64,000 nt of DNA from Cyanophora paradoxa CCMP329 (Eukaryota; Plantae; Glaucophyta): NCBI GenBank assembly GCA_004431415.1, contig QPMI01000520.1:434001-498000 (forward strand). Reading direction: 5' to 3'. Shown here in pieces: positions 1 through 64,000 of the stretch (positions are counted from its first letter, which is position 1; each line of letters starts with the position of its first letter). A program made the position numbers and the translations under genes. The notes under the pieces were generated by a model. The model worked only from the letters and a program-made list of their open reading frames with translations. It was not told where the DNA came from and searched no databases.

Positions 1-3000
1 GAGCGCCTTCCGTATCCTCGTCAGCAATGGCGCCGGCTGACGTCCCGCGCAGTGCGACCTGGGTGATGACAACGGTCAAGCCGGCAGTGGGTGCTCGTCG
101 ACTTGCCAGAAAGTGTACATCCCGTCGTGCGGGAACGGCATCAAGGACGTCAACGAGCAGGCAAAGCGCCCGCCTCGCATGCGGCCTTACCTCGCCTTAC
201 CGTGGCCGGCAGTGCGACATGGGCGACCGCAACGGCCAGGCTGGTAGCGGCTGCTCGTCGACCTGCCGCACCGACTACCAGCCGCGCTGCGGCAACGGCA
301 TCATCGACAGGGGCGAGGAATGCGACCTCGCCAGCGTGCGTCCGACTTCAGAGCGAGCTGTTTGTGTCTCCCACGCTGATCAGATGGTTGGTTGCAGAGC
401 AACGGCCACAACGGCTCGGGGTGCACATCCGACTGCGAGAAGGTTTACGTGCCCAAGGTCCGCATACTCTCGAACCGCTTTCCGTCCCAACCTGATCCTC
501 GGGACAGTGCGGTAACGGCATCGTGGACCTCATGGAGGAGGTGGGACCGCCTTGCAGCCGCCATTCCTCGAAGAGCTCGAGCTTACGACCCGTCCCCCGC
601 AGTGCGACCTCGGCGAGAAGAACGGCGCCCCCGGCGCGTCTTGCACCGCCCGCTGCACAGATGTGCCCAAGCCGCAGGAGTGCAGTGCGTCTCGTCCTCA
701 GCCGCCGCGCGACCAAACCACGCGGCCTTCTCACTCTCGCCCCAGCGCCGGCGGTTCCATCCTGCGAGCCGACGACCGTGCCGATCGTCTTCTCCGACAG
801 CGGCCCGCGTGCGCCCGGCAGCCCCGCGGGCGGCGGCGGCCTTGCTAAAATCTTGGGCGCGCAGGCATCCTGAAGCTGAAGAAGGTCTTCTCGGACTCGA
901 ACGAGTGCTCCAACTCGGGCATCCGCGAGGTCTCCGCCGAGTGCCCCTCCCCCGCCCCGTCCCCCGTCCCCTGGAAGATCTCCGTCTCCCGCACCGACGC
1001 GGTCCGCTGCCCCGGGGCCCGAGGCCCCGCGCGCCCCCGCTGAGGGCCGCGGCAGCGCGTGGAGGCGGAGGCTGCGAGCGAGTCGGTGGAGGAGGCGGAG
1101 GCGCTGGCGGCGGACGCCTCGTTCCCCAGCATCGACTTCTCGGCGGGGCTCGCGCACGCCTCCGAGGCCGCCGACGGGGCCATCCCCGCCGCCTCCGAGG
1201 AGGCCGCCCCCGCCGAGGAGCCGGCCTCTGAGGTCGCGACCGCTGAAGAGACGGCGGTGGCGGCCGCGGAGGCCGAGCCCGTCGCGGCAGAGGCCGAGCC
1301 CGTGACCGTGGAGGCCGAGCCCGTGACAGTGGAGGCGATCGCCGCGGCGGAGCCCGAGCCGGTTGCCGCGGCCGAGGCGGAGCCCGTGCAGGCGGTCGAG
1401 GAGGAGGCCGTGGCCGCGTCGGAGCTGCCGGAGATGTCCCTCGAGGCGCTCCTGCGCGGCGTCGACGCCGGCAGCGAGGCGGCCTCCGCGCCGGCTGCCG
1501 CCCTCGGCGAGGGGGAGAACCTGCTGGCCGCCCTTGCCGTGTCGGCGACGGGCCCGGCGCGGGTGGCGCGGCTGGAGTCGTCGCCGCCGCCGTCGGTGCC
1601 AGAGGAGGAGATGGCGTACCTGGAGGCGCTGGAGGACGCGTGGGCGATCGTCTCCGAGGGCGAGCTCGACGGCGGCGCCCTCGGCGCCGAGCTCGACGAC
1701 CTCTACTACGCCGCCGCCGCCTCGGAGGAGTGCCCCACCGGCGTCGGCTGCGTCCACCCCGTGCGGCCCCGTCCCACTCGCCGGGGCGCGCCGGCCCCCG
1801 CTAACTGCCCGCGCGAGCAGAAGCCGGTCTCCGTCGACAAGGTCACGGACTACACCTCGGGCGTCCCGCCCAACTTCGTGCAGAGTGCGGCCCCCGCCGC
1901 TCGCGCCGGCGCCCCCGCGTCCGGCCGACGCCGCCCCGCGCCCGCGCAGCGCCGGAGTCGCCGGTCGTGGTGAACATCTCGCCCCCGAATGTGCTGATCG
2001 ACCAGAAGCCGCTGCCGCCGGTCCAAACGGGCGCCGCCGTCGTCACCGTCGTGAGCGAGGAGCCCGTCGTCAACTTCGGCGCCCCGGAGCACGTCGCCCA
2101 GACCCTCTCCCTTCCGGGCGTCACCCACGGCGCGCCCGCCATCCCCGCCGCGCGTCGCGGGGCCGCTGAGGGCGGGGCGCGCAGACTACTCGCAGGTGGA
2201 CGTGCGGTTCCAGCAGGAGGAGCCGCTGACGAAGGTGGAGGTGCCGGCGCAGAAGGTCGTCATCGAGTCGCGGCCGGTGCACGTCGTCGCCCCCGACGCC
2301 CTCCCCGAGCGCGAGGTCGTCGTCCCCACCGACCCCATCTACGTCTCCGTCCCGTCCGCCCCCGCCCCGGCCCCGCCCGCCCACCCACCCAGCCGGGCGC
2401 TCCTGACGCGCGGGGCGGGGCGGCAGGGCCCCCACGGTCTTCGCGAACGCGCCGAAGGGCCCGATCCACGCCCAGGCGGAGGCGCGGACGATCCACGTGA
2501 GCGTGCCGGCGCCGGTGCTCAACGTGCCCGAGGGCGTCGTCGTCACCAAGATGGCACCCTCCTCTTCCGTGGACATCGCCGTGCAGTCGCCGGCCGTCCA
2601 GGCCAGCGGCGCCCCCGTCTCCTCCGTCTCCAAGGAGGCCCCCGGCCAGACCGTCGACGTCAACGTCCCCGCCGTCGAGGCCGGCCCCAGCCCCGGCCCC
2701 GCCTCGCCGTGCCGGCCCCCCGGCGACCGTTTCTGCCGCGCAGGTTGCGCTGGGCATGACGCCGACGGACCAGTCGGTGCAAGTGGTGCCGCAGAGCCTG
2801 CGCATCTCCCCGGAGCCCCAGGAGCTCTACCTCCAGGTCCCCGAGGGGCCCTCCGTCGGTCCGCCCCGCCCCGGCCGCGAGCACCGCCCCCGCCCCGCCC
2901 CGACCCCGCCCCCCGCAGTCAACGTGCCGGTGCAGCCTGTCTACGTGCAAGTCCCCGACTACCCCGTCCGCAGTGCGCCCCGCCCCGCCCCGCCCCGCCC

Positions 3001-3758
3001 CGCCTCCCGGCGCCTGACGCGGCGCAGTCGACGGGCCGTCGGGGCCCATCAAGGTGGACATCCCCGCGCCCCAGATCGACGTCGACATCCCTGCCCCCAA
3101 GGTCGCGCCCCCCGCCCCGGGCCGCGCCCCGCCCGCCGTCGCGAGCGCGTCGCCGCAGGTGTCCGTGACGGCGCCGAAGGAGCCCCTGAAGATCACCATG
3201 CCGTGCGGCCGGCCCCGGCACTGCCACGCGCCGCGCCGCTCACGGGGGGGGCGCGCAGGGAGATCCCGATCGAGATCGACGTGCCGCGGGTGACGGTGAA
3301 CACGCGGGAGGACATCCTGACGGCGGGCGGGAACGACCCGCTCGAGTCGGTCTTCGTGGAGGTCTCGGACGACACGGTGACGCTGAACGAGCCCTCGATG
3401 CCCGTCATCCTCCGCATCGTCCGCGGGCCCTCCAAGCGCCGCCTCCTCGACGAGGAGCGCCAGCAGCAGCGCGACGAGAGCGACGACGAGTACGACGGCG
3501 AGCTCGAGATCAGCGGCTCCGTCGGCGCCGTCCTCTCCCGCCACGCCGTCGCCCCCACTGCCGTGCGTCCCGCCCCTCCTCCCACCCCCCACCCCCCCCA
3601 CCCCACCCCACCCCCGGCCCCCGGCCCCCGGCCCCCGCTGCATCGCCCGGCCCTCGCCTCGGCCGACCCCCGAGGCGCAGGAGGATGCGGCTGCGGCGAC
3701 GGAGGGCGTCGAGGCCGACTACGTGGAGTACCTGACGGGCCTCGACCAGGACATGTAG
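1..3758 (+). CDS. Multi-exon gene, 5' end outside window: Myxococcus-type Cys-rich repeats (DUF4215-like), acidic EAEPV region and long Val/Pro-rich region; probably extracellular or cortical
   Basis: Spliced exons give repeated CD(L/M)GxxNGxxGSGCSSxC...CGNGIxDxxEE units (1-680), then A/E-rich EAEPV repeats (1060-1700) and VxP-rich exons (1967-3400). Last exon ends YLTGLDQDM-TAG at 3758. Exon boundaries inferred by eye. Confidence 0.65.
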
Positions 3759-4149
3759 GCGACTGCTTAGGAACCGTAGCTCGCGCGCGTGTGTTTGTGC
3801 GTTGTGTGCCAAATCGACGCATGCGCGATGAAAGGCAGGGGGACTGCAACGTCCAACGGCCTAGGGGGACTGCAACTACGGGACTGCCCCAGCTGCCCCG
3901 TCCGTCCCTGGCCCGTCGCCCTCGCCGAGGAGCCTCGTCCAGGTTATTAAGCAGGAGGTCGATGCCGCGAATCGAAGGCCGCATGCGCAGCCCCAGCGGG
4001 GCCGGGGACGTCGACTGTTAACGTTTAACGTTTTCTAGATCTAGGCCTACGTTTACCGCGGCCGGTTGGGTCTGAAGTAGGCCGGAGCGCACGAAGGCCG
4101 GCTCTACCCCTCCAGACGCGCGAAAGTGCCGCCAGCTGCAGACGACGGG

Positions 4150-5771
4150 ATGGCCTCACAGTCAAGATGGCCAGCTGCGGACGACGTGGATGAGGTGATC
4201 AAGATGGCCGCGGAGGAGGCAGACTCCGCGGCCGCCGCGTCGAGCGCCTTCAATGGCCGGAGCAGCCCGAAGGACGTAGAGAACGTCGCGGCAGCCCTGC
4301 AGGCGAAGATCGCAGAGCTTGTAAGTCCTTAGTGCCTGCAGTATGCGAGGATCGCGCTCACGTTCCGCGCAGGAGGACGACGCGCCGGAGCCAGGTGGTC
4401 AGCATATTCAAAACCGCACGCCGCGATAGCTGAGCCCTGCGTAGATGCGGCAAAGGACAAGAAGAAGAGCAAAGATAGCAAGGATGCAGGCGGCGACGCG
4501 TACAAGCAGAAGTACCTGGCGCAGGCATGCCGCGCCGCTCGGTCATTCCGATCGCCCCGGCTTCCGGCTGAAGCGCTCCTCCAGGTGCAGGAAACCAAGA
4601 AAGCGCAACAAGAGAGCGCTACGTTGCGAAAGAAGATTGAGCAGTCCGCTCGGGAAAAGGATACAAGTAGGCGCCCCAGCGCTCGCCGCCGCATGCCCGC
4701 CCCAACCGACGCGGGTGCGGCGCAGTCTACGCGGAGCTCACGAAGTCGAACGCGATCAAAAGCAAGCTTGAGACTCTCTGCCGAGAGCTGCAGAAGAACA
4801 ACAAGATAATACTTGTCCGCCAACCGCACCTGCGCTCTGCAGCCATCGCGCCTGCGCCTGACGTCTCCCCTGCTATGACGCACGCAGGAGGAGAGCAAGC
4901 GCGTGGCGCTGGATGAGGCCACGAAGCGGCAGGAGCTCTCCAAGAAGTTCCACGACACGATCAAGGACATCACGCAGAAGCTGGAGGAACAGGGCGAGGA
5001 GAGGATGAAGCAGTTCAGGGAAAACGAGCTGTGCGCGGCTTTCCTTTCCTTTTCTTTTGCACCGGGCCGACGCGTGGCAGGCTGCGGGACAAGCTGAAGA
5101 ACTTCGCGGAACAGTACGAGCTGCGGGAGCAGCACTTCGCGCATCAGCTGAAGACGAAGGACCTGGAGCAGCAGCTGTGGCAGGCGAAGTTCCAGCAGCA
5201 GAAAGAGCTGGCGGACCAGGAGGCGGTGAAGGCGGCAGCGTACAAGGAGCAGGCGGCGACACTGGTGAAGACGGAGCAGGAGCTGCGGAGCCAGCTGCAG
5301 ATGTACGGGGAGAAGTTCGAGCAGTTCCAGGAGACGTTGACCAAGTCCAACGAGGTCTTCAACACCTTCAAGAAAGAGATGGAGAAGGCGCGCGCCCCCG
5401 CCAGCCGGCCGGCCCGCCCGCCGGCCCGCCCGCCCGCCGCGCCCGCCCGCTGAGGCCGGCCCGCAGATGTCAAAGACGATCAAGCAGCTCGAGAAGGAGA
5501 ATACATCGCTGAAAGACAAGTGCCAGAAGTCGGACATCACCATCATAGGTCCGCCGCCGCCGCCACCCCCCCGCCCGGCCGGCCGCCCTGGGCCTGCCGA
5601 CGCGGACGCGCAGAGATGATCGAGGAGAAGACAAGCTCGCAGAAGAAGTTCGAGACGCTGAAGGCGCAGAAGGAGAAGCTGGAGGGCCTGTGCAGGACGC
5701 TGCAGGAGCGGCAAAAGAAGCAGGCCGCAGAAAACAGCTCCCCGCCGCCGGCCCCCGCCGCCCCCGCCTAG
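4150..5771 (+). CDS. Taxilin family coiled-coil protein (multi-exon)
   Basis: Taxilin signature segments KSKLETLCRELQKNNK, EQYELREQHF, YGEKFEQFQETLTKSNEVFNTFKKEMEKMSK and KLEGLCRTLQ across spliced exons. Confidence 0.9.
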
Positions 5772-6036
5772 CTTTTTTCGCCGCCCGCCCGCTTTTTTTT
5801 CCTGCCGCCGCCGCCGCGCGGCTTTTGTCCGCCCTGCAGGACCCCCGCCCCCCTGGCCTCGCCCCCCTCGCCGGGGGTAGGCCACAGTGCGGTGCCGGTG
5901 CGGGGCGCTCGCTGGGGCACCTGCAGAGCTGAGCCGCACTGCGAATCGATGTATCAATTATCTTCTAAGAGGCGATCTGTAAACTGTTGCACGCGGGGCG
6001 TCCAAAGAAGGGGAGGCAGGGGTCAGGGGTCTGGGT

Positions 6037-9000
6037 CTAGAGGTCGGGGAGGGCGTCGGGGTCGAGGCCGCGGAGGCGGAGGGCGTAGACGTGCCCGAGA
6101 CTGTCGCCGGCGGCGAGGAGGGGCGGTCCGCCCTCGGGCCCCGCGGCGGCGTCGAGGGCCGTGCAGGCGGCGCGCGTCGCGAACTCGGCGAGCAGCTGCG
6201 GGGGCCCCTCGTGCGCCTCCAGGCCCCGCCCCTCGTGCTGGGCGCCCTTGCCGCCCTCCACCACGGGGCTAAAGCGGGCGCGCCAGACGCGGACCCAGCC
6301 GTCGCCGCAGGCCGCCGCGAGGGTCATGTCCAGCACGCTGACGGCCACCGCGCCGCGCCCCGCGCGCTTCTTGCCGACGTCCCGCTCGAGGCGGGCGCGG
6401 AGGAGGCGGAGGCGGGAGACGGCGGGGCCGGAGGGCGGGGCGGGGACGAGGGGCTCGGCCCCGCAGAAGAGGGTCTGCTTCTCGAGGTCGGCGGCGAGGA
6501 GGTGCCCGTCAAGGGTGAAGGCCGCCGCGAAGCGCCCCTCGGCCATCGCGCAGCACGCCAGCGGCCGCGCGGGGCCCCTCGCTGCGCCGGGCCCGCTGAG
6601 GGGCGGGAGGAGGACGTCGGGGCGGGCCTCGTCGCCGCCGGCCTCGGGCTCGCGCCAGGCGCGGAGGCGGCCGTCGTGGGAGGCGGCGAGGAGGGCGAAG
6701 GGCCCGCGGCAGCCGGCGGGGCGGGCCGCCACGTCCACCACCCAGTCCAGCGCGGGGAAGGAGCTCCAGGCGAGCTCGAGGCGGCAGCTGCGCTCCTCCG
6801 GCTGCCAGAGCTCCACGCGGCGGGCCCAGGAGGCGACCAGCCAGCGGCCGTCGGGGGTGGCGGCGAGGGCCGCGACGGGGGCCTCGCGGGGGGCCCCGGC
6901 GCCGCCGTAGGGCTTGCCCGAGGCGGCGTGCCAGGTGTAGAGGTCCCCGCCGCGCACCCCGCCGCCACCAGCGCCCCGTCCGCGCTCCACGCCACGCTCT
7001 CCAGGCGCGCCGCGCGGCCCCCGGCGCCGGCGGGGAGCGGCAGCAGCCGCAGCAGCTCGCCCGTGGTGGCGTCGGTGAGGGCGGCGCCGCGCCCGTCGGG
7101 CGAGACGGAGGCGAGGGTGCGGGCGTCGGGCGAGAGGGCGACGGCCGTGACGCGCTCGAGGTGTGCGGGGGCCTCCTGCTGCCCCCCGCTCGCCTCCCAG
7201 AGCTGCGGCGGGGAGGATCAGGCGCTGCGCGCAGCGGGCGGGGGGGGCGGGCGGGGGGGCGGACGCGGAGGGTGCCGTCCTCGGAGGCGGTGGCGAGGGC
7301 GGCGTCGGGCCCGTAGGCGAGGCCCCGCACCGGCCCCGAGTGCCCCGCCAGCGCCCCGAGGCCGCTCCCGGGGGCGAGCGTCCAGCCCCGCACCGTCCCG
7401 TCCTGCGCCGCCGAGAAGAGGCGCAGGGAGTCGGGCCCGAAGGCGAGGGCCGAGATAGCCCCCGCGTGGCCGGCGAGGGCCTGCCCGCGGTACGCGTCCG
7501 GGCCGGCCTCCTCGCCCTCCTCGCCGCGGGCGCGGGCGGCGGCGGCGGCGCGCTCGACCTCCGCCGCGAAGTAGAGGCGGAGCTCGCCGCTGACCTCCCC
7601 CGTCGCGATCGCCGCGCCGTCCGGCGAAAAGGCGGCGGCGGTGACGGGCCCGCCGTGCCCGGCGAGGTCCACGGTGCGGCCGCCGGCGCCCCACGGCGTC
7701 AGCGAGCACTTGCCCTCCCACGAGGCCGTCAGGAGCACGCCCGAGTCGCCCGGCGCGAACGCGAGCGCCGTGACGAGGTCCCAGTGGGGCTGGAGCCGCG
7801 CCAGGCGCCGCCGCCGCCGCCAGTCCCACACCACGACGCTCCCGTCGCGCGCGCCGGCCGCAAGGATCGCCGCCTCCTCCTCCTCGCCCCAGCTGCCGCC
7901 GGGGCGGGGGCCGCCGGCGAGGCCGGAGCGGAGGTCGCGGGGCGCGAAGGCGAGCGCGGAGACGGCGCCGGCGTGCTCGTCGAGGGTGGCGAGGAGGGCG
8001 TGCGGGGGAGGGCGAGGGGCCCCTCGGCGCCGGGCTCCTCCTCGTCGCGCGGGAGGCGGACGGGCTCGACGGCGGCGCTGAAGACGCGGGCCGTCGTGTC
8101 GGCGGAGCCCGTCGCGAAGAGCGCCCCCGAGGCGTCGAAGGCGCACGCGTTGACCGCCTCCGCGTGCGCCGGCAGCAGCGCCCCCGGCTCCAGCAGCAGC
8201 TCGCACCCGCAGCCGCCCCCGACGAGGCGCCAGAGCCGCGCGTGCCCGTCGGCGGCGCCCACGAGGAGGAGGCCCTCGCTGGGGCTGGCGGCGAGGGCGG
8301 AGAGGGGCGCGGCGTGGGCCTGGAGGCGCTGCGGGGCGCCGCCGGGGCGGGTGGCGTCCCAGGCGAGGAGGCGGCCCTCGGCGTCGGCCCCACGACGGCC
8401 TCGTGCGCCGGCAGCAGCACCAGCGCCGCCACCGCCGCCCGCTTCCGCCCCGCCGCCGCCCGGGGCAGGGGCCGTGCGGAGGGCCGCCACAGGGGCGGCG
8501 GGGGCGAGCGGGGCGGGAAGAGGGCGACCTGGCGGGCCCCCGCGGCGTCCCAGAGGCGCGCCGGGGCCGCCGCCTCCTCGAAGGCCGCCGCCAGCTCGCG
8601 CCCGTCGGGGCTGAAGCGGAGGGCGAGGCCCGGGCGGGGCCCGCCGGCGGCGAGGCGCACGTGCGGGGTCGGCACGCCGCGGCGCCAGAGGAGGAGGGCC
8701 CCGTCGAGGCCGAGCGAGGCGAAGAGGGCGGGGTCCGAGGGGCAGAAGCCGAGGGCGCGCACGGCGCGCGTGTGGCCCAGCAGCGACTCCGCCTCCCCCG
8801 CCCCCACGCGGCCCTCCGTCGCCACCGCCCACAGCCGGATGCTGCGCGCCCGGCGTCAGGGGGAGGCGGCGGTGCGGACGGGAGGGCGGGGTGCGCGCCA
8901 GCCGTCCCAGGCGCCGGTGGCGAGGGCGAGGCCGTCGGGGGACCAGGCGACGGCGTTGACGGGCTTGTCGCCGGGGGCGCGGAGGGTGGCGACGCACTCG

Positions 9001-12000
9001 CCGGCGGCGAGGTCCCACACGCGCACGCTCGCGTCCCACGAGGCGGAGGCCAGCAGCTCGCCCCCGGGGAGGCGGCGAGGGCGACGACGGGCCGCCCGTG
9101 CCCCGCCAGCGGCGCCGGCTCCCCGGCCGAGACGGCGTCGAGCACGCGGAGGGCGCCGTCCGCGCACGCCGCCACGAGGCGCCCCGCGGCGGCCCCCGCG
9201 AAGGCGAGGGCGTGCACGGCGGCGGCGTGCGGCGGCGAGGCCGCCAGCTCGGCCCCGTGCGCGTGCAGAAGATGCGCACCGCCCCGTCGCGCCCGGCGGC
9301 GGCGAGGCGGCGGCCGGCGGGGTCGAAGGCGCAGCAGAGGACGCCGTCGCGGTGGGCGGGGAGCGTCGCGCGGCACGGGTCCGTCCGCACGGGTTTGTTC
9401 GCGTGCTCCACCCACGATCCGCCCTCCGCCGCCAGCGCCGCCGCCGCCGCCTCCGCGGGGGCCGTCCCCTCCGGCCAGTTCGCGGCCTGCGGGGCGGCGT
9501 CAGGGGAGAGAAAGAGAGGAGGGCGGGGGAGGGGCGGACGAGCTGGAGGGCGAGGTGGGGCCGCGCCCCGAGGATGTGCGCGTTGGCGCGCACGAAGCGC
9601 GCGAAGTCGCAGACGCGGCCGCAGGCGGCGCGCGAGAAGGCGTTGGCGGCGGCGGCGGCCGAGGCGGCGGCGGCGGCCTGCGAGACGGCGGAGAAGCGGG
9701 AGAAGCCCCCCACGGGCCCGTCCTCCTCGGCGTCGAAGCCGGCGCCGGCGGGGCCGCCGCCGAGGCGCAGGGCGTCGGCGTAGTCGTCGAGGAGGTCGTG
9801 GAGCATGCCGGCGGCGCACTTGCGGCGCACGAAGGCGACGTCGGTGAGCAGCGCCTCGAGCTCGCCCCAGGCCCGCGCCCGCGCGAGGTGCCGCGCGGCC
9901 TCCGCCAGGCCCCGCCGCTCGCCCCGCCCCGCCCCCTCGTCCGGCTCCTCGACGGCGCGGAGAAAGTGGGCGGCGAGGTGCCCGTGCACGGCGAGCGCCT
10001 GCGGCGATGTGTCGGAGCCGCGCAGGTACCGCCGCCGCACCGCCGCCTCCGCCAGCGGGTGGAAGAGCGAGAGGCGCGGCTCCCCGCCGGGCCCGGGCGT
10101 CTCCCGCAGGAAGGGCCGCAGGGCGCGCAGCAGGGGCGCAAAGCGGGCGGCGGCGAGGCGGGCCTCGCCGGCGGTGCGGGCGCGGAGGGCCGGCGGGGGG
10201 CCAGGAGGTCGGCGGTCGCCCGGGGCGGGGCGGCCGCAGCAGCGCCGCCAGCTCCGACTCGTGCAGGCCGCCCCGCGCGCACAGCAGCGCGGCGAGGGCG
10301 CCGGCGGCGAGGGCGCGGCCGCCGGGGCCGGGGCGGGGCCGTCGGCGCGGAGGGAGGAGCGGGCGGAGGAGCGGGGGCGAGGGAGGGCTCGACGTCGGCC
10401 TCGAGGCGGGCGAAGGCGTCCTCGAGGAGGCGCTGGAGGGTGCCCGGCAGGCCCTGCAGCTTCTCCCGCAGGCCCTCGAACGACCCGAAGCACCGCAGCT
10501 CCTCGCACGCCACAGCGAGGTAGAGGGGCTTGTCGGCGTCGAGCTTCTTCGCGAGCACGTCCATCTCGTTGGCGCCGCCGCCCTCGGCCCCCTCCTGCAG
10601 CCGCTTCCGGTAGCGGCCGAGGGCGGCGCGGACGAGGGCGCGGCGCTCCTCGAGGGGCATTGGGCCGACGGGGACGAGGGGCGGGGCGGGGCGGCGGCGG
10701 CGGAGGGCCTCGAGGGCGGCGCCGGCGTCCGGCCCGTCGGGGGCGGCGGAGACGATGCAGGGGACGGGGAGGGAGGCGGGGAGCCAGGTGAGGAGGCGGG
10801 CGCGGTGCGCCTCGTCCAGCGCGTCCAGCCCGTCGATCACGATCAGCACCCGCTTCGACTCGCCCCTGCCGCCCCCGTCGCGCCCGGGCGGGGCGGGGCG
10901 GGGCGGGGCGCGGGGCGGGGGAGGCACGTGTGGAGGGCGGCGAGCTGCGCGTAGCGGACGAGGGCCTCCTGCAGCGCCCGCCACTCGTGCGGCACGCTCC
11001 CTGCGCGCTCCGCTCGCCGCGGGGCGCGGGGCGGGGCGGGGCGGGCGGGGTCGGCCTCGCTCGCGCACCCTCGTCGGCGCCGCACCAGCGGGCGATCTCG
11101 AGGCAGATGCGGCGGAGGAGGCGCCGGGCGTCCGCGGCGGCCGCCCCCTCGCCGGCCCCCACCGCGTGGAAGACGCAGAGGGCCTTGCCGCGGCGCTTGG
11201 CGGCGCGGGCGGCCCAGTGGGCGCGGAAGCGGGTGGCGGCGGCGGCGAGGAGGCTCGTCTTGCCGCAGCCGCTGCGGCCCTCGACGGCGAGCACGGGCCG
11301 CTCGAGGACGGCGCGGTCGGGGCCGGCGAGGGCGTACCCCTCGACGAGGCGCTCGAGGAGGTCGGCGCGGCCGACGAAGCCGGCGTCGGGCCCGGCGCGG
11401 GCGTCGCGGAGGGCCTCGTGGGGCTCGCGCTCCGCGAGGACCTCGTCCGGCTCGCCGGCCTCCAGCTCGGGGAACTCGGCGTCGAGGGCCGCCCACAGCT
11501 GCTCCCGCGCCCCCGCCTCGAAGGCCCCCAGGGCCCCCACCTGGGGCAGCCCGTTGAGGACGCCGGCCCAGGTGCACGGGTAGTCCTCCGTGACGCGCCC
11601 CGGGCAGCGCTTGCGGAGGGCCTGCTTGAGGGCCGCGAGCCGCAGCGCCGCCTCGGGCGACTCCGCCTCGAAGCCCCTCCGCAGCTCCGCCGGCGCCGAG
11701 GAGAGGTACGCGGGGGAGCGGAAGAAGAAGCAGGCGCGCGGGTTGTGCCGCGCGATCGCCGCGTGCCGCATCTCGAGCTCCGTGATGGAGCGCCCGGGGG
11801 GCAGGCTCTTGAGCCAGTCGTAGCGGGCCTCGTCGGGGGCGGCGTAGGCCTCGGGGCAGTAGCCGTAGCGCTGCCCGAGGATGCCGAGGAAGAGGGGCCG
11901 GCAGCGGTCCACCTGCTCCAGGCACACCTCGATCGGGCTCCGCTCCGCCAGGTCCTCCCCCGTCACCCCCCACCGCCTGCCCCGGCGCTGAGCGGGGCCG

Positions 12001-15000
12001 GCCTCGGGGCGGGGGGGAGGGAGGCGGGGGGGCGCACAGGTCGATCTCGAAGAGGCGGAGGCGGCGGGCGGCGCAGCGCTCGCGCAGCTCGGGGAAGACG
12101 CGCTTGACGAGCGCCTCGCGCTCCCCGTGCATGTCCACGAACGTCGAGCTCACGAAGACCGCCGCCGTCCGCCACGCCCCGCCCCCGCCCCGAGCCGCCG
12201 GCACCGCCGCCGGCAGCGCCGCCGAGGCCGCCGCGGCCGCCCTGCGGAGGAGGGTGTGGGGGGGCGCGGGGGGCGGGTGCGGGCGGGGGCGGCACTTGAG
12301 GGAGCGGAAGTAGGAGATGAGGTCGCGCATGGCGATGCTCGCCGGCCTCCACTCCTCCCCGCCCGCCCCCGACGCGCCCTGCGCCGAGGCGGCCGCCTGC
12401 TGCGCGCGCGCCGCCTCGCGCTTGCGGTCGCGGCGGTCGGCCTTGCCCTTTAGCATGCCGGCGCGCGTGAGGCCCTTGACGGAGTCGATGCGGTGGACGT
12501 AGTCGAGCTGGCCGCCCCCCGCCCCGCCCCGCTCCGCGATGAACTTGAGGACGGCCTCGCTGAAGCCCGTCACCAGCACGTCGTTCGCGTTCCTCCCCGC
12601 CGGCCTCCCCGCCCCCGCCTCCTCCGCCTCCGCCTCCGCCTCCGCCTCCTCCGCCTCGCTCTCGGAGCCGCTCCCGCTGCTGCTGCTGCTCCCGCTGCCG
12701 GTGCCCGAGGCGGGGGAGGGCGGCTTCTCCTCCTGGGGCGGGGGCCGCCGCGGGGTGGCCCCGAGGAGGTCGACGGCGACGTAGAGGAGGCGGGGGTTGA
12801 CGAGGCGGCGGAACTTCTCCAGCCAGTTGCTCACCCCGAGCACCGCCTCCTCGAGCTCGCGCGAGCCGCCCGAGGCGGGGTCGGGGAGGCGCCCGTCGCG
12901 GTCGGGGTTGCAGCCCTCGGCGAAGCCCGGCGCGATCATCCGGCGCGAGAGGACGATCAGGTTGTCGATCTTGCGCCGCTCCGCCAGGTAGCCCTCCAGC
13001 AGCCCGAAGGGGAACGCCCCGCAGTCGTCGTCGCACCCGTGCGCCCCGACGCGCCGCATCAGGTCGTAGTCGCCGCGGACGGCCTCCCAGTTGGCGAGGA
13101 CGGTGTCGTCGCCGACGGTGCAGGGGGCGACGCCCTCCTTCCCGAAGACCATGAACTCGCAGTCCTCGCACACGTACGTGCACATCAGGCCCAGCAGCAG
13201 GCCCACCTGCGCGCCCCGCTCGCCCCCGGCCCGCGCGAGGAGGGGCGGGCGGGGCGCGCGTCGGCGAGGGAGCGCTTGGCGGCGCCGAGGCCGCGGGCGG
13301 ACTTGCAGCCGCCCTGCATGTCGGGGCTCACGTCGACGAGCACCACCGTGGAGCCCCCGATCGGGGGCACGTTCCGCCGCGTCGCCTGCGGAGGGGTCGG
13401 GGCGGGCGGGCGGGGGCGGGGCGGGGCGGCGGCGCACGATGCGGACGGCGGTGTCGAGGGCGGAGCGGTAGTCATCCAGCAGCTGCTCCGTCGGCATCAC
13501 CTGGCGAGCGAGGGCGAGGGTGGGGGGGTGGTGAGGTAGGCAGCGGGGCCCCCTCCAGCCGCCCCGACACGCCCGTCGGCCCGGGCGCCGCCGCTCACCT
13601 TCGGGATGAAGACCTTGCGGGGCCGCGCACCCCTCTCCCCCTTGCCGGCCGCCCCGCCCCGGCCCCCGCGCTTCCCCTGCGCCCGGCCCTCAGGGCTCAG
13701 AAGGGGGCGAGGGGGCGGGGCGGGCGGGGGCGGCGCGCACGGCGCCTTTCTTGGCGTCGGGCTTGACCATGACCCAGCCGCCGCACTCGGCGGCCGCCTT
13801 CTTGGCCTTCTTCGCCTGCTTCTTGGCCTCCTCCACGTCCGCCGCGATCTCGTGCAGGTTCACCTGCCCCAGCACCTGCCGCCCCGGAGGACTCGCTCAG
13901 GGCCGGGCGGGCGGGGCGGGGCGGGCGGGCGGGCGCCTCGTAGGCGGAGAGGAAGGAGGTGGGGAGCTGGCGCGAGTTGGCGACCGTCGTCTCGTCCGTC
14001 AGGCGGCTCATCGCCCAGCGGTGGTGCCGCTGCGACACCCCCTGCGCCCCAGCGCCCCGGCGGCGCCGTCGGACCGGAGGCTGCGGGGCGGGGCGGGGCG
14101 GGGCGGGGCGGGGCGGACGGTGAGGATGAGGTTGCGGAGGTTGCGGAGCATGGCCATGAAGGGGAGGGCGCGGGCGTCGATGAGGCCCTCCCACGTCTCC
14201 GCCTTGTTCCCCGTCGCGCTCAGCTTCGTCTCCCACGTCTCCGGCGTCGGCAGCTTCATCCGCTTCCCCGCCCGCTCCGCCTTCCACTCCCCGTACAGCC
14301 CGCTCCCCGCGAACGCCTCCTCCCTGCCGGCCGGTGAGCGGGGGCCCTCCGAGGCGGAGGGGCCGGGCCGGGGCGGCGCGGCGCGCACGAGGCCGGGTAG
14401 CGCTTGCCGAGGATGGAGAGGACGGCCTCGGCCGGCGAGTCGATGTGCAGCACGCGGATCATCCGCTTCAGCGTCAGCGTCGGCTTCTCGCCCCGCGCCA
14501 CCGCCGCCGCCACCAGGCCCAGCCCCGGCCCCTTGCCCTCGCCCCCGCTCCCCTCCCCGCCGCTCTCGGAGCCGGAGGCGGCGGGGGCGGCGGCGGCGCG
14601 CTTGGCCTCGGCCTCCTTGGCCTTCTTGTTCTTCTTCTTGATGGACTTCTCCTTGTTGTACTTGGCGAGTTGGTACGAGTCGAAGTCCCCGAACTTGGCC
14701 GCCAGCGCGCGCCGCAGCGACGCCGGGAGCGCCCCCACGCGCCCCGCCCCCTCGTGCGGGAGCGTGTGGTACAGGGCCGCCACGTCGAGCCAGTCGGAGG
14801 GGAGGCGTACGGCGGCGCGGAGGTAGCGGCGGAGGTGGCGGCGGCAGGGGGGGATGGAGGCGGCGGCGGCGAGGAGGAAGTTGGCGGTGGTGCGGATGTT
14901 GAGCTCCTCGCGGGCGTACAGCGCCGCCTTCAGCACGAACTCGGGGTCCGAGGGCCCGATGCGGGAGAGCAGCTCGAGGAGGTGCGCCCGCACGGGGTCC

Positions 15001-16143
15001 CCCGGGCTGTGCAGCTTCGGCTCCCGCATCAGGCTCCCCGAGACGACCCGCAGCAGCTCGTCCTCCAGCTCCTGCGCCGGCCAAGCGAGGCCGTCGGCGC
15101 TGGAGGCGGGGGGAGGAGGAGCGGGGGCAGGGGGCGGGGAGGGCGGGGGGCACCTGGAGGGCCTCGGGAGCGACCTTGCGGGCGAGGCTCTCGTCGTCCA
15201 GCTGGTCCTCCTCGTCCTCCTGCACCGGCGCCGGCTCCAGCTCCTCCCCCGCACCCCCCTCCTCCTCCTCCTCCTCCTCCTCGATCCCCGCGAACTTCAG
15301 CGCCTCCTGCACGCGCCTCAGCTCCTCCTCCGCCGCCTCGTCGACCTGCCCTCGCCACGGCTCAGCGGGGGAGGCGGAGGGGAGAGCTGCCGGCGCGCCC
15401 CGCCGCACCTTCCGCGAGAGGGCGCGCATCGACTCGGAGCCCTCCCGCTCGGAGACAGAGACAGCCGACGCCGCCGCCGAGGCGAGGGCCCCGTGGGAGA
15501 CCGCCGGGGCGGCCGCCGCCGCCGCCGCCTGCGCGGAGGCGGCGGCGGCGGCGGCCCGGGCGGCGGCGCGCTGCGCGAGCTTCGAGGTTGAGGAGGTCGC
15601 GGCGCCGGGGCTCCACGTGAACTCGGTCCACCCCTGCAGCTTCGGGGCGAAGTCCAACTTGCCCCACACGCTGCCCTTGTCCGCGCTCGACGCCCCGGCT
15701 GTGGCCCCCCCCGCCGCAGCGCCGGCGGATGCGCTCGCGCTCGTGCTCCCTCCCGTGCTGGTTCGGCTCGGCGGGTCGTTCGGACGGATTGCTGCCGCGT
15801 GGCTGGTCGTAGACCCGAAGAGACTCAGTGACGATCCGAACGTGGTCGTGGGCAGCGCCGACGTGCGCTGCCCCGACGCCGAACGCCGCGATAGGATCGA
15901 ATCCGGCGCCGCATAGCGATCACGTAGGCGAGGTCTGCCTGGCAGCTCAGCGGGCGGGGGCGAGCTCGGAGCAACGATTGCTCGATTGCTCACCGGTCCA
16001 GCAGGCTTTGGCGCTTCTCCATCGCTCTCTTCCGCCACGTACGGCGATTCCCCGGCCCGACGGAGGGCGTAGGGCCTAGGAGAACGTGAGCTGGAGCCGC
16101 CCGGAAGAGCGTCCCTCGTGCGCACCAGCGGGGTTAGGCTCAC
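6037..16143 (-). CDS. TEP1: Telomerase protein component 1 / vault-associated TEP1 (TROVE, vWA-like, DUF4062, NACHT, WD40 repeats); start codon uncertain
   Basis: TROVE (DPEFVLKAALYAREELNIRTTANFLLA; FGDFDSYQLAKYNK; PETWET; LPFMAMLRNLRN), DUF4062 (VFVSSTFVDMHGERE..VFPEL; FLGILGQRYG), P-loop GRSGCGKTS, and many WD40 repeats (LASASWDASVRVWD; AGARDGSVVVWD), in TEP1 order. Confidence 0.88.
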
Positions 16144-16257
16144 GGTTGCGGCAAGCTTCTTCGCTCGTAGCCCAGTCGCAGCCTCGCTCGACCGAGCAGA
16201 TCCGTATGAGTCAGAGCAGGGTACACTACGCGGTACCCCACTAGAGATGCAAAAGCC

Positions 16258-17333
16258 ATGAGCGCGCTGCTACAGGGTCATGACTACCTTCGAAGACACG
16301 GCATAGAATAGTACGCCCATTTCCCGCGATCTGCGTGCCCGCAGCTTGACCCCCGCCAAGCTTTTTGCAGGACGCCATCCAGCAGCTACTAGCAGCCGCT
16401 TCCGAACGGCCTCTAGACTTCCTGGCTGAGTAGTACGTCCCCCACGCTCAGCCCGTTGTGTTGCACTTTCTGACCGAGCCGCAGCTTCGGTCGCGTCGCG
16501 CGCGGACAGCACGTCTACGGCCGGGTGCGCTTCTTTAAAGCTGGTGCATACGCGTACTCGTGCTGAACCGCCGCAGCCGTTCGCTTTTATCGCTGCCAAC
16601 GCGCGGAACCGGGACGCGTTCATTACGTTGCTCACCGACACGTTCATGGGCCTTGACGCGCAGACAATCCTCACCACTGCTGACCTCCACTCGCTCGTGC
16701 GCACGCGGCGCCCCTCGCTCCGCGTTCCCTGCCGGCAGCTGACCTTGCGCGGGGCGGCAGGTCTGCTCCCTCTCGACCCCCGACTTCCCCCCCGGCCCCG
16801 TTAGCGAGGCTGTCACGGTCGCCCAGCTCTCATCCCCCGATATATCGTTCCCCTCCTTCCTCCGCGCCTTTCGTATCGGCTTCGTCTATAGCGGTGCGGG
16901 CCGCCTCCTCGTCTGCGCCTCTCAGAGTCTCCTCCGCGCCTCACCGACCCTAGATTTCCTGAGGGACGCCGGGGTCGCCGCCGGGCGCCTGGGGCCCGGC
17001 GCGGGGGAGAGGGAGCGCCTGCGGGCGGCGCTGCGAGAGATCGCGGAGGGGTGGAGCCCCCCGCAGGCGTGCCCGCCCCTGCGCGCCCTCGACGACGCGG
17101 CGCCGGGCGCCGCCGCCAGCATCGCCGCCGGGCGGGCCCCCCTGCAGGCCCTCTGGGCATCCCTCGCCGCCGTCGTGAGCCCCTCGGGGCCCCTCCTGCC
17201 CCCCGCGCGGCCGCCCCGCAAGCTCCCCCCGTCCCTCGCCACGGCCGGCGCCCTCGACTCGGGGCTCGAGGGCGACAGCGAAGGGCAGCGCGGGACGCTC
17301 TCCGCGAGGAAGAAGGCCGCCTCCAAGCAGTAG
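16258..17333 (+). CDS. CSTPP1/C11orf49 (UPF0705)-like protein, multi-exon
   Basis: Spliced N-terminus DYLRRHGIE..FLQDAIQQLL..DFLAEYFGRVARGQHV..FAFIAANARNRDAF..LTTADLHSL..PDFP parallels my recollection of the C11orf49 N-terminus. 3' exons are less certain. Confidence 0.6.
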
Positions 17334-17590
17334 TTTATCTCCACACGTAACTGCCACGAACATGCTACTGTCGTACTAAATCGTCACTAGGATGATGAAC
17401 TGCCAATCGAATTCCTGCTCGTGCCTCCTAATCCTGCTCTGCAAGTCTAGCATCGAGTGCAAAATCTGAGCTACATCTGGGGCTGGCTAATCCGGGCCCG
17501 TCTATTTATAGCTAGCACTGTATAGGGCCCGCTGTGTACGACTAGACCAAGAAGTGCCGCGGCGGCGGCTGTGTATGCTGCCCGTGGGGG

Positions 17591-18926
17591 TCAGTATCTC
17601 CGGGAGGCGCCTGCGCCGGTGGTGCGGGCCGCTGGGCCGGCCGAACGCGTGTACGGGGCGTAGGCGGACGAGTCTCCGCCGGATCGCGCGCGGTCCGGGC
17701 CACCGGCGTGCACGGCCCGCTGGTCAGCGGCCTCCGCTCGCCGCGGCTGCCGCGCCTCGCTCGATGCTGCCGGGCCCGCCCGGCCGTACTCCAGCGCTTG
17801 CGGCTGCTGCCGCCCGGCGCTTGCCCTCGCCATCGTCGACGACGGCAGGGCGCGCTCCGCCACCGTCCTCCACTGCTCGTCGAATTGCGAGATCTCATCT
17901 GCGGCCCCGCTTCAGGGCAATCCAACTTCAGGGCCCGGCAACAGAGCGCGGGCGAACCTTCCCGGACGTTCTCCAGGGTGTCTATGGTCTGCTCGCGTCC
18001 GGTCGCGTCGCGCTCGCGCACGATCCTCCTCCCCTTGTCGCCCAGCTTGCGCTCGAGCACGATCCGCTCCGTGCCCGTCGTCCCGTCCCGCACGCTCGTC
18101 TGCGTCTCGACGACGCCGCCGGGGCCCATGCGGGTCGTCGAGGTCGACGAGTAGTAAACGGTGCCGGGGCCGCCCGAAAAAGAAGAGGAAGAGGAGGAAA
18201 ACGAAAAGGAGGACGTCCCGCCAAGCAGGCTGCCGAAGGGAGAGCTCGCTGCGGCCGGAGCCGCCCGGGCGCGGGAGCCGGAGCCGCGGTCCGAGTCGTC
18301 CGGCTCCTGGACACGCGGTGCCGCGCCGCCGCGCTGAGGGCCCGAGCGCCCCCGGCGGCTAGCCGCGTGCTGCTCCTCCTCCTCTTCGGTGATTTCCTCG
18401 ATAACGGGACCGGTCCGCGCTGGAGGCTGCGCCTGACGTGGGCGCCTTAAGCACCGAGACGCAAGGCACGGCGCGCACGACGAGATCGTGCGCTTTCGCA
18501 GGGATCTCACGCACCCTCGCGCCGGATCGGTCGCGCAGGATGCTCTCCGCGCGGTCGCCGAAGAAGTGATTCATAAAAGGATCGTTGCCTGCGGGCGCGC
18601 CGAGTGTCGGGGGCGCGTATAACTTGCCAGAAATGTCCATAGAATAAGCATTTCGCGACGCAATGCCCCAATCCGCCGCAGGGGGGGCGTACCAAAGGGT
18701 CCGGCTGTAGGATTCGAGAAGAACGGGTCGGAACCGAAGACGGCGTCCATCAGGCCGCCGCCGGGGAAAGGCGGGAACGACGGGAACGCTGGGAAAGCTG
18801 GCATTGCGAAGGGGTCGCCGCGCTGCCGTCCGTAGCCTGGCGCGGCGTTGGCGGCTTTATGCGCGCGCAAGCTAGGCGTGGGTGCGCGTTAGGTGTCTAA
18901 GCGATGTGCGAATGCGCACCAGCCAT
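17591..18926 (-). CDS. Myeloid leukemia factor (MLF) family protein, multi-exon
   Basis: MLF core SFSFSSSS..VYYSSTSTTRMGPGGVVETQTSVRDGTTGTERIVLERKLGDKGRRIVRERD..TIDTLENVRE/DEISQFDEQW; N-terminal DPF/FG motifs. Confidence 0.8.
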
Positions 18927-19155
18927 CGCGCTGCCGCGCCTTTTGTAATCTGCCCAAAGCTTCTAGCTGCTTCTGCTGTTTTTCCGGGGGGGGGGGCGGT
19001 ATGGGGGTAGGCGGTCGCACGTGCTTCAACTTGAAGCTAAGGCGGGTCGACGAAGTGGCGCCCGGCGAGCGCTCTCCTCGATGCTCGGATGCAGAAGGAC
19101 GAGATGGTCCTCTCCGAGCACCACGGCCCCCTTGAGCGCGCCGCAATGCGTCGCC

Positions 19156-20328
19156 ATGGTCAATGAAGAGCTGCGTCCCGCGCGGGGCCCGATTGCTCTC
19201 GGCAACGCACACCTGCAGCGGCTCCAAGCCCTCGATCGGCGCCGACCTCTCTCGTCTGCTAATATATCGATTGGTGCCCGGGTGTTGAGGGCAGCAGGCC
19301 GGGGTCTTTTTAATCTGCTTTCTCTGTAGCTTATTCCTTGCACTGCAGATCTCGCCAACTGGCCCGCTCCGAGTCCGCGGCCTCGGGTCTCGCGGCCTCC
19401 GCTCTCCTCGATCCCGCCGGTTGCCCCGCAGGAGCTACAGCTGCGCCGTACGAATCCGGCGGCTAATTCCGCTTTTGCTCGCTCGTCGTCTTCGCGCTGC
19501 CCCTCCCGCGGTCGTGCGGTCATCGCGGCGCGCCCACCAGCGCCGCAACTCTCTGCTCATCCGCCTGGAACGCGAGTCCGCCCGGGATCGCAACTCGAGA
19601 GTAAAGCCCAAGAACTGGTGCAACCCTTCCGGGCCGCATGTCAGATGCGACTCCGCTGACGCCTGACCCAGCACAAGGCGCGGCTGAGCTCGGTAAATCC
19701 GGCTGTCCCCTCGCTGGTGCCGGCGGCGGCTTCCACGGATAAGCCGTCGTGCGCTCCTGCCGCGTTGCGCCAGCTGCGCCTGCAGACTGACGCACCCTTG
19801 CAGGGCCCCCTCCGAGCAGGACGGGAGCCACGGCAGGTTCATCACAGGAAGCTTGAGGCCTCGGGGGGGCGCCGGCGCGAGCTCTCTCGCTGACAGCGTC
19901 GGCCCGTCCCGCCGCGCAGCGCGAGGGGCATCGACCAGGTGACCCTGCGGCTCCTGCCGTTCGTGGTGCTGGGGAGGACGGAGCTGGCGGAGTCGCGGCG
20001 GGTGCCGAAGCGGCGGGTGACGCTGGCGCTCCTGCTGCGCTGGACGGCCGGGGAGCGGGCGGCGCGCCTGGGGCTCTCCCCCGAGCAGCTCGCCCGCTTC
20101 GAGGCCTCGGCGCTCGGCCTGGCGGCCGGCGGCGTCCCCGAGGGGGCCCTCTTCCAGCTGCCGGCGGAGGCGTTCCTGGCGGAGCCGGCGGACCTCCGCG
20201 CCGCCCTTGACGCCTTCCTCTCCCCCGGGGGCCCCCTCCCCGACGCCCACGGCCCCGCCCTCGCCGCCTTCCTCCGCTCCCGCTTCCCCCCCGCGCTCCC
20301 GACCGCCGGCACTGACCGTGAGCGGTAG
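19156..20328 (+). CDS. Probable multi-exon hypothetical protein
   Basis: Coding-like terminal exon 19939-20328 and upstream intron-like signals; start uncertain, no recognisable domain. Confidence 0.35.
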
Positions 20329-20469
20329 CGCTATAGCTAGCTTCCGTGGCCATGGCAGTAGTAACGCTAGCGCTAGCTCGCGAACCCGCGTAAACGCGCG
20401 CGGTCCCATACGCGGCGCGCCATCGTCGCAGCCATCGTCGGCTTGCAATTGCCGCGGTTAGCAAGCCGC

Positions 20470-20695
20470 TGCCGCGGCCGTGCACGTGTACGTGTATACG
20501 TACACGTACGCGATACGCGTACGTATAGCGCGCGCGGCGCGCGTAGTAAACGTATACGTAGCGCCAGCGCTGCATGCGCATGCGCGCGCACTGCGGCAGC
20601 TGGCCGACGTCGACGGCGCCGCGCCGCGCGCGACCGCGGCCGGCGCTAGATATATAGCGCTAGCGCTGCGCATGCCGCATGCGCATGCGCAGCTT
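20470..20695. repeat. Alternating purine/pyrimidine, palindrome-rich low-complexity tract
   Basis: gtgcacgtgtacgtgtatacgtacacgtacgcgatacgcgtacgtata...gcgcatgccgcatgcgcatgcgc. Confidence 0.7.
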
Positions 20696-20867
20696 CAGTG
20701 CAGAGTTGAAAAGGGGGGAGAAACCGCTAGCCCGAAAGAAGAACCGCTAGCCCGAAAGTGACGAAAAAACAACTTCAAAAAGTTTGAGCTCGAGGGCGCG
20801 TTGGATAGCTAGCTAGACCATCGCGCCGGCCCTTCCGAGCTGCCTGAGACGTCCTCCAAGCTCAGCA

Positions 20868-23800
20868 ATGTCGACGGTGCGGGCCTCGCGCGCGGCGGGC
20901 GAGGACGTGGAGGACTGTGTCGCCTGCCTGCGGGAGCTCCGCGCAGCAGAGCTCTTCTCGGCGCGCTCGGCGGGTATATCGGATCCAGCCGCTATACCGC
21001 GCTCCGGTGCGGCCCGCTGCCGCAGCTAGCTTTGAATGCGACAACTGAGCCGCCCGCAGAGATCAGCGCAGAGGACGGCGTAGCGCTCGACGCGCACATC
21101 GTCGAGCACGGAATCGGAGAGGAGCTCCTATTCAACGCTTTGCAAGCCATCCAGCGCATCGCGGAGAGCTCAGCCGGTCCGAGCGTTTGACCGCACCCCG
21201 CCGGGCCGCCCGAGCGGTCCGGCCCACGCCGGGCGGGCGCGCAGGTGCAGAGGGCTCGTCCGTGGCGAGGGAGCATGATCTCTTTGAGTCGTTGTCGCGT
21301 GGCGACGTGCCCCTGGCGGGCATGGTGGCGTTGCTGTACAGGCTCGCGGAGAAGCGTGGCCGGCGGGCGGCCACGCTCGCGGCACGCTGCTACCTTGCCC
21401 TCCTCTCGGTCCCGGGCGCCGACGCTTACGGCGCCCTCTATCCGATGGTCCTCCGCGCCTGCCTCCGGCCCGTGGCGACCCTCTCCGAGGCCGGCGGCCC
21501 CGGCGAGCGCCGCCAGGGCGGCAAGGGCAAGGAGAACGCGCAGCCGGCAGACCCCAGTGCGCCTCCCGCCACCGCGCCGCCGCCGCGGATCCGCTCTGAC
21601 GGGGCGCGGCGCGCAGTGAACGTGCCGCTGCCGATCGCGCGGGGCGGCAAGGGCAAAGGGAAGGGGAAGGCGGCGGCCTCGGCGCCGGGGAGCGACGAGG
21701 AGGGGGCGGAGTGCGAGGGGGGCGGCTCGGGGGACGAAGGGTGCGGGAAGGGGCGGCAGGAGGCGCGGGAGGCGGCGCGGGAGCTGCTGCGGGACCTGCG
21801 GGCCTGCGTCGGGCGCCTCCCCCTCGCCGGGGGCGCCGGCGAGGCAGCCGCGCACCTCGTCGAGGCCCTCGTCCCGCCACGCGCCTCCCCCCGAGTCCCC
21901 GCCCCGCCCGGTGCCCCGTCCCCTCCCTCGCCCCGCCCCGCTCCTTGCGAGGCGCCGTTGCAGGGGGCGCGGCCGCGGGCGGGGGCGGAGAAGGGCTGCT
22001 GCTGCGAGGGGGACTCGCTCCCGGCGCTGGCGTGCGGGACGCTGGCCGAGCTCTGCCGCGCCTGCCCGGCCCCGCGACGCTCGCCCAGGCCCGCCGGCCC
22101 GCCTCGCTCGTGCGGGGCGCCCCCTCTGACGGGGCGCAGGCGGCGCGGGCGTTGGTGGCGGGGCGGCGATGGCGCACACGCGGACGCTGCACGCGGGGCC
22201 CTCCCCCAGGCGACCCTCGCCGTCCGCTCCCGCGCCCTCTCCTTCCTCCCCGCGTCCGCCCTCGCCCCTCTGCGCCCCGCCCCGCCTCGTCCGAGCCGGC
22301 GGCAGGCACGTGGCGGGCCTCGGGGAGGCGGGGCGCGAGTGCTACGAGGGGCCCTGCGCCAGCTCTGCGCCCTCGTGCCCGACCGCGCCGCCTACCGCGA
22401 GCACGCCTGCCGGGCCGTCGCCGCGCTGCTCCAGCGGGCGCCCCCGGCGTGGGCCGCCCCGCCCGCGCCCGCTTCGACGCCTTCCTGCGGCGCCTCTCGC
22501 GGCACCCGCGCGGCCCGCACCGCCTCTTCGCCGTCGAGCTGGCCGCCCACCTCTGGGCCGCCGCGCCCCGCCGCTGCGCCCCGCCCGGCGTGCCGGAGGC
22601 CCCCGCCGAGCTGCAGGTCGTCATGGGCCGGCTCTCGGACAAGGCGCCGGCCGTGCGCGCCAAGGCCCTCGCCGCCCTCGCCGCCTGCCTCCAGCTCGCC
22701 GCCGCCGACCCGCCGCCGCCGACGGTCCGCGCCGGCGCGAGCCCCGAGTGTCGCGGCTGACTCCCGCCGCAGCGGTGCGGGCGGCGCTGCACGCCGGGCC
22801 CCGCGACTCGCTGGCCCGCCTGAGCGCCGGCACGCTGGGGAGCCTCCCCGAGGGGGCCCCCGCCCCCGGCGAGCCGCGCCCGAGCGAGGGGAGGCCTCGA
22901 GCGCGGGGCGGCCCTCGACGGAGGCGTCGGTGGCGGGGACGCCGGCGCGGGCGGGGCGGGGCGCGACGTACACGCCGTACAGCGCGGCCTCCTCGGGGCG
23001 GGCGGGCAGCCGCTGCGGGCGCTGCTGAGGCGGCGGGCGCTGGACGACCGCCCGGCGGTGCGCAAGGCGGCCCTCCAGGTCGTCGAGGCCCTCGCGGGGT
23101 TCGAGCCCGGCGCCCTGCGCCCAGCGGGGGCCGGCCCCGAGGAGGACGAGGCGGCCTTCCTCGCGGAGGCGTGCGCCGACCCGGCGCCCTCCGTGCGGCG
23201 GCAGGCGCTGGACTCGCTCTCGGCGCTGGTGCGGGCCTTCCCGCAGGAGGCGGCCCTCGCCTCGGCCTGGCTCGCGGCCGTGCTGCCGGCGGTGGCGGAC
23301 GGGGAGAGCGGGCCCTCCAGGAGCACTGCGCGGCCCTCGCGGGGGAGCTCCTCCTCGGCCCGCCGCCCGCGGCGAGCCCTGCGCCCTCGTCGCCGCCCTC
23401 GACGCCGACTCGGCCCGCCTCGTCCGCCGCGCCGCCCGCCTCCTCCACCGCCACGCCCGCCTCCCGAGGCCCTCGCCCCGCCCTCCTCGAGGCCGCCGCC
23501 CGCCCGAGCCGCCCCGCGGCATCTGGCTCCTCGCGGAGGCCCTCAGCGACGTCCACCCGGCCGCCGCGCGCCCCTCGCCCCGCCTCTCGAGCCCCGCCCG
23601 CCTGACCCGCCCCGCCGCAGTTCGACGCGAGGCGGCTGCTCGAGCGCTGGGCCGCCGCCGCCCCGAGCTCGCCGGCGCGGCCGCGCGCGACGCCGCGCCC
23701 CTTCTCCGCACCCTTGCGAGCTGCGCCGAGCGCCTCCCCGCCGCCCCCGCCGCCGCCCTCTGCGGTCCGCCCCGAGCACTCCGTCGCCCCCCTCCTCCTC

Positions 23801-25578
23801 GGCCTCATTGGGGCGGGGCGGGCGCAGAGGAGCTGGTGGCGGCGCTGGGGCGCTTCGAGCTGAGCCCCGACGCCATCGCCGCCGCCCTCGCCTGCATATC
23901 CCGCGTGCCCGCCCCTCTCCCCGCCCGCCCCGCCTCCCGCCCGGCCTCACTCCGCCCCGCCTCGGGCCCAGGTGAGCGCGGCGAAGGGCGGGCGGAGGCG
24001 CGGGGCGGCTGCAGGGCTGGTGCGAGGCGCTGCTGGCGGCATCGGCGCGGGCGGTGGTGCCGCACGCGCAAGCGCTGGACGGGGCGGGGCCGGCGGGGGC
24101 CCCCGCCCCGCCTCGTGCAGCACCTCTTCACCCTCGGCGAGCTCTCCCTCGTCCGCTCCCGCCCCGCACCCCCGACCCGCCCCCCGCGGCGCCTCGCACC
24201 TGAGCGCCGCCCCGCCCCGCCCCGCCCTCAGATCTGCGAGGCGGGGGCGGTGCCGGAGGCGCTGGTGACGGCGGTCCAGGCGCTCGTGGCGGCGCCGGCC
24301 CCCGCGGAGGAGGCGGGCGGGGACGAGGAGGCCGCCGAGCCCCCCCGGTGCGGCCGGCGCGTGGCGCAGCGTGGCGCGGCTGCGCTCAGCGGAGCAGGCT
24401 CCTCGCGCCCCCCGCCTGAGGCCTAGGGCTGCGCGGCCGCCCGCGCCCGGCTTCCCCGCTGACGGGCCCCGGGCAGGCGGGGCGGGGCGGGCGCACGCGG
24501 TGCTGGCGCTGGGGAAGCTGTGCGTGCGGGACGGGGCGCTGGCGAAGCGGTGCGTGCCGGCGCTGGTGCGGGAGCTCGCCGAGGCGCGGGCCCCCGCCGT
24601 CCGCAACAACGTCCTCCTCTGCATGGCCGACCTCTGCGTCCGGTCCGCCCCCCCGCCCTCGAGCCCCGCCCCCGCCCGCCCTCACCAGGGCCCCGCAGGT
24701 ACACGGCGGTTGTGGACGGGTACATGCCGCGGCTGGCGCTGCTGCTGCGGGACCCCGTCGAGCTCGTCCGCCGCCACGCCCTCCTCCTCCTCTCCTCCCT
24801 CCTCCACGCCGACTACCTCAAGGCGAGGCGGCCGCCGGCGCGCCGGGCCGGGGCGGGGCGGGGGGCTGACGGGGGCGCGTGCAGTGGCGCCACGAGCTCT
24901 TCTTCCGCTTCCTCGTCGCCCTCGAGGACCCCTCCCCCGAGATCCGCTCCTGCGGTGCCCCATGCCTCCTCGCTCTTCGCTTCGCCTTCTGAGGGGGCGC
25001 GGGGGCAGCGCGGCGGGTGCTGCGGGAGGTGGGGGCCCGCAAGCAGCCGGCCATGCTCTGCTCCCACTTCGTGGAGGCCCTCTACCACCTCAACGCCTGC
25101 GTCGCCCACCCCGCCTACAACCAGGCCCCCGCCCCCCGCCCCCTCCCACCCCATCCGCCCCCTCTCACCCTCCCCGCCCCGCAGTTCGTCCGCGGGGACG
25201 GGGCGGCGGTGCAGGCGGCGTTCGACCTCTCCTCGCACGGGCCCGTCGAGCGCGCCGCCGCCGAGGGCCCCGCGGCCCGCCGCGCCGCCGCGGAGGAGGC
25301 GGAGGGGAACGAGGGGCGGCGGTGGGCGATCTACGGGGAGCTGCTGGGGGCGATGCGGGAGGAGGAGCGGCTGACGGTGGCGGCGCGGCTGGTGTCGGAG
25401 GTGGTGGCCCCGCGGGGGACGGGGCGCTGCCGCTGGAGGCCCCCGGCGTGCGCGGCCTCCTCTCCGACGCCCTCCGCCTCCTCGCCTCCAGGGCCCGCCC
25501 CCGCCCCCGCCCCCGCCCCCCCTCTGGCCCTCACCCGCCCGCCCCGCAGGAGCTGCGCGTCGCTGGCCGCCCCGCGCG

Positions 25579-25612
<34 letters not shown>

Positions 25613-25695
25613 GAGGCTGAAGAGGCGGACCTCGCCGCCGCCGCCGCCGCAGCCGCCGGAGCCGGCGAGGGCGGCTCCTCCTCGGGCCCAAGAAC

Positions 25696-25728
<33 letters not shown>

Positions 25729-26429
25729 GCGAAGGCGAAGCTGCTGGCGGCGGCGGCGCGGAAGCTGGCGGGGGAGAGCGTGGTGCCGGCGCTGGTGGCG
25801 CTGCGGGCGGTGCTGCAGCGGGCGCGCTCGCCGCTGCAGGGCGCGCTGCACGCCTGCCTCCGCGAGACCGTCAAGGCCCACGCCCTGGACCTCGGCGGTC
25901 CGCGGCGCCCCCGTCCCCTCCTCCCCGCGGCCCGAGCCCCCTCCGCAGAGCTGCTTGCCCACGAGCGGCGCCTCGCCGCGGAGCTCGAGTACGACCTGCG
26001 GGGCGCGGGGCCGGCCCCCCCGCACCGGCCCCTGCCCCGCCGCCCCGCCTCCGACCCCGAGGAGGAGGCGCCGGCGCCGGCCCCGCGGGCCCGCGCGGCC
26101 CGCGCGCCGCGGCGAAGGGCAAGGGCAAGGGCGGCCGGGCCGAGAAGAAGGGCAAGGGCCGCGCCGCCGCTGAGGCGTCCGAGAGCGACGGTCCGCCGGG
26201 CGCCGCCGGCTGTGCGCGCGCGCCTCTGACGCCGAGCCGTCACAGGCGGCGGCGACTCGACGGCGGCGAGGAGGAGGAGGACGGGGAGAGGCGGCGGCGG
26301 GAGTCGCTGAGCCTCCTCGAGCGCGAGCGCGAGAAGCCGGCGCCGCCGGCCGTCGCCGCCCGCGCCCGGCGGGGCCAGGGGCTCGCCGCGGTGCGCAAGA
26401 GCGCCCGAGGCGGGCGGCGAGCTTCTTAG
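20868..26429 (+). CDS. NCAPD3: Condensin-2 complex subunit D3 (CAP-D3), multi-exon HEAT-repeat protein
   Basis: Cnd1-type segment AHAVLALGKLC..LAKRCVPALVREL..AVRNNVLLCMADLCVRYTAVVDGYMPRLALLLRDPVELVRRHALLLLSSLLHADYLKWR..FFRFLVALEDP; also RLSDKAPAVRAKAL and FVEALYHLN. Confidence 0.87.
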
Positions 26430-27206
26430 AGGGCTCGCAGGAAATCGACGAGCTCGCGTTCACGGACGAGGACGCTGCGGCACCGAAGGGCATGCATATG
26501 CTCAAGGGCACCGCCCGCCAGCAGGTGCGACTCCGGATCTGTTCTCGCAAACGTGTTCGAAAATTCCCCTTCGCATACGTGCGCAGGTGGGAAGTCGAAG
26601 CGAGAAGAGCCAGAAGCCCCCGAAAGATGCGACCAAGAAGCAGAGGAGGGGGAATCAGTAGGAGCTGAGCTGCATTTGTACATTGCTCTCGAATTTCAAA
26701 GCATAGCCTACGGCGCCTACGTATACGCGTTTCCGCTCTGCCGCGAGCCCTCACCCTTGCGGGTTGTGGCGGGCTGTGCGCCCCCCGCCGACTTGTCCGA
26801 CTCGCGCGCGGCCTCCGAGCTCTGGTCCGCGCGCGTCACGCCAGGCTGCGCGAAAAGCTGCGCGAAATTTAAAGGCGGCGTGTTATGGCGCACCGAGAAG
26901 GCCGCCTTCTTCTCTGCGTTCGATTTCGAATTCCCCGTCTCGATCTCCCCGATCTCGGTCTGGTGCTCCGCTGCACATAGAGGAGAATTGGTGCTCCAGG
27001 CACCCGCACACGCCGTGTGACACGCGCGCAGCAACGTTAAATATAACGCAATTTTGTTCGAATTCGGGACACGCGTACGGGAGAGCGCGGCGCGCGCGGG
27101 GCGGCGCACCCGCGAAACCAGGGCGAAACATGGCTGGCCGCGCTGCGGACTGCTCGGCGGAGGTCGTGCTCTTGTTCTCGGAATCGAGTTGCTGTGGGTG
27201 GGGCAT
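26426..27206 (-). CDS. Possible small spliced hypothetical gene
   Basis: ATG at 27206, host-style GTGCGC donors and short open exons; no homology recognised. Confidence 0.25.
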
Positions 27207-28084
27207 TTTCCGGTCCCGAAGTCTTAAGCCTTCCGAAGTTCAATCAAGTTCGCCGGGTCGCTGTAGTCGTGTACACGTGCACGTGCACGTGCGCATGCAC
27301 GTTTACACCCCCTAGGCCTATAACCCCCAGGCCTATATGTAGCCACACATACGTATGCTACAGTGTAACACGATGAACCCCTCAAAATTACCGCTCCATG
27401 CCAAACAAGCCTCAAAATTTAACGATCCCCCCTATTTCAGCGACCATTAATATTCGCGAGGAGCCTCGTAGTGTCTCGAGGTTGGGTGTGTGCACAGTGC
27501 ACACGTGCATCCGCGCGACCCGGCCCGAGCTTGAGCTATCCGCCGTGATGATCCGGACGAGAATGAGGAGCTCGAGCCTGCAGCTGCCTCCTAGTAAATC
27601 CTATCGATATCAATATGGGAGGTTCGCCTGAGTGGGAGAGCCATGGTTTTCGGTGATAGCCGTAGCCAGACCCGCGCGCCCACCCCTTGATCAACTCCTC
27701 CATCGATATCCCTCATGAGCCCTGGAAGTGAAATGTCCCGCAGTCCGCCGCCCTCCCTTGCCGCCGCTCCACCTCCCCTCCACCTCCCCGCCCCTCCTCC
27801 TCCCTCCTCCTCACCTGCGCCCCAGGGCACCGATTAGTCGGTGTCCCGTCTTGTCGAGGTGAAGGAGGTGTTAGGAGGAGGAGAGGAGGAAGGAGAGGGA
27901 GTAGGCAGAGGCGGCAGCAGGCCTAGGGGGTGGGCAGCGGATGCGGCGCGGGGCGGGAAGGGGCGCAGGGATGATCATGACTGAGTGGAGGGAGCGCGGG
28001 CAGTTGCAATTGCAGGTGGAGCAAAGAGCTGGGAGCCTGAGGGCGAGTCGGGCTGCGAGGGGTCGGGGGGGGTCTGCCGAAGCT

Positions 28085-28170
28085 GGGGGGGTGGCCGAAG
28101 CCTTGAAGCCAGGGGGGTGGCCGAAGCCAAGGGGGTGGCCGAAGCCAGGGGGATGCATATGGCCGAAGCC
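28085..28170. repeat. Short tandem repeat (GGGGGTGGCCGAAGCC, ~18-bp unit)
   Basis: 3-4 imperfect copies visible. Confidence 0.7.
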
Positions 28171-29164
28171 GGATTTGCCTCCTCTAGATCTTTGTCTTGT
28201 TATTCATTTTACCTGTCGACGTCTGCTTAAGCTTCCTGTGATTTATCGTCCTCCCTTCTGTATACATCGATATCTACATGTCCTCATGTCGTCCGGCTAG
28301 GTACGTGAGGCGGCCTAGCGGGCCACCCTGTGCCCCTAGGCCTAGGCCTAGGCCTGCGGTCTCGGCATGTACGTATACTCCGGTATGACATGACTCATCG
28401 GGCTCATCAATTCGAGAGATCAAGCGCACTCAGGCGCACTTGGTCCGGCAGACTCTGAGATATACCGCCACTTGGGTGAGGCGCTAGATCGCATTTTTTT
28501 GAAAATGCGTTATCGCCCATTCCTGGCCCACCGGACGGGCCGGGGCCCGGATGTCCCGGAACACGTTTCCGGACTCCTAGGGATATGCTTTGCGCATGCT
28601 AGGATCCGGGTCATCGGGTTTTCGGAGGTCGGGACCGTGACATTTCATTTTGGCCTATATAGCTAGGGTGCACGTGGGCACCAGAACACCTCCAAGTGGG
28701 GGAAGGGGAAGGGGGTCCTTCCCCAATTAGATGTTGTTGGCAACTTGGTGCACGTGCACGTGGTAACTCAACCGGCGGTATAGTTCATCTATTCCAGCCG
28801 GTATAGTTCGGTAGCTCTACCGGTATAGTTCATCTACTCGCTCCAGCCGCTGAGCTGGGCCATGCAGTAGTTCCGGTCCCCAACTTCGAATTCGAATTCC
28901 GGATCGATATCGATCCAGATCGAGCGCGCGTATACGGCGCATCGCATGAATTTTCACATTCGATCTTATAATCTTCAACAAAGGCTGGCATTTTTTACTT
29001 TCTTAGTACGTACCTAGCGGGGCGCATGCAAATCGTAGATGCTCCTAGTAGTGATATATCTACATCCAATGCAAGTTTCACGTGCACGGTGCACGGTACT
29101 AGTACTTTCACTTCGGCTACCCGGTACTACGTACCGGGGGGAGGCACACAATTAAGTATATCGC

Positions 29165-29700
29165 GCTTACTTAATTACCGCAGTACCAAATTACCGCGCC
29201 GAAATGTGACGTACCGTGGTAATTTCTGAAAGTTCGTACCGCGCGCGGTAACAATCTGCTGCCCCCCCTTCAATTACTGCCCCATACAAGCCTCAAAATG
29301 TTATATATAACGCGGTAATTTGGTACCGCGCGCGGTATTTTGGCCACCTTCAGCCTTCAGGCTTCAGGCCAGGCCCTATCCGATGATCGTTAGGCTATCG
29401 ATCGGGTACCGGTGACTCGGGTCTATAACGCGGTAATTTCAAGTTAATGCCACTGTAATTTACACATAAATACCGTGCCCTCTTAATTAATCACCGCAGC
29501 ACCAAAATGCCGCTCCGAATTTAGCGGTAATTTGGTACCGTGGTAATTCTATCCTTTTGTCGCCCCATATACAGTACCCCATTCTAAATATTGTCTAACG
29601 AGGTAATTAATTTGGTACGGCGGTATTTTGCTCGATCTGTGGCGGGCCAGGTTTTATGGTTATTAAATAACGCGGTGATTTATGAAGCGGTAATTTAGTG
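29165..29700. repeat. Degenerate repeat cluster (AAATTACCGC/GCGGTAATTT motifs), likely MITE relics
   Basis: Many copies in both orientations forming two diverged blocks (~29165-29440 and ~29480-29700); related piece near 27380-27420. Confidence 0.5.
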
Positions 29701-29950
29701 CGCAGGCATGCCCGATCGCGACGTCGACGTCGACGATATAGCTATTGCAAATTGCAATTGGCTTGCGCAAAGAGGCAGAAGTTCTCATTGGCCAGCTGCA
29801 TGCAACTACTTTTACTTGCACATGTGTCATGCGATCACGAATATTCGGAAAGTCAATTTTTGTTTGGAGTTTTGCAGTAACTATATAAAAGTAAAAAGAT
29901 AAATCGCGTTAACGTTTTTAATTCAAAATTTACGTACGTATACTTATAAA

Positions 29951-30285
29951 AAAAATGGTGTTTTGGGCGTTCTGCCCCACGACACCATTTATCGTCTCAT
30001 ATTTCACAAAATCTCAAAACTCCTTACCATAAGCCATTCTATCGATTAATTTCACACGATATCCACACGATACACCACGATATCCGCACCATATCCACAC
30101 GATACACCACGATATCCGCACCATATCCACACGATAAACACGATATCCACACGATTACACACGATATCTCTCGATATTCCACGATTAATCGAAAAATATC
30201 CCACAAAAACTAATTACCATAAACCAAAATTTCAATTACCTGTATTCACCACATCGAATTCGTTTTAAACATATAAAGATTTATC
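29951..30285 (+). repeat. Left terminal inverted repeat of element 1 (335 bp) with internal CACGATA subrepeats
   Basis: Reverse complement of 41521-41855; no mismatch found by eye. Confidence 0.95.
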
Positions 30286-30292
30286 GATAGAC

Positions 30293-30303
30293 AAAAAATG
30301 ACG
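30293..30303 (+). promoter_or_regulatory. Putative viral early promoter AAAAAATGACG
   Basis: 47 nt upstream of ORF 30340; same motif recurs before other non-structural ORFs. Confidence 0.6.
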
Positions 30304-30339
30304 TCCTTAAATTAAAAAACGTTTTACTAAGTATCCACA

Positions 30340-30768
30340 ATGACAACCGAAACGTTTTCTGAATGCTATTTCGGGAATAATTACGATGATGAATCTTTTG
30401 GAATAATCAATAGTGTCTATAAAGGACTCAAAGAGTATAAAGGTGTTACACAGGAAATGATACATAAATGTTTTCTGTCTAACAGACTCGATGAATTAAT
30501 CCATAAGAAAAACAAATATTTTCCTTGTCTTTCATACCAGAGGTTCAAAGCGAAGGGATTAGTTATTGGAAAAACACATGAAAAAGAAGTATCCGATAAA
30601 TTCGAGCTACTCGATGATAATCATTGTGCATACTGTAAACATAATAACTTTGGTAACAATATGTTACGCTCACCAGATTGTTGTGTTTGCTATAAATTAA
30701 TATGCAAGAACTGTGCTTATTTAGCCAAAGATGGTGTTTATGAAGAAGTTCATACAAACTGTCGCTAA
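30340..30768 (+). CDS. Viral hypothetical protein with C-terminal Cys/His zinc finger
   Basis: 142 aa; CAYC..CCVC..CKNC..HTNC. Confidence 0.7.
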   Translation: MTTETFSECYFGNNYDDESFGIINSVYKGLKEYKGVTQEMIHKCFLSNRLDELIHKKNKYFPCLSYQRFKAKGLVIGKTHEKEVSDKFELLDDNHCAYCKHNNFGNNMLRSPDCCVCYKLICKNCAYLAKDGVYEEVHTNCR

Positions 30769-30775
30769 ACCGAAC

Positions 30776-30786
30776 AAAAAATGACG
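30776..30786 (+). promoter_or_regulatory. Putative viral early promoter AAAAAATGACG
   Basis: 42 nt upstream of ORF 30818. Confidence 0.6.
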
Positions 30787-30817
30787 CCCCACAACAAAGA
30801 AACCACAACCAGTAACC

Positions 30818-31105
30818 ATGGCGATAACCAAAGAGTATTTCGCGAATCATTTGGGATTTTACGTTAATCCTGATTTATCGGAAGAAGAGCGCATAAAAGC
30901 AATAACCGATAAGGTGTTTACCGATACAACCGGGTGTAATCTTTCGAAAGTTTCAAGTTCAGCAAGAAAAGCAATTAGAAAAGCAAACGAAACCTATATA
31001 CAACCATCGTATAATGAGACTATCAATTTAGCGGAAGCCCGACATGATCGGAATTTAATCAAATTGAAATTAAAAAAGAAACTCGAAGCTCGAAAGAACC
31101 AATAA
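30818..31105 (+). CDS. Viral hypothetical protein (95 aa, basic C-terminus)
   Basis: ATG ORF tightly packed between neighbours and preceded by the conserved motif. Confidence 0.65.
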   Translation: MAITKEYFANHLGFYVNPDLSEEERIKAITDKVFTDTTGCNLSKVSSSARKAIRKANETYIQPSYNETINLAEARHDRNLIKLKLKKKLEARKNQ

Positions 31106-31150
31106 ACGTAACATTAAGCACAGCAAGGCAGCTTGTCTGACGACCGGGGC

Positions 31151-31161
31151 AAAAAATGATG
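31151..31161 (+). promoter_or_regulatory. Putative viral early promoter AAAAAATGATG
   Basis: 42 nt upstream of ORF 31193. Confidence 0.55.
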
Positions 31162-31192
31162 TCCTTTTTAGAAGTTTTTGTAACCTTACAAG

Positions 31193-31498
31193 ATGAATGG
31201 GAAATATACCAAAGGTATTGGCTGTGGTGTTGCGAAATCGCATAAGTTTATGGAAACTTTCCTATGTAATGAGGAAAATAGAAAATTGGAGAAATTCGAT
31301 GAATTCTTTACGGGATATATTCAGCATATCGGAGGAACTAACGGTAAGAAGTTAAACCCTTCTGTTAAAGAACACATGCGCGGTGAATTTATTCAGATCA
31401 TCACATGTTGGGAAGATGGACAATATGGATATACGGAACCTGTCCGTGGTAGATTGCAAAAGAAATTAGCAGAGCGCATAAAGAAACTTACACTGTAA
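31193..31498 (+). CDS. Viral hypothetical protein (101 aa)
   Basis: ATG ORF preceded by the motif; 3' end overlaps the convergent ATPase. Confidence 0.65.
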   Translation: MNGKYTKGIGCGVAKSHKFMETFLCNEENRKLEKFDEFFTGYIQHIGGTNGKKLNPSVKEHMRGEFIQIITCWEDGQYGYTEPVRGRLQKKLAERIKKLTL

Positions 31499-32240
31499 TA
31501 GTCGTGGGTTCATTACTAATTCTTATCCATTCTCTCTTTTTTATCGCTCGTCTCTTTACAAACTTGCGGAACGCTTTTAGGTCATCATCTGTTATAATCG
31601 CACGGTCTGTATATACTTTGATGTCATAACCTTGTAACCCAGTTATAACGGTCTGATAATTGTAACCCCAAAGTCTATGTAGTTCTTTATAAGTCTTCTT
31701 GTCCAATCCACCGTTATATTCATCGAATGCGCAGTTAAACTCTTTCTCATTTCCTAAAATGTTAAAGAATACCACGAATTCCACATTACGACGAATGGTA
31801 GTAGAAATAGAGCATATACGTTGGACATTGAAAATAACCGTAATACCATAATGTCTTCCACTCGTTACCAGTTTGGATAACACAGCCGAATTATGCATAT
31901 CTAAATTAGAACCTATCATATCATCTAAGATAATTACCAAACTATTACGCTTTTCATTGTTTTCGATTCGTTTCTTTTGCATACTAATGAGTTTTATCAC
32001 CACATTATCATCCCATTCCTCATAGATATTATCAGGATGCGTTATATCTCTGAATTGACCCGTAAACGCAGTGGAACTAAACACTACGATTTGATCAATC
32101 TTATCACGCAGTTCATAAAGTAGATATTTACAATATGTTGTCTTACCAGAATTGGAGCGCCCAGCTAAGAGAAAACGCGAGCTTAATTTTACAGTTTTTG
32201 CCGGCTCAAATTCGGGAATATCATTTAAATCTATATCCAT
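31488..32240 (-). CDS. A32-like (FtsK-HerA) genome packaging ATPase
   Basis: Walker A GRSNSGKT, Walker B LVIILDD, SGRHYGIT arginine finger, Q sensor and IRRN motif. Confidence 0.93.
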   Translation of the reverse strand: MDIDLNDIPEFEPAKTVKLSSRFLLAGRSNSGKTTYCKYLLYELRDKIDQIVVFSSTAFTGQFRDITHPDNIYEEWDDNVVIKLISMQKKRIENNEKRNSLVIILDDMIGSNLDMHNSAVLSKLVTSGRHYGITVIFNVQRICSISTTIRRNVEFVVFFNILGNEKEFNCAFDEYNGGLDKKTYKELHRLWGYNYQTVITGLQGYDIKVYTDRAIITDDDLKAFRKFVKRRAIKKREWIRISNEPTTITV

Positions 32241-32344
32241 TACTGTGTGTCCGTTACAGTAATAAGATAAAAAACAAAATCACACACTAACCTATACGCG
32301 ATTTTCAGGGGTTCCTACTTTAAAGAAAGAAAAAAGAACAACGC

Positions 32345-33571
32345 TTAGAAGTTGGAAACTTTCAGTGTCGAAATGTTATAGCCATTGAGAACCATGACAT
32401 TATGGCGGAGCGCGTAAATATCTATTTGGACAGGCGCAGCATCTGTGCAACCGGAAACGGTCAGATCCATGTAAGAACTCGAACTATTAAAGAAATCCTG
32501 ATAACCCATGACTGAATTATGGAGCGAATCCTTACCAGATTTTGAAAGAACCACACCATAAACACATGCATTTTCAAAACCAAACACAGTATTACCGACG
32601 GTCGCGCCTTTGTAATGCGATGGGATATGGTTAGCAGCAGAAAGGAAACCAGAAATGGGTTTATTAGAGATTTCAAGCGATCGGTTATTGTGGAAAATTT
32701 GGAACTCATCGATTTTAACAGCAGATCCCACACCGTAGAAATCAGAGTGAGTGTGTTTATCCAGTTTGTTAACATCCCGAACAGTCATTAGGATAGAATG
32801 CACCAGACCGGAAACGTTAGCAAGTGTAACCTCTACCGCCTCACCAGAATCGGCAGTTTTCAGTGATCGCGTCTTTTTATGGATGACTTCCGTAATGGGA
32901 ATACGAATACCTCCCTGTTCATTCGCCATTTTAAGAAGACTTTCAGCCTCCGCAGATGCAATGTTAACGAATTGACAGATTAGCCCGCAATCACTCACGG
33001 TAACAGTTCCACCAGCAGGAACGTTAACTACCGCAGCCTCGCGGAAATCTACCTCGATAGTGGGCATATCCGCAAGAACACAAAGTGGAAAATACGCATC
33101 ATCCCAGAAAGCCGCCGGAATCTTAATTACGTATTCAATCGACTTGTTAGTAATTTCACGGTTAATTTCCTCACCTACACCCAGTGACATATACATAGTG
33201 CTTAGCGTCGCATTATCATTATCAATCAGAGTGTTTACAGTGATCCAATCACCAGGGATGATATACTTAAACCCACCATGGACGAAGCGAACCTCTTTAA
33301 TGAAAGAAGCGCCACCATTGGGAAGATCACAAGCAACACCACCACCAGTAGTAACCTTAAAGTAGAGTGAAACGCCACTTAGTAGTTGCTTGCGTGGTAG
33401 ATCAAAATAAGCGGTCGTCTTAAACCCAAAAGTGTTACCACGTGGGCGAACCTGTTCAAGGAACGGCTTATATTTGGGGTTGGTTCCGATTTGAAGACCG
33501 GGAGATAGATAAATTTGATCCGATCCGGGAGTAACGAGGAGTTCTTTAAGGGTCGTTCCAGAAAGCGACAT
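32345..33571 (-). CDS. Probable double jelly-roll major capsid protein
   Basis: 408 aa beta-rich ORF between ATPase and penton; N-terminal FG..AYFDLPR..LLSGVSLYFKV..SFIKEVRF pattern resembles PLV/NCLDV MCPs. Confidence 0.75.
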   Translation of the reverse strand: MSLSGTTLKELLVTPGSDQIYLSPGLQIGTNPKYKPFLEQVRPRGNTFGFKTTAYFDLPRKQLLSGVSLYFKVTTGGGVACDLPNGGASFIKEVRFVHGGFKYIIPGDWITVNTLIDNDNATLSTMYMSLGVGEEINREITNKSIEYVIKIPAAFWDDAYFPLCVLADMPTIEVDFREAAVVNVPAGGTVTVSDCGLICQFVNIASAEAESLLKMANEQGGIRIPITEVIHKKTRSLKTADSGEAVEVTLANVSGLVHSILMTVRDVNKLDKHTHSDFYGVGSAVKIDEFQIFHNNRSLEISNKPISGFLSAANHIPSHYKGATVGNTVFGFENACVYGVVLSKSGKDSLHNSVMGYQDFFNSSSSYMDLTVSGCTDAAPVQIDIYALRHNVMVLNGYNISTLKVSNF

Positions 33572-33624
33572 GATCTTATGTTTAAAATACGAAAAGAAAT
33601 TTTTAAATTACATTATTAAACAGA

Positions 33625-34527
33625 ATGACGCGTTACTATCTAAATATTGATTCCCGAGACCGGGACGAAGGAACCCCCACAAACTATTCTTATAAACTTC
33701 CCCATGCAATCCAAAATGTTAAAGCATGTCGCGTTACTAATTTTGAAATGTTCAATAACATTTATAATCTAAGCGAAAATGGAGCGCTCGTAACATCTAC
33801 ACTCGATGGACAAGGGACAACCAAAACTAAAACGAATTCAATTACGAAAGGGACTTACACACCGGATAGTTTGGTGAATTATCTAAATGCTATTTTGCTG
33901 TCACAAGTCTACGGCGCATCCGGGACTACTTACACCCGTCATTTCAGTGTGTCTTATGATCCTATTACGATGAAACTTAGGATACTCGGCGAAGTTGAAT
34001 TTACTATACGATTTGGTAACATGATTTTAGCCAATTTCTTAGGTTTCCCGGAACCTTCCATAAGTGGTTCAGGTTTAGGTTATCCATCTACCGCTCTCGA
34101 TTCACCGGTAACTGTTGGTGCTTATACTTATAATCATTACCTCGATAGTGTTAATCCACTCGACCTTCTGTTTAATTCTTACATCCTTCTACATGTTGAT
34201 CCACTCAAAGGCAATTATGTAAGCAAGAATACCAGCGACGATAAAGCGCTTGCTAAAATTGAGATTGACCAGACGGTAGGTAGTCTTCTAAAATACGATT
34301 CTACAAATAACTCTATGATCATCCATGAGCAAAACGGATTAGTGGAAGTTGAGACGCTAAAAGTGCGTTTGACGTATTGGAATGGTAACGAAACGGACAT
34401 TACCACGGATTGGTCGATGACCTTAGAACTGATCACCGAAGATGAAAAGGATCTTACAAAAGCAGCATTGAAAAACGTTATAAGAGATTTGGAAAATGTC
34501 TATTTACCATTCGGTCGTAATATGTAA
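33625..34527 (+). CDS. Minor capsid (penton) protein
   Basis: N-terminal YLNIDSRDRD..PTNYSYKLP..NV and C-terminal LKVRLTYWNG..DWSMTLEL, typical of PLV/NCLDV single jelly-roll pentons. Confidence 0.82.
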   Translation: MTRYYLNIDSRDRDEGTPTNYSYKLPHAIQNVKACRVTNFEMFNNIYNLSENGALVTSTLDGQGTTKTKTNSITKGTYTPDSLVNYLNAILLSQVYGASGTTYTRHFSVSYDPITMKLRILGEVEFTIRFGNMILANFLGFPEPSISGSGLGYPSTALDSPVTVGAYTYNHYLDSVNPLDLLFNSYILLHVDPLKGNYVSKNTSDDKALAKIEIDQTVGSLLKYDSTNNSMIIHEQNGLVEVETLKVRLTYWNGNETDITTDWSMTLELITEDEKDLTKAALKNVIRDLENVYLPFGRNM

Positions 34528-34559
34528 TTTTGCATTATATTTTTGTCTTGTTATTTCAA

Positions 34560-35318
34560 ATGGCTCGCAAGACACAACCAAAGAGCGACTCGCGCCTTTT
34601 CTTAGCGAAACCCGTCGAACAAGCGGAACCGGAACGGAAGCAATACAAGAAATCGAAAGGAACCGCAGCATACGGAACCGCTGATATCGATAAGAATATT
34701 AATAACGTGATTAATTCCAGTGCTGTGGCGCCAGTAGACAACATTAACGATGGTAACGCCCTCATTGAGCAAGTGCCGCTAAACCGTATGCCCGGTGCTA
34801 AACGTGGGATTAAGAAAGGACAGTTTAAGAGTTCCACCGTTGATGCGGTTAACAAAAAGTCGACTCTTCTTAAACTTCTCGATGGCGGCGAGCGTCTATA
34901 TTCCACCTTTTCGGAAAAAGACCACCGTAACCGTTACTTTATCAGAGCAGCCACCGGTGGACTAAAAACGATTACTTATAAACACGCTAAAAGTCTCGTT
35001 GAGGGAATCGCCGATGAGACGCAGAAAGAAAAGAAGATAACGGAGCAACCGATAACCAAAGAGAAGGTAGACAAGAAACCAGATGTTACGTTTGATGTCC
35101 TTCCCGATCCAATCAAAGAGGAGAAACACACACCGACGGAATTGATCGCTAAAACGATCGAGTATCAAGAATCCAATAAAACAGATTTACCGGTGTTAAA
35201 TAAGTCTATCTTACGGGTTGCTACATCGCAATCTGACCCGCTTAACTCGATTCCCAAAGCGGCGGCGATGATTTCCGGATTTGCTAAATTGGGTCTCCGT
35301 CCAGGATACAAACGTTAA
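34560..35318 (+). CDS. Lys-rich viral hypothetical protein (possible core/virion protein)
   Basis: 252 aa from ATG 34560, directly after the penton; function inferred from position and composition only. Confidence 0.65.
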   Translation: MARKTQPKSDSRLFLAKPVEQAEPERKQYKKSKGTAAYGTADIDKNINNVINSSAVAPVDNINDGNALIEQVPLNRMPGAKRGIKKGQFKSSTVDAVNKKSTLLKLLDGGERLYSTFSEKDHRNRYFIRAATGGLKTITYKHAKSLVEGIADETQKEKKITEQPITKEKVDKKPDVTFDVLPDPIKEEKHTPTELIAKTIEYQESNKTDLPVLNKSILRVATSQSDPLNSIPKAAAMISGFAKLGLRPGYKR

Positions 35319-35571
35319 GCATCATTCTTACGTTAAAATTTTCTTTTCAAAGAATAGCGTTAAACATCCATCTCCGAATTTTAACGCTCACGTTTACTTA
35401 TTTTTATAAGTGGCGTTGTAGAGAAGTTGTGATATCCATAATATCTAACTTTTTAATCACCTGTTCTACGGGGTTCATTCGTAGAATCGAGAAAGCGATA
35501 CTTTCGGCTTATTTTTCCGGCAGCGTCACGCAAGCGTGCCTCGGCTCGCGCTCTTCTTTATAACGGTGCGC

Positions 35572-35600
35572 AAAAATTGACAGCGGGACAAAAAATGACG
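35572..35600 (+). promoter_or_regulatory. Tandem putative early promoters AAAAATTGA + AAAAAATGACG
   Basis: AAAAATTGA at 35572-35580 and AAAAAATGACG at 35590-35600, upstream of ORF 35682. Confidence 0.55.
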
Positions 35601-35681
35601 ATGTTCTAAGAAAAGGTATAACCGACAAGAAAAAGGACTTAAAGATTTCTTGCTATATATTAGAAGAGGAACAGCAAGAGA

Positions 35682-35936
35682 ATGCCGGTCAGCGAATCAC
35701 AAAAGCGTGCTATTGATCGTTTCCGCAAGTCTGAGAAAGGGCAGGAGTATTTGAAAAAGTATAATGCAAGATTGGCTAAGCAAATGAAAGACCTTTACAA
35801 TTCCGATGAGACTTATAGGGCTATGAGAATTATAGATAGTTCCCAGAGACATTATGTAGCTAATGCTATTTGCTTTGTAAAGTATCTATATGGAGTCCCA
35901 CGAACTAATCGTGGTCGTCCATCAATTCATTGTTAA
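35682..35936 (+). CDS. Small basic viral hypothetical protein (84 aa)
   Basis: ATG ORF upstream of pPolB, preceded by the motif. Confidence 0.6.
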   Translation: MPVSESQKRAIDRFRKSEKGQEYLKKYNARLAKQMKDLYNSDETYRAMRIIDSSQRHYVANAICFVKYLYGVPRTNRGRPSIHC

Positions 35937-36064
35937 TCGTTTTTCTCAGCGCGCTTGCTCTGAGAAGACAAATAAGCGCAAACGCGCTATACCCTTTGAG
36001 TTATTTTTAGGGTTCGATGTAATCGAACCGACCCTTTTGTTATTTTTATAAAATGCCCGTCGCC

Positions 36065-36100
36065 AAAAAATGACGTCATGCTGAAAAAATGATTTAAAGA
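36065..36100 (+). promoter_or_regulatory. Tandem putative early promoters upstream of pPolB
   Basis: AAAAAATGACG (36065) and AAAAAATGATTTAAAGA (36084). Confidence 0.6.
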
Positions 36101-36136
36101 AATATTTTGTAGGATATATAATAAGAACGCCCAAGG

Positions 36137-39100
36137 ATGCCTCGCGCTGTTAGCTATCGGAACGCAAAGACACGAAAGACGATTGATGAGAGAAGTAACT
36201 ATGGATATGCGAACGGGTTTCTGAGTGAAGAACAGTATGATGCTTTCCGCTACTTTGCCTTTCAGAAAAGACCTCGTGGGAGTGGATTGGAGGATATCTT
36301 GTATTCGATTAACGATATCATCGCTCGTGGTGAAGCCCGACAGAATACCGAAGATGAAATTAACCGTTTCGGGAATATTGAGGCAATCGAAGCGGGAAGT
36401 AAGAAGACCAAAGCGGAGCGGATCGCTGAGAAGCGAAACAAGAGAGCGGAGAGGAAACAGAAGAAGAAGGAGAAGAGAGCAGCAAGAACCGCTAAGAATG
36501 TTGTGAAGCAGAAGGAAAAGGAACGATTGGCGAAGGATCGTAAATATCGCAATGAGACCGAAATTATGCAAGCCATGAATAATCTCGTGGTTGAGATTAC
36601 ATGGAAAAATCAGAGAACTAATAAGATCGCATCGGCTCATGAATTCGTCGACAGAATAATAGGATGGGATCGATTCTATGAGCATCACCGAAATGCAGTA
36701 AGAGAAAGACGGGGTATTAAATTCCATCTGACGGTGACCGCAATTTATAAGAAACCGCTTCTACTCAATGGAAGACCTACGGGTATGTTTGGATATGATA
36801 CGTTCACAGGAATCCCCACGCGATACTTCCTTATCCTTAATGAGCGTGAAGTAGTTAATACTGTTGATACATCAATAGACGAACTACAAGAAATTCTCGA
36901 ATCACACCCCAGTGGTAAGTTAGACAATATTATAAAGTTCCAGCTACAAATTCTAACTTATCAACCAATCACCGGTAGCTCTTACATTCCGCTTCCGAAG
37001 GAGATAGAAGCGAAAAAAGCGGTGATCAATCCACAGAACAACGACCAAAAATGTTTCGCATGGGCGGTTACTATCGGACTACGTCACCATGAATTATCGC
37101 ATAAACACCGTTACGATGTCAAGCGATACAGGAAGTATGAGAAGGACTTTAATTGGGATAGTTTCCAGTTTCCGTTGAAGAATAACCCACGGGAATACGA
37201 AAGGGCTTCTAAGATGATCGGGCGACCAATTAATGTATACTCTCTCGAAACCGATAAGGAAACGAAAACATTACGGGTTGTTCCAATTCATGTGTGTATG
37301 GATCCAAACAGACAACATGAGACTATCGATATTCTTGTTTGGGGTGATGAGAAAACAGACACGATGCATTACGGTTACATTTCCAGCCTGTCGCGTCTCA
37401 TTCCAAGTTCACACCATGGGACAACTCATTATTGTAAGGCGTGTTTGAGGGGTTTTACCAGTGAGAGAGTCTTAGAGAATCACATAAAATACAACAAGTG
37501 CTACGATCGCCCAAATGCGACAGTTGATACCATGCCTGATCCTGATTCGGTTATAAGTTGGCGTCCACAGGAACACATTGATAAGACGGTTAGACATCCA
37601 ATGTTCATTGTTGGTGATTTCGAATGTATCTTACAAAAGGTGCAAGAGAAACGAGGCGATAACACAGATGTTTACCAGAAACACATACCCAGCGGATACA
37701 AGATTATGGTAATTCACAAGGGGGAGATCATTAAGCAGGTCTTGTATCGGAAGCAAAACGCAGAAGACGATGATGAGGTAACGCAGCATTTCATGCAAAC
37801 GTTGCGTTTCATGGAGTCTGACCTTCTCGACAGGTTGCGAACTGTTGAGCCAATGGTAATGACCTCGGAAGATAAGGACGATTTCAGCGGCTCTTTCTCG
37901 TGCTACATCTGTAATGAGAATTTCACAGCAGCCAATAAAAAGGTTCGCGATCATGACCACACAACCGGTGAATATCTCGGGGCGGCTTGCAATCTTTGCA
38001 ATCTAAGACGTCGTATTAAGCCAAAGATTCCGGTAATTTTCCACAATCTGAAAGGTTACGATGGTCATTACATTCTGAAAGCTATGAGAGATCCGACAAA
38101 TACCAGTGGTGAAATTCGTTGCATTGCGCAGAATTTCGAAAAGTTTGTAACCTTTGATGTTGGATCTTACAAGTTCTTGGATTCTCTGAATTTCATGGCT
38201 TCCAGTCTCGACAGTCTCGTTAAGAATCTTGGTAAGGATAATTTCAAGTTCACGAATGAGTGGTGTGATTCCATGAAATACACCAAACAACAGCGTGAAT
38301 TACTGATGAAAAAAGGACATTTCCCTTACGATTACCTCGACAGTTTCGAGAAACTCAATGAGACGCAATTACCACCAAAAGATGCGTTTTATTCGAAACT
38401 TAACGACACAGCAATAAGCGACAATGATTATGAGCATTGTGTGAAGGTTTGGGATGCTTTCAAGTGTAAGACACTCGGAGACTATCACGATATCTACCTT
38501 GCTACCGATGTATCCCTACTTGCGGACGTATTCGATACATTCCGCAATGTTTGCTATGAGCAATATGAAATTGACCCGATCCATTTCATCTCGGCTCCTC
38601 ACCTGTCGTGGTTTGCAATGTTGAAGTATACCGGAGTTGAGATAGAACAACTCTATGACCCGGATATGTATAGGTTCTTTGAGATGGGAATTCGTGGTGG
38701 GACATCTATGATTTCCACACGATATGGAGAAGCGAATAACCCATACATTGCGTCTTACGATCCATCGAAGCCGACGAAGTATATCATACCTTGGGATGCA
38801 AATAATCTTTATGGAAAGGCGATGAGTTTCAAGCTTCCCTACCGCTACTTTGAGTGGATTGGCGACATAGATAATTTCGATTACATGGGGTTCGATTCAG
38901 AAGGAGAACAAGGCGCGACATTGGAAGTGGACTTAGAATATCCCGCTCATCTACACGATCTACATAACGATCTTCCGTTAGCTCCTGAGTCGCTTGTAGT
39001 TACACGTGAAATGCTTTCAGCCACACAGTTGGAGATGATCTGTGAGGAGAAGTTACCAGAAATTCGCAAGTTGGTGCCGAATCTGATGGACAAAAAGAAC

Positions 39101-40114
39101 TATATCCTCCACATCAAGAACTTGCAGTATTACGTGAAGAAGGGCATGAAAGTAACGAAAGTGCATCGTGGTGTTATTTACGATCAGTCCGAATGGTTGA
39201 AACCTTACATAGACCTTAACACAAAACTGAGGACACAAGCGCGAAACGATTTCGAAAAAGATTTCTACAAACTCATGAATAACTCAGTTTTCGGCAAGAC
39301 CATGGAGAATGTGAGGAAGCGCAGTAACATTAAGTTGTGCTGTGATCCAAAGAAGCAACTGAAACACAACGGTAACCCATTGTTGAAGACAATGAAGATC
39401 ATTAATGAGAATCTCACAGCCATTGAGTTTTACAAGGGTTCCATTACGTTGGATAAGCCGATTTTCGTTGGTCAAGCCATCTTGGATATTTCGAAACTGA
39501 TTATGTATGAGTTCCACTACGATTACATCATGGAGAAGTATGGTAAGGATCGTGCGAGACTTCTGATGACTGACACCGATTCGCTATATTACGTGATAGA
39601 AACCGAAGATATCTATAAGGATATGAATAAAGACGCGTATTGGTTTGATCAGTCAGATTACAGCAAATCACACATGTGTTACAACCCGACAAATAAGAAG
39701 GTTCCGGGGTTGTTCAAGGATGACAGCAGCGATTACATTGTTACACGGTTTGCGGGATACAAGCCTAAGGCATATTCGTATGAGAAGGAGTTGAATGTTA
39801 AGGCTCTTTGTCTCGAAAAAGACTCGGAGAAGAAAACTGTTAAAAAGTTGAAGGGAGTTCAGAGGTCAGTAGTGCAGAATAGGTTAGAGTTCCAGCAATT
39901 CTACAACACTGTCATGGATCCTATGCAGGAGCAAGAGCAAGTAACAGTTAGAGGTTTCCGATCAAAGAACCACGAAGTAACAACGCAGGAAATGAAGAAA
40001 CGGGCATTTAATGCGCTCGATACTAAGAGGTATCTTTGTGAGGATCTCTACCATACTCTTGCGATTGGGCATTATCGTGCGGTTAGCGCAAACAAAAACC
40101 AAGTAGATATATAA
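36137..40114 (+). CDS. polB: Protein-primed family B DNA polymerase, with terminal-protein/vOTU-like N-terminus and endonuclease VII-like insertion
   Basis: ExoI GDFE, ExoII HNLKGYD, ExoIII YLATD; polymerase motifs DANNLYG, KLMNNSVFGK, TDTDS; CYIC..RDHDH..AC..CN insertion; NNDQKCFAW. Confidence 0.96.
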   Translation: MPRAVSYRNAKTRKTIDERSNYGYANGFLSEEQYDAFRYFAFQKRPRGSGLEDILYSINDIIARGEARQNTEDEINRFGNIEAIEAGSKKTKAERIAEKRNKRAERKQKKKEKRAARTAKNVVKQKEKERLAKDRKYRNETEIMQAMNNLVVEITWKNQRTNKIASAHEFVDRIIGWDRFYEHHRNAVRERRGIKFHLTVTAIYKKPLLLNGRPTGMFGYDTFTGIPTRYFLILNEREVVNTVDTSIDELQEILESHPSGKLDNIIKFQLQILTYQPITGSSYIPLPKEIEAKKAVINPQNNDQKCFAWAVTIGLRHHELSHKHRYDVKRYRKYEKDFNWDSFQFPLKNNPREYERASKMIGRPINVYSLETDKETKTLRVVPIHVCMDPNRQHETIDILVWGDEKTDTMHYGYISSLSRLIPSSHHGTTHYCKACLRGFTSERVLENHIKYNKCYDRPNATVDTMPDPDSVISWRPQEHIDKTVRHPMFIVGDFECILQKVQEKRGDNTDVYQKHIPSGYKIMVIHKGEIIKQVLYRKQNAEDDDEVTQHFMQTLRFMESDLLDRLRTVEPMVMTSEDKDDFSGSFSCYICNENFTAANKKVRDHDHTTGEYLGAACNLCNLRRRIKPKIPVIFHNLKGYDGHYILKAMRDPTNTSGEIRCIAQNFEKFVTFDVGSYKFLDSLNFMASSLDSLVKNLGKDNFKFTNEWCDSMKYTKQQRELLMKKGHFPYDYLDSFEKLNETQLPPKDAFYSKLNDTAISDNDYEHCVKVWDAFKCKTLGDYHDIYLATDVSLLADVFDTFRNVCYEQYEIDPIHFISAPHLSWFAMLKYTGVEIEQLYDPDMYRFFEMGIRGGTSMISTRYGEANNPYIASYDPSKPTKYIIPWDANNLYGKAMSFKLPYRYFEWIGDIDNFDYMGFDSEGEQGATLEVDLEYPAHLHDLHNDLPLAPESLVVTREMLSATQLEMICEEKLPEIRKLVPNLMDKKNYILHIKNLQYYVKKGMKVTKVHRGVIYDQSEWLKPYIDLNTKLRTQARNDFEKDFYKLMNNSVFGKTMENVRKRSNIKLCCDPKKQLKHNGNPLLKTMKIINENLTAIEFYKGSITLDKPIFVGQAILDISKLIMYEFHYDYIMEKYGKDRARLLMTDTDSLYYVIETEDIYKDMNKDAYWFDQSDYSKSHMCYNPTNKKVPGLFKDDSSDYIVTRFAGYKPKAYSYEKELNVKALCLEKDSEKKTVKKLKGVQRSVVQNRLEFQQFYNTVMDPMQEQEQVTVRGFRSKNHEVTTQEMKKRAFNALDTKRYLCEDLYHTLAIGHYRAVSANKNQVDI

Positions 40115-41175
40115 ATGGATCAGGTGCTTAGTTATAGCAAATATCGACAGAAACTAATTAATGATGGTGTTAAATTTGATGAGGAAGAACTACGAAAACG
40201 TTTTAAAAATCGTGAAATAGACCAGATCTTTAAGAAACCCAAAAAGCAGAAGACATTTCTTAGAATCGTTGCCCCTCCTAATTCGTTCCAGGTTGACGTG
40301 ATATTTTTCAAGAACTACAAAACAGGAAATAATGGAATCGACAGGATGATGGGATTTATTGACATATTAAGTCGTAAAGCGTTCGTGTATCCATTCAAAA
40401 TGGGAGACTCAAAAGTAGAGATTCTTAACAGGTTCAAAGTTGAAGCAGGTAAGGTGAATGCGATCGCAGGAGATAATGAGTTTTCAGCTGAAATGTATCG
40501 TAAATGGTGTGAGGAGAACAATGTAACACTTTATACAGACGTTGCAAAGAATGACCACATAACAGTAGGCGACAAATTGGGGATTATCGATAGGTTCACA
40601 AGGACATTCAAGCAATATTTAAGAAAGGCGATTACATCAAGTGGAAACCCAAAGTGGACAGAATACTATAAAGACGTTTTAACAACTTACAATAATTCAC
40701 CGCATGTTTCTTTAAAGAATGATTCACCCAATGCAGTTTATGGTAATAACGAAAAGGAGTCGTTCATATATTTCAGGGACGCTGTTCATAATAAGAGAAT
40801 TAAAGATGGGATGCCCACTTTTAAAGAGGGTGATTATGTTCGTGCTGTGACAGAAAAGAAGGTATTCGATAAAGAAGGTGCAAGATACACGAAGCAGGTT
40901 TACAAGGTAGCAGGTAAAGTAGGTAATCGATTTAGTTTATTGGAAGAGAACGAAGGAGAGACACCCAAAGAAGTGCGTAGAAACTTTAAGATGAATGAGT
41001 TACAAAAGGTGGATAAGGACGCAATTGTTAAGATTCCCACACAAAACGTGTAGAGAGAGTTAGAAAAACAACGAAAGTAAATAGATTAGTAGCAAAAGAA
41101 GGGATTAAACCAAATAGAAAGGTTGTAGTTCGAAAGAAGTATAATTTAAGGAGCGGTGCCGCTACTCGTCGATAA
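40115..41175 (+). CDS. Retroviral-type (rve, DDE) integrase; ORF stops at 41053 but probably continues to 41175 across a 1-nt frameshift
   Basis: FQVDVIFF, AGDNEFS, GIIDRFTRT, YNNSPH and downstream FKEGDYVR domain; alternative frame continues KVNRLVAKEGI..KYNLRS. Confidence 0.9.
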
Positions 41176-41500
41176 ATTTAATTGGTTTGTATTTTTCGAA
41201 AACCTCGCTATGGTGGATACCACGCATAAACCACGTTCCATTTTCATTATCCCATCGTGCGCCGTATTGTTTTGCTTCTTCTTTTTCGCTGTAAGGAACC
41301 GTAATATATACAATTTGATCGATTCCTTTTACTTCTTCTTTTGAAAGTTGTTTAAATTTTGTGAGTAATTCACTGTCTTTTTTGGTTGTATACCAAAGGT
41401 GAGTATCCGGATCCCATCGACCACCCATTTGTTTAACTTCTTTACGATCCTCGTAACGTGAGACAATATAATAACGGGTTGTCTTTGGTTTTGATTCCAT
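41162..41500 (-). CDS. Tandem DUF5710-like domain protein
   Basis: Two repeats: YEDRKEVKQMGGRWDPDTHLWY and VPYSEKEEAKQYGARWDNENGTWF. Confidence 0.8.
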   Translation of the reverse strand: MESKPKTTRYYIVSRYEDRKEVKQMGGRWDPDTHLWYTTKKDSELLTKFKQLSKEEVKGIDQIVYITVPYSEKEEAKQYGARWDNENGTWFMRGIHHSEVFEKYKPIKFIDE

Positions 41501-41520
41501 GTTTTTTTACAAAAAGTTAA

Positions 41521-41855
41521 GATAAATCTTTATATGTTTAAAACGAATTCGATGTGGTGAATACAGGTAATTGAAATTTTGGTTTATGGTAATTAGTTTT
41601 TGTGGGATATTTTTCGATTAATCGTGGAATATCGAGAGATATCGTGTGTAATCGTGTGGATATCGTGTTTATCGTGTGGATATGGTGCGGATATCGTGGT
41701 GTATCGTGTGGATATGGTGCGGATATCGTGGTGTATCGTGTGGATATCGTGTGAAATTAATCGATAGAATGGCTTATGGTAAGGAGTTTTGAGATTTTGT
41801 GAAATATGAGACGATAAATGGTGTCGTGGGGCAGAACGCCCAAAACACCATTTTT
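41521..41855 (-). repeat. Right terminal inverted repeat of element 1 (335 bp)
   Basis: Reverse complement of 29951-30285. Confidence 0.95.
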
Positions 41856-42411
41856 TATAAATTTGTTGAGCGTGTAATTAAATTAACGTTAACGTAGCTA
41901 GCGCTTTTTCCTTCAATGAACTTCCTTCGCTTTTATCAAGTACTAGTACTAGTACTAGTACAGCCTGTAGGAAATGGCGAATCATTGAATGTTTAATTTT
42001 TAAAAAGTTTCAAAGTGAGAAAAAATACTTTCAGGTTGCCCAGCTAGGTTGCCCTGTCTGTTTATCCTCGTCGACGGTTCACGCCCTCTGTTCCTCTTCC
42101 GGAAGGTCACGGAGTGACACACCGGTACCGTGACATGCACAGTGACCGTCGGACAGACGTCGAGTCGTCGACGTCGTCGACTCACGCCAGTCCGCGGCCG
42201 GGATCCCGGCCGTCGACGTCATCCCGGGCCGGGAGTCCGACGTCGGCTGTCTCGGCGACTCTCATGATCACGTACGTACGCGGTACTACGGTACTACGTA
42301 TACTACACTGGTACGTATAGAGGCCTATTAGAGGGCCATAGGCCCATAGTCTATTAGAGGCTACTAGCCCTAGTTGGTACCGGTAGTTACAGTAGCCTAG
42401 TACTGTCACAG

Positions 42412-42625
42412 TGTAGGCGTAGTGAAATTGCCGTGGAGTTAAATTGCCGAATTCGCCCAAAACCGGAATTGCCGTGGCGGTAAATTGCCGAATCCAGAAT
42501 TCTGCTCTATGGCGGGCTAGGAACATGCCTACCCCCCAAGCGATTGCCGTGGAGCTAAATTGCCGAATTCAGCCTCTCGGCAATTTACGGCAATTTAAAA
42601 CCACGGCAATTTAACTACTCCTACA
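42412..42625. mobile_element. MITE-like element with ~25-bp TIRs and internal AAATTGCCG repeats
   Basis: tgtaggcgtagtgaaattgccgtgg versus the reverse complement of ccacggcaatttaactactcctaca (2 mismatches). Confidence 0.6.
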
Positions 42626-43038
42626 GTAGTACCACCCCTGGTAGCTACTGGTACGGTAGGCGGCCGTAGCCTAGTAGGCCCCGCGTACTCAACTAACGTG
42701 GTACCAACTACTACCAAGCTACGTATACGTACATGCTACCAACTTGGCAACATTCTGGCAAATTAACTCCCGGAGTCCGAATTCGAATACGAAGGCCCTG
42801 CAGGCTGCAGCCTGCAGCTGAGGCTTGGCTCAGCTAGCAACTTGTACACTGTGACATGTAGCAAGTCGATCCCAAATTAACATGTACAGACGTCGACCGA
42901 TAGAATACGTATACACGCGTACGTGGTATGCATCGAGATGTATATTAACCGTTGAACGCTAGCTAAGTGCCACGGACGTGATCATGAGGTGCGCTGTTCG
43001 CGATCGTACGCGTCTGACGGTCGCATCGATATCGATAT

Positions 43039-43200
43039 TCGAACCTATGTGAGCGTCAGCGTAGCATAGGGCAGTGTATGGCTGCCAAATAAAGGCAGCC
43101 TTGCTTACGCACATATGTACAAGGGGCGCACTTACAAGTTATAAGTGCGCCCCTGGGGTACAAGCCTCAGTCTTGCTTCGCAGCCAAGGCCTCTAAGCTT
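43039..43200 (+). repeat. Split direct repeat A1
   Basis: Same as 45079-45239 except one extra G in a G-run. Confidence 0.93.
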
Positions 43201-43205
43201 AGGTC

Positions 43206-44292
43206 ATGGCTCGCTCGCGGAGGAGCCCATCGTGGGCCCCTCTGTTCGTAGTCGTCTTGACCATCATTCTGCTCGTCGCCTGTGCCGAGGCGGCGCAGAA
43301 ACGCAAGTCAACGGCCACTGGTGCGCGCAAGTCGGCCAAACCCAAGACGGCGACGACCCCCGCGCCCAGGCCCGGAGGTCGTCATCTCGTCTTCAAGCTC
43401 CGGCCAACGACAGTGCGGAGGAGGAGCAGCCTGCACCTCCGCCGACGCGATCTCGCAAAGGCAAGGAGAAAGCCGTGTCGCCGGATCCGGACCAGCAGCA
43501 GTCCGACCCAGAAGATGAACCTGAGGACGACGTTGCCGTTAGACTGGCACAGCGTGAGCAGTTCGGTGGCGCCTACGACGAGGAAGAGCAAGTGGCTGCG
43601 CACAACTTTCCGAACTTGGCGCAAGTGGATCCGGGCGCGGCTGGCCCGTCAACCGGCTTCACCCGTCACCTTCAAGGCCCTTATGCTGTACCCGCTGGCA
43701 ACTCGACTGCCCCAACGTCGACCAAACCGGCAGCGGGTGCGCTTCCGCCAGCGTGGGCTGAGCTACTTCAGCGTGGGATAGATAGCGCGGTCATCAAGCT
43801 TCAAGAGCAGCAGCAGCAGCAGCTCGGCGAGCAGCAGAAAGACAACCATGAGGCTATGCAGCTCAAAAACCCGTGGCTTCGTGAGCTTGCCCTGCAGCTA
43901 TCGCAGCTTAAGTTTCAGCTCAAGAGATGCTCTTCGTGCACTGCGTGCTACGATCACGTAAAGCAGAGCCTCAAAATCCTCGACGAGCTCCGGAAGCGGA
44001 TCGACATTCGCGACAAGGGCGGCGACAAGCTTGCCGAGCGGCTGGCAGGTGTGCCAGAGGAGTATCGGGGCACGGCTGCGGCGCTGGCGCACGCGCTCAA
44101 CATTGCTGGCCCGGAGGCCGCCGGCGGGCGCCCGTATGTGCAGCACGCCAACCCGCGGCCCAGCACCAGGGCCGCGATCGCCCGCCGTCGCAGCGCAACA
44201 GCGGGATGTGTTTCCGCTGCAACAAGCCCGGGCATGTCGTGAAGGATTGCCCGAACGAGCCGCGCCCCGGCTGGCGCGACCCCCCCAAGTAG
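43206..44292 (+). CDS. gag: Gag-like ORF1 with CCHC zinc knuckle (apparent frameshifts near 43360 and 44160)
   Basis: CFRCNKPGHVVKDC near the 3' end; coiled/low-complexity body in ORF 43145-44242; first ATG after A1 is at 43206. Confidence 0.75.
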
Positions 44293-45017
44293 ACGTGCGC
44301 GCCCTTGTGTGGACGCGCAGTTTTCGTTTCGCATTTCGCTAGATACTAGTGTTTCGGTGTGTTCTTGCAAGCATAAGTATTGCTAGCATATGCAAGTGCA
44401 GTCTTCAGAAGATCTAGAGTGTGCGTGTATGCTTCCCTAAACATGCAATACATGTATTATGCTTCCATTTCATGTGATGGTGTGGCCGGGTGCGGCATTG
44501 TGGCCGGGTGCGGCATAGTCATTACCAGCCGTGGTGGCGCCGGCATGCTGTGGCTTTATGCATTGGTCCTGTGTGCATTTGCATGTGTTAACACTGTGAA
44601 GTGTGACTGTGAGTGTAGTCTACTTTTCTTTTCAATGCTAGTGGCATATATTGCCGTCTGGATGACTCCAACCTGGCAGAGCCCCAGCTGACTCCCGGCA
44701 ACTGACCTGTTTCCAGCACAGGTCAGGAGTGCTGATGGCTGTCGAGCTCCTGGCCCCTCCGGCCTTCCCGTGTGTCGCTATCGCATACTGGGCGCTCTGA
44801 AATTAACCTAGTGCATTTTGCAGGTGAGGAGTACACAAGGGTACGAAGATTCCATGATGCCAACTGTTCCCGCTGATATCGCAGGTTGGCGCATTCATCC
44901 AGAAAGTCCATGCCTGTGCAAATGTGTTGTGGCACTGTGGGTGCATTGTGGCACTGTGTGTGCATGTGAGCTCAAGACTTGAACCAACAAGCACATTGAC
45001 ACGCTCACTCTTATATT

Positions 45018-45239
45018 CTTCATGACAAGACATGTTGTGCTTAGCTTGCTGTAAGCAAGGCTGCCGTGGCAGCCATACTCGAACCTATGTGAGCGTCAGC
45101 GTAGCATAGGGCAGTGTATGGCTGCCAAATAAAGGCAGCCTTGCTTACGCACATATGTACAAGGGCGCACTTACAAGTTATAAGTGCGCCCCTGGGGTAC
45201 AAGCCTCAGTCTTGCTTCGCAGCCAAGGCCTCTAAGCTT
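45018..45239 (+). repeat. Internal B1|A2 junction
   Basis: 61-bp B copy abutting 161-bp A copy (..gccatac|tcgaacc..). Confidence 0.93.
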
Positions 45240-47268
45240 CTTCCCGTTCGCGTGTCACCATCTTCAAGCCAGCGGCTGCATGGACCATCAGCTGTAGCAG
45301 TGCTAGATGGCACCGCGATAATTGGGCATGTCTGCCAATGCAAGGCCTCACCTCACTTTGCAGGAGGCTTTGTTGCATCCTGCATTCAAGCTGCAGTCCA
45401 ACAGTGGAGAGCGATTGGAGCCAATGATGTCGTGCTCAACTGGATCTTGCGTGGTTTCCCTTTGTCAGGAGCGAGGCGGCTGCCAGCAGAGCGCCGGGCC
45501 AACCACAAGTCTGCGGCTGTGGACCATCAGGACTTTGTGAGAACCGAAATTCAGAAGCTTTTGCGCACGGGAGCGATCAGAGAAGTTGAAGAAGCTCAAG
45601 TGAACATTGTCTGCTCACTGTCTGTGGTGCCCAAGAAGACTGGATCCAAGTTGCGGCTCATCTGGGATGGCCGGCCTACCAATAAAGGCCTTCCGGACAT
45701 CCCCTTCAAGTATGAGACTCTTGAGCATGTTGCAGCCATGCTGCGCCAAGGCTGGTACATGTTCACTATTGACCTTGAATCTGGATACCACCACGTGCCA
45801 GTCTCCCCGCAAGACTGGCGGAACATGGGCTTTGAGTTTGACAGCAAATTCTATGTGTACACAGTTTTGCCCTTCGGCCTCAAGCACTCACCGTTTGCAT
45901 TCGTCAAGATCATGCGACAAGTGGTCAACTACTTCCGCCGCTTTGGCATCTTCGTGGTGAACTATGTTGACGACTGGTGGTTTGCTGCTCCAACCTACGA
46001 GAAGGCCTGTGAATTGCGGGATTTCGTCCTCAAAACATTTGCTGCCCTCAAGCTTGTGGTCAACAGCAAATCTGAGCTCACCCCAGCACAGTCGGTGGCT
46101 TTCTTGGCTTCATAGTGGACTCCGCCCGCATGTTGTTTGAAGTACCCCAAGACAAGCTTGGTCGTCTGCTTGCTTTGATCAAAGGGCTTCTGAAGAAAAA
46201 GAAATCAGCATCTGCACGTGAAATGGCCAAGGTCGCCGGCACCTTGTGTCCATGGCACGGGGCTTGGCTCCAGCTCGCATCAAGACCAGGTCCCTCTTTC
46301 GATACATCAATGTTGTGGCAAGAGAATGGCATTGGAATCATCCAGTGGAGCTCACCAATGAGACTCGTCGGGAACTTGAGTGGTGGCTGGCCAACATCCA
46401 CCGATACAATGGCCGCTGCCCTATTCGGCCTGAAAGGCTCCTTGTGTTGACTACGGATGCAAGCCATGTTGGTGCAGGAGCCTGGATCACTACCCGAATT
46501 GGTGATGCTCAACCTGTGGCTTGGGAGCTTGAGCCTGCCCCATTCCAGTGCCTGTGGAACCAAGAAGAAGCTCAGCAAATTTCGTCGTGGCGCGAGTTAA
46601 TGGCAGTGCTTCGCGCTATGCAGCACTATCAAGGTTTATTGCGCAATCAGAACATCTTAGTTCGCTCGGACAACACAGTGACTGTGGCCTACATCAACAA
46701 TGGTGGCGGAAGACATGAATACCTTTGCCGAGTTGCAGCAGCAATTTGGGATATTGCTCTGCTCAACTGCATCAGCATTGAAGCAGAACACATTCCTGGT
46801 GTTGACAATGAGTGGTCCGATGCTTTGAGTCGCTACTTTTACCCCGCCGACTACTCTTTGAAACCTGGATATTTTGCCATGGTCAGTCGGACATTTGGAC
46901 CTTTTGATATTGATCGTATGGCCTCATCAGCCAACACTCACCTAAATCGATACTTTTCCATTGATTTGAATGATCGACATGCTGAAGGATATGATTGCTT
47001 TACAGCAACCTGGCGTGGTGCTCGTAATTACGTCTTTCCGGACCCAAATTTCCTCTTGCACCTTGTGTCACATGTCCGCCAGTGTAGGGCCTCGGCAGTT
47101 TTTATTGTCCCTCAGTGGCCCTCAGCTCCATGGTGGCCACAGTTGCAGCTTGCCTTGCGTGCACCTGCAATGGTGCTCGGCCCAGCATATGACGTGTGCT
47201 ATCGCGGGCCTCGCTCGGCACAGTTACCTTCCTGGATTCTTGTTGCTCTTTATGCGTCGTGGGAGTAG
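45240..47268 (+). CDS. pol: DIRS-type pol: reverse transcriptase, RNase H, DNA N6-adenine methyltransferase-like domain (frameshifts near 46105 and 46245; start unclear)
   Basis: RT: KLRLIWD, IDLESGYHHV, LPFGL, YVDD. RH: TTDAS, WRELMAV, RSDN, HIPGVDN..DALSR. MT: FGPFDIDRMAS..YVFPDP..VPQWPSAPWWP. Confidence 0.9.
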
Positions 47269-47422
47269 ATTGAAGGCTCTTGCTGCAGAATTCAACTCCT
47301 GCTCATCTCTGCTCAGCTTACTTTGTCCAGCAACAGGGATAGAAAGCTTGAGTGGGGGGCTTTAAAAAGAAGAAGAAGAAATGTAGTCTGACATACCCTT
47401 GACTGGTGATGCAGGTGCTCGT

Positions 47423-48423
47423 ATGGCTGATCTGCTCAACCGGGTCACTTTCTACAGAACAAACTCTGTGAGCGAGCGAACCCAAAGCCTCTACGCCCGC
47501 TGGGTCGTCCTCTATGAAGGCCATTGCGCGGTTCACTGCATTCCAGCCTGGCCACCAACAGCTTCTGGCGTCGCAACACTGCTGGTGGCTCTTGCTGATG
47601 AAGAGTACGGTCTCTCAGCAATTGACCAGTGTCACTCTGCTCTGCTACATCAGACAAGGCAGAGGATGTTGCCTACTACTGCATTTGCTCACCCCCTTGT
47701 GCTGCAAACATTGCAAGGAATCGCCCGACTTTGTGGAAAACCAGCAAAGCAATCTGCATTGGTCACGTCCGTCCACCTGGAGGCGATTGCTCGTACCTAC
47801 GCTCGTTCCCCTCAAACAAGCTCCTTCGCGCCCTTGTGATGTTGCTTACCGGTTTCTTTGGCCTGTTGCGGCGTGGCGAAATCGTGGCACTCCGGCGGCA
47901 AGATGTGTCCATCCGCGCGGATCGCGTCGTGCTCTTCATTGCCGGTTCCAAGACCGATCGTCGTCGCCAAGGCGCGCAAGTTGTCTTGGGCGCTGTCCCA
48001 GAGTCGGTCATCTGTCCGGTGTTCTGGTTTCGAACCTACTTGCGGACTGTAGCGCTCGCGGATCCGGGCGCACCTCTTTTTGGGCAGCTTCGGGACGCAG
48101 CTCGTTCTCTGTCAGCTCAGACCGTGGCCTATGTTCTCCGGTTCGCATTTGACGCGGCGGGCTTGGACGTCACTGGTATCACACCTCATGGCTTGCGTCG
48201 CGGTGGAGCTACTGCTCTGGCTGCGGCGGGCGTGCCTGAAGAGCTTGTTCAAGCGGTTGGTCGCTGGTCCTTGTTGTCAGCGGTCTACCGACGCTATATC
48301 GATTCTGCTGAGCGCCCGCCCTTGGCTGCGCTCATGGCTAGGCCTGGTGCTCGTTACGCTGGCCCGTCAGCTTCGCTGCAGTCATGTCGGCAGCAACTCG
48401 CGCGTACTCGGCGCAGTAGTTGA
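47423..48423 (+). CDS. Tyrosine recombinase (frameshift near 47820)
   Basis: GLLRRGE, SKTD, HGLRRGGAT, GRW and YRRY catalytic motifs; SAM-like N-terminal part in ORF 47399-47839. Confidence 0.9.
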
Positions 48424-48831
48424 TTGTCTAGTCTTAGAGTCTTGCTTCGCAGTTGTGCGCCTTTGCTGTGCTGTCGGCGCTTGTCTCCCTCGCTCACAAG
48501 CGAGGGCAAGCTGTGTAACTTGCTGAGCGGCTTGTTCCCTAGCCGCTCGAGCGGCTTTGCTTAGCCGCTTTCAATGTGTGTTAGCAATGCCCATTGTTTA
48601 CTATGCCTTCAGTCATCTTTAAGCTATTGTTAGTGCCAACCATTGATATCTTTTGATGAATAATTGATCAACAATTGATCACTAATGTTCAATCATTCTA
48701 CGTCCGCAAGACTCACTCTGCAGCGTGCGCTAGCTGATGTCCTCGAGCGCAGTTGCAGCTTGCCCTTCTTGTGAGCGAGCGAGTCATGATCTTAGCTTCG
48801 CGGCTTTGGCAAGCGCGAATCTAGACCTTCA

Positions 48832-48892
48832 CTTCATGACAAGACATGTTGTGCTTAGCTTGCTGTAAGCAAGGCTGCCGTGGCAGCCATAC
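48832..48892 (+). repeat. Split direct repeat B2
   Basis: Identical to 45018-45078. Confidence 0.93.
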
Positions 48893-49299
48893 CGATATCT
48901 CATGATCGATATCAGAGTCGTACGTATACGTATACATATATACGCGTACGTATACGTATATGGACACGAGCGCGTACGTGCTTACGGGTGTGCATGACTG
49001 GAAGAACCAGCAATTGCAACAGGCCTTGGCCTAGGTCGGCGCGCACCATGCATATGCATACGTCAGCGGACTCGGTGGCGGTGCCGGTACGCGAAGCTTT
49101 TCCTGCGTATACATGCTCGCGTTCGAATCCGTGATCATGAAGACTGGCTGGCGGCATCGGTACCGGTTAGCAGGAGATCGAGGGGCCGATATCGATGTCG
49201 CGGGCGTCGAAAGGCCGCGGCCACGGCCAGCCGCAGCGCCGGCTATCGCGTTCGAATTCGCGAGCAGCAGCCGTAGCTGCAGTTCTGCGCACCAGCCCA

Positions 49300-51821
49300 G
49301 CGGGAGTGCCATCAACCAGCAGCAGCCGCAGTCTCGCAAGCCCGACGGCGACAGAGGCATCTTCGACGTCCTCGTATGCTCCGAGCTGCAGCACAGAGAA
49401 CGCGCAGCCGTTGTTCCTCTCTATTCTCCGACGCGTCAGAAACGGATGTGCGCACATGTATCGACATCTGTGCATGCGATCGCGATCGACGCCGGCGACG
49501 CGTCGCCGCGTACAAGAACGCGTGGGGGCGGGCGGCTGACCGAACGGTTGGGGCCGGGGTCGGCAGCTAAACCGGAGGACTACCGGGAAGCGGGGGATCT
49601 GGAGCGGCCGCCGGTCGTCGTCCCCGTGCCGGACGACTGCGCAAAGTGGGCCGTCGTCCCCATGCGCGAGGTGGACGCGAGCGAGGCCGGCTTCGAGCAG
49701 CTCCGCACCGAGCTCGGCATGCCCGACGCCCCCGTCTACAACGCCAACCTCATAAGCACGCGCAAGTATCGAGGTGAAAAAATTGCACGCGGTCCGAATG
49801 GGCGTGTAGAGCATGTAGCTATAGCTTACTTTGCGTGCGACAGTGTTGCTCACTCGGAAGAACCCGGAGACCACAGGCGACGGCGAGAGCGAGGACGAGC
49901 TGTTGCCGAAACCCCCCCCTGGGGCCGGCCCCGGGCATGCACCTGCGAGATCTAGAACTCGATCTCGCGCGAGCGGGCGCGCAGCTGCGCATGCAGCAGG
50001 CGATCGCGAGGACGATTGCGAGAACTCGGCCGATTCGAGTGATGATGAGGAGGCGCCGCTTCCGCCGCCATGGGCGGGGCGCGCCATTTTGATGAGCCTC
50101 GTTTATGCGACCGACGGGACTCGTTTAAGCGACGACGGCCCGGGTCCAATGCTCGAGTATGTTGAAGAGGTGCGCCTGGCCCCGCCGGCGCGGCCCCGGC
50201 CCATCGCTACTCGAAATTCCCCTGTCGACCATGGCTAATTTATAACGTGTCCGCGGGGACTCAGGGCGGCTCGCACTCTCGCTCCAACCGCGCCTCTTCT
50301 GTCAGGATCTCCTTCAACGACAAAGGGCACACGCAGGTGCGGTCCCCGGATTCGAATATGCGCCCCGCCCGATCCGGACATTCTGCACAAATTTCTGCAA
50401 TTTCGCATTGAGATTGACATGTGAAATTCAGAAAACTTTTAAACAATTTAATTAGGGCCTGCGCGCCGCCAGAGAAACTGCGCGCCGACACGGAGAATTT
50501 ATTTTCGGATCCCGGAGCGCGCAGGACACATTTGGGGTGATGGTCTCGTCCCACAAGGTGCGCATGAGAATTTAAAATTTTCTTCGAAATGGAAATACCT
50601 CCTCGGCGGCCGTGTTGAGTCCGAGAGCTGCATGCGCACCGAGCTTGGATTGACGAAGGGCGGGGGCAGCACAACAAGAAACCGTTCGCGCTGAAGGTGG
50701 TGTGGGAGGACACGCAGGCGCCCGTGGCCCGCAATTTCATCACCTTCGTGACGCGCACGAAACACGAGCGGGCGCCGCGGGCGCCGCTCCGCCGTCCCCG
50801 CGTCCGGCAGGAGGGCCCGGCGGGGGACCAAGACCGCGATGGCGAGGAGCGCGAGGAGCGCGAGGGGGCGGCGGGGAGCGATGAGGGGCATGCCGGTGGG
50901 AGCGGGCGCAGCAACAGCGCGAGCGCGGGGCCCTCCTTGGCGCCCTCCCCAGCCCCCGTACCGGCGGCGGCGGCGAATCTTGGCGAGCCCGAGCTGGCCA
51001 TGCATATGGCTGCCGGCCGCGCAGCCGCCCCGTCGGGCTCGCGCAGCCGCCTTCCGCCGCGCGCCGCCTCGCGCGCCGCGCGCGAGCTCCTCAGCAGGGC
51101 CAGGTCAAGTGCGTTTAAATTTGCGCGCCGCCGCCGGCCCCGCGCGCGCGCTGTGCCGGCCGCGCGGCCTCATCATGATCATGACCTCGCGATCGGCAGG
51201 CAGCGCTAGCGACGAGGGCGAGGAGGACGTGCAATTGGGCTCGGCGCTCCGCGAAACGCGTCGGCGAGCCGGCGCGCCGGCTTCGAAGCGAAGGAAGGCA
51301 CTGGCCACGCCGGCGACCGGGGCTCCGGTACCGGTGCGACGGGAGAGGGTGGAGAGGGCAGGGCGGGGTGCGCCCGAGGGGGCCCCGAGCGACGACGACG
51401 TGAGCCTGAGCTCGGGCGAGGACTCGCGATCGGATCCGGAGCGCGACCGCGAGGGCAGCGGGGCCCCGCCCCCCGCGCGCATCCGGACAGCTGCAGCCCC
51501 GGGCCCGGCCAGCGCCCCGCCCCCCGCCGCCCCGAAAACTTCGATGGCGTCGGCAGAGTCGACGTCGGTCGGGGCGGCGGGGGCGCGGGGGGCGGGGGCG
51601 GCGGTGCTCGCGCTCCCCGTGGACCCCGCCATGTTCCCCGCCACCTTCGCCGCCTCGAGCTCCGCCAGCGCCGCCCGCACCCGCCCCGCTCTCCCCGACC
51701 TCGCCCTCCCCGTCGACCCGCCGCTGGTGCCGTACACGTATCCCGCAGTCGGGGGGACGGGGGCGGCGGCCGGCGTGGGGCCCGCACTCGCCTTCCTTAT
51801 CCAGGTCGCCGACTTCCGCGG
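49300..51821 (+). CDS. Probable host multi-exon hypothetical gene or relic, interrupted by element 2
   Basis: GC-rich coding-like segments with host-type GTGCG donors; last donor at 51822 lies just before the AT-rich insertion. Boundaries approximate. Confidence 0.3.
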
Positions 51822-51839
51822 GTGCGCCCCCGCCCCCCG

Positions 51840-52357
51840 CACACATATACAACGCCCGGCTTTTAGACCTCGGCTTATTTAAATTGATATCGTTAGTATA
51901 TAACCTGTATTTATAATATATTTATCGTGAATATGTGTGTATTTTATCTGTGATATGTATTTATTTTATCGTGGGTTATAGCTTCTTTTTGCCCCCGCTC
52001 ATAGCGGTGTGGTTATCATACACGCTTTTCATTTCATGCCTTCCGTGTTCGAATCGCCCTGCGATGAGAATCACGCCTTCGAATCCCGCCCGTTCCACAT
52101 AATTCCGATCGATCATGCCCCACCTTGCCTGTATACGCCCCCACAGTGCTGGAGTAGACTAGAGGCTGTGGCCGGTAATTCAAAAAAAAAAAATTTTTAA
52201 TAAAATATGTGAAATATGTATAGTTTATGTGAATTTTAGCTATATTCTCGATGAGTAGACTTAAATATCTCGTGAATTTCATTATAGTATAGGTGTGACT
52301 CAACTTAGTTTAATTATAACTTGCCTCAGTCTAAAAGCCGGGCGTTGTATATGTGTG
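51840..52357. repeat. 518-bp AT-rich cassette bounded by a perfect 29-bp inverted repeat (MITE or structured end of element 2)
   Basis: cacacatatacaacgcccggcttttagac (51840-51868) and its reverse complement (52329-52357). Confidence 0.8.
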
Positions 52358-52499
52358 TTGTTCTGAATTTTTAATGCAAAAGCGACGATCACGCGCCGTT
52401 TCATCAAAAACAACTACCATGTGCTGCATGGAACGTTCGCGCGCATCGAGAGCATCAGTTTCGCATGTAAATGTATGAGTTTCGCATCGAGATCGAGCG

Positions 52500-52770
52500 G
52501 CTACGCACAGAAACTACGCAATTTATCGCAACTACTCAAAGAAACTACGCAATTTAATACCGGGAACTACTGAAAAGATACCAAAACTACGCAACTACGC
52601 AACTTTCAGAAAAAGTTTGAAATTCGGGCTGGAAAATTTAGAAAAGTGTAAAACTTGCGTAGTTGCGTAGTTTTGGTTTCGTTTGCGTAGTTTTGGTTTC
52701 GAATTGCGTAGTTTTTCATGGTAAGTTGAGTAGTTTCAAGTAGTTTATATATTATAAAGTAGTTTCTTAT
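52500..52770. repeat. Palindromic iteron array 1 (AACTACGC / GCGTAGTT)
   Basis: 22-bp perfect inverted repeat 52581-52602 / 52655-52676 plus flanking oriented copies. Confidence 0.85.
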
Positions 52771-52924
52771 TAATATCAATATGATTCTATGATATATACC
52801 ATGCTTTCTCTACTTAAAGAGCGCCGGCATGCTATAAAGGGAAGCTACGCGATAGTTTCGCACTGAAACACGACCGTTTTATAGGCTACACAATAGTCTC
52901 GCACCTAAATGCATGCGGGCAATC

Positions 52925-53180
52925 GGAGACTACGCAATTTAACGTAACTACGCATGAAAACTACGCAATCTGATCGCTTTTAATACCGAAAACTACACAT
53001 TTAATACCAAAACTACGCAACTACGCAACTTTCTGAAAAAATTTGAGAGTGAAAAAAAAAAAACTTGCGTAGTTGCGTAGTTTTGGTATTAAATGCGTAG
53101 TTTGCGGTATTAAGTTGCGTAGTTTAACATAGGTAGTTGAGTAGTTTAAAGTAGTTTTTATTAATTATAAAGTAGTTTAT
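52925..53180. repeat. Palindromic iteron array 2
   Basis: 31-bp perfect inverted repeat 52998-53028 / 53065-53095 around an A-rich spacer. Confidence 0.85.
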
Positions 53181-53579
53181 TATTTATCTTATTGTTATCA
53201 GTCTGAGACTCTATGAAAATCGATTGACCTTAGTGTGAAACAGTGCGCCCCGCCCACTATGCAAGATACATGCCAACAACATGCGAGTTCTATGAAAACA
53301 AAAACGATTTAGTCATGTATATATTTCGTATATATGTCTGAACCTCCGTCTAAGATATTCCGCACAACTCTGAATTTGTTTTGTCTTTTTGTTTTTTTCG
53401 CATATGACGACATATACATATATATACCGGCGTCACCGACATATTCGGGGTCATCACATCGCGGCGATTCCGAAAACATATAGCATGCCACAAAGTAGTT
53501 TTTTATGTGTTTTTCGATCGATCGACCAATCGCGGATGTGAGCGTAACCGACTGTTTATTTTATTTAATTTATCATTCA

Positions 53580-53860
53580 TGGGTGACAGGGGGGATACCG
53601 GTTAAGGTGACAGAACGTGACAGGGGGGATACCGGTTAAGGTGACTGACAGGGGGGATACCGTAAAGGTGGCATTTTGTGGACATTTGTGGACATCGGGG
53701 CTACCGGGTTTGTGGTCATTTTGTGGACAAATTGCGAACAAAAACTTGAATGCATATATATGTGTATATGACTGACCAGCCGCTGAGCGACTGACCGGCT
53801 TGCAAGTTGCAATTTCCCGAGTTCCGAGTCCCGAGTCCCGAGTCCCGAGTCCCGACTCGA
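53580..53860. repeat. Tandem repeats: TGACAGGGGGGATACCG x3, TTTGTGGAC-like copies, (TCCCGAG)n
   Basis: Visible at 53583-53665, 53675-53730 and 53815-53857. Confidence 0.8.
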
Positions 53861-54221
53861 TAACACCGGCGATCGCGACTTCGCGGAGACCCCCTTCCGT
53901 TTTCCCCGCATAACTTTGGACAGCGAGCCGATCTCGGCGCGCTCTCAATTGCTACGTGCTCGTAACTTGCTTCCGGGCATGTTGGTGCTAGTTTGACTAG
54001 CTTACGCAACCGTGGCGCGACGCGCAAGTTCGCCATCGGCACAAGTGCCCGAAAACCGAGGTGTCCCCTACGTCGCGCGCGCCGGCGCGCGTTCCCGTAA
54101 GGCTCCACTAGTCATACTTTGCATCCGCGTGCGCATAGAGTAGTTCTACACTACTACAAAGTGGCGCGGTCTGATTCGCAAAGCGCGCGATTTGGCGGCT
54201 ACGAAAGCACCGCGGCGCCTA

Positions 54222-55664
54222 CTACTTTCGTGGTCTCAGAGTCGCTTTTCGATCGCCATTAGCTACCGGCGCTACCGTTGCTACTTTTCTACTACTTCTT
54301 AATGTAGCTTTGGTTTCCGGCGCTTTATAGCTCTCAGTCTGATTAGAGAACGACTTATACCATCGTTGGCTATTCACGCCGCCGGATAGCTTAGGCTCGG
54401 CGGCGGTTACTAGCCGCTGTAATTCTTTATTTACGCGTTTCTCTTTTTGCACGCGATCCTCTAATAGAGTGCCTTGCGGCACAGTCGCGGCGGCTTCTAT
54501 GCCCTCTCTACGCAATTGCGCATCGACCCGCGCCTCGTCCTTCGCCGCCTCTAATGCATCTACTGTGGGCGCCATTAGGTAATCCACAGCTTGGACAGGC
54601 AATAGCTCGTGGAAGGCAAAGCGACCCTCTACGCGATTGCCGTCCGGATCAGTTAGCATAAACTTATAGCCCTCGCGCGCGGCGACAGTATATACGATTC
54701 GGCTCCAATTGTTACCGCCCTTAGCGAATGGCGTCTTCTCGATGCGTAGCCTTACTGACATGCCCGGCTGAATCTGATCCAAATAAGCTATCGATTTCTT
54801 GAATTTCGCATCTTCTTTTTGAACTATGAGCTTATAGTGACTCTCGTTGGTCTCGGCGGGCATATAGCCGGTCGCAGAGTGCACCGTATTATTATAGTTA
54901 TATTCTAACTCGGGCAGGACATCTATAAATCGCGCCGTATTATTAGCGATGCAGTAGCTCGTGATCAGCCGCCGCATTTGCTTGTTAAATGCTTCTATGC
55001 GCCCTTGCGCGCGATGGTCGGCTGTGTCCGCAATCTGATGCTCTATAAACTGATTCTCGAAATATTCTCTTAACAGGCTATTAGTGAATTCTGAGCCGCG
55101 GTCGCTTTGAATCTTAAAAATTGGTCGCGGCGCCTTATTTTGTAGCTGTATAAAGGCGGCTAAGGTCGATGCAGCCGACTTGTCCCGCATCGGTATAATA
55201 TAGCCGACCCGCAACGTGTTCTCCATCCCAGTTAAAAACGCTTGGTAGCCGTCATTATACTTAGCATACGCCGGAAAGAATAGCAGATCAATTACGTAGG
55301 TATCGAGAGGCTGTCGGATTGGTATAGCCGGGTCTCGTTTGCGGGATAGGTGCGGCGCATTAATCTGAACGACCTCTTGCCGGCTATACCACTCTTGCAA
55401 TTTCTTATAATTCTCGTCGGGCAGCTCTTGCCGTAGCTTAGTGATCCCTTTGAAACCGGTTTGCGGATCGTAGAATTTACGCGCGATTTTCGATTGCTCC
55501 GGGACAGCAAGGGCTACGGGCACATCGCGGGGCACCAAAGCCTTTAAATCAGACCGCTTTACTATGCGGCTCTCTTTATTCTCTTTCGGCACGGGGATCG
55601 GCAATGTGCTCCCCTCTAAATCTTGCGATCGTCTTACTATCGGCGGTCTTGACATCCTTGTCAT
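54222..55664 (-). CDS. Retroviral-type (rve, DDE) integrase
   Basis: FYDPQTGFKG, YVIDLLFF, IQSDRGSEF, QGRIEAFNK, YNNTVHSATGYMP; first ATGs at 55664 and 55655. Confidence 0.93.
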   Translation of the reverse strand: MTRMSRPPIVRRSQDLEGSTLPIPVPKENKESRIVKRSDLKALVPRDVPVALAVPEQSKIARKFYDPQTGFKGITKLRQELPDENYKKLQEWYSRQEVVQINAPHLSRKRDPAIPIRQPLDTYVIDLLFFPAYAKYNDGYQAFLTGMENTLRVGYIIPMRDKSAASTLAAFIQLQNKAPRPIFKIQSDRGSEFTNSLLREYFENQFIEHQIADTADHRAQGRIEAFNKQMRRLITSYCIANNTARFIDVLPELEYNYNNTVHSATGYMPAETNESHYKLIVQKEDAKFKKSIAYLDQIQPGMSVRLRIEKTPFAKGGNNWSRIVYTVAAREGYKFMLTDPDGNRVEGRFAFHELLPVQAVDYLMAPTVDALEAAKDEARVDAQLRREGIEAAATVPQGTLLEDRVQKEKRVNKELQRLVTAAEPKLSGGVNSQRWYKSFSNQTESYKAPETKATLRSSRKVATVAPVANGDRKATLRPRK

Positions 55665-55727
55665 CAGACAATAAAAAAGATCAATGTAACATTTTACTCG
55701 CACGCGACAAGAAAAGGTATTGTTTAT

Positions 55728-56353
55728 TTACGGTAAATCGGGATATCCGTGCGACCACTCAAACACTTGCAGTAGATTGCTTTTATGATTCTCGGTATAC
55801 CACAGCTGAGCGTCACTATCCCATATCCCTCCGTTCTCTTTTAAGTATTTACGCAAGGCAGCTCGGTTTCGGATCACAAGCCCGAATTCCGCGAATTTAG
55901 TGTGGTGCTTTTCGAGGTTTTTGTGAATATCCAAATAGTGCCTTTCCCTATTATAATGCGCTTCAAACAAAACATCCATGGCTGATTCCTTGTGGAACAG
56001 AGGTATTCTTCTATCCGTTACATTATTCACGAATCCACAAACCTTTGCGAAATCAATCAAAGACACAAAGCCGTGAACAGATACATATTGATCATGTATA
56101 ACCCATTGATCCCATCCTTTCCGTTCTCCCAGGCAGAACAAGCGGCAATCGGAAGACGAAAGGGCATATAATTTGGGATTATCGTGCTCGGAAAATAGCC
56201 GATGTCGCTTATATCCGTGATATCTAACGTCTTTCCTTGTCCGTGGCTTCCTTCTTTAATAGCTTCGTATAAAGCGCAGAAGTCCCATAGATTAAACGTG
56301 ACCTTTTCGATATCAGAAGTAAAGATGCGCTTGCCCTCATACTTATACTTCAT
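55728..56353 (-). CDS. Hypothetical protein with C-terminal DUF5710-like motif (probably one gene split by a frameshift near 56140)
   Basis: Overlapping ORFs 56057-56353 and 55728-56141; LKENGGIWDSDAQLWY resembles the element 1 DUF5710 repeats. Confidence 0.55.
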
Positions 56354-56476
56354 TGTCGCCTTTTACTTTAAGCTGAGAAAATATTTTCCTGTTGCCTAAA
56401 TGTAGCGCGTTCTCCTTAAATCATTTTGCGTTTCCCACGGGGCTTTCATTTTTTGACGATCCGCGGTGAGACTCTC

Positions 56477-56600
56477 ACGTTTACTGTCAATAAAATCAGG
56501 CTACCTGAGCGTTTATTGTCGAGATTTTAATAATTAATGAAAATCCTGACAATAAACACCGCAAAACGCGCAATAAAAACGTGCAGTAAACAGTAAAATG
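56477..56600. repeat. Imperfect palindrome with CAATAAA/CAGTAAA repeats
   Basis: gtttattgtc (56511-56520) / gacaataaac (56548-56557) with inner gatttt/aaaatc. Confidence 0.6.
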
Positions 56601-56758
56601 AATGATCCGGTATGGGACGCGCACCCGATCCCCAATTACTTCCTAATCGACCCTGACGACCCCGGATTAAAGTGCATATGGCTTCTCCATATCCTAAGGC
56701 GACAGCTCCTTCAATTAGAGCGCAAACCAAGAAAAAGAACGCACGATAAGATAGACGA

Positions 56759-59700
56759 CTAACAGCCGAATGGAAGGCTATGTATGCCGTCGCCTGATAT
56801 GCAGCGCTTGCTATCGAATTGGGTCAGCGCTATCCGCTTGCTCTCCAAATCATATAAGTGGTGGCATCGCCGTTGCTTGTTTACTACTGTTACTGTTTTT
56901 GTGATCCCGTCAAATAGGCAGCGCTTAAAGTCGTCGAAATGCACCTCTTTCGAGGCTGTCCCGCTCATTTTTACCTTGTCGTAGCTCTCAGTGCGGAAAG
57001 CATATAGCTTCGGGCGCAGCCCCACATACTCCACTATCTTGACGTCGGGCATCTCATTTTTATATTTACCGGGAACCATCCGGTTCTCGGGACTATAAGG
57101 GCAATCTAAATAAGGGCTGATCGCTCGCATGCCCGCTTCCAGATCCGCGCTCTCTATATACAGACAGAACGAGTCGGTATCGTGGAACAGCAGCTGAGCT
57201 TGCACGAAAGTCGGTCGGATCACGTCATAAAAGAAGCTATAATTATGCAGCTTCGCGGCATCCAGCACATAAGCGCCAATAGCCACCGGTTTGTCGAGTT
57301 TTACGTGTTTACTATACATTTCGAATGCAACCGCAGTCTCGTTTAATACATTCGTCGCTTTTACCAGTGGGCTCGCCGCATATTTCTTAAACAGCTTCGT
57401 GCTATTCGCGATCTTTACCACTGAGCGCCCGCGGCACGATTCCAGGCATTTACCGTAAATAGCATTGTTCATTAATTTAAAGAAGTCGCTCTCGAATTTA
57501 TTCCGGGCTTCCTTTCGCAGTTTCGTGTTCAGATCTATGTAGGGCTTCATAAATGCAGCGGTTGCAAACGAGAGAACCCGGTGGATCTTAGTAACTACGA
57601 TCCCCTTTTTTACCATATAGAGCAGCATCGGCTGAGAGACCACGTAATTATATTTCGGCGTAAACGAGGCGATCAGCTTCGGATCTTTACTGAGCTTCTC
57701 GCCGCTAATCTCCAAAAGCCCACGCTGATACTTGCCGAGCATGTCCGCAGTAATTACCTCTTTACTCACGATCAGCGGGAAATCGCGATGGTCGCCCTTT
57801 AAATAGTCCGGATACGCAAGGTCGACCTCTATAAATGCACTCCGCCCTACAACCTCGGTAAAAGCTGTGCTCGTGTCGTCCCAGCGATAGTCCCCGACCG
57901 GTAAAGGCTGACTTAGCGCATAGCCATATAGATTATTCGCATCCAATAGCACTATATGTTTATCCTCGCTATTAGCCTCGGCATATCGTGTGGGCATGGT
58001 CGCAAAGCCGCCCCTAATTGCCCGCTCAATAAATTCGTATTGATCCGCATCACTGATCTGTTCTATCGCGACCCTCGTATGCTTTAACATCGCGTCCCAC
58101 GATAGTCCCGGTGCGCTCACATAATGCGTGGGATCCAGACCGTATTGCTCATGTGCGAGCATACTGAATTTACCGAATTTTACCATGAGATCATTAACAT
58201 CGGACGCCTGAAAATCCATGAAATTCGAGGCGTCTATAAACTTGTAAAGTCCCCACTGTAAAGAGAGATACTCGTCGAAATTCTTACTTAGGATCTCGAC
58301 CCGCAGCTTATCGTCTTGCTGTGCGATTTTCCTGAATATAGCATGCCCGCACTCGTCCATCCGATCAATGACCACGGCTACTTTCGTTTGCTTTGAGATC
58401 CTCCTGTGTAAATTGCATTTTCGGCAAGCTTTCCCTATATAATCGCCGCTTTGGTGACAGTGATCGCGCACAGGGAAGTTTTCGTGGGTAAACCGCTGAT
58501 TGCATATATAGCAGTGCTTGGTGATTTTATAGGCTTGCTTTTGCGCCTCTGTGAGCGGAATCATAGGTGTATTGGTAAATAGGGTATTAAGCATCTCGCG
58601 GCACAGTTCCCCTAACGTGGTAAACATCTGTCCCAGCGGATCCACGCCCTCGAATTCGTGATTTTCAACATGAGAGCCCATAACAACATTAAGTGCCACC
58701 GACTTTACCTCTCGCTTGGTTCGATTTGGTTCATTAGGAACCGGCACCGACTCCATCTCTACCTTGCAGTAGCAGACAGTAGGAAGCCACACCATTTTCC
58801 TTAGGTGTTGCAGTCCGAAAGTAATAAAGCTTCCGGGCTCCGGGCATTTACCTTTACTCAGCCGCCAATCGATACAGCGATTAGAGTCGGTGTGGCTATC
58901 GAGTTTCTCCTGTGATCTAAACCGGGACAAACAGGTTTCGCAGTAGAAAATGCGCCCGTCGTTTGCTTTATCAAAGGTGGTCTTTAAGAGGCGGCTCAGT
59001 GACATTATCGTAATATAGTGACCCTGTCCGTTTGCGTCCTCGATCAGCAGCAGGTTTACCTTCGATTTACGACGCGGATTACTTGACATGTGCAGTGGAT
59101 AAAAGGTTTGGGTCGCATTGTCGGCGCCATATATATTAATTGACAGCTCGGGATTATTGTCCTCGAAACGATCTATTAATGCAGCATCGCAAGCCACCGG
59201 GAAATTAATGCCTGAGAAGTCCAGCTCAGTCATCCACCGCCTATATTGGAACGGATCATTACGTTTGTGTCTGTTTATGTCGTTTCTGTGCAGCCATGCG
59301 AGGATAGCGTAATTAAAGCAGTCGTGACCATCGATATTCTTAATATTTACTGTGGCTCGCTTTAATCCAATCCATTCGGGGGTCTCAATGTAGCAACCGC
59401 CCATCGGCGCATATGACAAAACGGCGACATGTAGCTTATCTAATTTACTGAGCCGGTAGCTGTCAACCTGTATCATCTGTTCATTCATTTGCTGAGCTAC
59501 ACCCACTAACTCAGTGAGAATATTGCGCGACCTTGTGATTACGAAATAATCGCTGTATATGTGTTTGGTGATAAAAACGTTAGGATCACTCACTTTTACG
59601 TATCGGCAGATGAAAGTAAGTCGCACCTTAATAGCTTTCAGTTCATCCAGCCTTTCTTTCAGCCGCCCAGGCAGATTTGCAGCGATGGTAGTGAGAAATT

Positions 59701-60022
59701 CCACCGGATCTAAGATTATCTGTTCATCCGCCTTATAGCTATACCAGGCGTATGCTTTATTCATTGCAAAACCGTCTTCCTCATCGGGTTCTATGACGGC
59801 TAAGCGCCGCCCTTCGGTATAGAAGCGCTCCACATTTTCCAGGCGATTGTAGAGCTCGTCGGCAATATTCGCAAGGTTAGCTAAGCGGGGTTTTCGATCT
59901 AAGATCGCCGCCCTCCGATCGTATTCGGCTTCGGTGATCTCCCCAGTGACTAAAAGACTACCTAACAAGCCTAATATTTCGTCCTTTTTCTCTTTTATAA
60001 GGCGATTAGTTTGGCGGGGCAT
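56759..60022 (-). CDS. polB: Protein-primed family B DNA polymerase with degenerate 3'-5' exonuclease
   Basis: Polymerase motifs DANNLYG, KLMNNAIYGK, HDTDS, GLRPKLY intact; Exo motifs altered; CYIC..RDHCH insertion; DGHDCFNYA..GHY. Confidence 0.93.
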   Translation of the reverse strand: MPRQTNRLIKEKKDEILGLLGSLLVTGEITEAEYDRRAAILDRKPRLANLANIADELYNRLENVERFYTEGRRLAVIEPDEEDGFAMNKAYAWYSYKADEQIILDPVEFLTTIAANLPGRLKERLDELKAIKVRLTFICRYVKVSDPNVFITKHIYSDYFVITRSRNILTELVGVAQQMNEQMIQVDSYRLSKLDKLHVAVLSYAPMGGCYIETPEWIGLKRATVNIKNIDGHDCFNYAILAWLHRNDINRHKRNDPFQYRRWMTELDFSGINFPVACDAALIDRFEDNNPELSINIYGADNATQTFYPLHMSSNPRRKSKVNLLLIEDANGQGHYITIMSLSRLLKTTFDKANDGRIFYCETCLSRFRSQEKLDSHTDSNRCIDWRLSKGKCPEPGSFITFGLQHLRKMVWLPTVCYCKVEMESVPVPNEPNRTKREVKSVALNVVMGSHVENHEFEGVDPLGQMFTTLGELCREMLNTLFTNTPMIPLTEAQKQAYKITKHCYICNQRFTHENFPVRDHCHQSGDYIGKACRKCNLHRRISKQTKVAVVIDRMDECGHAIFRKIAQQDDKLRVEILSKNFDEYLSLQWGLYKFIDASNFMDFQASDVNDLMVKFGKFSMLAHEQYGLDPTHYVSAPGLSWDAMLKHTRVAIEQISDADQYEFIERAIRGGFATMPTRYAEANSEDKHIVLLDANNLYGYALSQPLPVGDYRWDDTSTAFTEVVGRSAFIEVDLAYPDYLKGDHRDFPLIVSKEVITADMLGKYQRGLLEISGEKLSKDPKLIASFTPKYNYVVSQPMLLYMVKKGIVVTKIHRVLSFATAAFMKPYIDLNTKLRKEARNKFESDFFKLMNNAIYGKCLESCRGRSVVKIANSTKLFKKYAASPLVKATNVLNETAVAFEMYSKHVKLDKPVAIGAYVLDAAKLHNYSFFYDVIRPTFVQAQLLFHDTDSFCLYIESADLEAGMRAISPYLDCPYSPENRMVPGKYKNEMPDVKIVEYVGLRPKLYAFRTESYDKVKMSGTASKEVHFDDFKRCLFDGITKTVTVVNKQRRCHHLYDLESKRIALTQFDSKRCISGDGIHSLPFGC

Positions 60023-60099
60023 CTTTTACTCTAAGGGAACATTTTAATTTCGGGAAAGGACGCGTTCAAAAAATGTGGAAACATATTTAAGGACATCTC

Positions 60100-60109
60100 A
60101 AAAAATGAC
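60100..60109 (+). promoter_or_regulatory. Putative viral early promoter AAAAAATGAC
   Basis: 53 nt upstream of the RING ORF; same motif as in element 1. Confidence 0.5.
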
Positions 60110-60152
60110 ACGGAGGAAAACATTTTATGTGTATCAGATATAGAGAAACACA

Positions 60153-60647
60153 ATGAATACCCAAGAGATAATAGAATATTGTAAGACACTTACAAATATT
60201 CCCGTAACAGAAGCAACAAAAGAATGCACAGACAAGAACTATCTCAAATGGGAAAAGAAGAATGCCCGTAAGAAGGTAATCTTTGTTATATCACAAACGC
60301 GTAAACATCAGGACATGTTTTTACATCTTAATATGGCTTCCCAGTTTTACCATCCTCGTAGGCAGCACATATGCGCATTGGTTTACAAAGGATATAAAAT
60401 GTTAATACCACTTGACATTACGAAAGAGAAATGCATTGAGGTAATACAAAATGTTATATCGGGCTTTTCTAAAAAACAAGATGGGGAAGTTAAGTGTGTG
60501 ATTTGTTTAGAGGTTATAGAAACGGAAGATTTAGCTTGTGTGCAGTGCAATAGTTCTGTGTGTGAATCTTGTATATCCGAAATGACTTATAAACAACGTT
60601 TTTCCTGTCCAGTTTGTCGTATTGAGAGTTTGCAACAATACCATTAA
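60153..60647 (+). CDS. C-terminal RING-finger protein (putative E3 ubiquitin ligase)
   Basis: CVIC-x10-CVQC-x4-CESC-x11-CPVCR. Confidence 0.8.
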   Translation: MNTQEIIEYCKTLTNIPVTEATKECTDKNYLKWEKKNARKKVIFVISQTRKHQDMFLHLNMASQFYHPRRQHICALVYKGYKMLIPLDITKEKCIEVIQNVISGFSKKQDGEVKCVICLEVIETEDLACVQCNSSVCESCISEMTYKQRFSCPVCRIESLQQYH

Positions 60648-60657
60648 TTGCAAGTGC

Positions 60658-60894
60658 CTAAGTTAGCTTTGTGACACTTCTTACCGTTAGTCTTACGTTT
60701 TCGGGCAGCTCTATTGTCAGTTGCATAGTGTCAGATTTGATAACATGGGTTTTTGTCTTTTTACCACGGCAATTCGGGTAGTAACCGAATATTCGCCTGA
60801 AAAGATCCTGTGTGGCTTCAATATCCATGGTCGCGGTTTGAGTGATCTCGTCCGCAGTCAGGGCGTGCGTATAGGTAGGTCTGATAGCGGTCAT
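60658..60894 (-). CDS. Small viral hypothetical protein
   Basis: 78-aa ATG ORF convergent with the RING gene. Confidence 0.45.
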   Translation of the reverse strand: MTAIRPTYTHALTADEITQTATMDIEATQDLFRRIFGYYPNCRGKKTKTHVIKSDTMQLTIELPENVRLTVRSVTKLT

Positions 60895-60979
60895 TGTGTT
60901 GTCAGTATATACAATCAAAGGAAGGCTTATATACCTTAATCATATTTTGAGAATGGCACGATATACAGTATACAAAATA

Positions 60980-61250
60980 ATAAACTACTTAATTAATATA
61001 ATAAACTACATGAAACTACTTGACTTTCCTTGCAAAACTACGCAACTTGAAACCAAAACTACGCACTTAATACCAAAACTACGCAACTACGCAACTTTTG
61101 CGCTTTTCAGAATTTTTGCCGCCCCGACCTTCAAACCTTTTGCAGAAAGTTGCGTAGTTGCGTAGTTTTGGTATTAAATGCGTAGTTTCCAGTATTAAAT
61201 TGCGTAGCTTCGCTATGTAGTTGCGTAGTTACTAAAAAATGATGTAGTTA
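60980..61250. repeat. Palindromic iteron array 3 (candidate replication origin)
   Basis: 32-bp perfect inverted repeat 61067-61098 / 61146-61177, immediately after the primase-helicase stop. Confidence 0.85.
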
Positions 61251-61269
61251 TTAATTGTTTCCGTGTCGC

Positions 61270-63684
61270 TTATGCTTCAATATCGTCCTCATCTTCGTCT
61301 TCGAACTGTGTCTTGGCGATCTTAGTGAGCCCCTTATAAACTCGCTTCGACTTCCCTTTAATTGTAGTCACAGTCGATTCAATCTTGAATGTTTCGAGCA
61401 CTTTGTTACTGATAGTGCGAGTGGTAACCTTTGTCTTGATATCGTAGCTTCGCATCATTTCCGCGCAAGCTTTGAATACCTCATCGCAGGCAACATGGGC
61501 GCCCTTCTCATCTGATGGTTTGTAGTTTTCGCGCAGATAGGAACCCAGCTTATCGCTGTCGTCGAGGTATTTGGCGCTATGCTCGATGACAGATTGCGGC
61601 GGGTTTTGCAGGATCTCTTTAACTTTGCCAGTAGCGAGCATATCGATGAGAATCTGAATATTTGCCCGCTTGTATTCATTTTTCTCGTCGCCCTCAAACA
61701 TTTCCATGAGGGTTTCGTCCGCTTTCTTCTCTCCGGCTTTGGGATTAGGTGAGTAAACAGAGCGGAATGGGATCGATCGGAACCGACGCTTAATAGCTTT
61801 GTCGGGCTTTTCGATTTCCAGATTATTGTTGCACAGGATCACCATAGTAAACCGAGGCTTGAAATCAATAGGATCCTTGAAAAGTCCTCGGGCTGTGCAG
61901 AGCTCGCCACCTGTCAGTGTCTTCATCATACCGCATAGAAGCTTGTCGCCATCATTAGGTTCGTTTGCATGGGTGAGCCGGACACCTTGCTTATTAGCAA
62001 GCTCGGGAATCGGGCTATTTGCTTTGTGGACTTGTGTGAGCAAAGTAATGCTAATCGGGCGACCATAATCGCCGAATGTCTCTTGCATAAACGTTTCAAT
62101 CACACTCTTTCCATTAGCACCGACGCCTGTGAACAGATAGAACGTTTGCAGGTCGGTTTTACCTGTGAGTGCATATGCATAGAGGCTGATCAGGTAATTG
62201 TAGAGTTCCATATCTCCGCCACAGATATCCAAATAAATGTCTTTCAGTCTTTTAACCTTCTCCTGATCCACTTCCTCGCTATAATCAAAGCCGACAGTCT
62301 TGCTCACCATATCTTCCATCGTCCCCTTGCGGAAAGTCATATTATTTAGATCAAACACGCCATTGGTAAACCCCACAATATTGGGAACTGTGTCCAGAGT
62401 CGCCATAAAGTCATCGTCTTGCAGCTGTGTGATAATATGCGGTTCCAGCGACTTTTGATACGGTGTATTCTGAATCCTCTTGTGAATTGCCAGCAACATG
62501 TTGGCGCTCTTCTCAGCTTTTTCCTTCACAAGATCATCTCCACTTGCCCTGAGAGCATTGGAAAGATGATAGCCCGCCCTCTTAGAGAACCACTGTGCCA
62601 CATGCTCGGGGATCTTAGAAAGTAACGACTTCTCCGTTTTATCATATTTCCAGATACCATTTTTGGGGTTAAGGTTAAACCAGACCTTATTTGAATATTT
62701 CGTGGTCGCTTTCAGGATCTTGGCGCAGATAATTGCAACAGGATAATGGGCACCTTCAACTGAAACGGTCTTGTCAATGAGAGTATTAATTTCTAAATGG
62801 TGCTTCTCTTCCTCAGTCAGCTCTATGTTAACAGAGAACTCTTTCGGCTCGCAGTTCTCGCTATAACTTTTCACAATATACTCATTATAATTGCCATCTC
62901 GCTTTTTCTTCACCCACCAGTTATTGGAATCGTGGGATTCATCGCAGCAGGGACACAGGAACCCCTTGTTAGCCGAATTAAAGTCAAAGCCCTCATCGCG
63001 GCGTGCATAGATGTTTGGGAATAGGAACCCCATGCCACACAGTCCGGCAATAATAGCGGCTTCGGTATTATCCTTGCTCGAATTTCCCGCTTTCGGCTGT
63101 GGATTATTGGCATGCTTGTAATCGTAGTTCTCGATAATCCATTTACGGAAAGCGTCAGAGGGCTCATTGAACTTGCACGACGGTGCCCACGGCTTAATTA
63201 CCCAGGTCTTGTTAGGGCTCGGGCATACATTGAGAAGTCCCGCAGTGCCAGTGCCAGTGATGGTTTTGAGGTCGACCTTCTTGTATCCCTTAAAAGCCGG
63301 CGCGCTATCTGTGATTTTCAGCTTATCAAACTCATCAGGGCGTCGAAAGAATACATGGTAGCCCTTTCGAGTCTTTTCGAGCGGCTGATGGGCATCGAAA
63401 TCACCGGGAAACATCTCAACGAATTTCTGATACGTTTCCTCATCGTCGAAATCAACGACCATCATCGAATTCGACAGCAGAATGCCCCAATTAGTGAACT
63501 CGTTGGAAGCAAAGGCTTCGTCGTATCTTCCCCAGTTCCAAACACCGCCTTTATGGGTGTAGGCGGGCTTTTTAACCTCGTCTTTCATGGGAATAATCGT
63601 GTTTTTCGACAAGGTCTCATCGCCACGCAGCCAATCAGCGAGCTCTTGGAGTAAAGTCTTTTGTTTCAACGTCATCTTCGCCAT
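61270..63684 (-). CDS. Bifunctional Prim-Pol (AEP) + Zn module + D5-like SF3 helicase
   Basis: NWGILL..VVDFDD..KTRKGYHVFF (Prim-Pol); CPCC..H; GFTNGVFDL (D5_N); TGVGANGKS, NEP, KTLTGGE..ARGLF, CNN, AIKRR (SF3). Confidence 0.93.
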   Translation of the reverse strand: MAKMTLKQKTLLQELADWLRGDETLSKNTIIPMKDEVKKPAYTHKGGVWNWGRYDEAFASNEFTNWGILLSNSMMVVDFDDEETYQKFVEMFPGDFDAHQPLEKTRKGYHVFFRRPDEFDKLKITDSAPAFKGYKKVDLKTITGTGTAGLLNVCPSPNKTWVIKPWAPSCKFNEPSDAFRKWIIENYDYKHANNPQPKAGNSSKDNTEAAIIAGLCGMGFLFPNIYARRDEGFDFNSANKGFLCPCCDESHDSNNWWVKKKRDGNYNEYIVKSYSENCEPKEFSVNIELTEEEKHHLEINTLIDKTVSVEGAHYPVAIICAKILKATTKYSNKVWFNLNPKNGIWKYDKTEKSLLSKIPEHVAQWFSKRAGYHLSNALRASGDDLVKEKAEKSANMLLAIHKRIQNTPYQKSLEPHIITQLQDDDFMATLDTVPNIVGFTNGVFDLNNMTFRKGTMEDMVSKTVGFDYSEEVDQEKVKRLKDIYLDICGGDMELYNYLISLYAYALTGKTDLQTFYLFTGVGANGKSVIETFMQETFGDYGRPISITLLTQVHKANSPIPELANKQGVRLTHANEPNDGDKLLCGMMKTLTGGELCTARGLFKDPIDFKPRFTMVILCNNNLEIEKPDKAIKRRFRSIPFRSVYSPNPKAGEKKADETLMEMFEGDEKNEYKRANIQILIDMLATGKVKEILQNPPQSVIEHSAKYLDDSDKLGSYLRENYKPSDEKGAHVACDEVFKACAEMMRSYDIKTKVTTRTISNKVLETFKIESTVTTIKGKSKRVYKGLTKIAKTQFEDEDEDDIEA

Positions 63685-64000
63685 TTTCGATGTCTTTCTA
63701 CCTTAATGCAAGAAATTAATTTTTCTTAGGCTGATCAAATTTTGGCGAGTTGTCTTTAAATGCCCTACAAATTTTTTCCCGATGACTAAAACCGATTAGG
63801 GAGCTTGCCGATATGCATCGGAAAGCCGCTTGAAAAATAAGGAATGGATTCAGCGGCGGATTGCGTTTAATACTTGCGGGGTCGCCCGCGGTTTCCACTA
63901 TGGATGCCCTCTTCTTGCTTGCGACGGTAGTAATATTCTAGCGCCTTTTTCTTTTTTAATTCGCGATATTCGGGATCGTCGTTATAGCGCATCCGCTGTT

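Follow-up and report, generated by a model that had tools for sequence, protein, structure and literature searches.

The locus at positions 43039-48892 of the window (the whole 64,000-nt stretch of Cyanophora paradoxa DNA analysed) raises the question of whether a retrotransposon with a tyrosine recombinase (YR), whose terminal repeats recur between its genes, moves as one element or as two separable units. Repeat comparison and domain search place its repeats and gene blocks in the order A1-gag-B1A2-pol-YR-B2 (Table 1), which bears out the layout of the initial annotation: A1-gag-B1 followed by A2-RT/RH/MT-YR-B2, with the junction between gag and pol. The gag unit measures 2040 bp, the pol-YR unit 3814 bp and the whole element 5854 bp, in line with the 2.0, 3.8 and 5.9 kb proposed there. 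The locus is probably a young, multi-copy, PAT-like YR retrotransposon of the DIRS order, most likely transposing as one 5.85-kb unit.

Table 1. Features of the element, in window coordinates.
Feature	Position	Strand	Remarks
A1, left terminal repeat	43039..43200 (43035 including extended match)	+	162-166 nt
ORF1, Gag	43206..44289	+	362 aa in intact copies; between A1 and B1
Non-coding tail of gag unit	44290..45017	+	728 nt, 51% GC
B1, internal copy of right terminal repeat	45018..45078	+	61 nt
Imperfect palindrome spanning B1|A2 junction	45047..45150	.	fold z -7.3
A2, internal copy of left terminal repeat	45079..45239 (45075 including extended match)	+	directly abuts B1
Antisense spliced RNA	45085..48839	-	runs X15, X16, X19; absent from DNA run X3
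ORF2, pol	45307..47265	+	RT, RNase H, Dam-like MT
RVT_1	45633-46106	+	E 2.6e-17
RNase H (RT_RNaseH)	46429-46686	+	E 3.2e-05
Dam-like MT (PF05869)	46873-47139	+	weak: E 0.0037, 17.4 bits vs cut-off 28.1
ORF3, tyrosine recombinase	47405..48420	+	~335 aa; start approximate
Phage_integrase domain	47824-48309	+	E 8.7e-12
B2, right terminal repeat	48832..48892	+	61 nt, 100% identical to B1

Repeat architecture

The two copies of A match over 166 nt at 99% identity, the sole difference being one G within a G-run. Judged by length and identity, the A and B repeat pairs are non-random, and the repeat search found no further copy of either elsewhere in the 64-kb window. Their arrangement, A1...B1A2...B2, is that of the split direct repeats of the PAT superfamily and not of inverted terminal repeats. 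In A1, one hairpin reads GGCTGCC-AAATAAA-GGCAGCC, and a further palindrome includes TTATAAG; B1 carries TGTAA and another hairpin (GGCTGCC-GT-GGCAGCC), and terminates in ATAC. The B1|A2 junction is spanned by an imperfect palindrome, in which the last part of B is complementary, in inverted orientation, to the central part of A and the heptamer GGCTGCC/GGCAGCC occurs four times; by its sequence, this palindrome is a candidate recombinase site and end-pairing structure. The single Rfam match, of the junction hairpin to a miRNA precursor, was weak, sub-threshold and discarded. On the + strand, TGTAA in B and AATAAA in A are candidate polyadenylation motifs.

Coding capacity of the two units

Gag begins 6 nt past the end of A and consists of a signal-peptide-like N-terminus, a coiled-coil-like middle and a C-terminal CCHC zinc knuckle (zf-CCHC, E 1.2e-05, residues 319-334 of P0138; CFRCNKPGHVVKDC in the window copy), a zinc finger in Gag being a character of Pat1-like elements. 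The protein is 99% identical to a EukProt cluster with at least 19 Cyanophora paradoxa gene models, and the annotated copies P0139 and P0146 are intact. Beyond Cyanophora, a full HMMER search matched nothing but zinc knuckles and a single relative of 206 aa, for which no contig is on record. Within the non-coding tail, the stretch 44658-44903 is common to another, more abundant sequence, as loose contig ends at both positions in all runs indicate.

The pol ATG, also present in read contigs, lies 68 nt past the end of A and is separated from gag by 1017 nt; this gap and the closeness of an ATG to A in both units fit separate expression, as far as sequence can tell. The pol of a relative (P0021) is 72-83% identical to the window pol across three frames, spanning the same shifts. 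A methyltransferase-like domain following RNase H is a character of the PAT superfamily, and the Dam family (PF05869) is on record for the relatives P0023, P0037, P0041 and P0043. The catalytic R, K, HxxR and Y are all conserved in the integrase domain of the tyrosine recombinase, which thus looks intact in its catalytic residues. No rve integrase was matched among the eight scanned + strand ORFs of the element, and the combination of RT/RNase H with a tyrosine recombinase and no DDE integrase is that of the DIRS order. The flanking ORFs (42182-42526 and 49113-51882) have no Pfam match.

Outside Cyanophora, relatives of pol and YR are numerous, but none of Gag is detectable except through the zinc knuckle; both units are identically bounded. 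These features favour a possible co-integrate, in which a non-autonomous A-gag-B and an autonomous, gag-less A-pol-YR-B became joined, one inserted at the end of the other, and are now copied together. A contig from a relative (L001) may represent such a gag-less unit. Against this origin stand the similar depths of the two units and the perfect abutment of B1 and A2, and in practice it is hard to separate from the single-unit explanation; we consider it very unlikely.

Copies and flanks

The window copy is 1-2 nt short relative to the short-read contigs behind 43364, 44158, 44753, 45308, 46105, 46241, 47402 and 47807, whereby the frame is shifted in gag (43364, 44158), pol (45308, 46105, 46241) and YR (47402, 47807). 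The assembly is thus imperfect at the base level, and the layout might be put down to misassembly or to a local rearrangement confined to the window copy. This is scarcely credible, since every part is covered by short-read contigs obtained independently in several studies; these break exactly at the A/B boundaries, where two copies of A and of B per element would lead one to expect it, and an RNA contig spans B|A.

At 43031-43039 and at 48892, loose ends of the short-read contigs lead into several distinct left and right flanks, which implies several insertion sites in the genome. Elements of the DIRS order make no regular target-site duplication. CGATAT flanks the window copy on both sides, but the target itself is CGATAT-rich and other copies have other right flanks. 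The near-identity of A1 with A2 and of B1 with B2 fits a recent insertion. Searches with YR, pol and Gag brought up no contig of this genome, and metagenome scans gave no match with the A-repeat pattern and a single relative, at 27% identity, with pol.

In DNA run X3, contig depth is 797-913 for the gag unit, 737-940 for the pol unit and 1897 (~2x) for A, although contig depth is not copy number and the ends of short contigs fall at A and B, which makes full-length copies and equal numbers of solo units indistinguishable by this measure. Similar depths of gag and pol, with A at about twice their level, fit copies that carry both units.

Transcripts

The sole assembled RNA of the pol unit is antisense. 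It contains 16 canonical introns, namely 15 GT..AG introns (50-171 nt, 45276 to 48073) and one of 68 nt within A2 (45085-45152), whose contig runs across A2 into B1 and so spans the B|A junction. This RNA is read as non-coding from its sequence. An antisense gene was considered and rejected: joined exons give frames of 211 and 202 aa (172 unspliced; N at indels), six single exons lack a significant Pfam match (best E 0.13), and the splice sites are kept at only ~2-4 of 11 positions in one relative (L005) and at none in L001. Splicing of gag to pol across the junction was likewise rejected, as no run contains a + strand joint and pol has its own ATG. Among the assembled RNA contigs there is neither a sense transcript of the pol unit, including any starting at A2, nor a full-length sense RNA of the element, and no circle or cDNA was observed. 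These absences, and the antisense strand of the only pol-unit RNA, count against the single-unit reading.

One unit or two

The initial annotation went further than the layout and proposed a segmented or permutable retrotransposon, in which the two A...B units are transcribed separately and can move apart or be joined in either order. We consider this unlikely. No more likely is its full form, in which A serves as promoter and leader for two mRNAs (gag and pol-YR), each ended by B, and the recombinase can also resolve a circle with two junctions into 2.0-kb gag and 3.8-kb enzyme circles, or insert it in either order. The predicted circle with two equivalent B|A sites does follow from the anatomy, yet such a circle is common to every split-direct-repeat element and so does not single out this one. 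Each unit has an ATG shortly past A and closes with a non-coding tail ahead of B, which favours the two-unit proposal, as do the candidate polyadenylation motifs in B and A. The L001 contig, which holds the pol-YR of a relative and ends exactly 30 nt into the homologue of the start of B, is in keeping with it but is equally explained by an element simply without gag. What weighs against independent halves is the likeness of the gag and pol depths in X3, with A at about twice that depth, and the lack of sense pol RNA, A2-initiated transcripts included, among the assembled RNA. Solo A-gag-B, solo A-pol-YR-B or permuted insertions, which the proposal predicts, do not occur in the 64-kb window, other copies being beyond the resolution of short contigs, and permuted copies are unreported in the literature surveyed.

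Precedents for a lone part bounded by A and B, or for an element without gag, come by analogy from other families and hosts. SIRE of Trypanosoma cruzi is the counterpart of the part of VIPER between A2 and B2 (PMC6681497), and variants of the 'Ngaro' of Cafeteria burkhardae lack ORF1 through ~2 kb deletions at the 5' end (PMC8547959). However, the authors interpret these parts as remnants or deletions (PMC6681497; PMC8547959), and the published B1A2B2 lies at the 3' end.

Transposition as a single unit is the reading preferred here. In the published replication model for split direct repeats, the position of the internal junction is free. Following that model, + strand RNA would run from A1 to B2, its cDNA would be closed into a circle with the internal B1A2 junction as template for a complete B|A joint, and the recombinase would insert the circle at this joint. 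The complementary stretches of B and A, by pairing, may contribute here as well. In the lineage of the window element, the junction would have shifted into the gap between gag and pol. As pol begins 1 kb past the end of gag, the chances are about even that a separate mRNA, with its start in A2, serves for the translation of pol. Should TGTAA in B and AATAAA in A serve as polyadenylation signals, the element could hardly produce a read-through genomic RNA.

Junction position among relatives

The pol tree, built without named Repbase or Retrobase references, groups the window element (100/100) with L005 and the L001 clade, adjoining split-direct-repeat elements that bear MT. The internal junction lies after YR in four loci (L002, L004, L007 and L009), the nearest full-length relatives fetched, whose pol is 33-36% identical to the query L001. 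In L003, which the tree places within the after-YR elements, it lies between pol and YR; in L006, gag and pol are contiguous. From the differing positions and the nesting it follows that this group has seen repeated shifts of the junction.

Published elements point the same way. A junction between MT and YR has been described for nematode PAT1 and kangaroo, and 'translocation of the internal repeats' is treated as a recurrent character (PMC4157794); configurations besides A1-internal-B1-A2-B2 exist (PMC8969392). The statement in the initial annotation that the internal repeats usually lie 3' of the coding block thus holds for the four after-YR relatives and fails for PAT1, kangaroo and L003. 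A gag|pol junction was not met in the literature surveyed, a survey that lies outside the older papers of Goodwin and Poulter. Set against that literature and the fetched relatives, the gag|pol junction read in the window copy is a third position of a movable feature.

Nematode Pat1 (PAT of Panagrellus; C. briggsae, P. pacificus) and kangaroo of Volvox likewise have A1...B1A2...B2, RT/RNase H and YR, with the junction inside the coding block and hence two A...B units; they also have an MT domain, to which the weak MT-like match here may correspond, and Pat1 shares the Gag zinc finger with the window element. Their units, however, are gag-pol and YR, as opposed to gag and pol-YR here, and kangaroo differs further in its inverted YR and the lack of a zinc finger. 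Echinoderm Pat1-like elements and Ngaro/VIPER (A1-ORFs-B1A2-spacer-B2) share the repeat logic and gene set, but their junction follows YR, which leaves as second 'unit' only a short spacer without coding sequence. The window element therefore has neither of the published Pat1-like junction positions (the MT|YR nematode form and the echinoderm form). Nor does it fit Ngaro, which has internal repeats downstream of YR and, like VIPER, no MT domain: the window junction lies upstream of pol, and pol contains a weak MT-like match. DIRS-1 of Dictyostelium belongs to the same order and encodes the same enzymes, and its internal region complementary to the ends resembles the complementarity of the B end and A middle; its terminal repeats are inverted, in contrast to the split direct repeats here. 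DIRS-1 biology also involves antisense transcripts and cDNA (PMC7192593).

Significance

With its many introns, the antisense RNA is a natural example of how transposon transcripts are handled in an intron-rich host. Were the two-unit proposal true, this would be a segmented retrotransposon whose halves could be separately inherited, lost or exchanged. The gag|pol layout is the most favourable known for testing whether the recombinase resolves or permutes a circle with two joints, because both products would bear genes and be easily distinguished. Few characters serve to classify tyrosine-recombinase retrotransposons, and where the internal junction lies is among them; a third position, in a glaucophyte, strengthens the view of the junction as a movable module with a location irrelevant to replication.

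Organization of the Element

The initial annotation had proposed the layout A1-gag-B1|A2-pol-YR-B2 for the PAT-like copy, and the repeat coordinates (see the table), identities, abutment and unit sizes bear it out. A1 and A2 share 99% identity over 166 nt, the sole difference being one G within a G-run, B1 and B2 are identical over 61 nt, and A2 starts directly at the end of B1. The gag unit measures 2040 bp and the pol unit 3814 bp; the rest of the 64-kb window holds no further copy of A or B. The hexamer CGATAT occurs on both flanks (43033-43038 and 48893-48898), in a surrounding target rich in CGATAT/ATCGAT, and could be chance, a 6-bp duplication or a common crossover core. Other copies tend to have a left flank ending in (A)TAT, similar to the ATAC with which B ends. 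The element and its surroundings are intermediate in GC and are flanked by two low-GC islands (29945-41861 and 52500-63684; 35-46% GC, vs 65-83% in host DNA of 1-28000).

Features of the element and of related contigs
Feature	Position	Strand	Basis or remark
A1, left terminal repeat	43039-43200	+	repeat comparison; identity back to 43035
ORF1, Gag	43206-44289	+	EukProt Cyanophora matches; CCHC knuckle in intact copies
B1, internal copy of B	45018-45078	+	repeat comparison
A2, internal copy of A	45079-45239	+	repeat comparison
RVT_1	45633-46106	+	Pfam; between A2 and B2
RNase H	46429-46686	+	Pfam; between A2 and B2
Dam-like methyltransferase, weak match	46873-47139	+	Pfam E 0.0037, below cut-off; between A2 and B2
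Phage_integrase	47824-48309	+	Pfam; between A2 and B2
B2, right terminal repeat	48832-48892	+	repeat comparison
Antisense spliced RNA	45085-48839	minus	16 canonical GT..AG introns, 50-171 nt; only assembled pol-unit RNA
Sites 1-2 nt short	43364, 44158, 44753, 45308, 46105, 46241, 47402, 47807		vs short-read contigs
Tandem array	L003 9948-10542		period 82 nt
Tandem array	L004 7115-7519		period 45 nt
Tandem array	L002 8975-9400		period about 27-47 nt

The recombinase keeps its R, K, H-x-x-R and Y residues. ORF1 gave no Pfam match in the broken frames of the window. The middle part of ORF1 matches, at 99% identity, a EukProt protein cluster of Cyanophora paradoxa with at least 19 gene models, which makes this glaucophyte the host. 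ORF1 is identified from sequence features as a Gag, because the intact Cyanophora versions (P0139 and P0146, 362 aa) show a signal-peptide-like start, a coiled-coil-like middle and a C-terminal CCHC zinc knuckle. With a charged start, a hydrophobic core and A-x-A, residues 1-30 (43206-43300) resemble a cleavable signal peptide, as do the starts of annotated Cyanophora models; a signal peptide is unusual for a retrotransposon Gag. The same proteome, with its 19 or more Gag models, yielded, for this family, neither a pol nor a YR model, possibly because RNA-guided gene prediction followed antisense introns.

At eight sites the window copy is 1-2 nt shorter than the short-read contigs, never longer, and its frames shift there; the alignment to P0021, pol of a close relative at 72-83% identity, continues through these shifts. 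The missing nucleotides look like long-read assembly errors in G/C runs, the alternative being genuine decay of this copy.

The last part of B and the middle of A are inverted complements of each other. Around the B1|A2 joint there are four occurrences of the 7-mer GGCTGCC/GGCAGCC, and folding of the 222-nt B1A2 stretch is far stronger than that of shuffled sequences (z -7.3). This structure is plausibly a recombinase site and end-pairing device. The plus strand also carries TGTAA in B and AATAAA in the loop of the A hairpin.

Transcripts of the Two Units

In X15, X16 and X19, all of them listed as probable RNA runs, the gag unit assembles as a single unspliced contig (43170-44953). The pol unit is present solely in spliced form, from 48839 to 45209, in a contig whose length reaches 2548 nt. 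This contig has 15 gaps of 50-171 nt, all CT..AC on the plus strand and thus GT..AG on the minus strand, allowing for alignment shifts and for 1-2-nt indels at two borders. Repeat A itself holds a sixteenth intron (68 nt), carried by a contig that passes from A into B, which means that the antisense RNA crosses the junction. DNA run X3 contains none of these splice joints. Coverage is nil inside the 171-nt intron in X16 and X19, and therefore neither strand of the pol unit is represented by an assembled unspliced RNA in these two runs. On the minus strand of the pol unit GTGAG occurs 10 times, vs 3 on the plus strand, and six of the 10 serve as donors. The introns overlap conserved sense coding sequence, their splice sites are poorly conserved in the related contig L005 and absent from L001, and, among six exons searched singly, none gave a significant Pfam match. 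The genome of C. paradoxa has 67.6% GC, 9.2 introns per gene and a mean intron of 86 bp (PMC6704402), in keeping with the host assignment, and the antisense RNA is read as a non-coding transcript spliced by this intron-rich host. At both element ends RNA contigs continue into foreign flanks, a hint that other copies are read through from the DNA beside them. Within the non-coding tail of the gag unit, a part of 245 nt (44658-44903) is joined to other sequence at both of its ends in all runs and is several-fold deeper in X15 and X19; this part is therefore common to a second, more abundant repeat or transcript.

A1 ends 6 nt before the gag ATG and A2 68 nt before the pol ATG (45307), whose frame is that of pol in the read contigs. 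Since 1017 nt separate the end of gag from the start of pol, it is plausible, with chances about evenly balanced, that pol would be translated from a separate mRNA started in A2. The antisense RNA is no evidence for an A2 promoter.

Probable Movement as One Unit

From a circle with two B|A sites, the initial annotation had further deduced a segmented or permutable element. The two-unit anatomy stands; movement of the A...B units apart, or in either order, is improbable. SIRE/VIPER (PMC6681497) and ORF1-less Cafeteria elements (PMC8547959) offer loose precedents for a sub-unit occurring alone, but no solo or permuted unit was seen in the 64-kb window, and depths in X3 are alike for gag-unit (830, 797, 797, 913) and pol-unit contigs (940, 862, 737) and about double for A (1897). 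The element is present in twenty public runs, four of which were aligned to its stretch. The ratio of about 1:1:2 fits copies carrying both units, although the depth of contigs does not equal copy number and, with breaks at A and B, equal numbers of solo gag and pol units would yield the same pattern. Loose contig ends at 43031-43039 and 48892 indicate several insertion sites. The element is probably an ordinary split-direct-repeat retrotransposon that would transpose whole, its internal joint relocated between gag and pol.

Position of the Internal Junction

The nearest pol sequences are short Logan contigs. L005 holds pol only, and L001 (3650 nt) pol and YR without gag. At its 3' end L001 includes exactly 30 nt of the sequence homologous to the start of B before it breaks off, as expected of a k=31 graph at a repeat; the same layout would explain this, and so would an element without gag. 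In L006 (39% identical) gag and pol are contiguous. The next-nearest relatives come from animal-associated assemblies, several with tandem arrays inside or just after pol. Among these the junction lies downstream of YR in L002, L004, L007 and L009 and between pol and YR in L003. In the pol tree the window element groups with L005 (100/100) and then the L001 clade (100/100), while L003 nests within the after-YR elements. This nesting and the differing positions imply that the junction moved more than once among relatives.

Neither DIRS or PAT elements of Cyanophora nor a gag|pol junction were described in the works examined. Configurations besides A1-internal-B1-A2-B2 exist (PMC8969392), and 'translocation of the internal repeats' has been scored as a recurrent change (PMC4157794). 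In nematode PAT1 and kangaroo the junction lies between MT and YR, and elsewhere near the 3' end (PMC4157794), whereas here it lies between gag and pol, a new positional variant of the known split-direct-repeat design.
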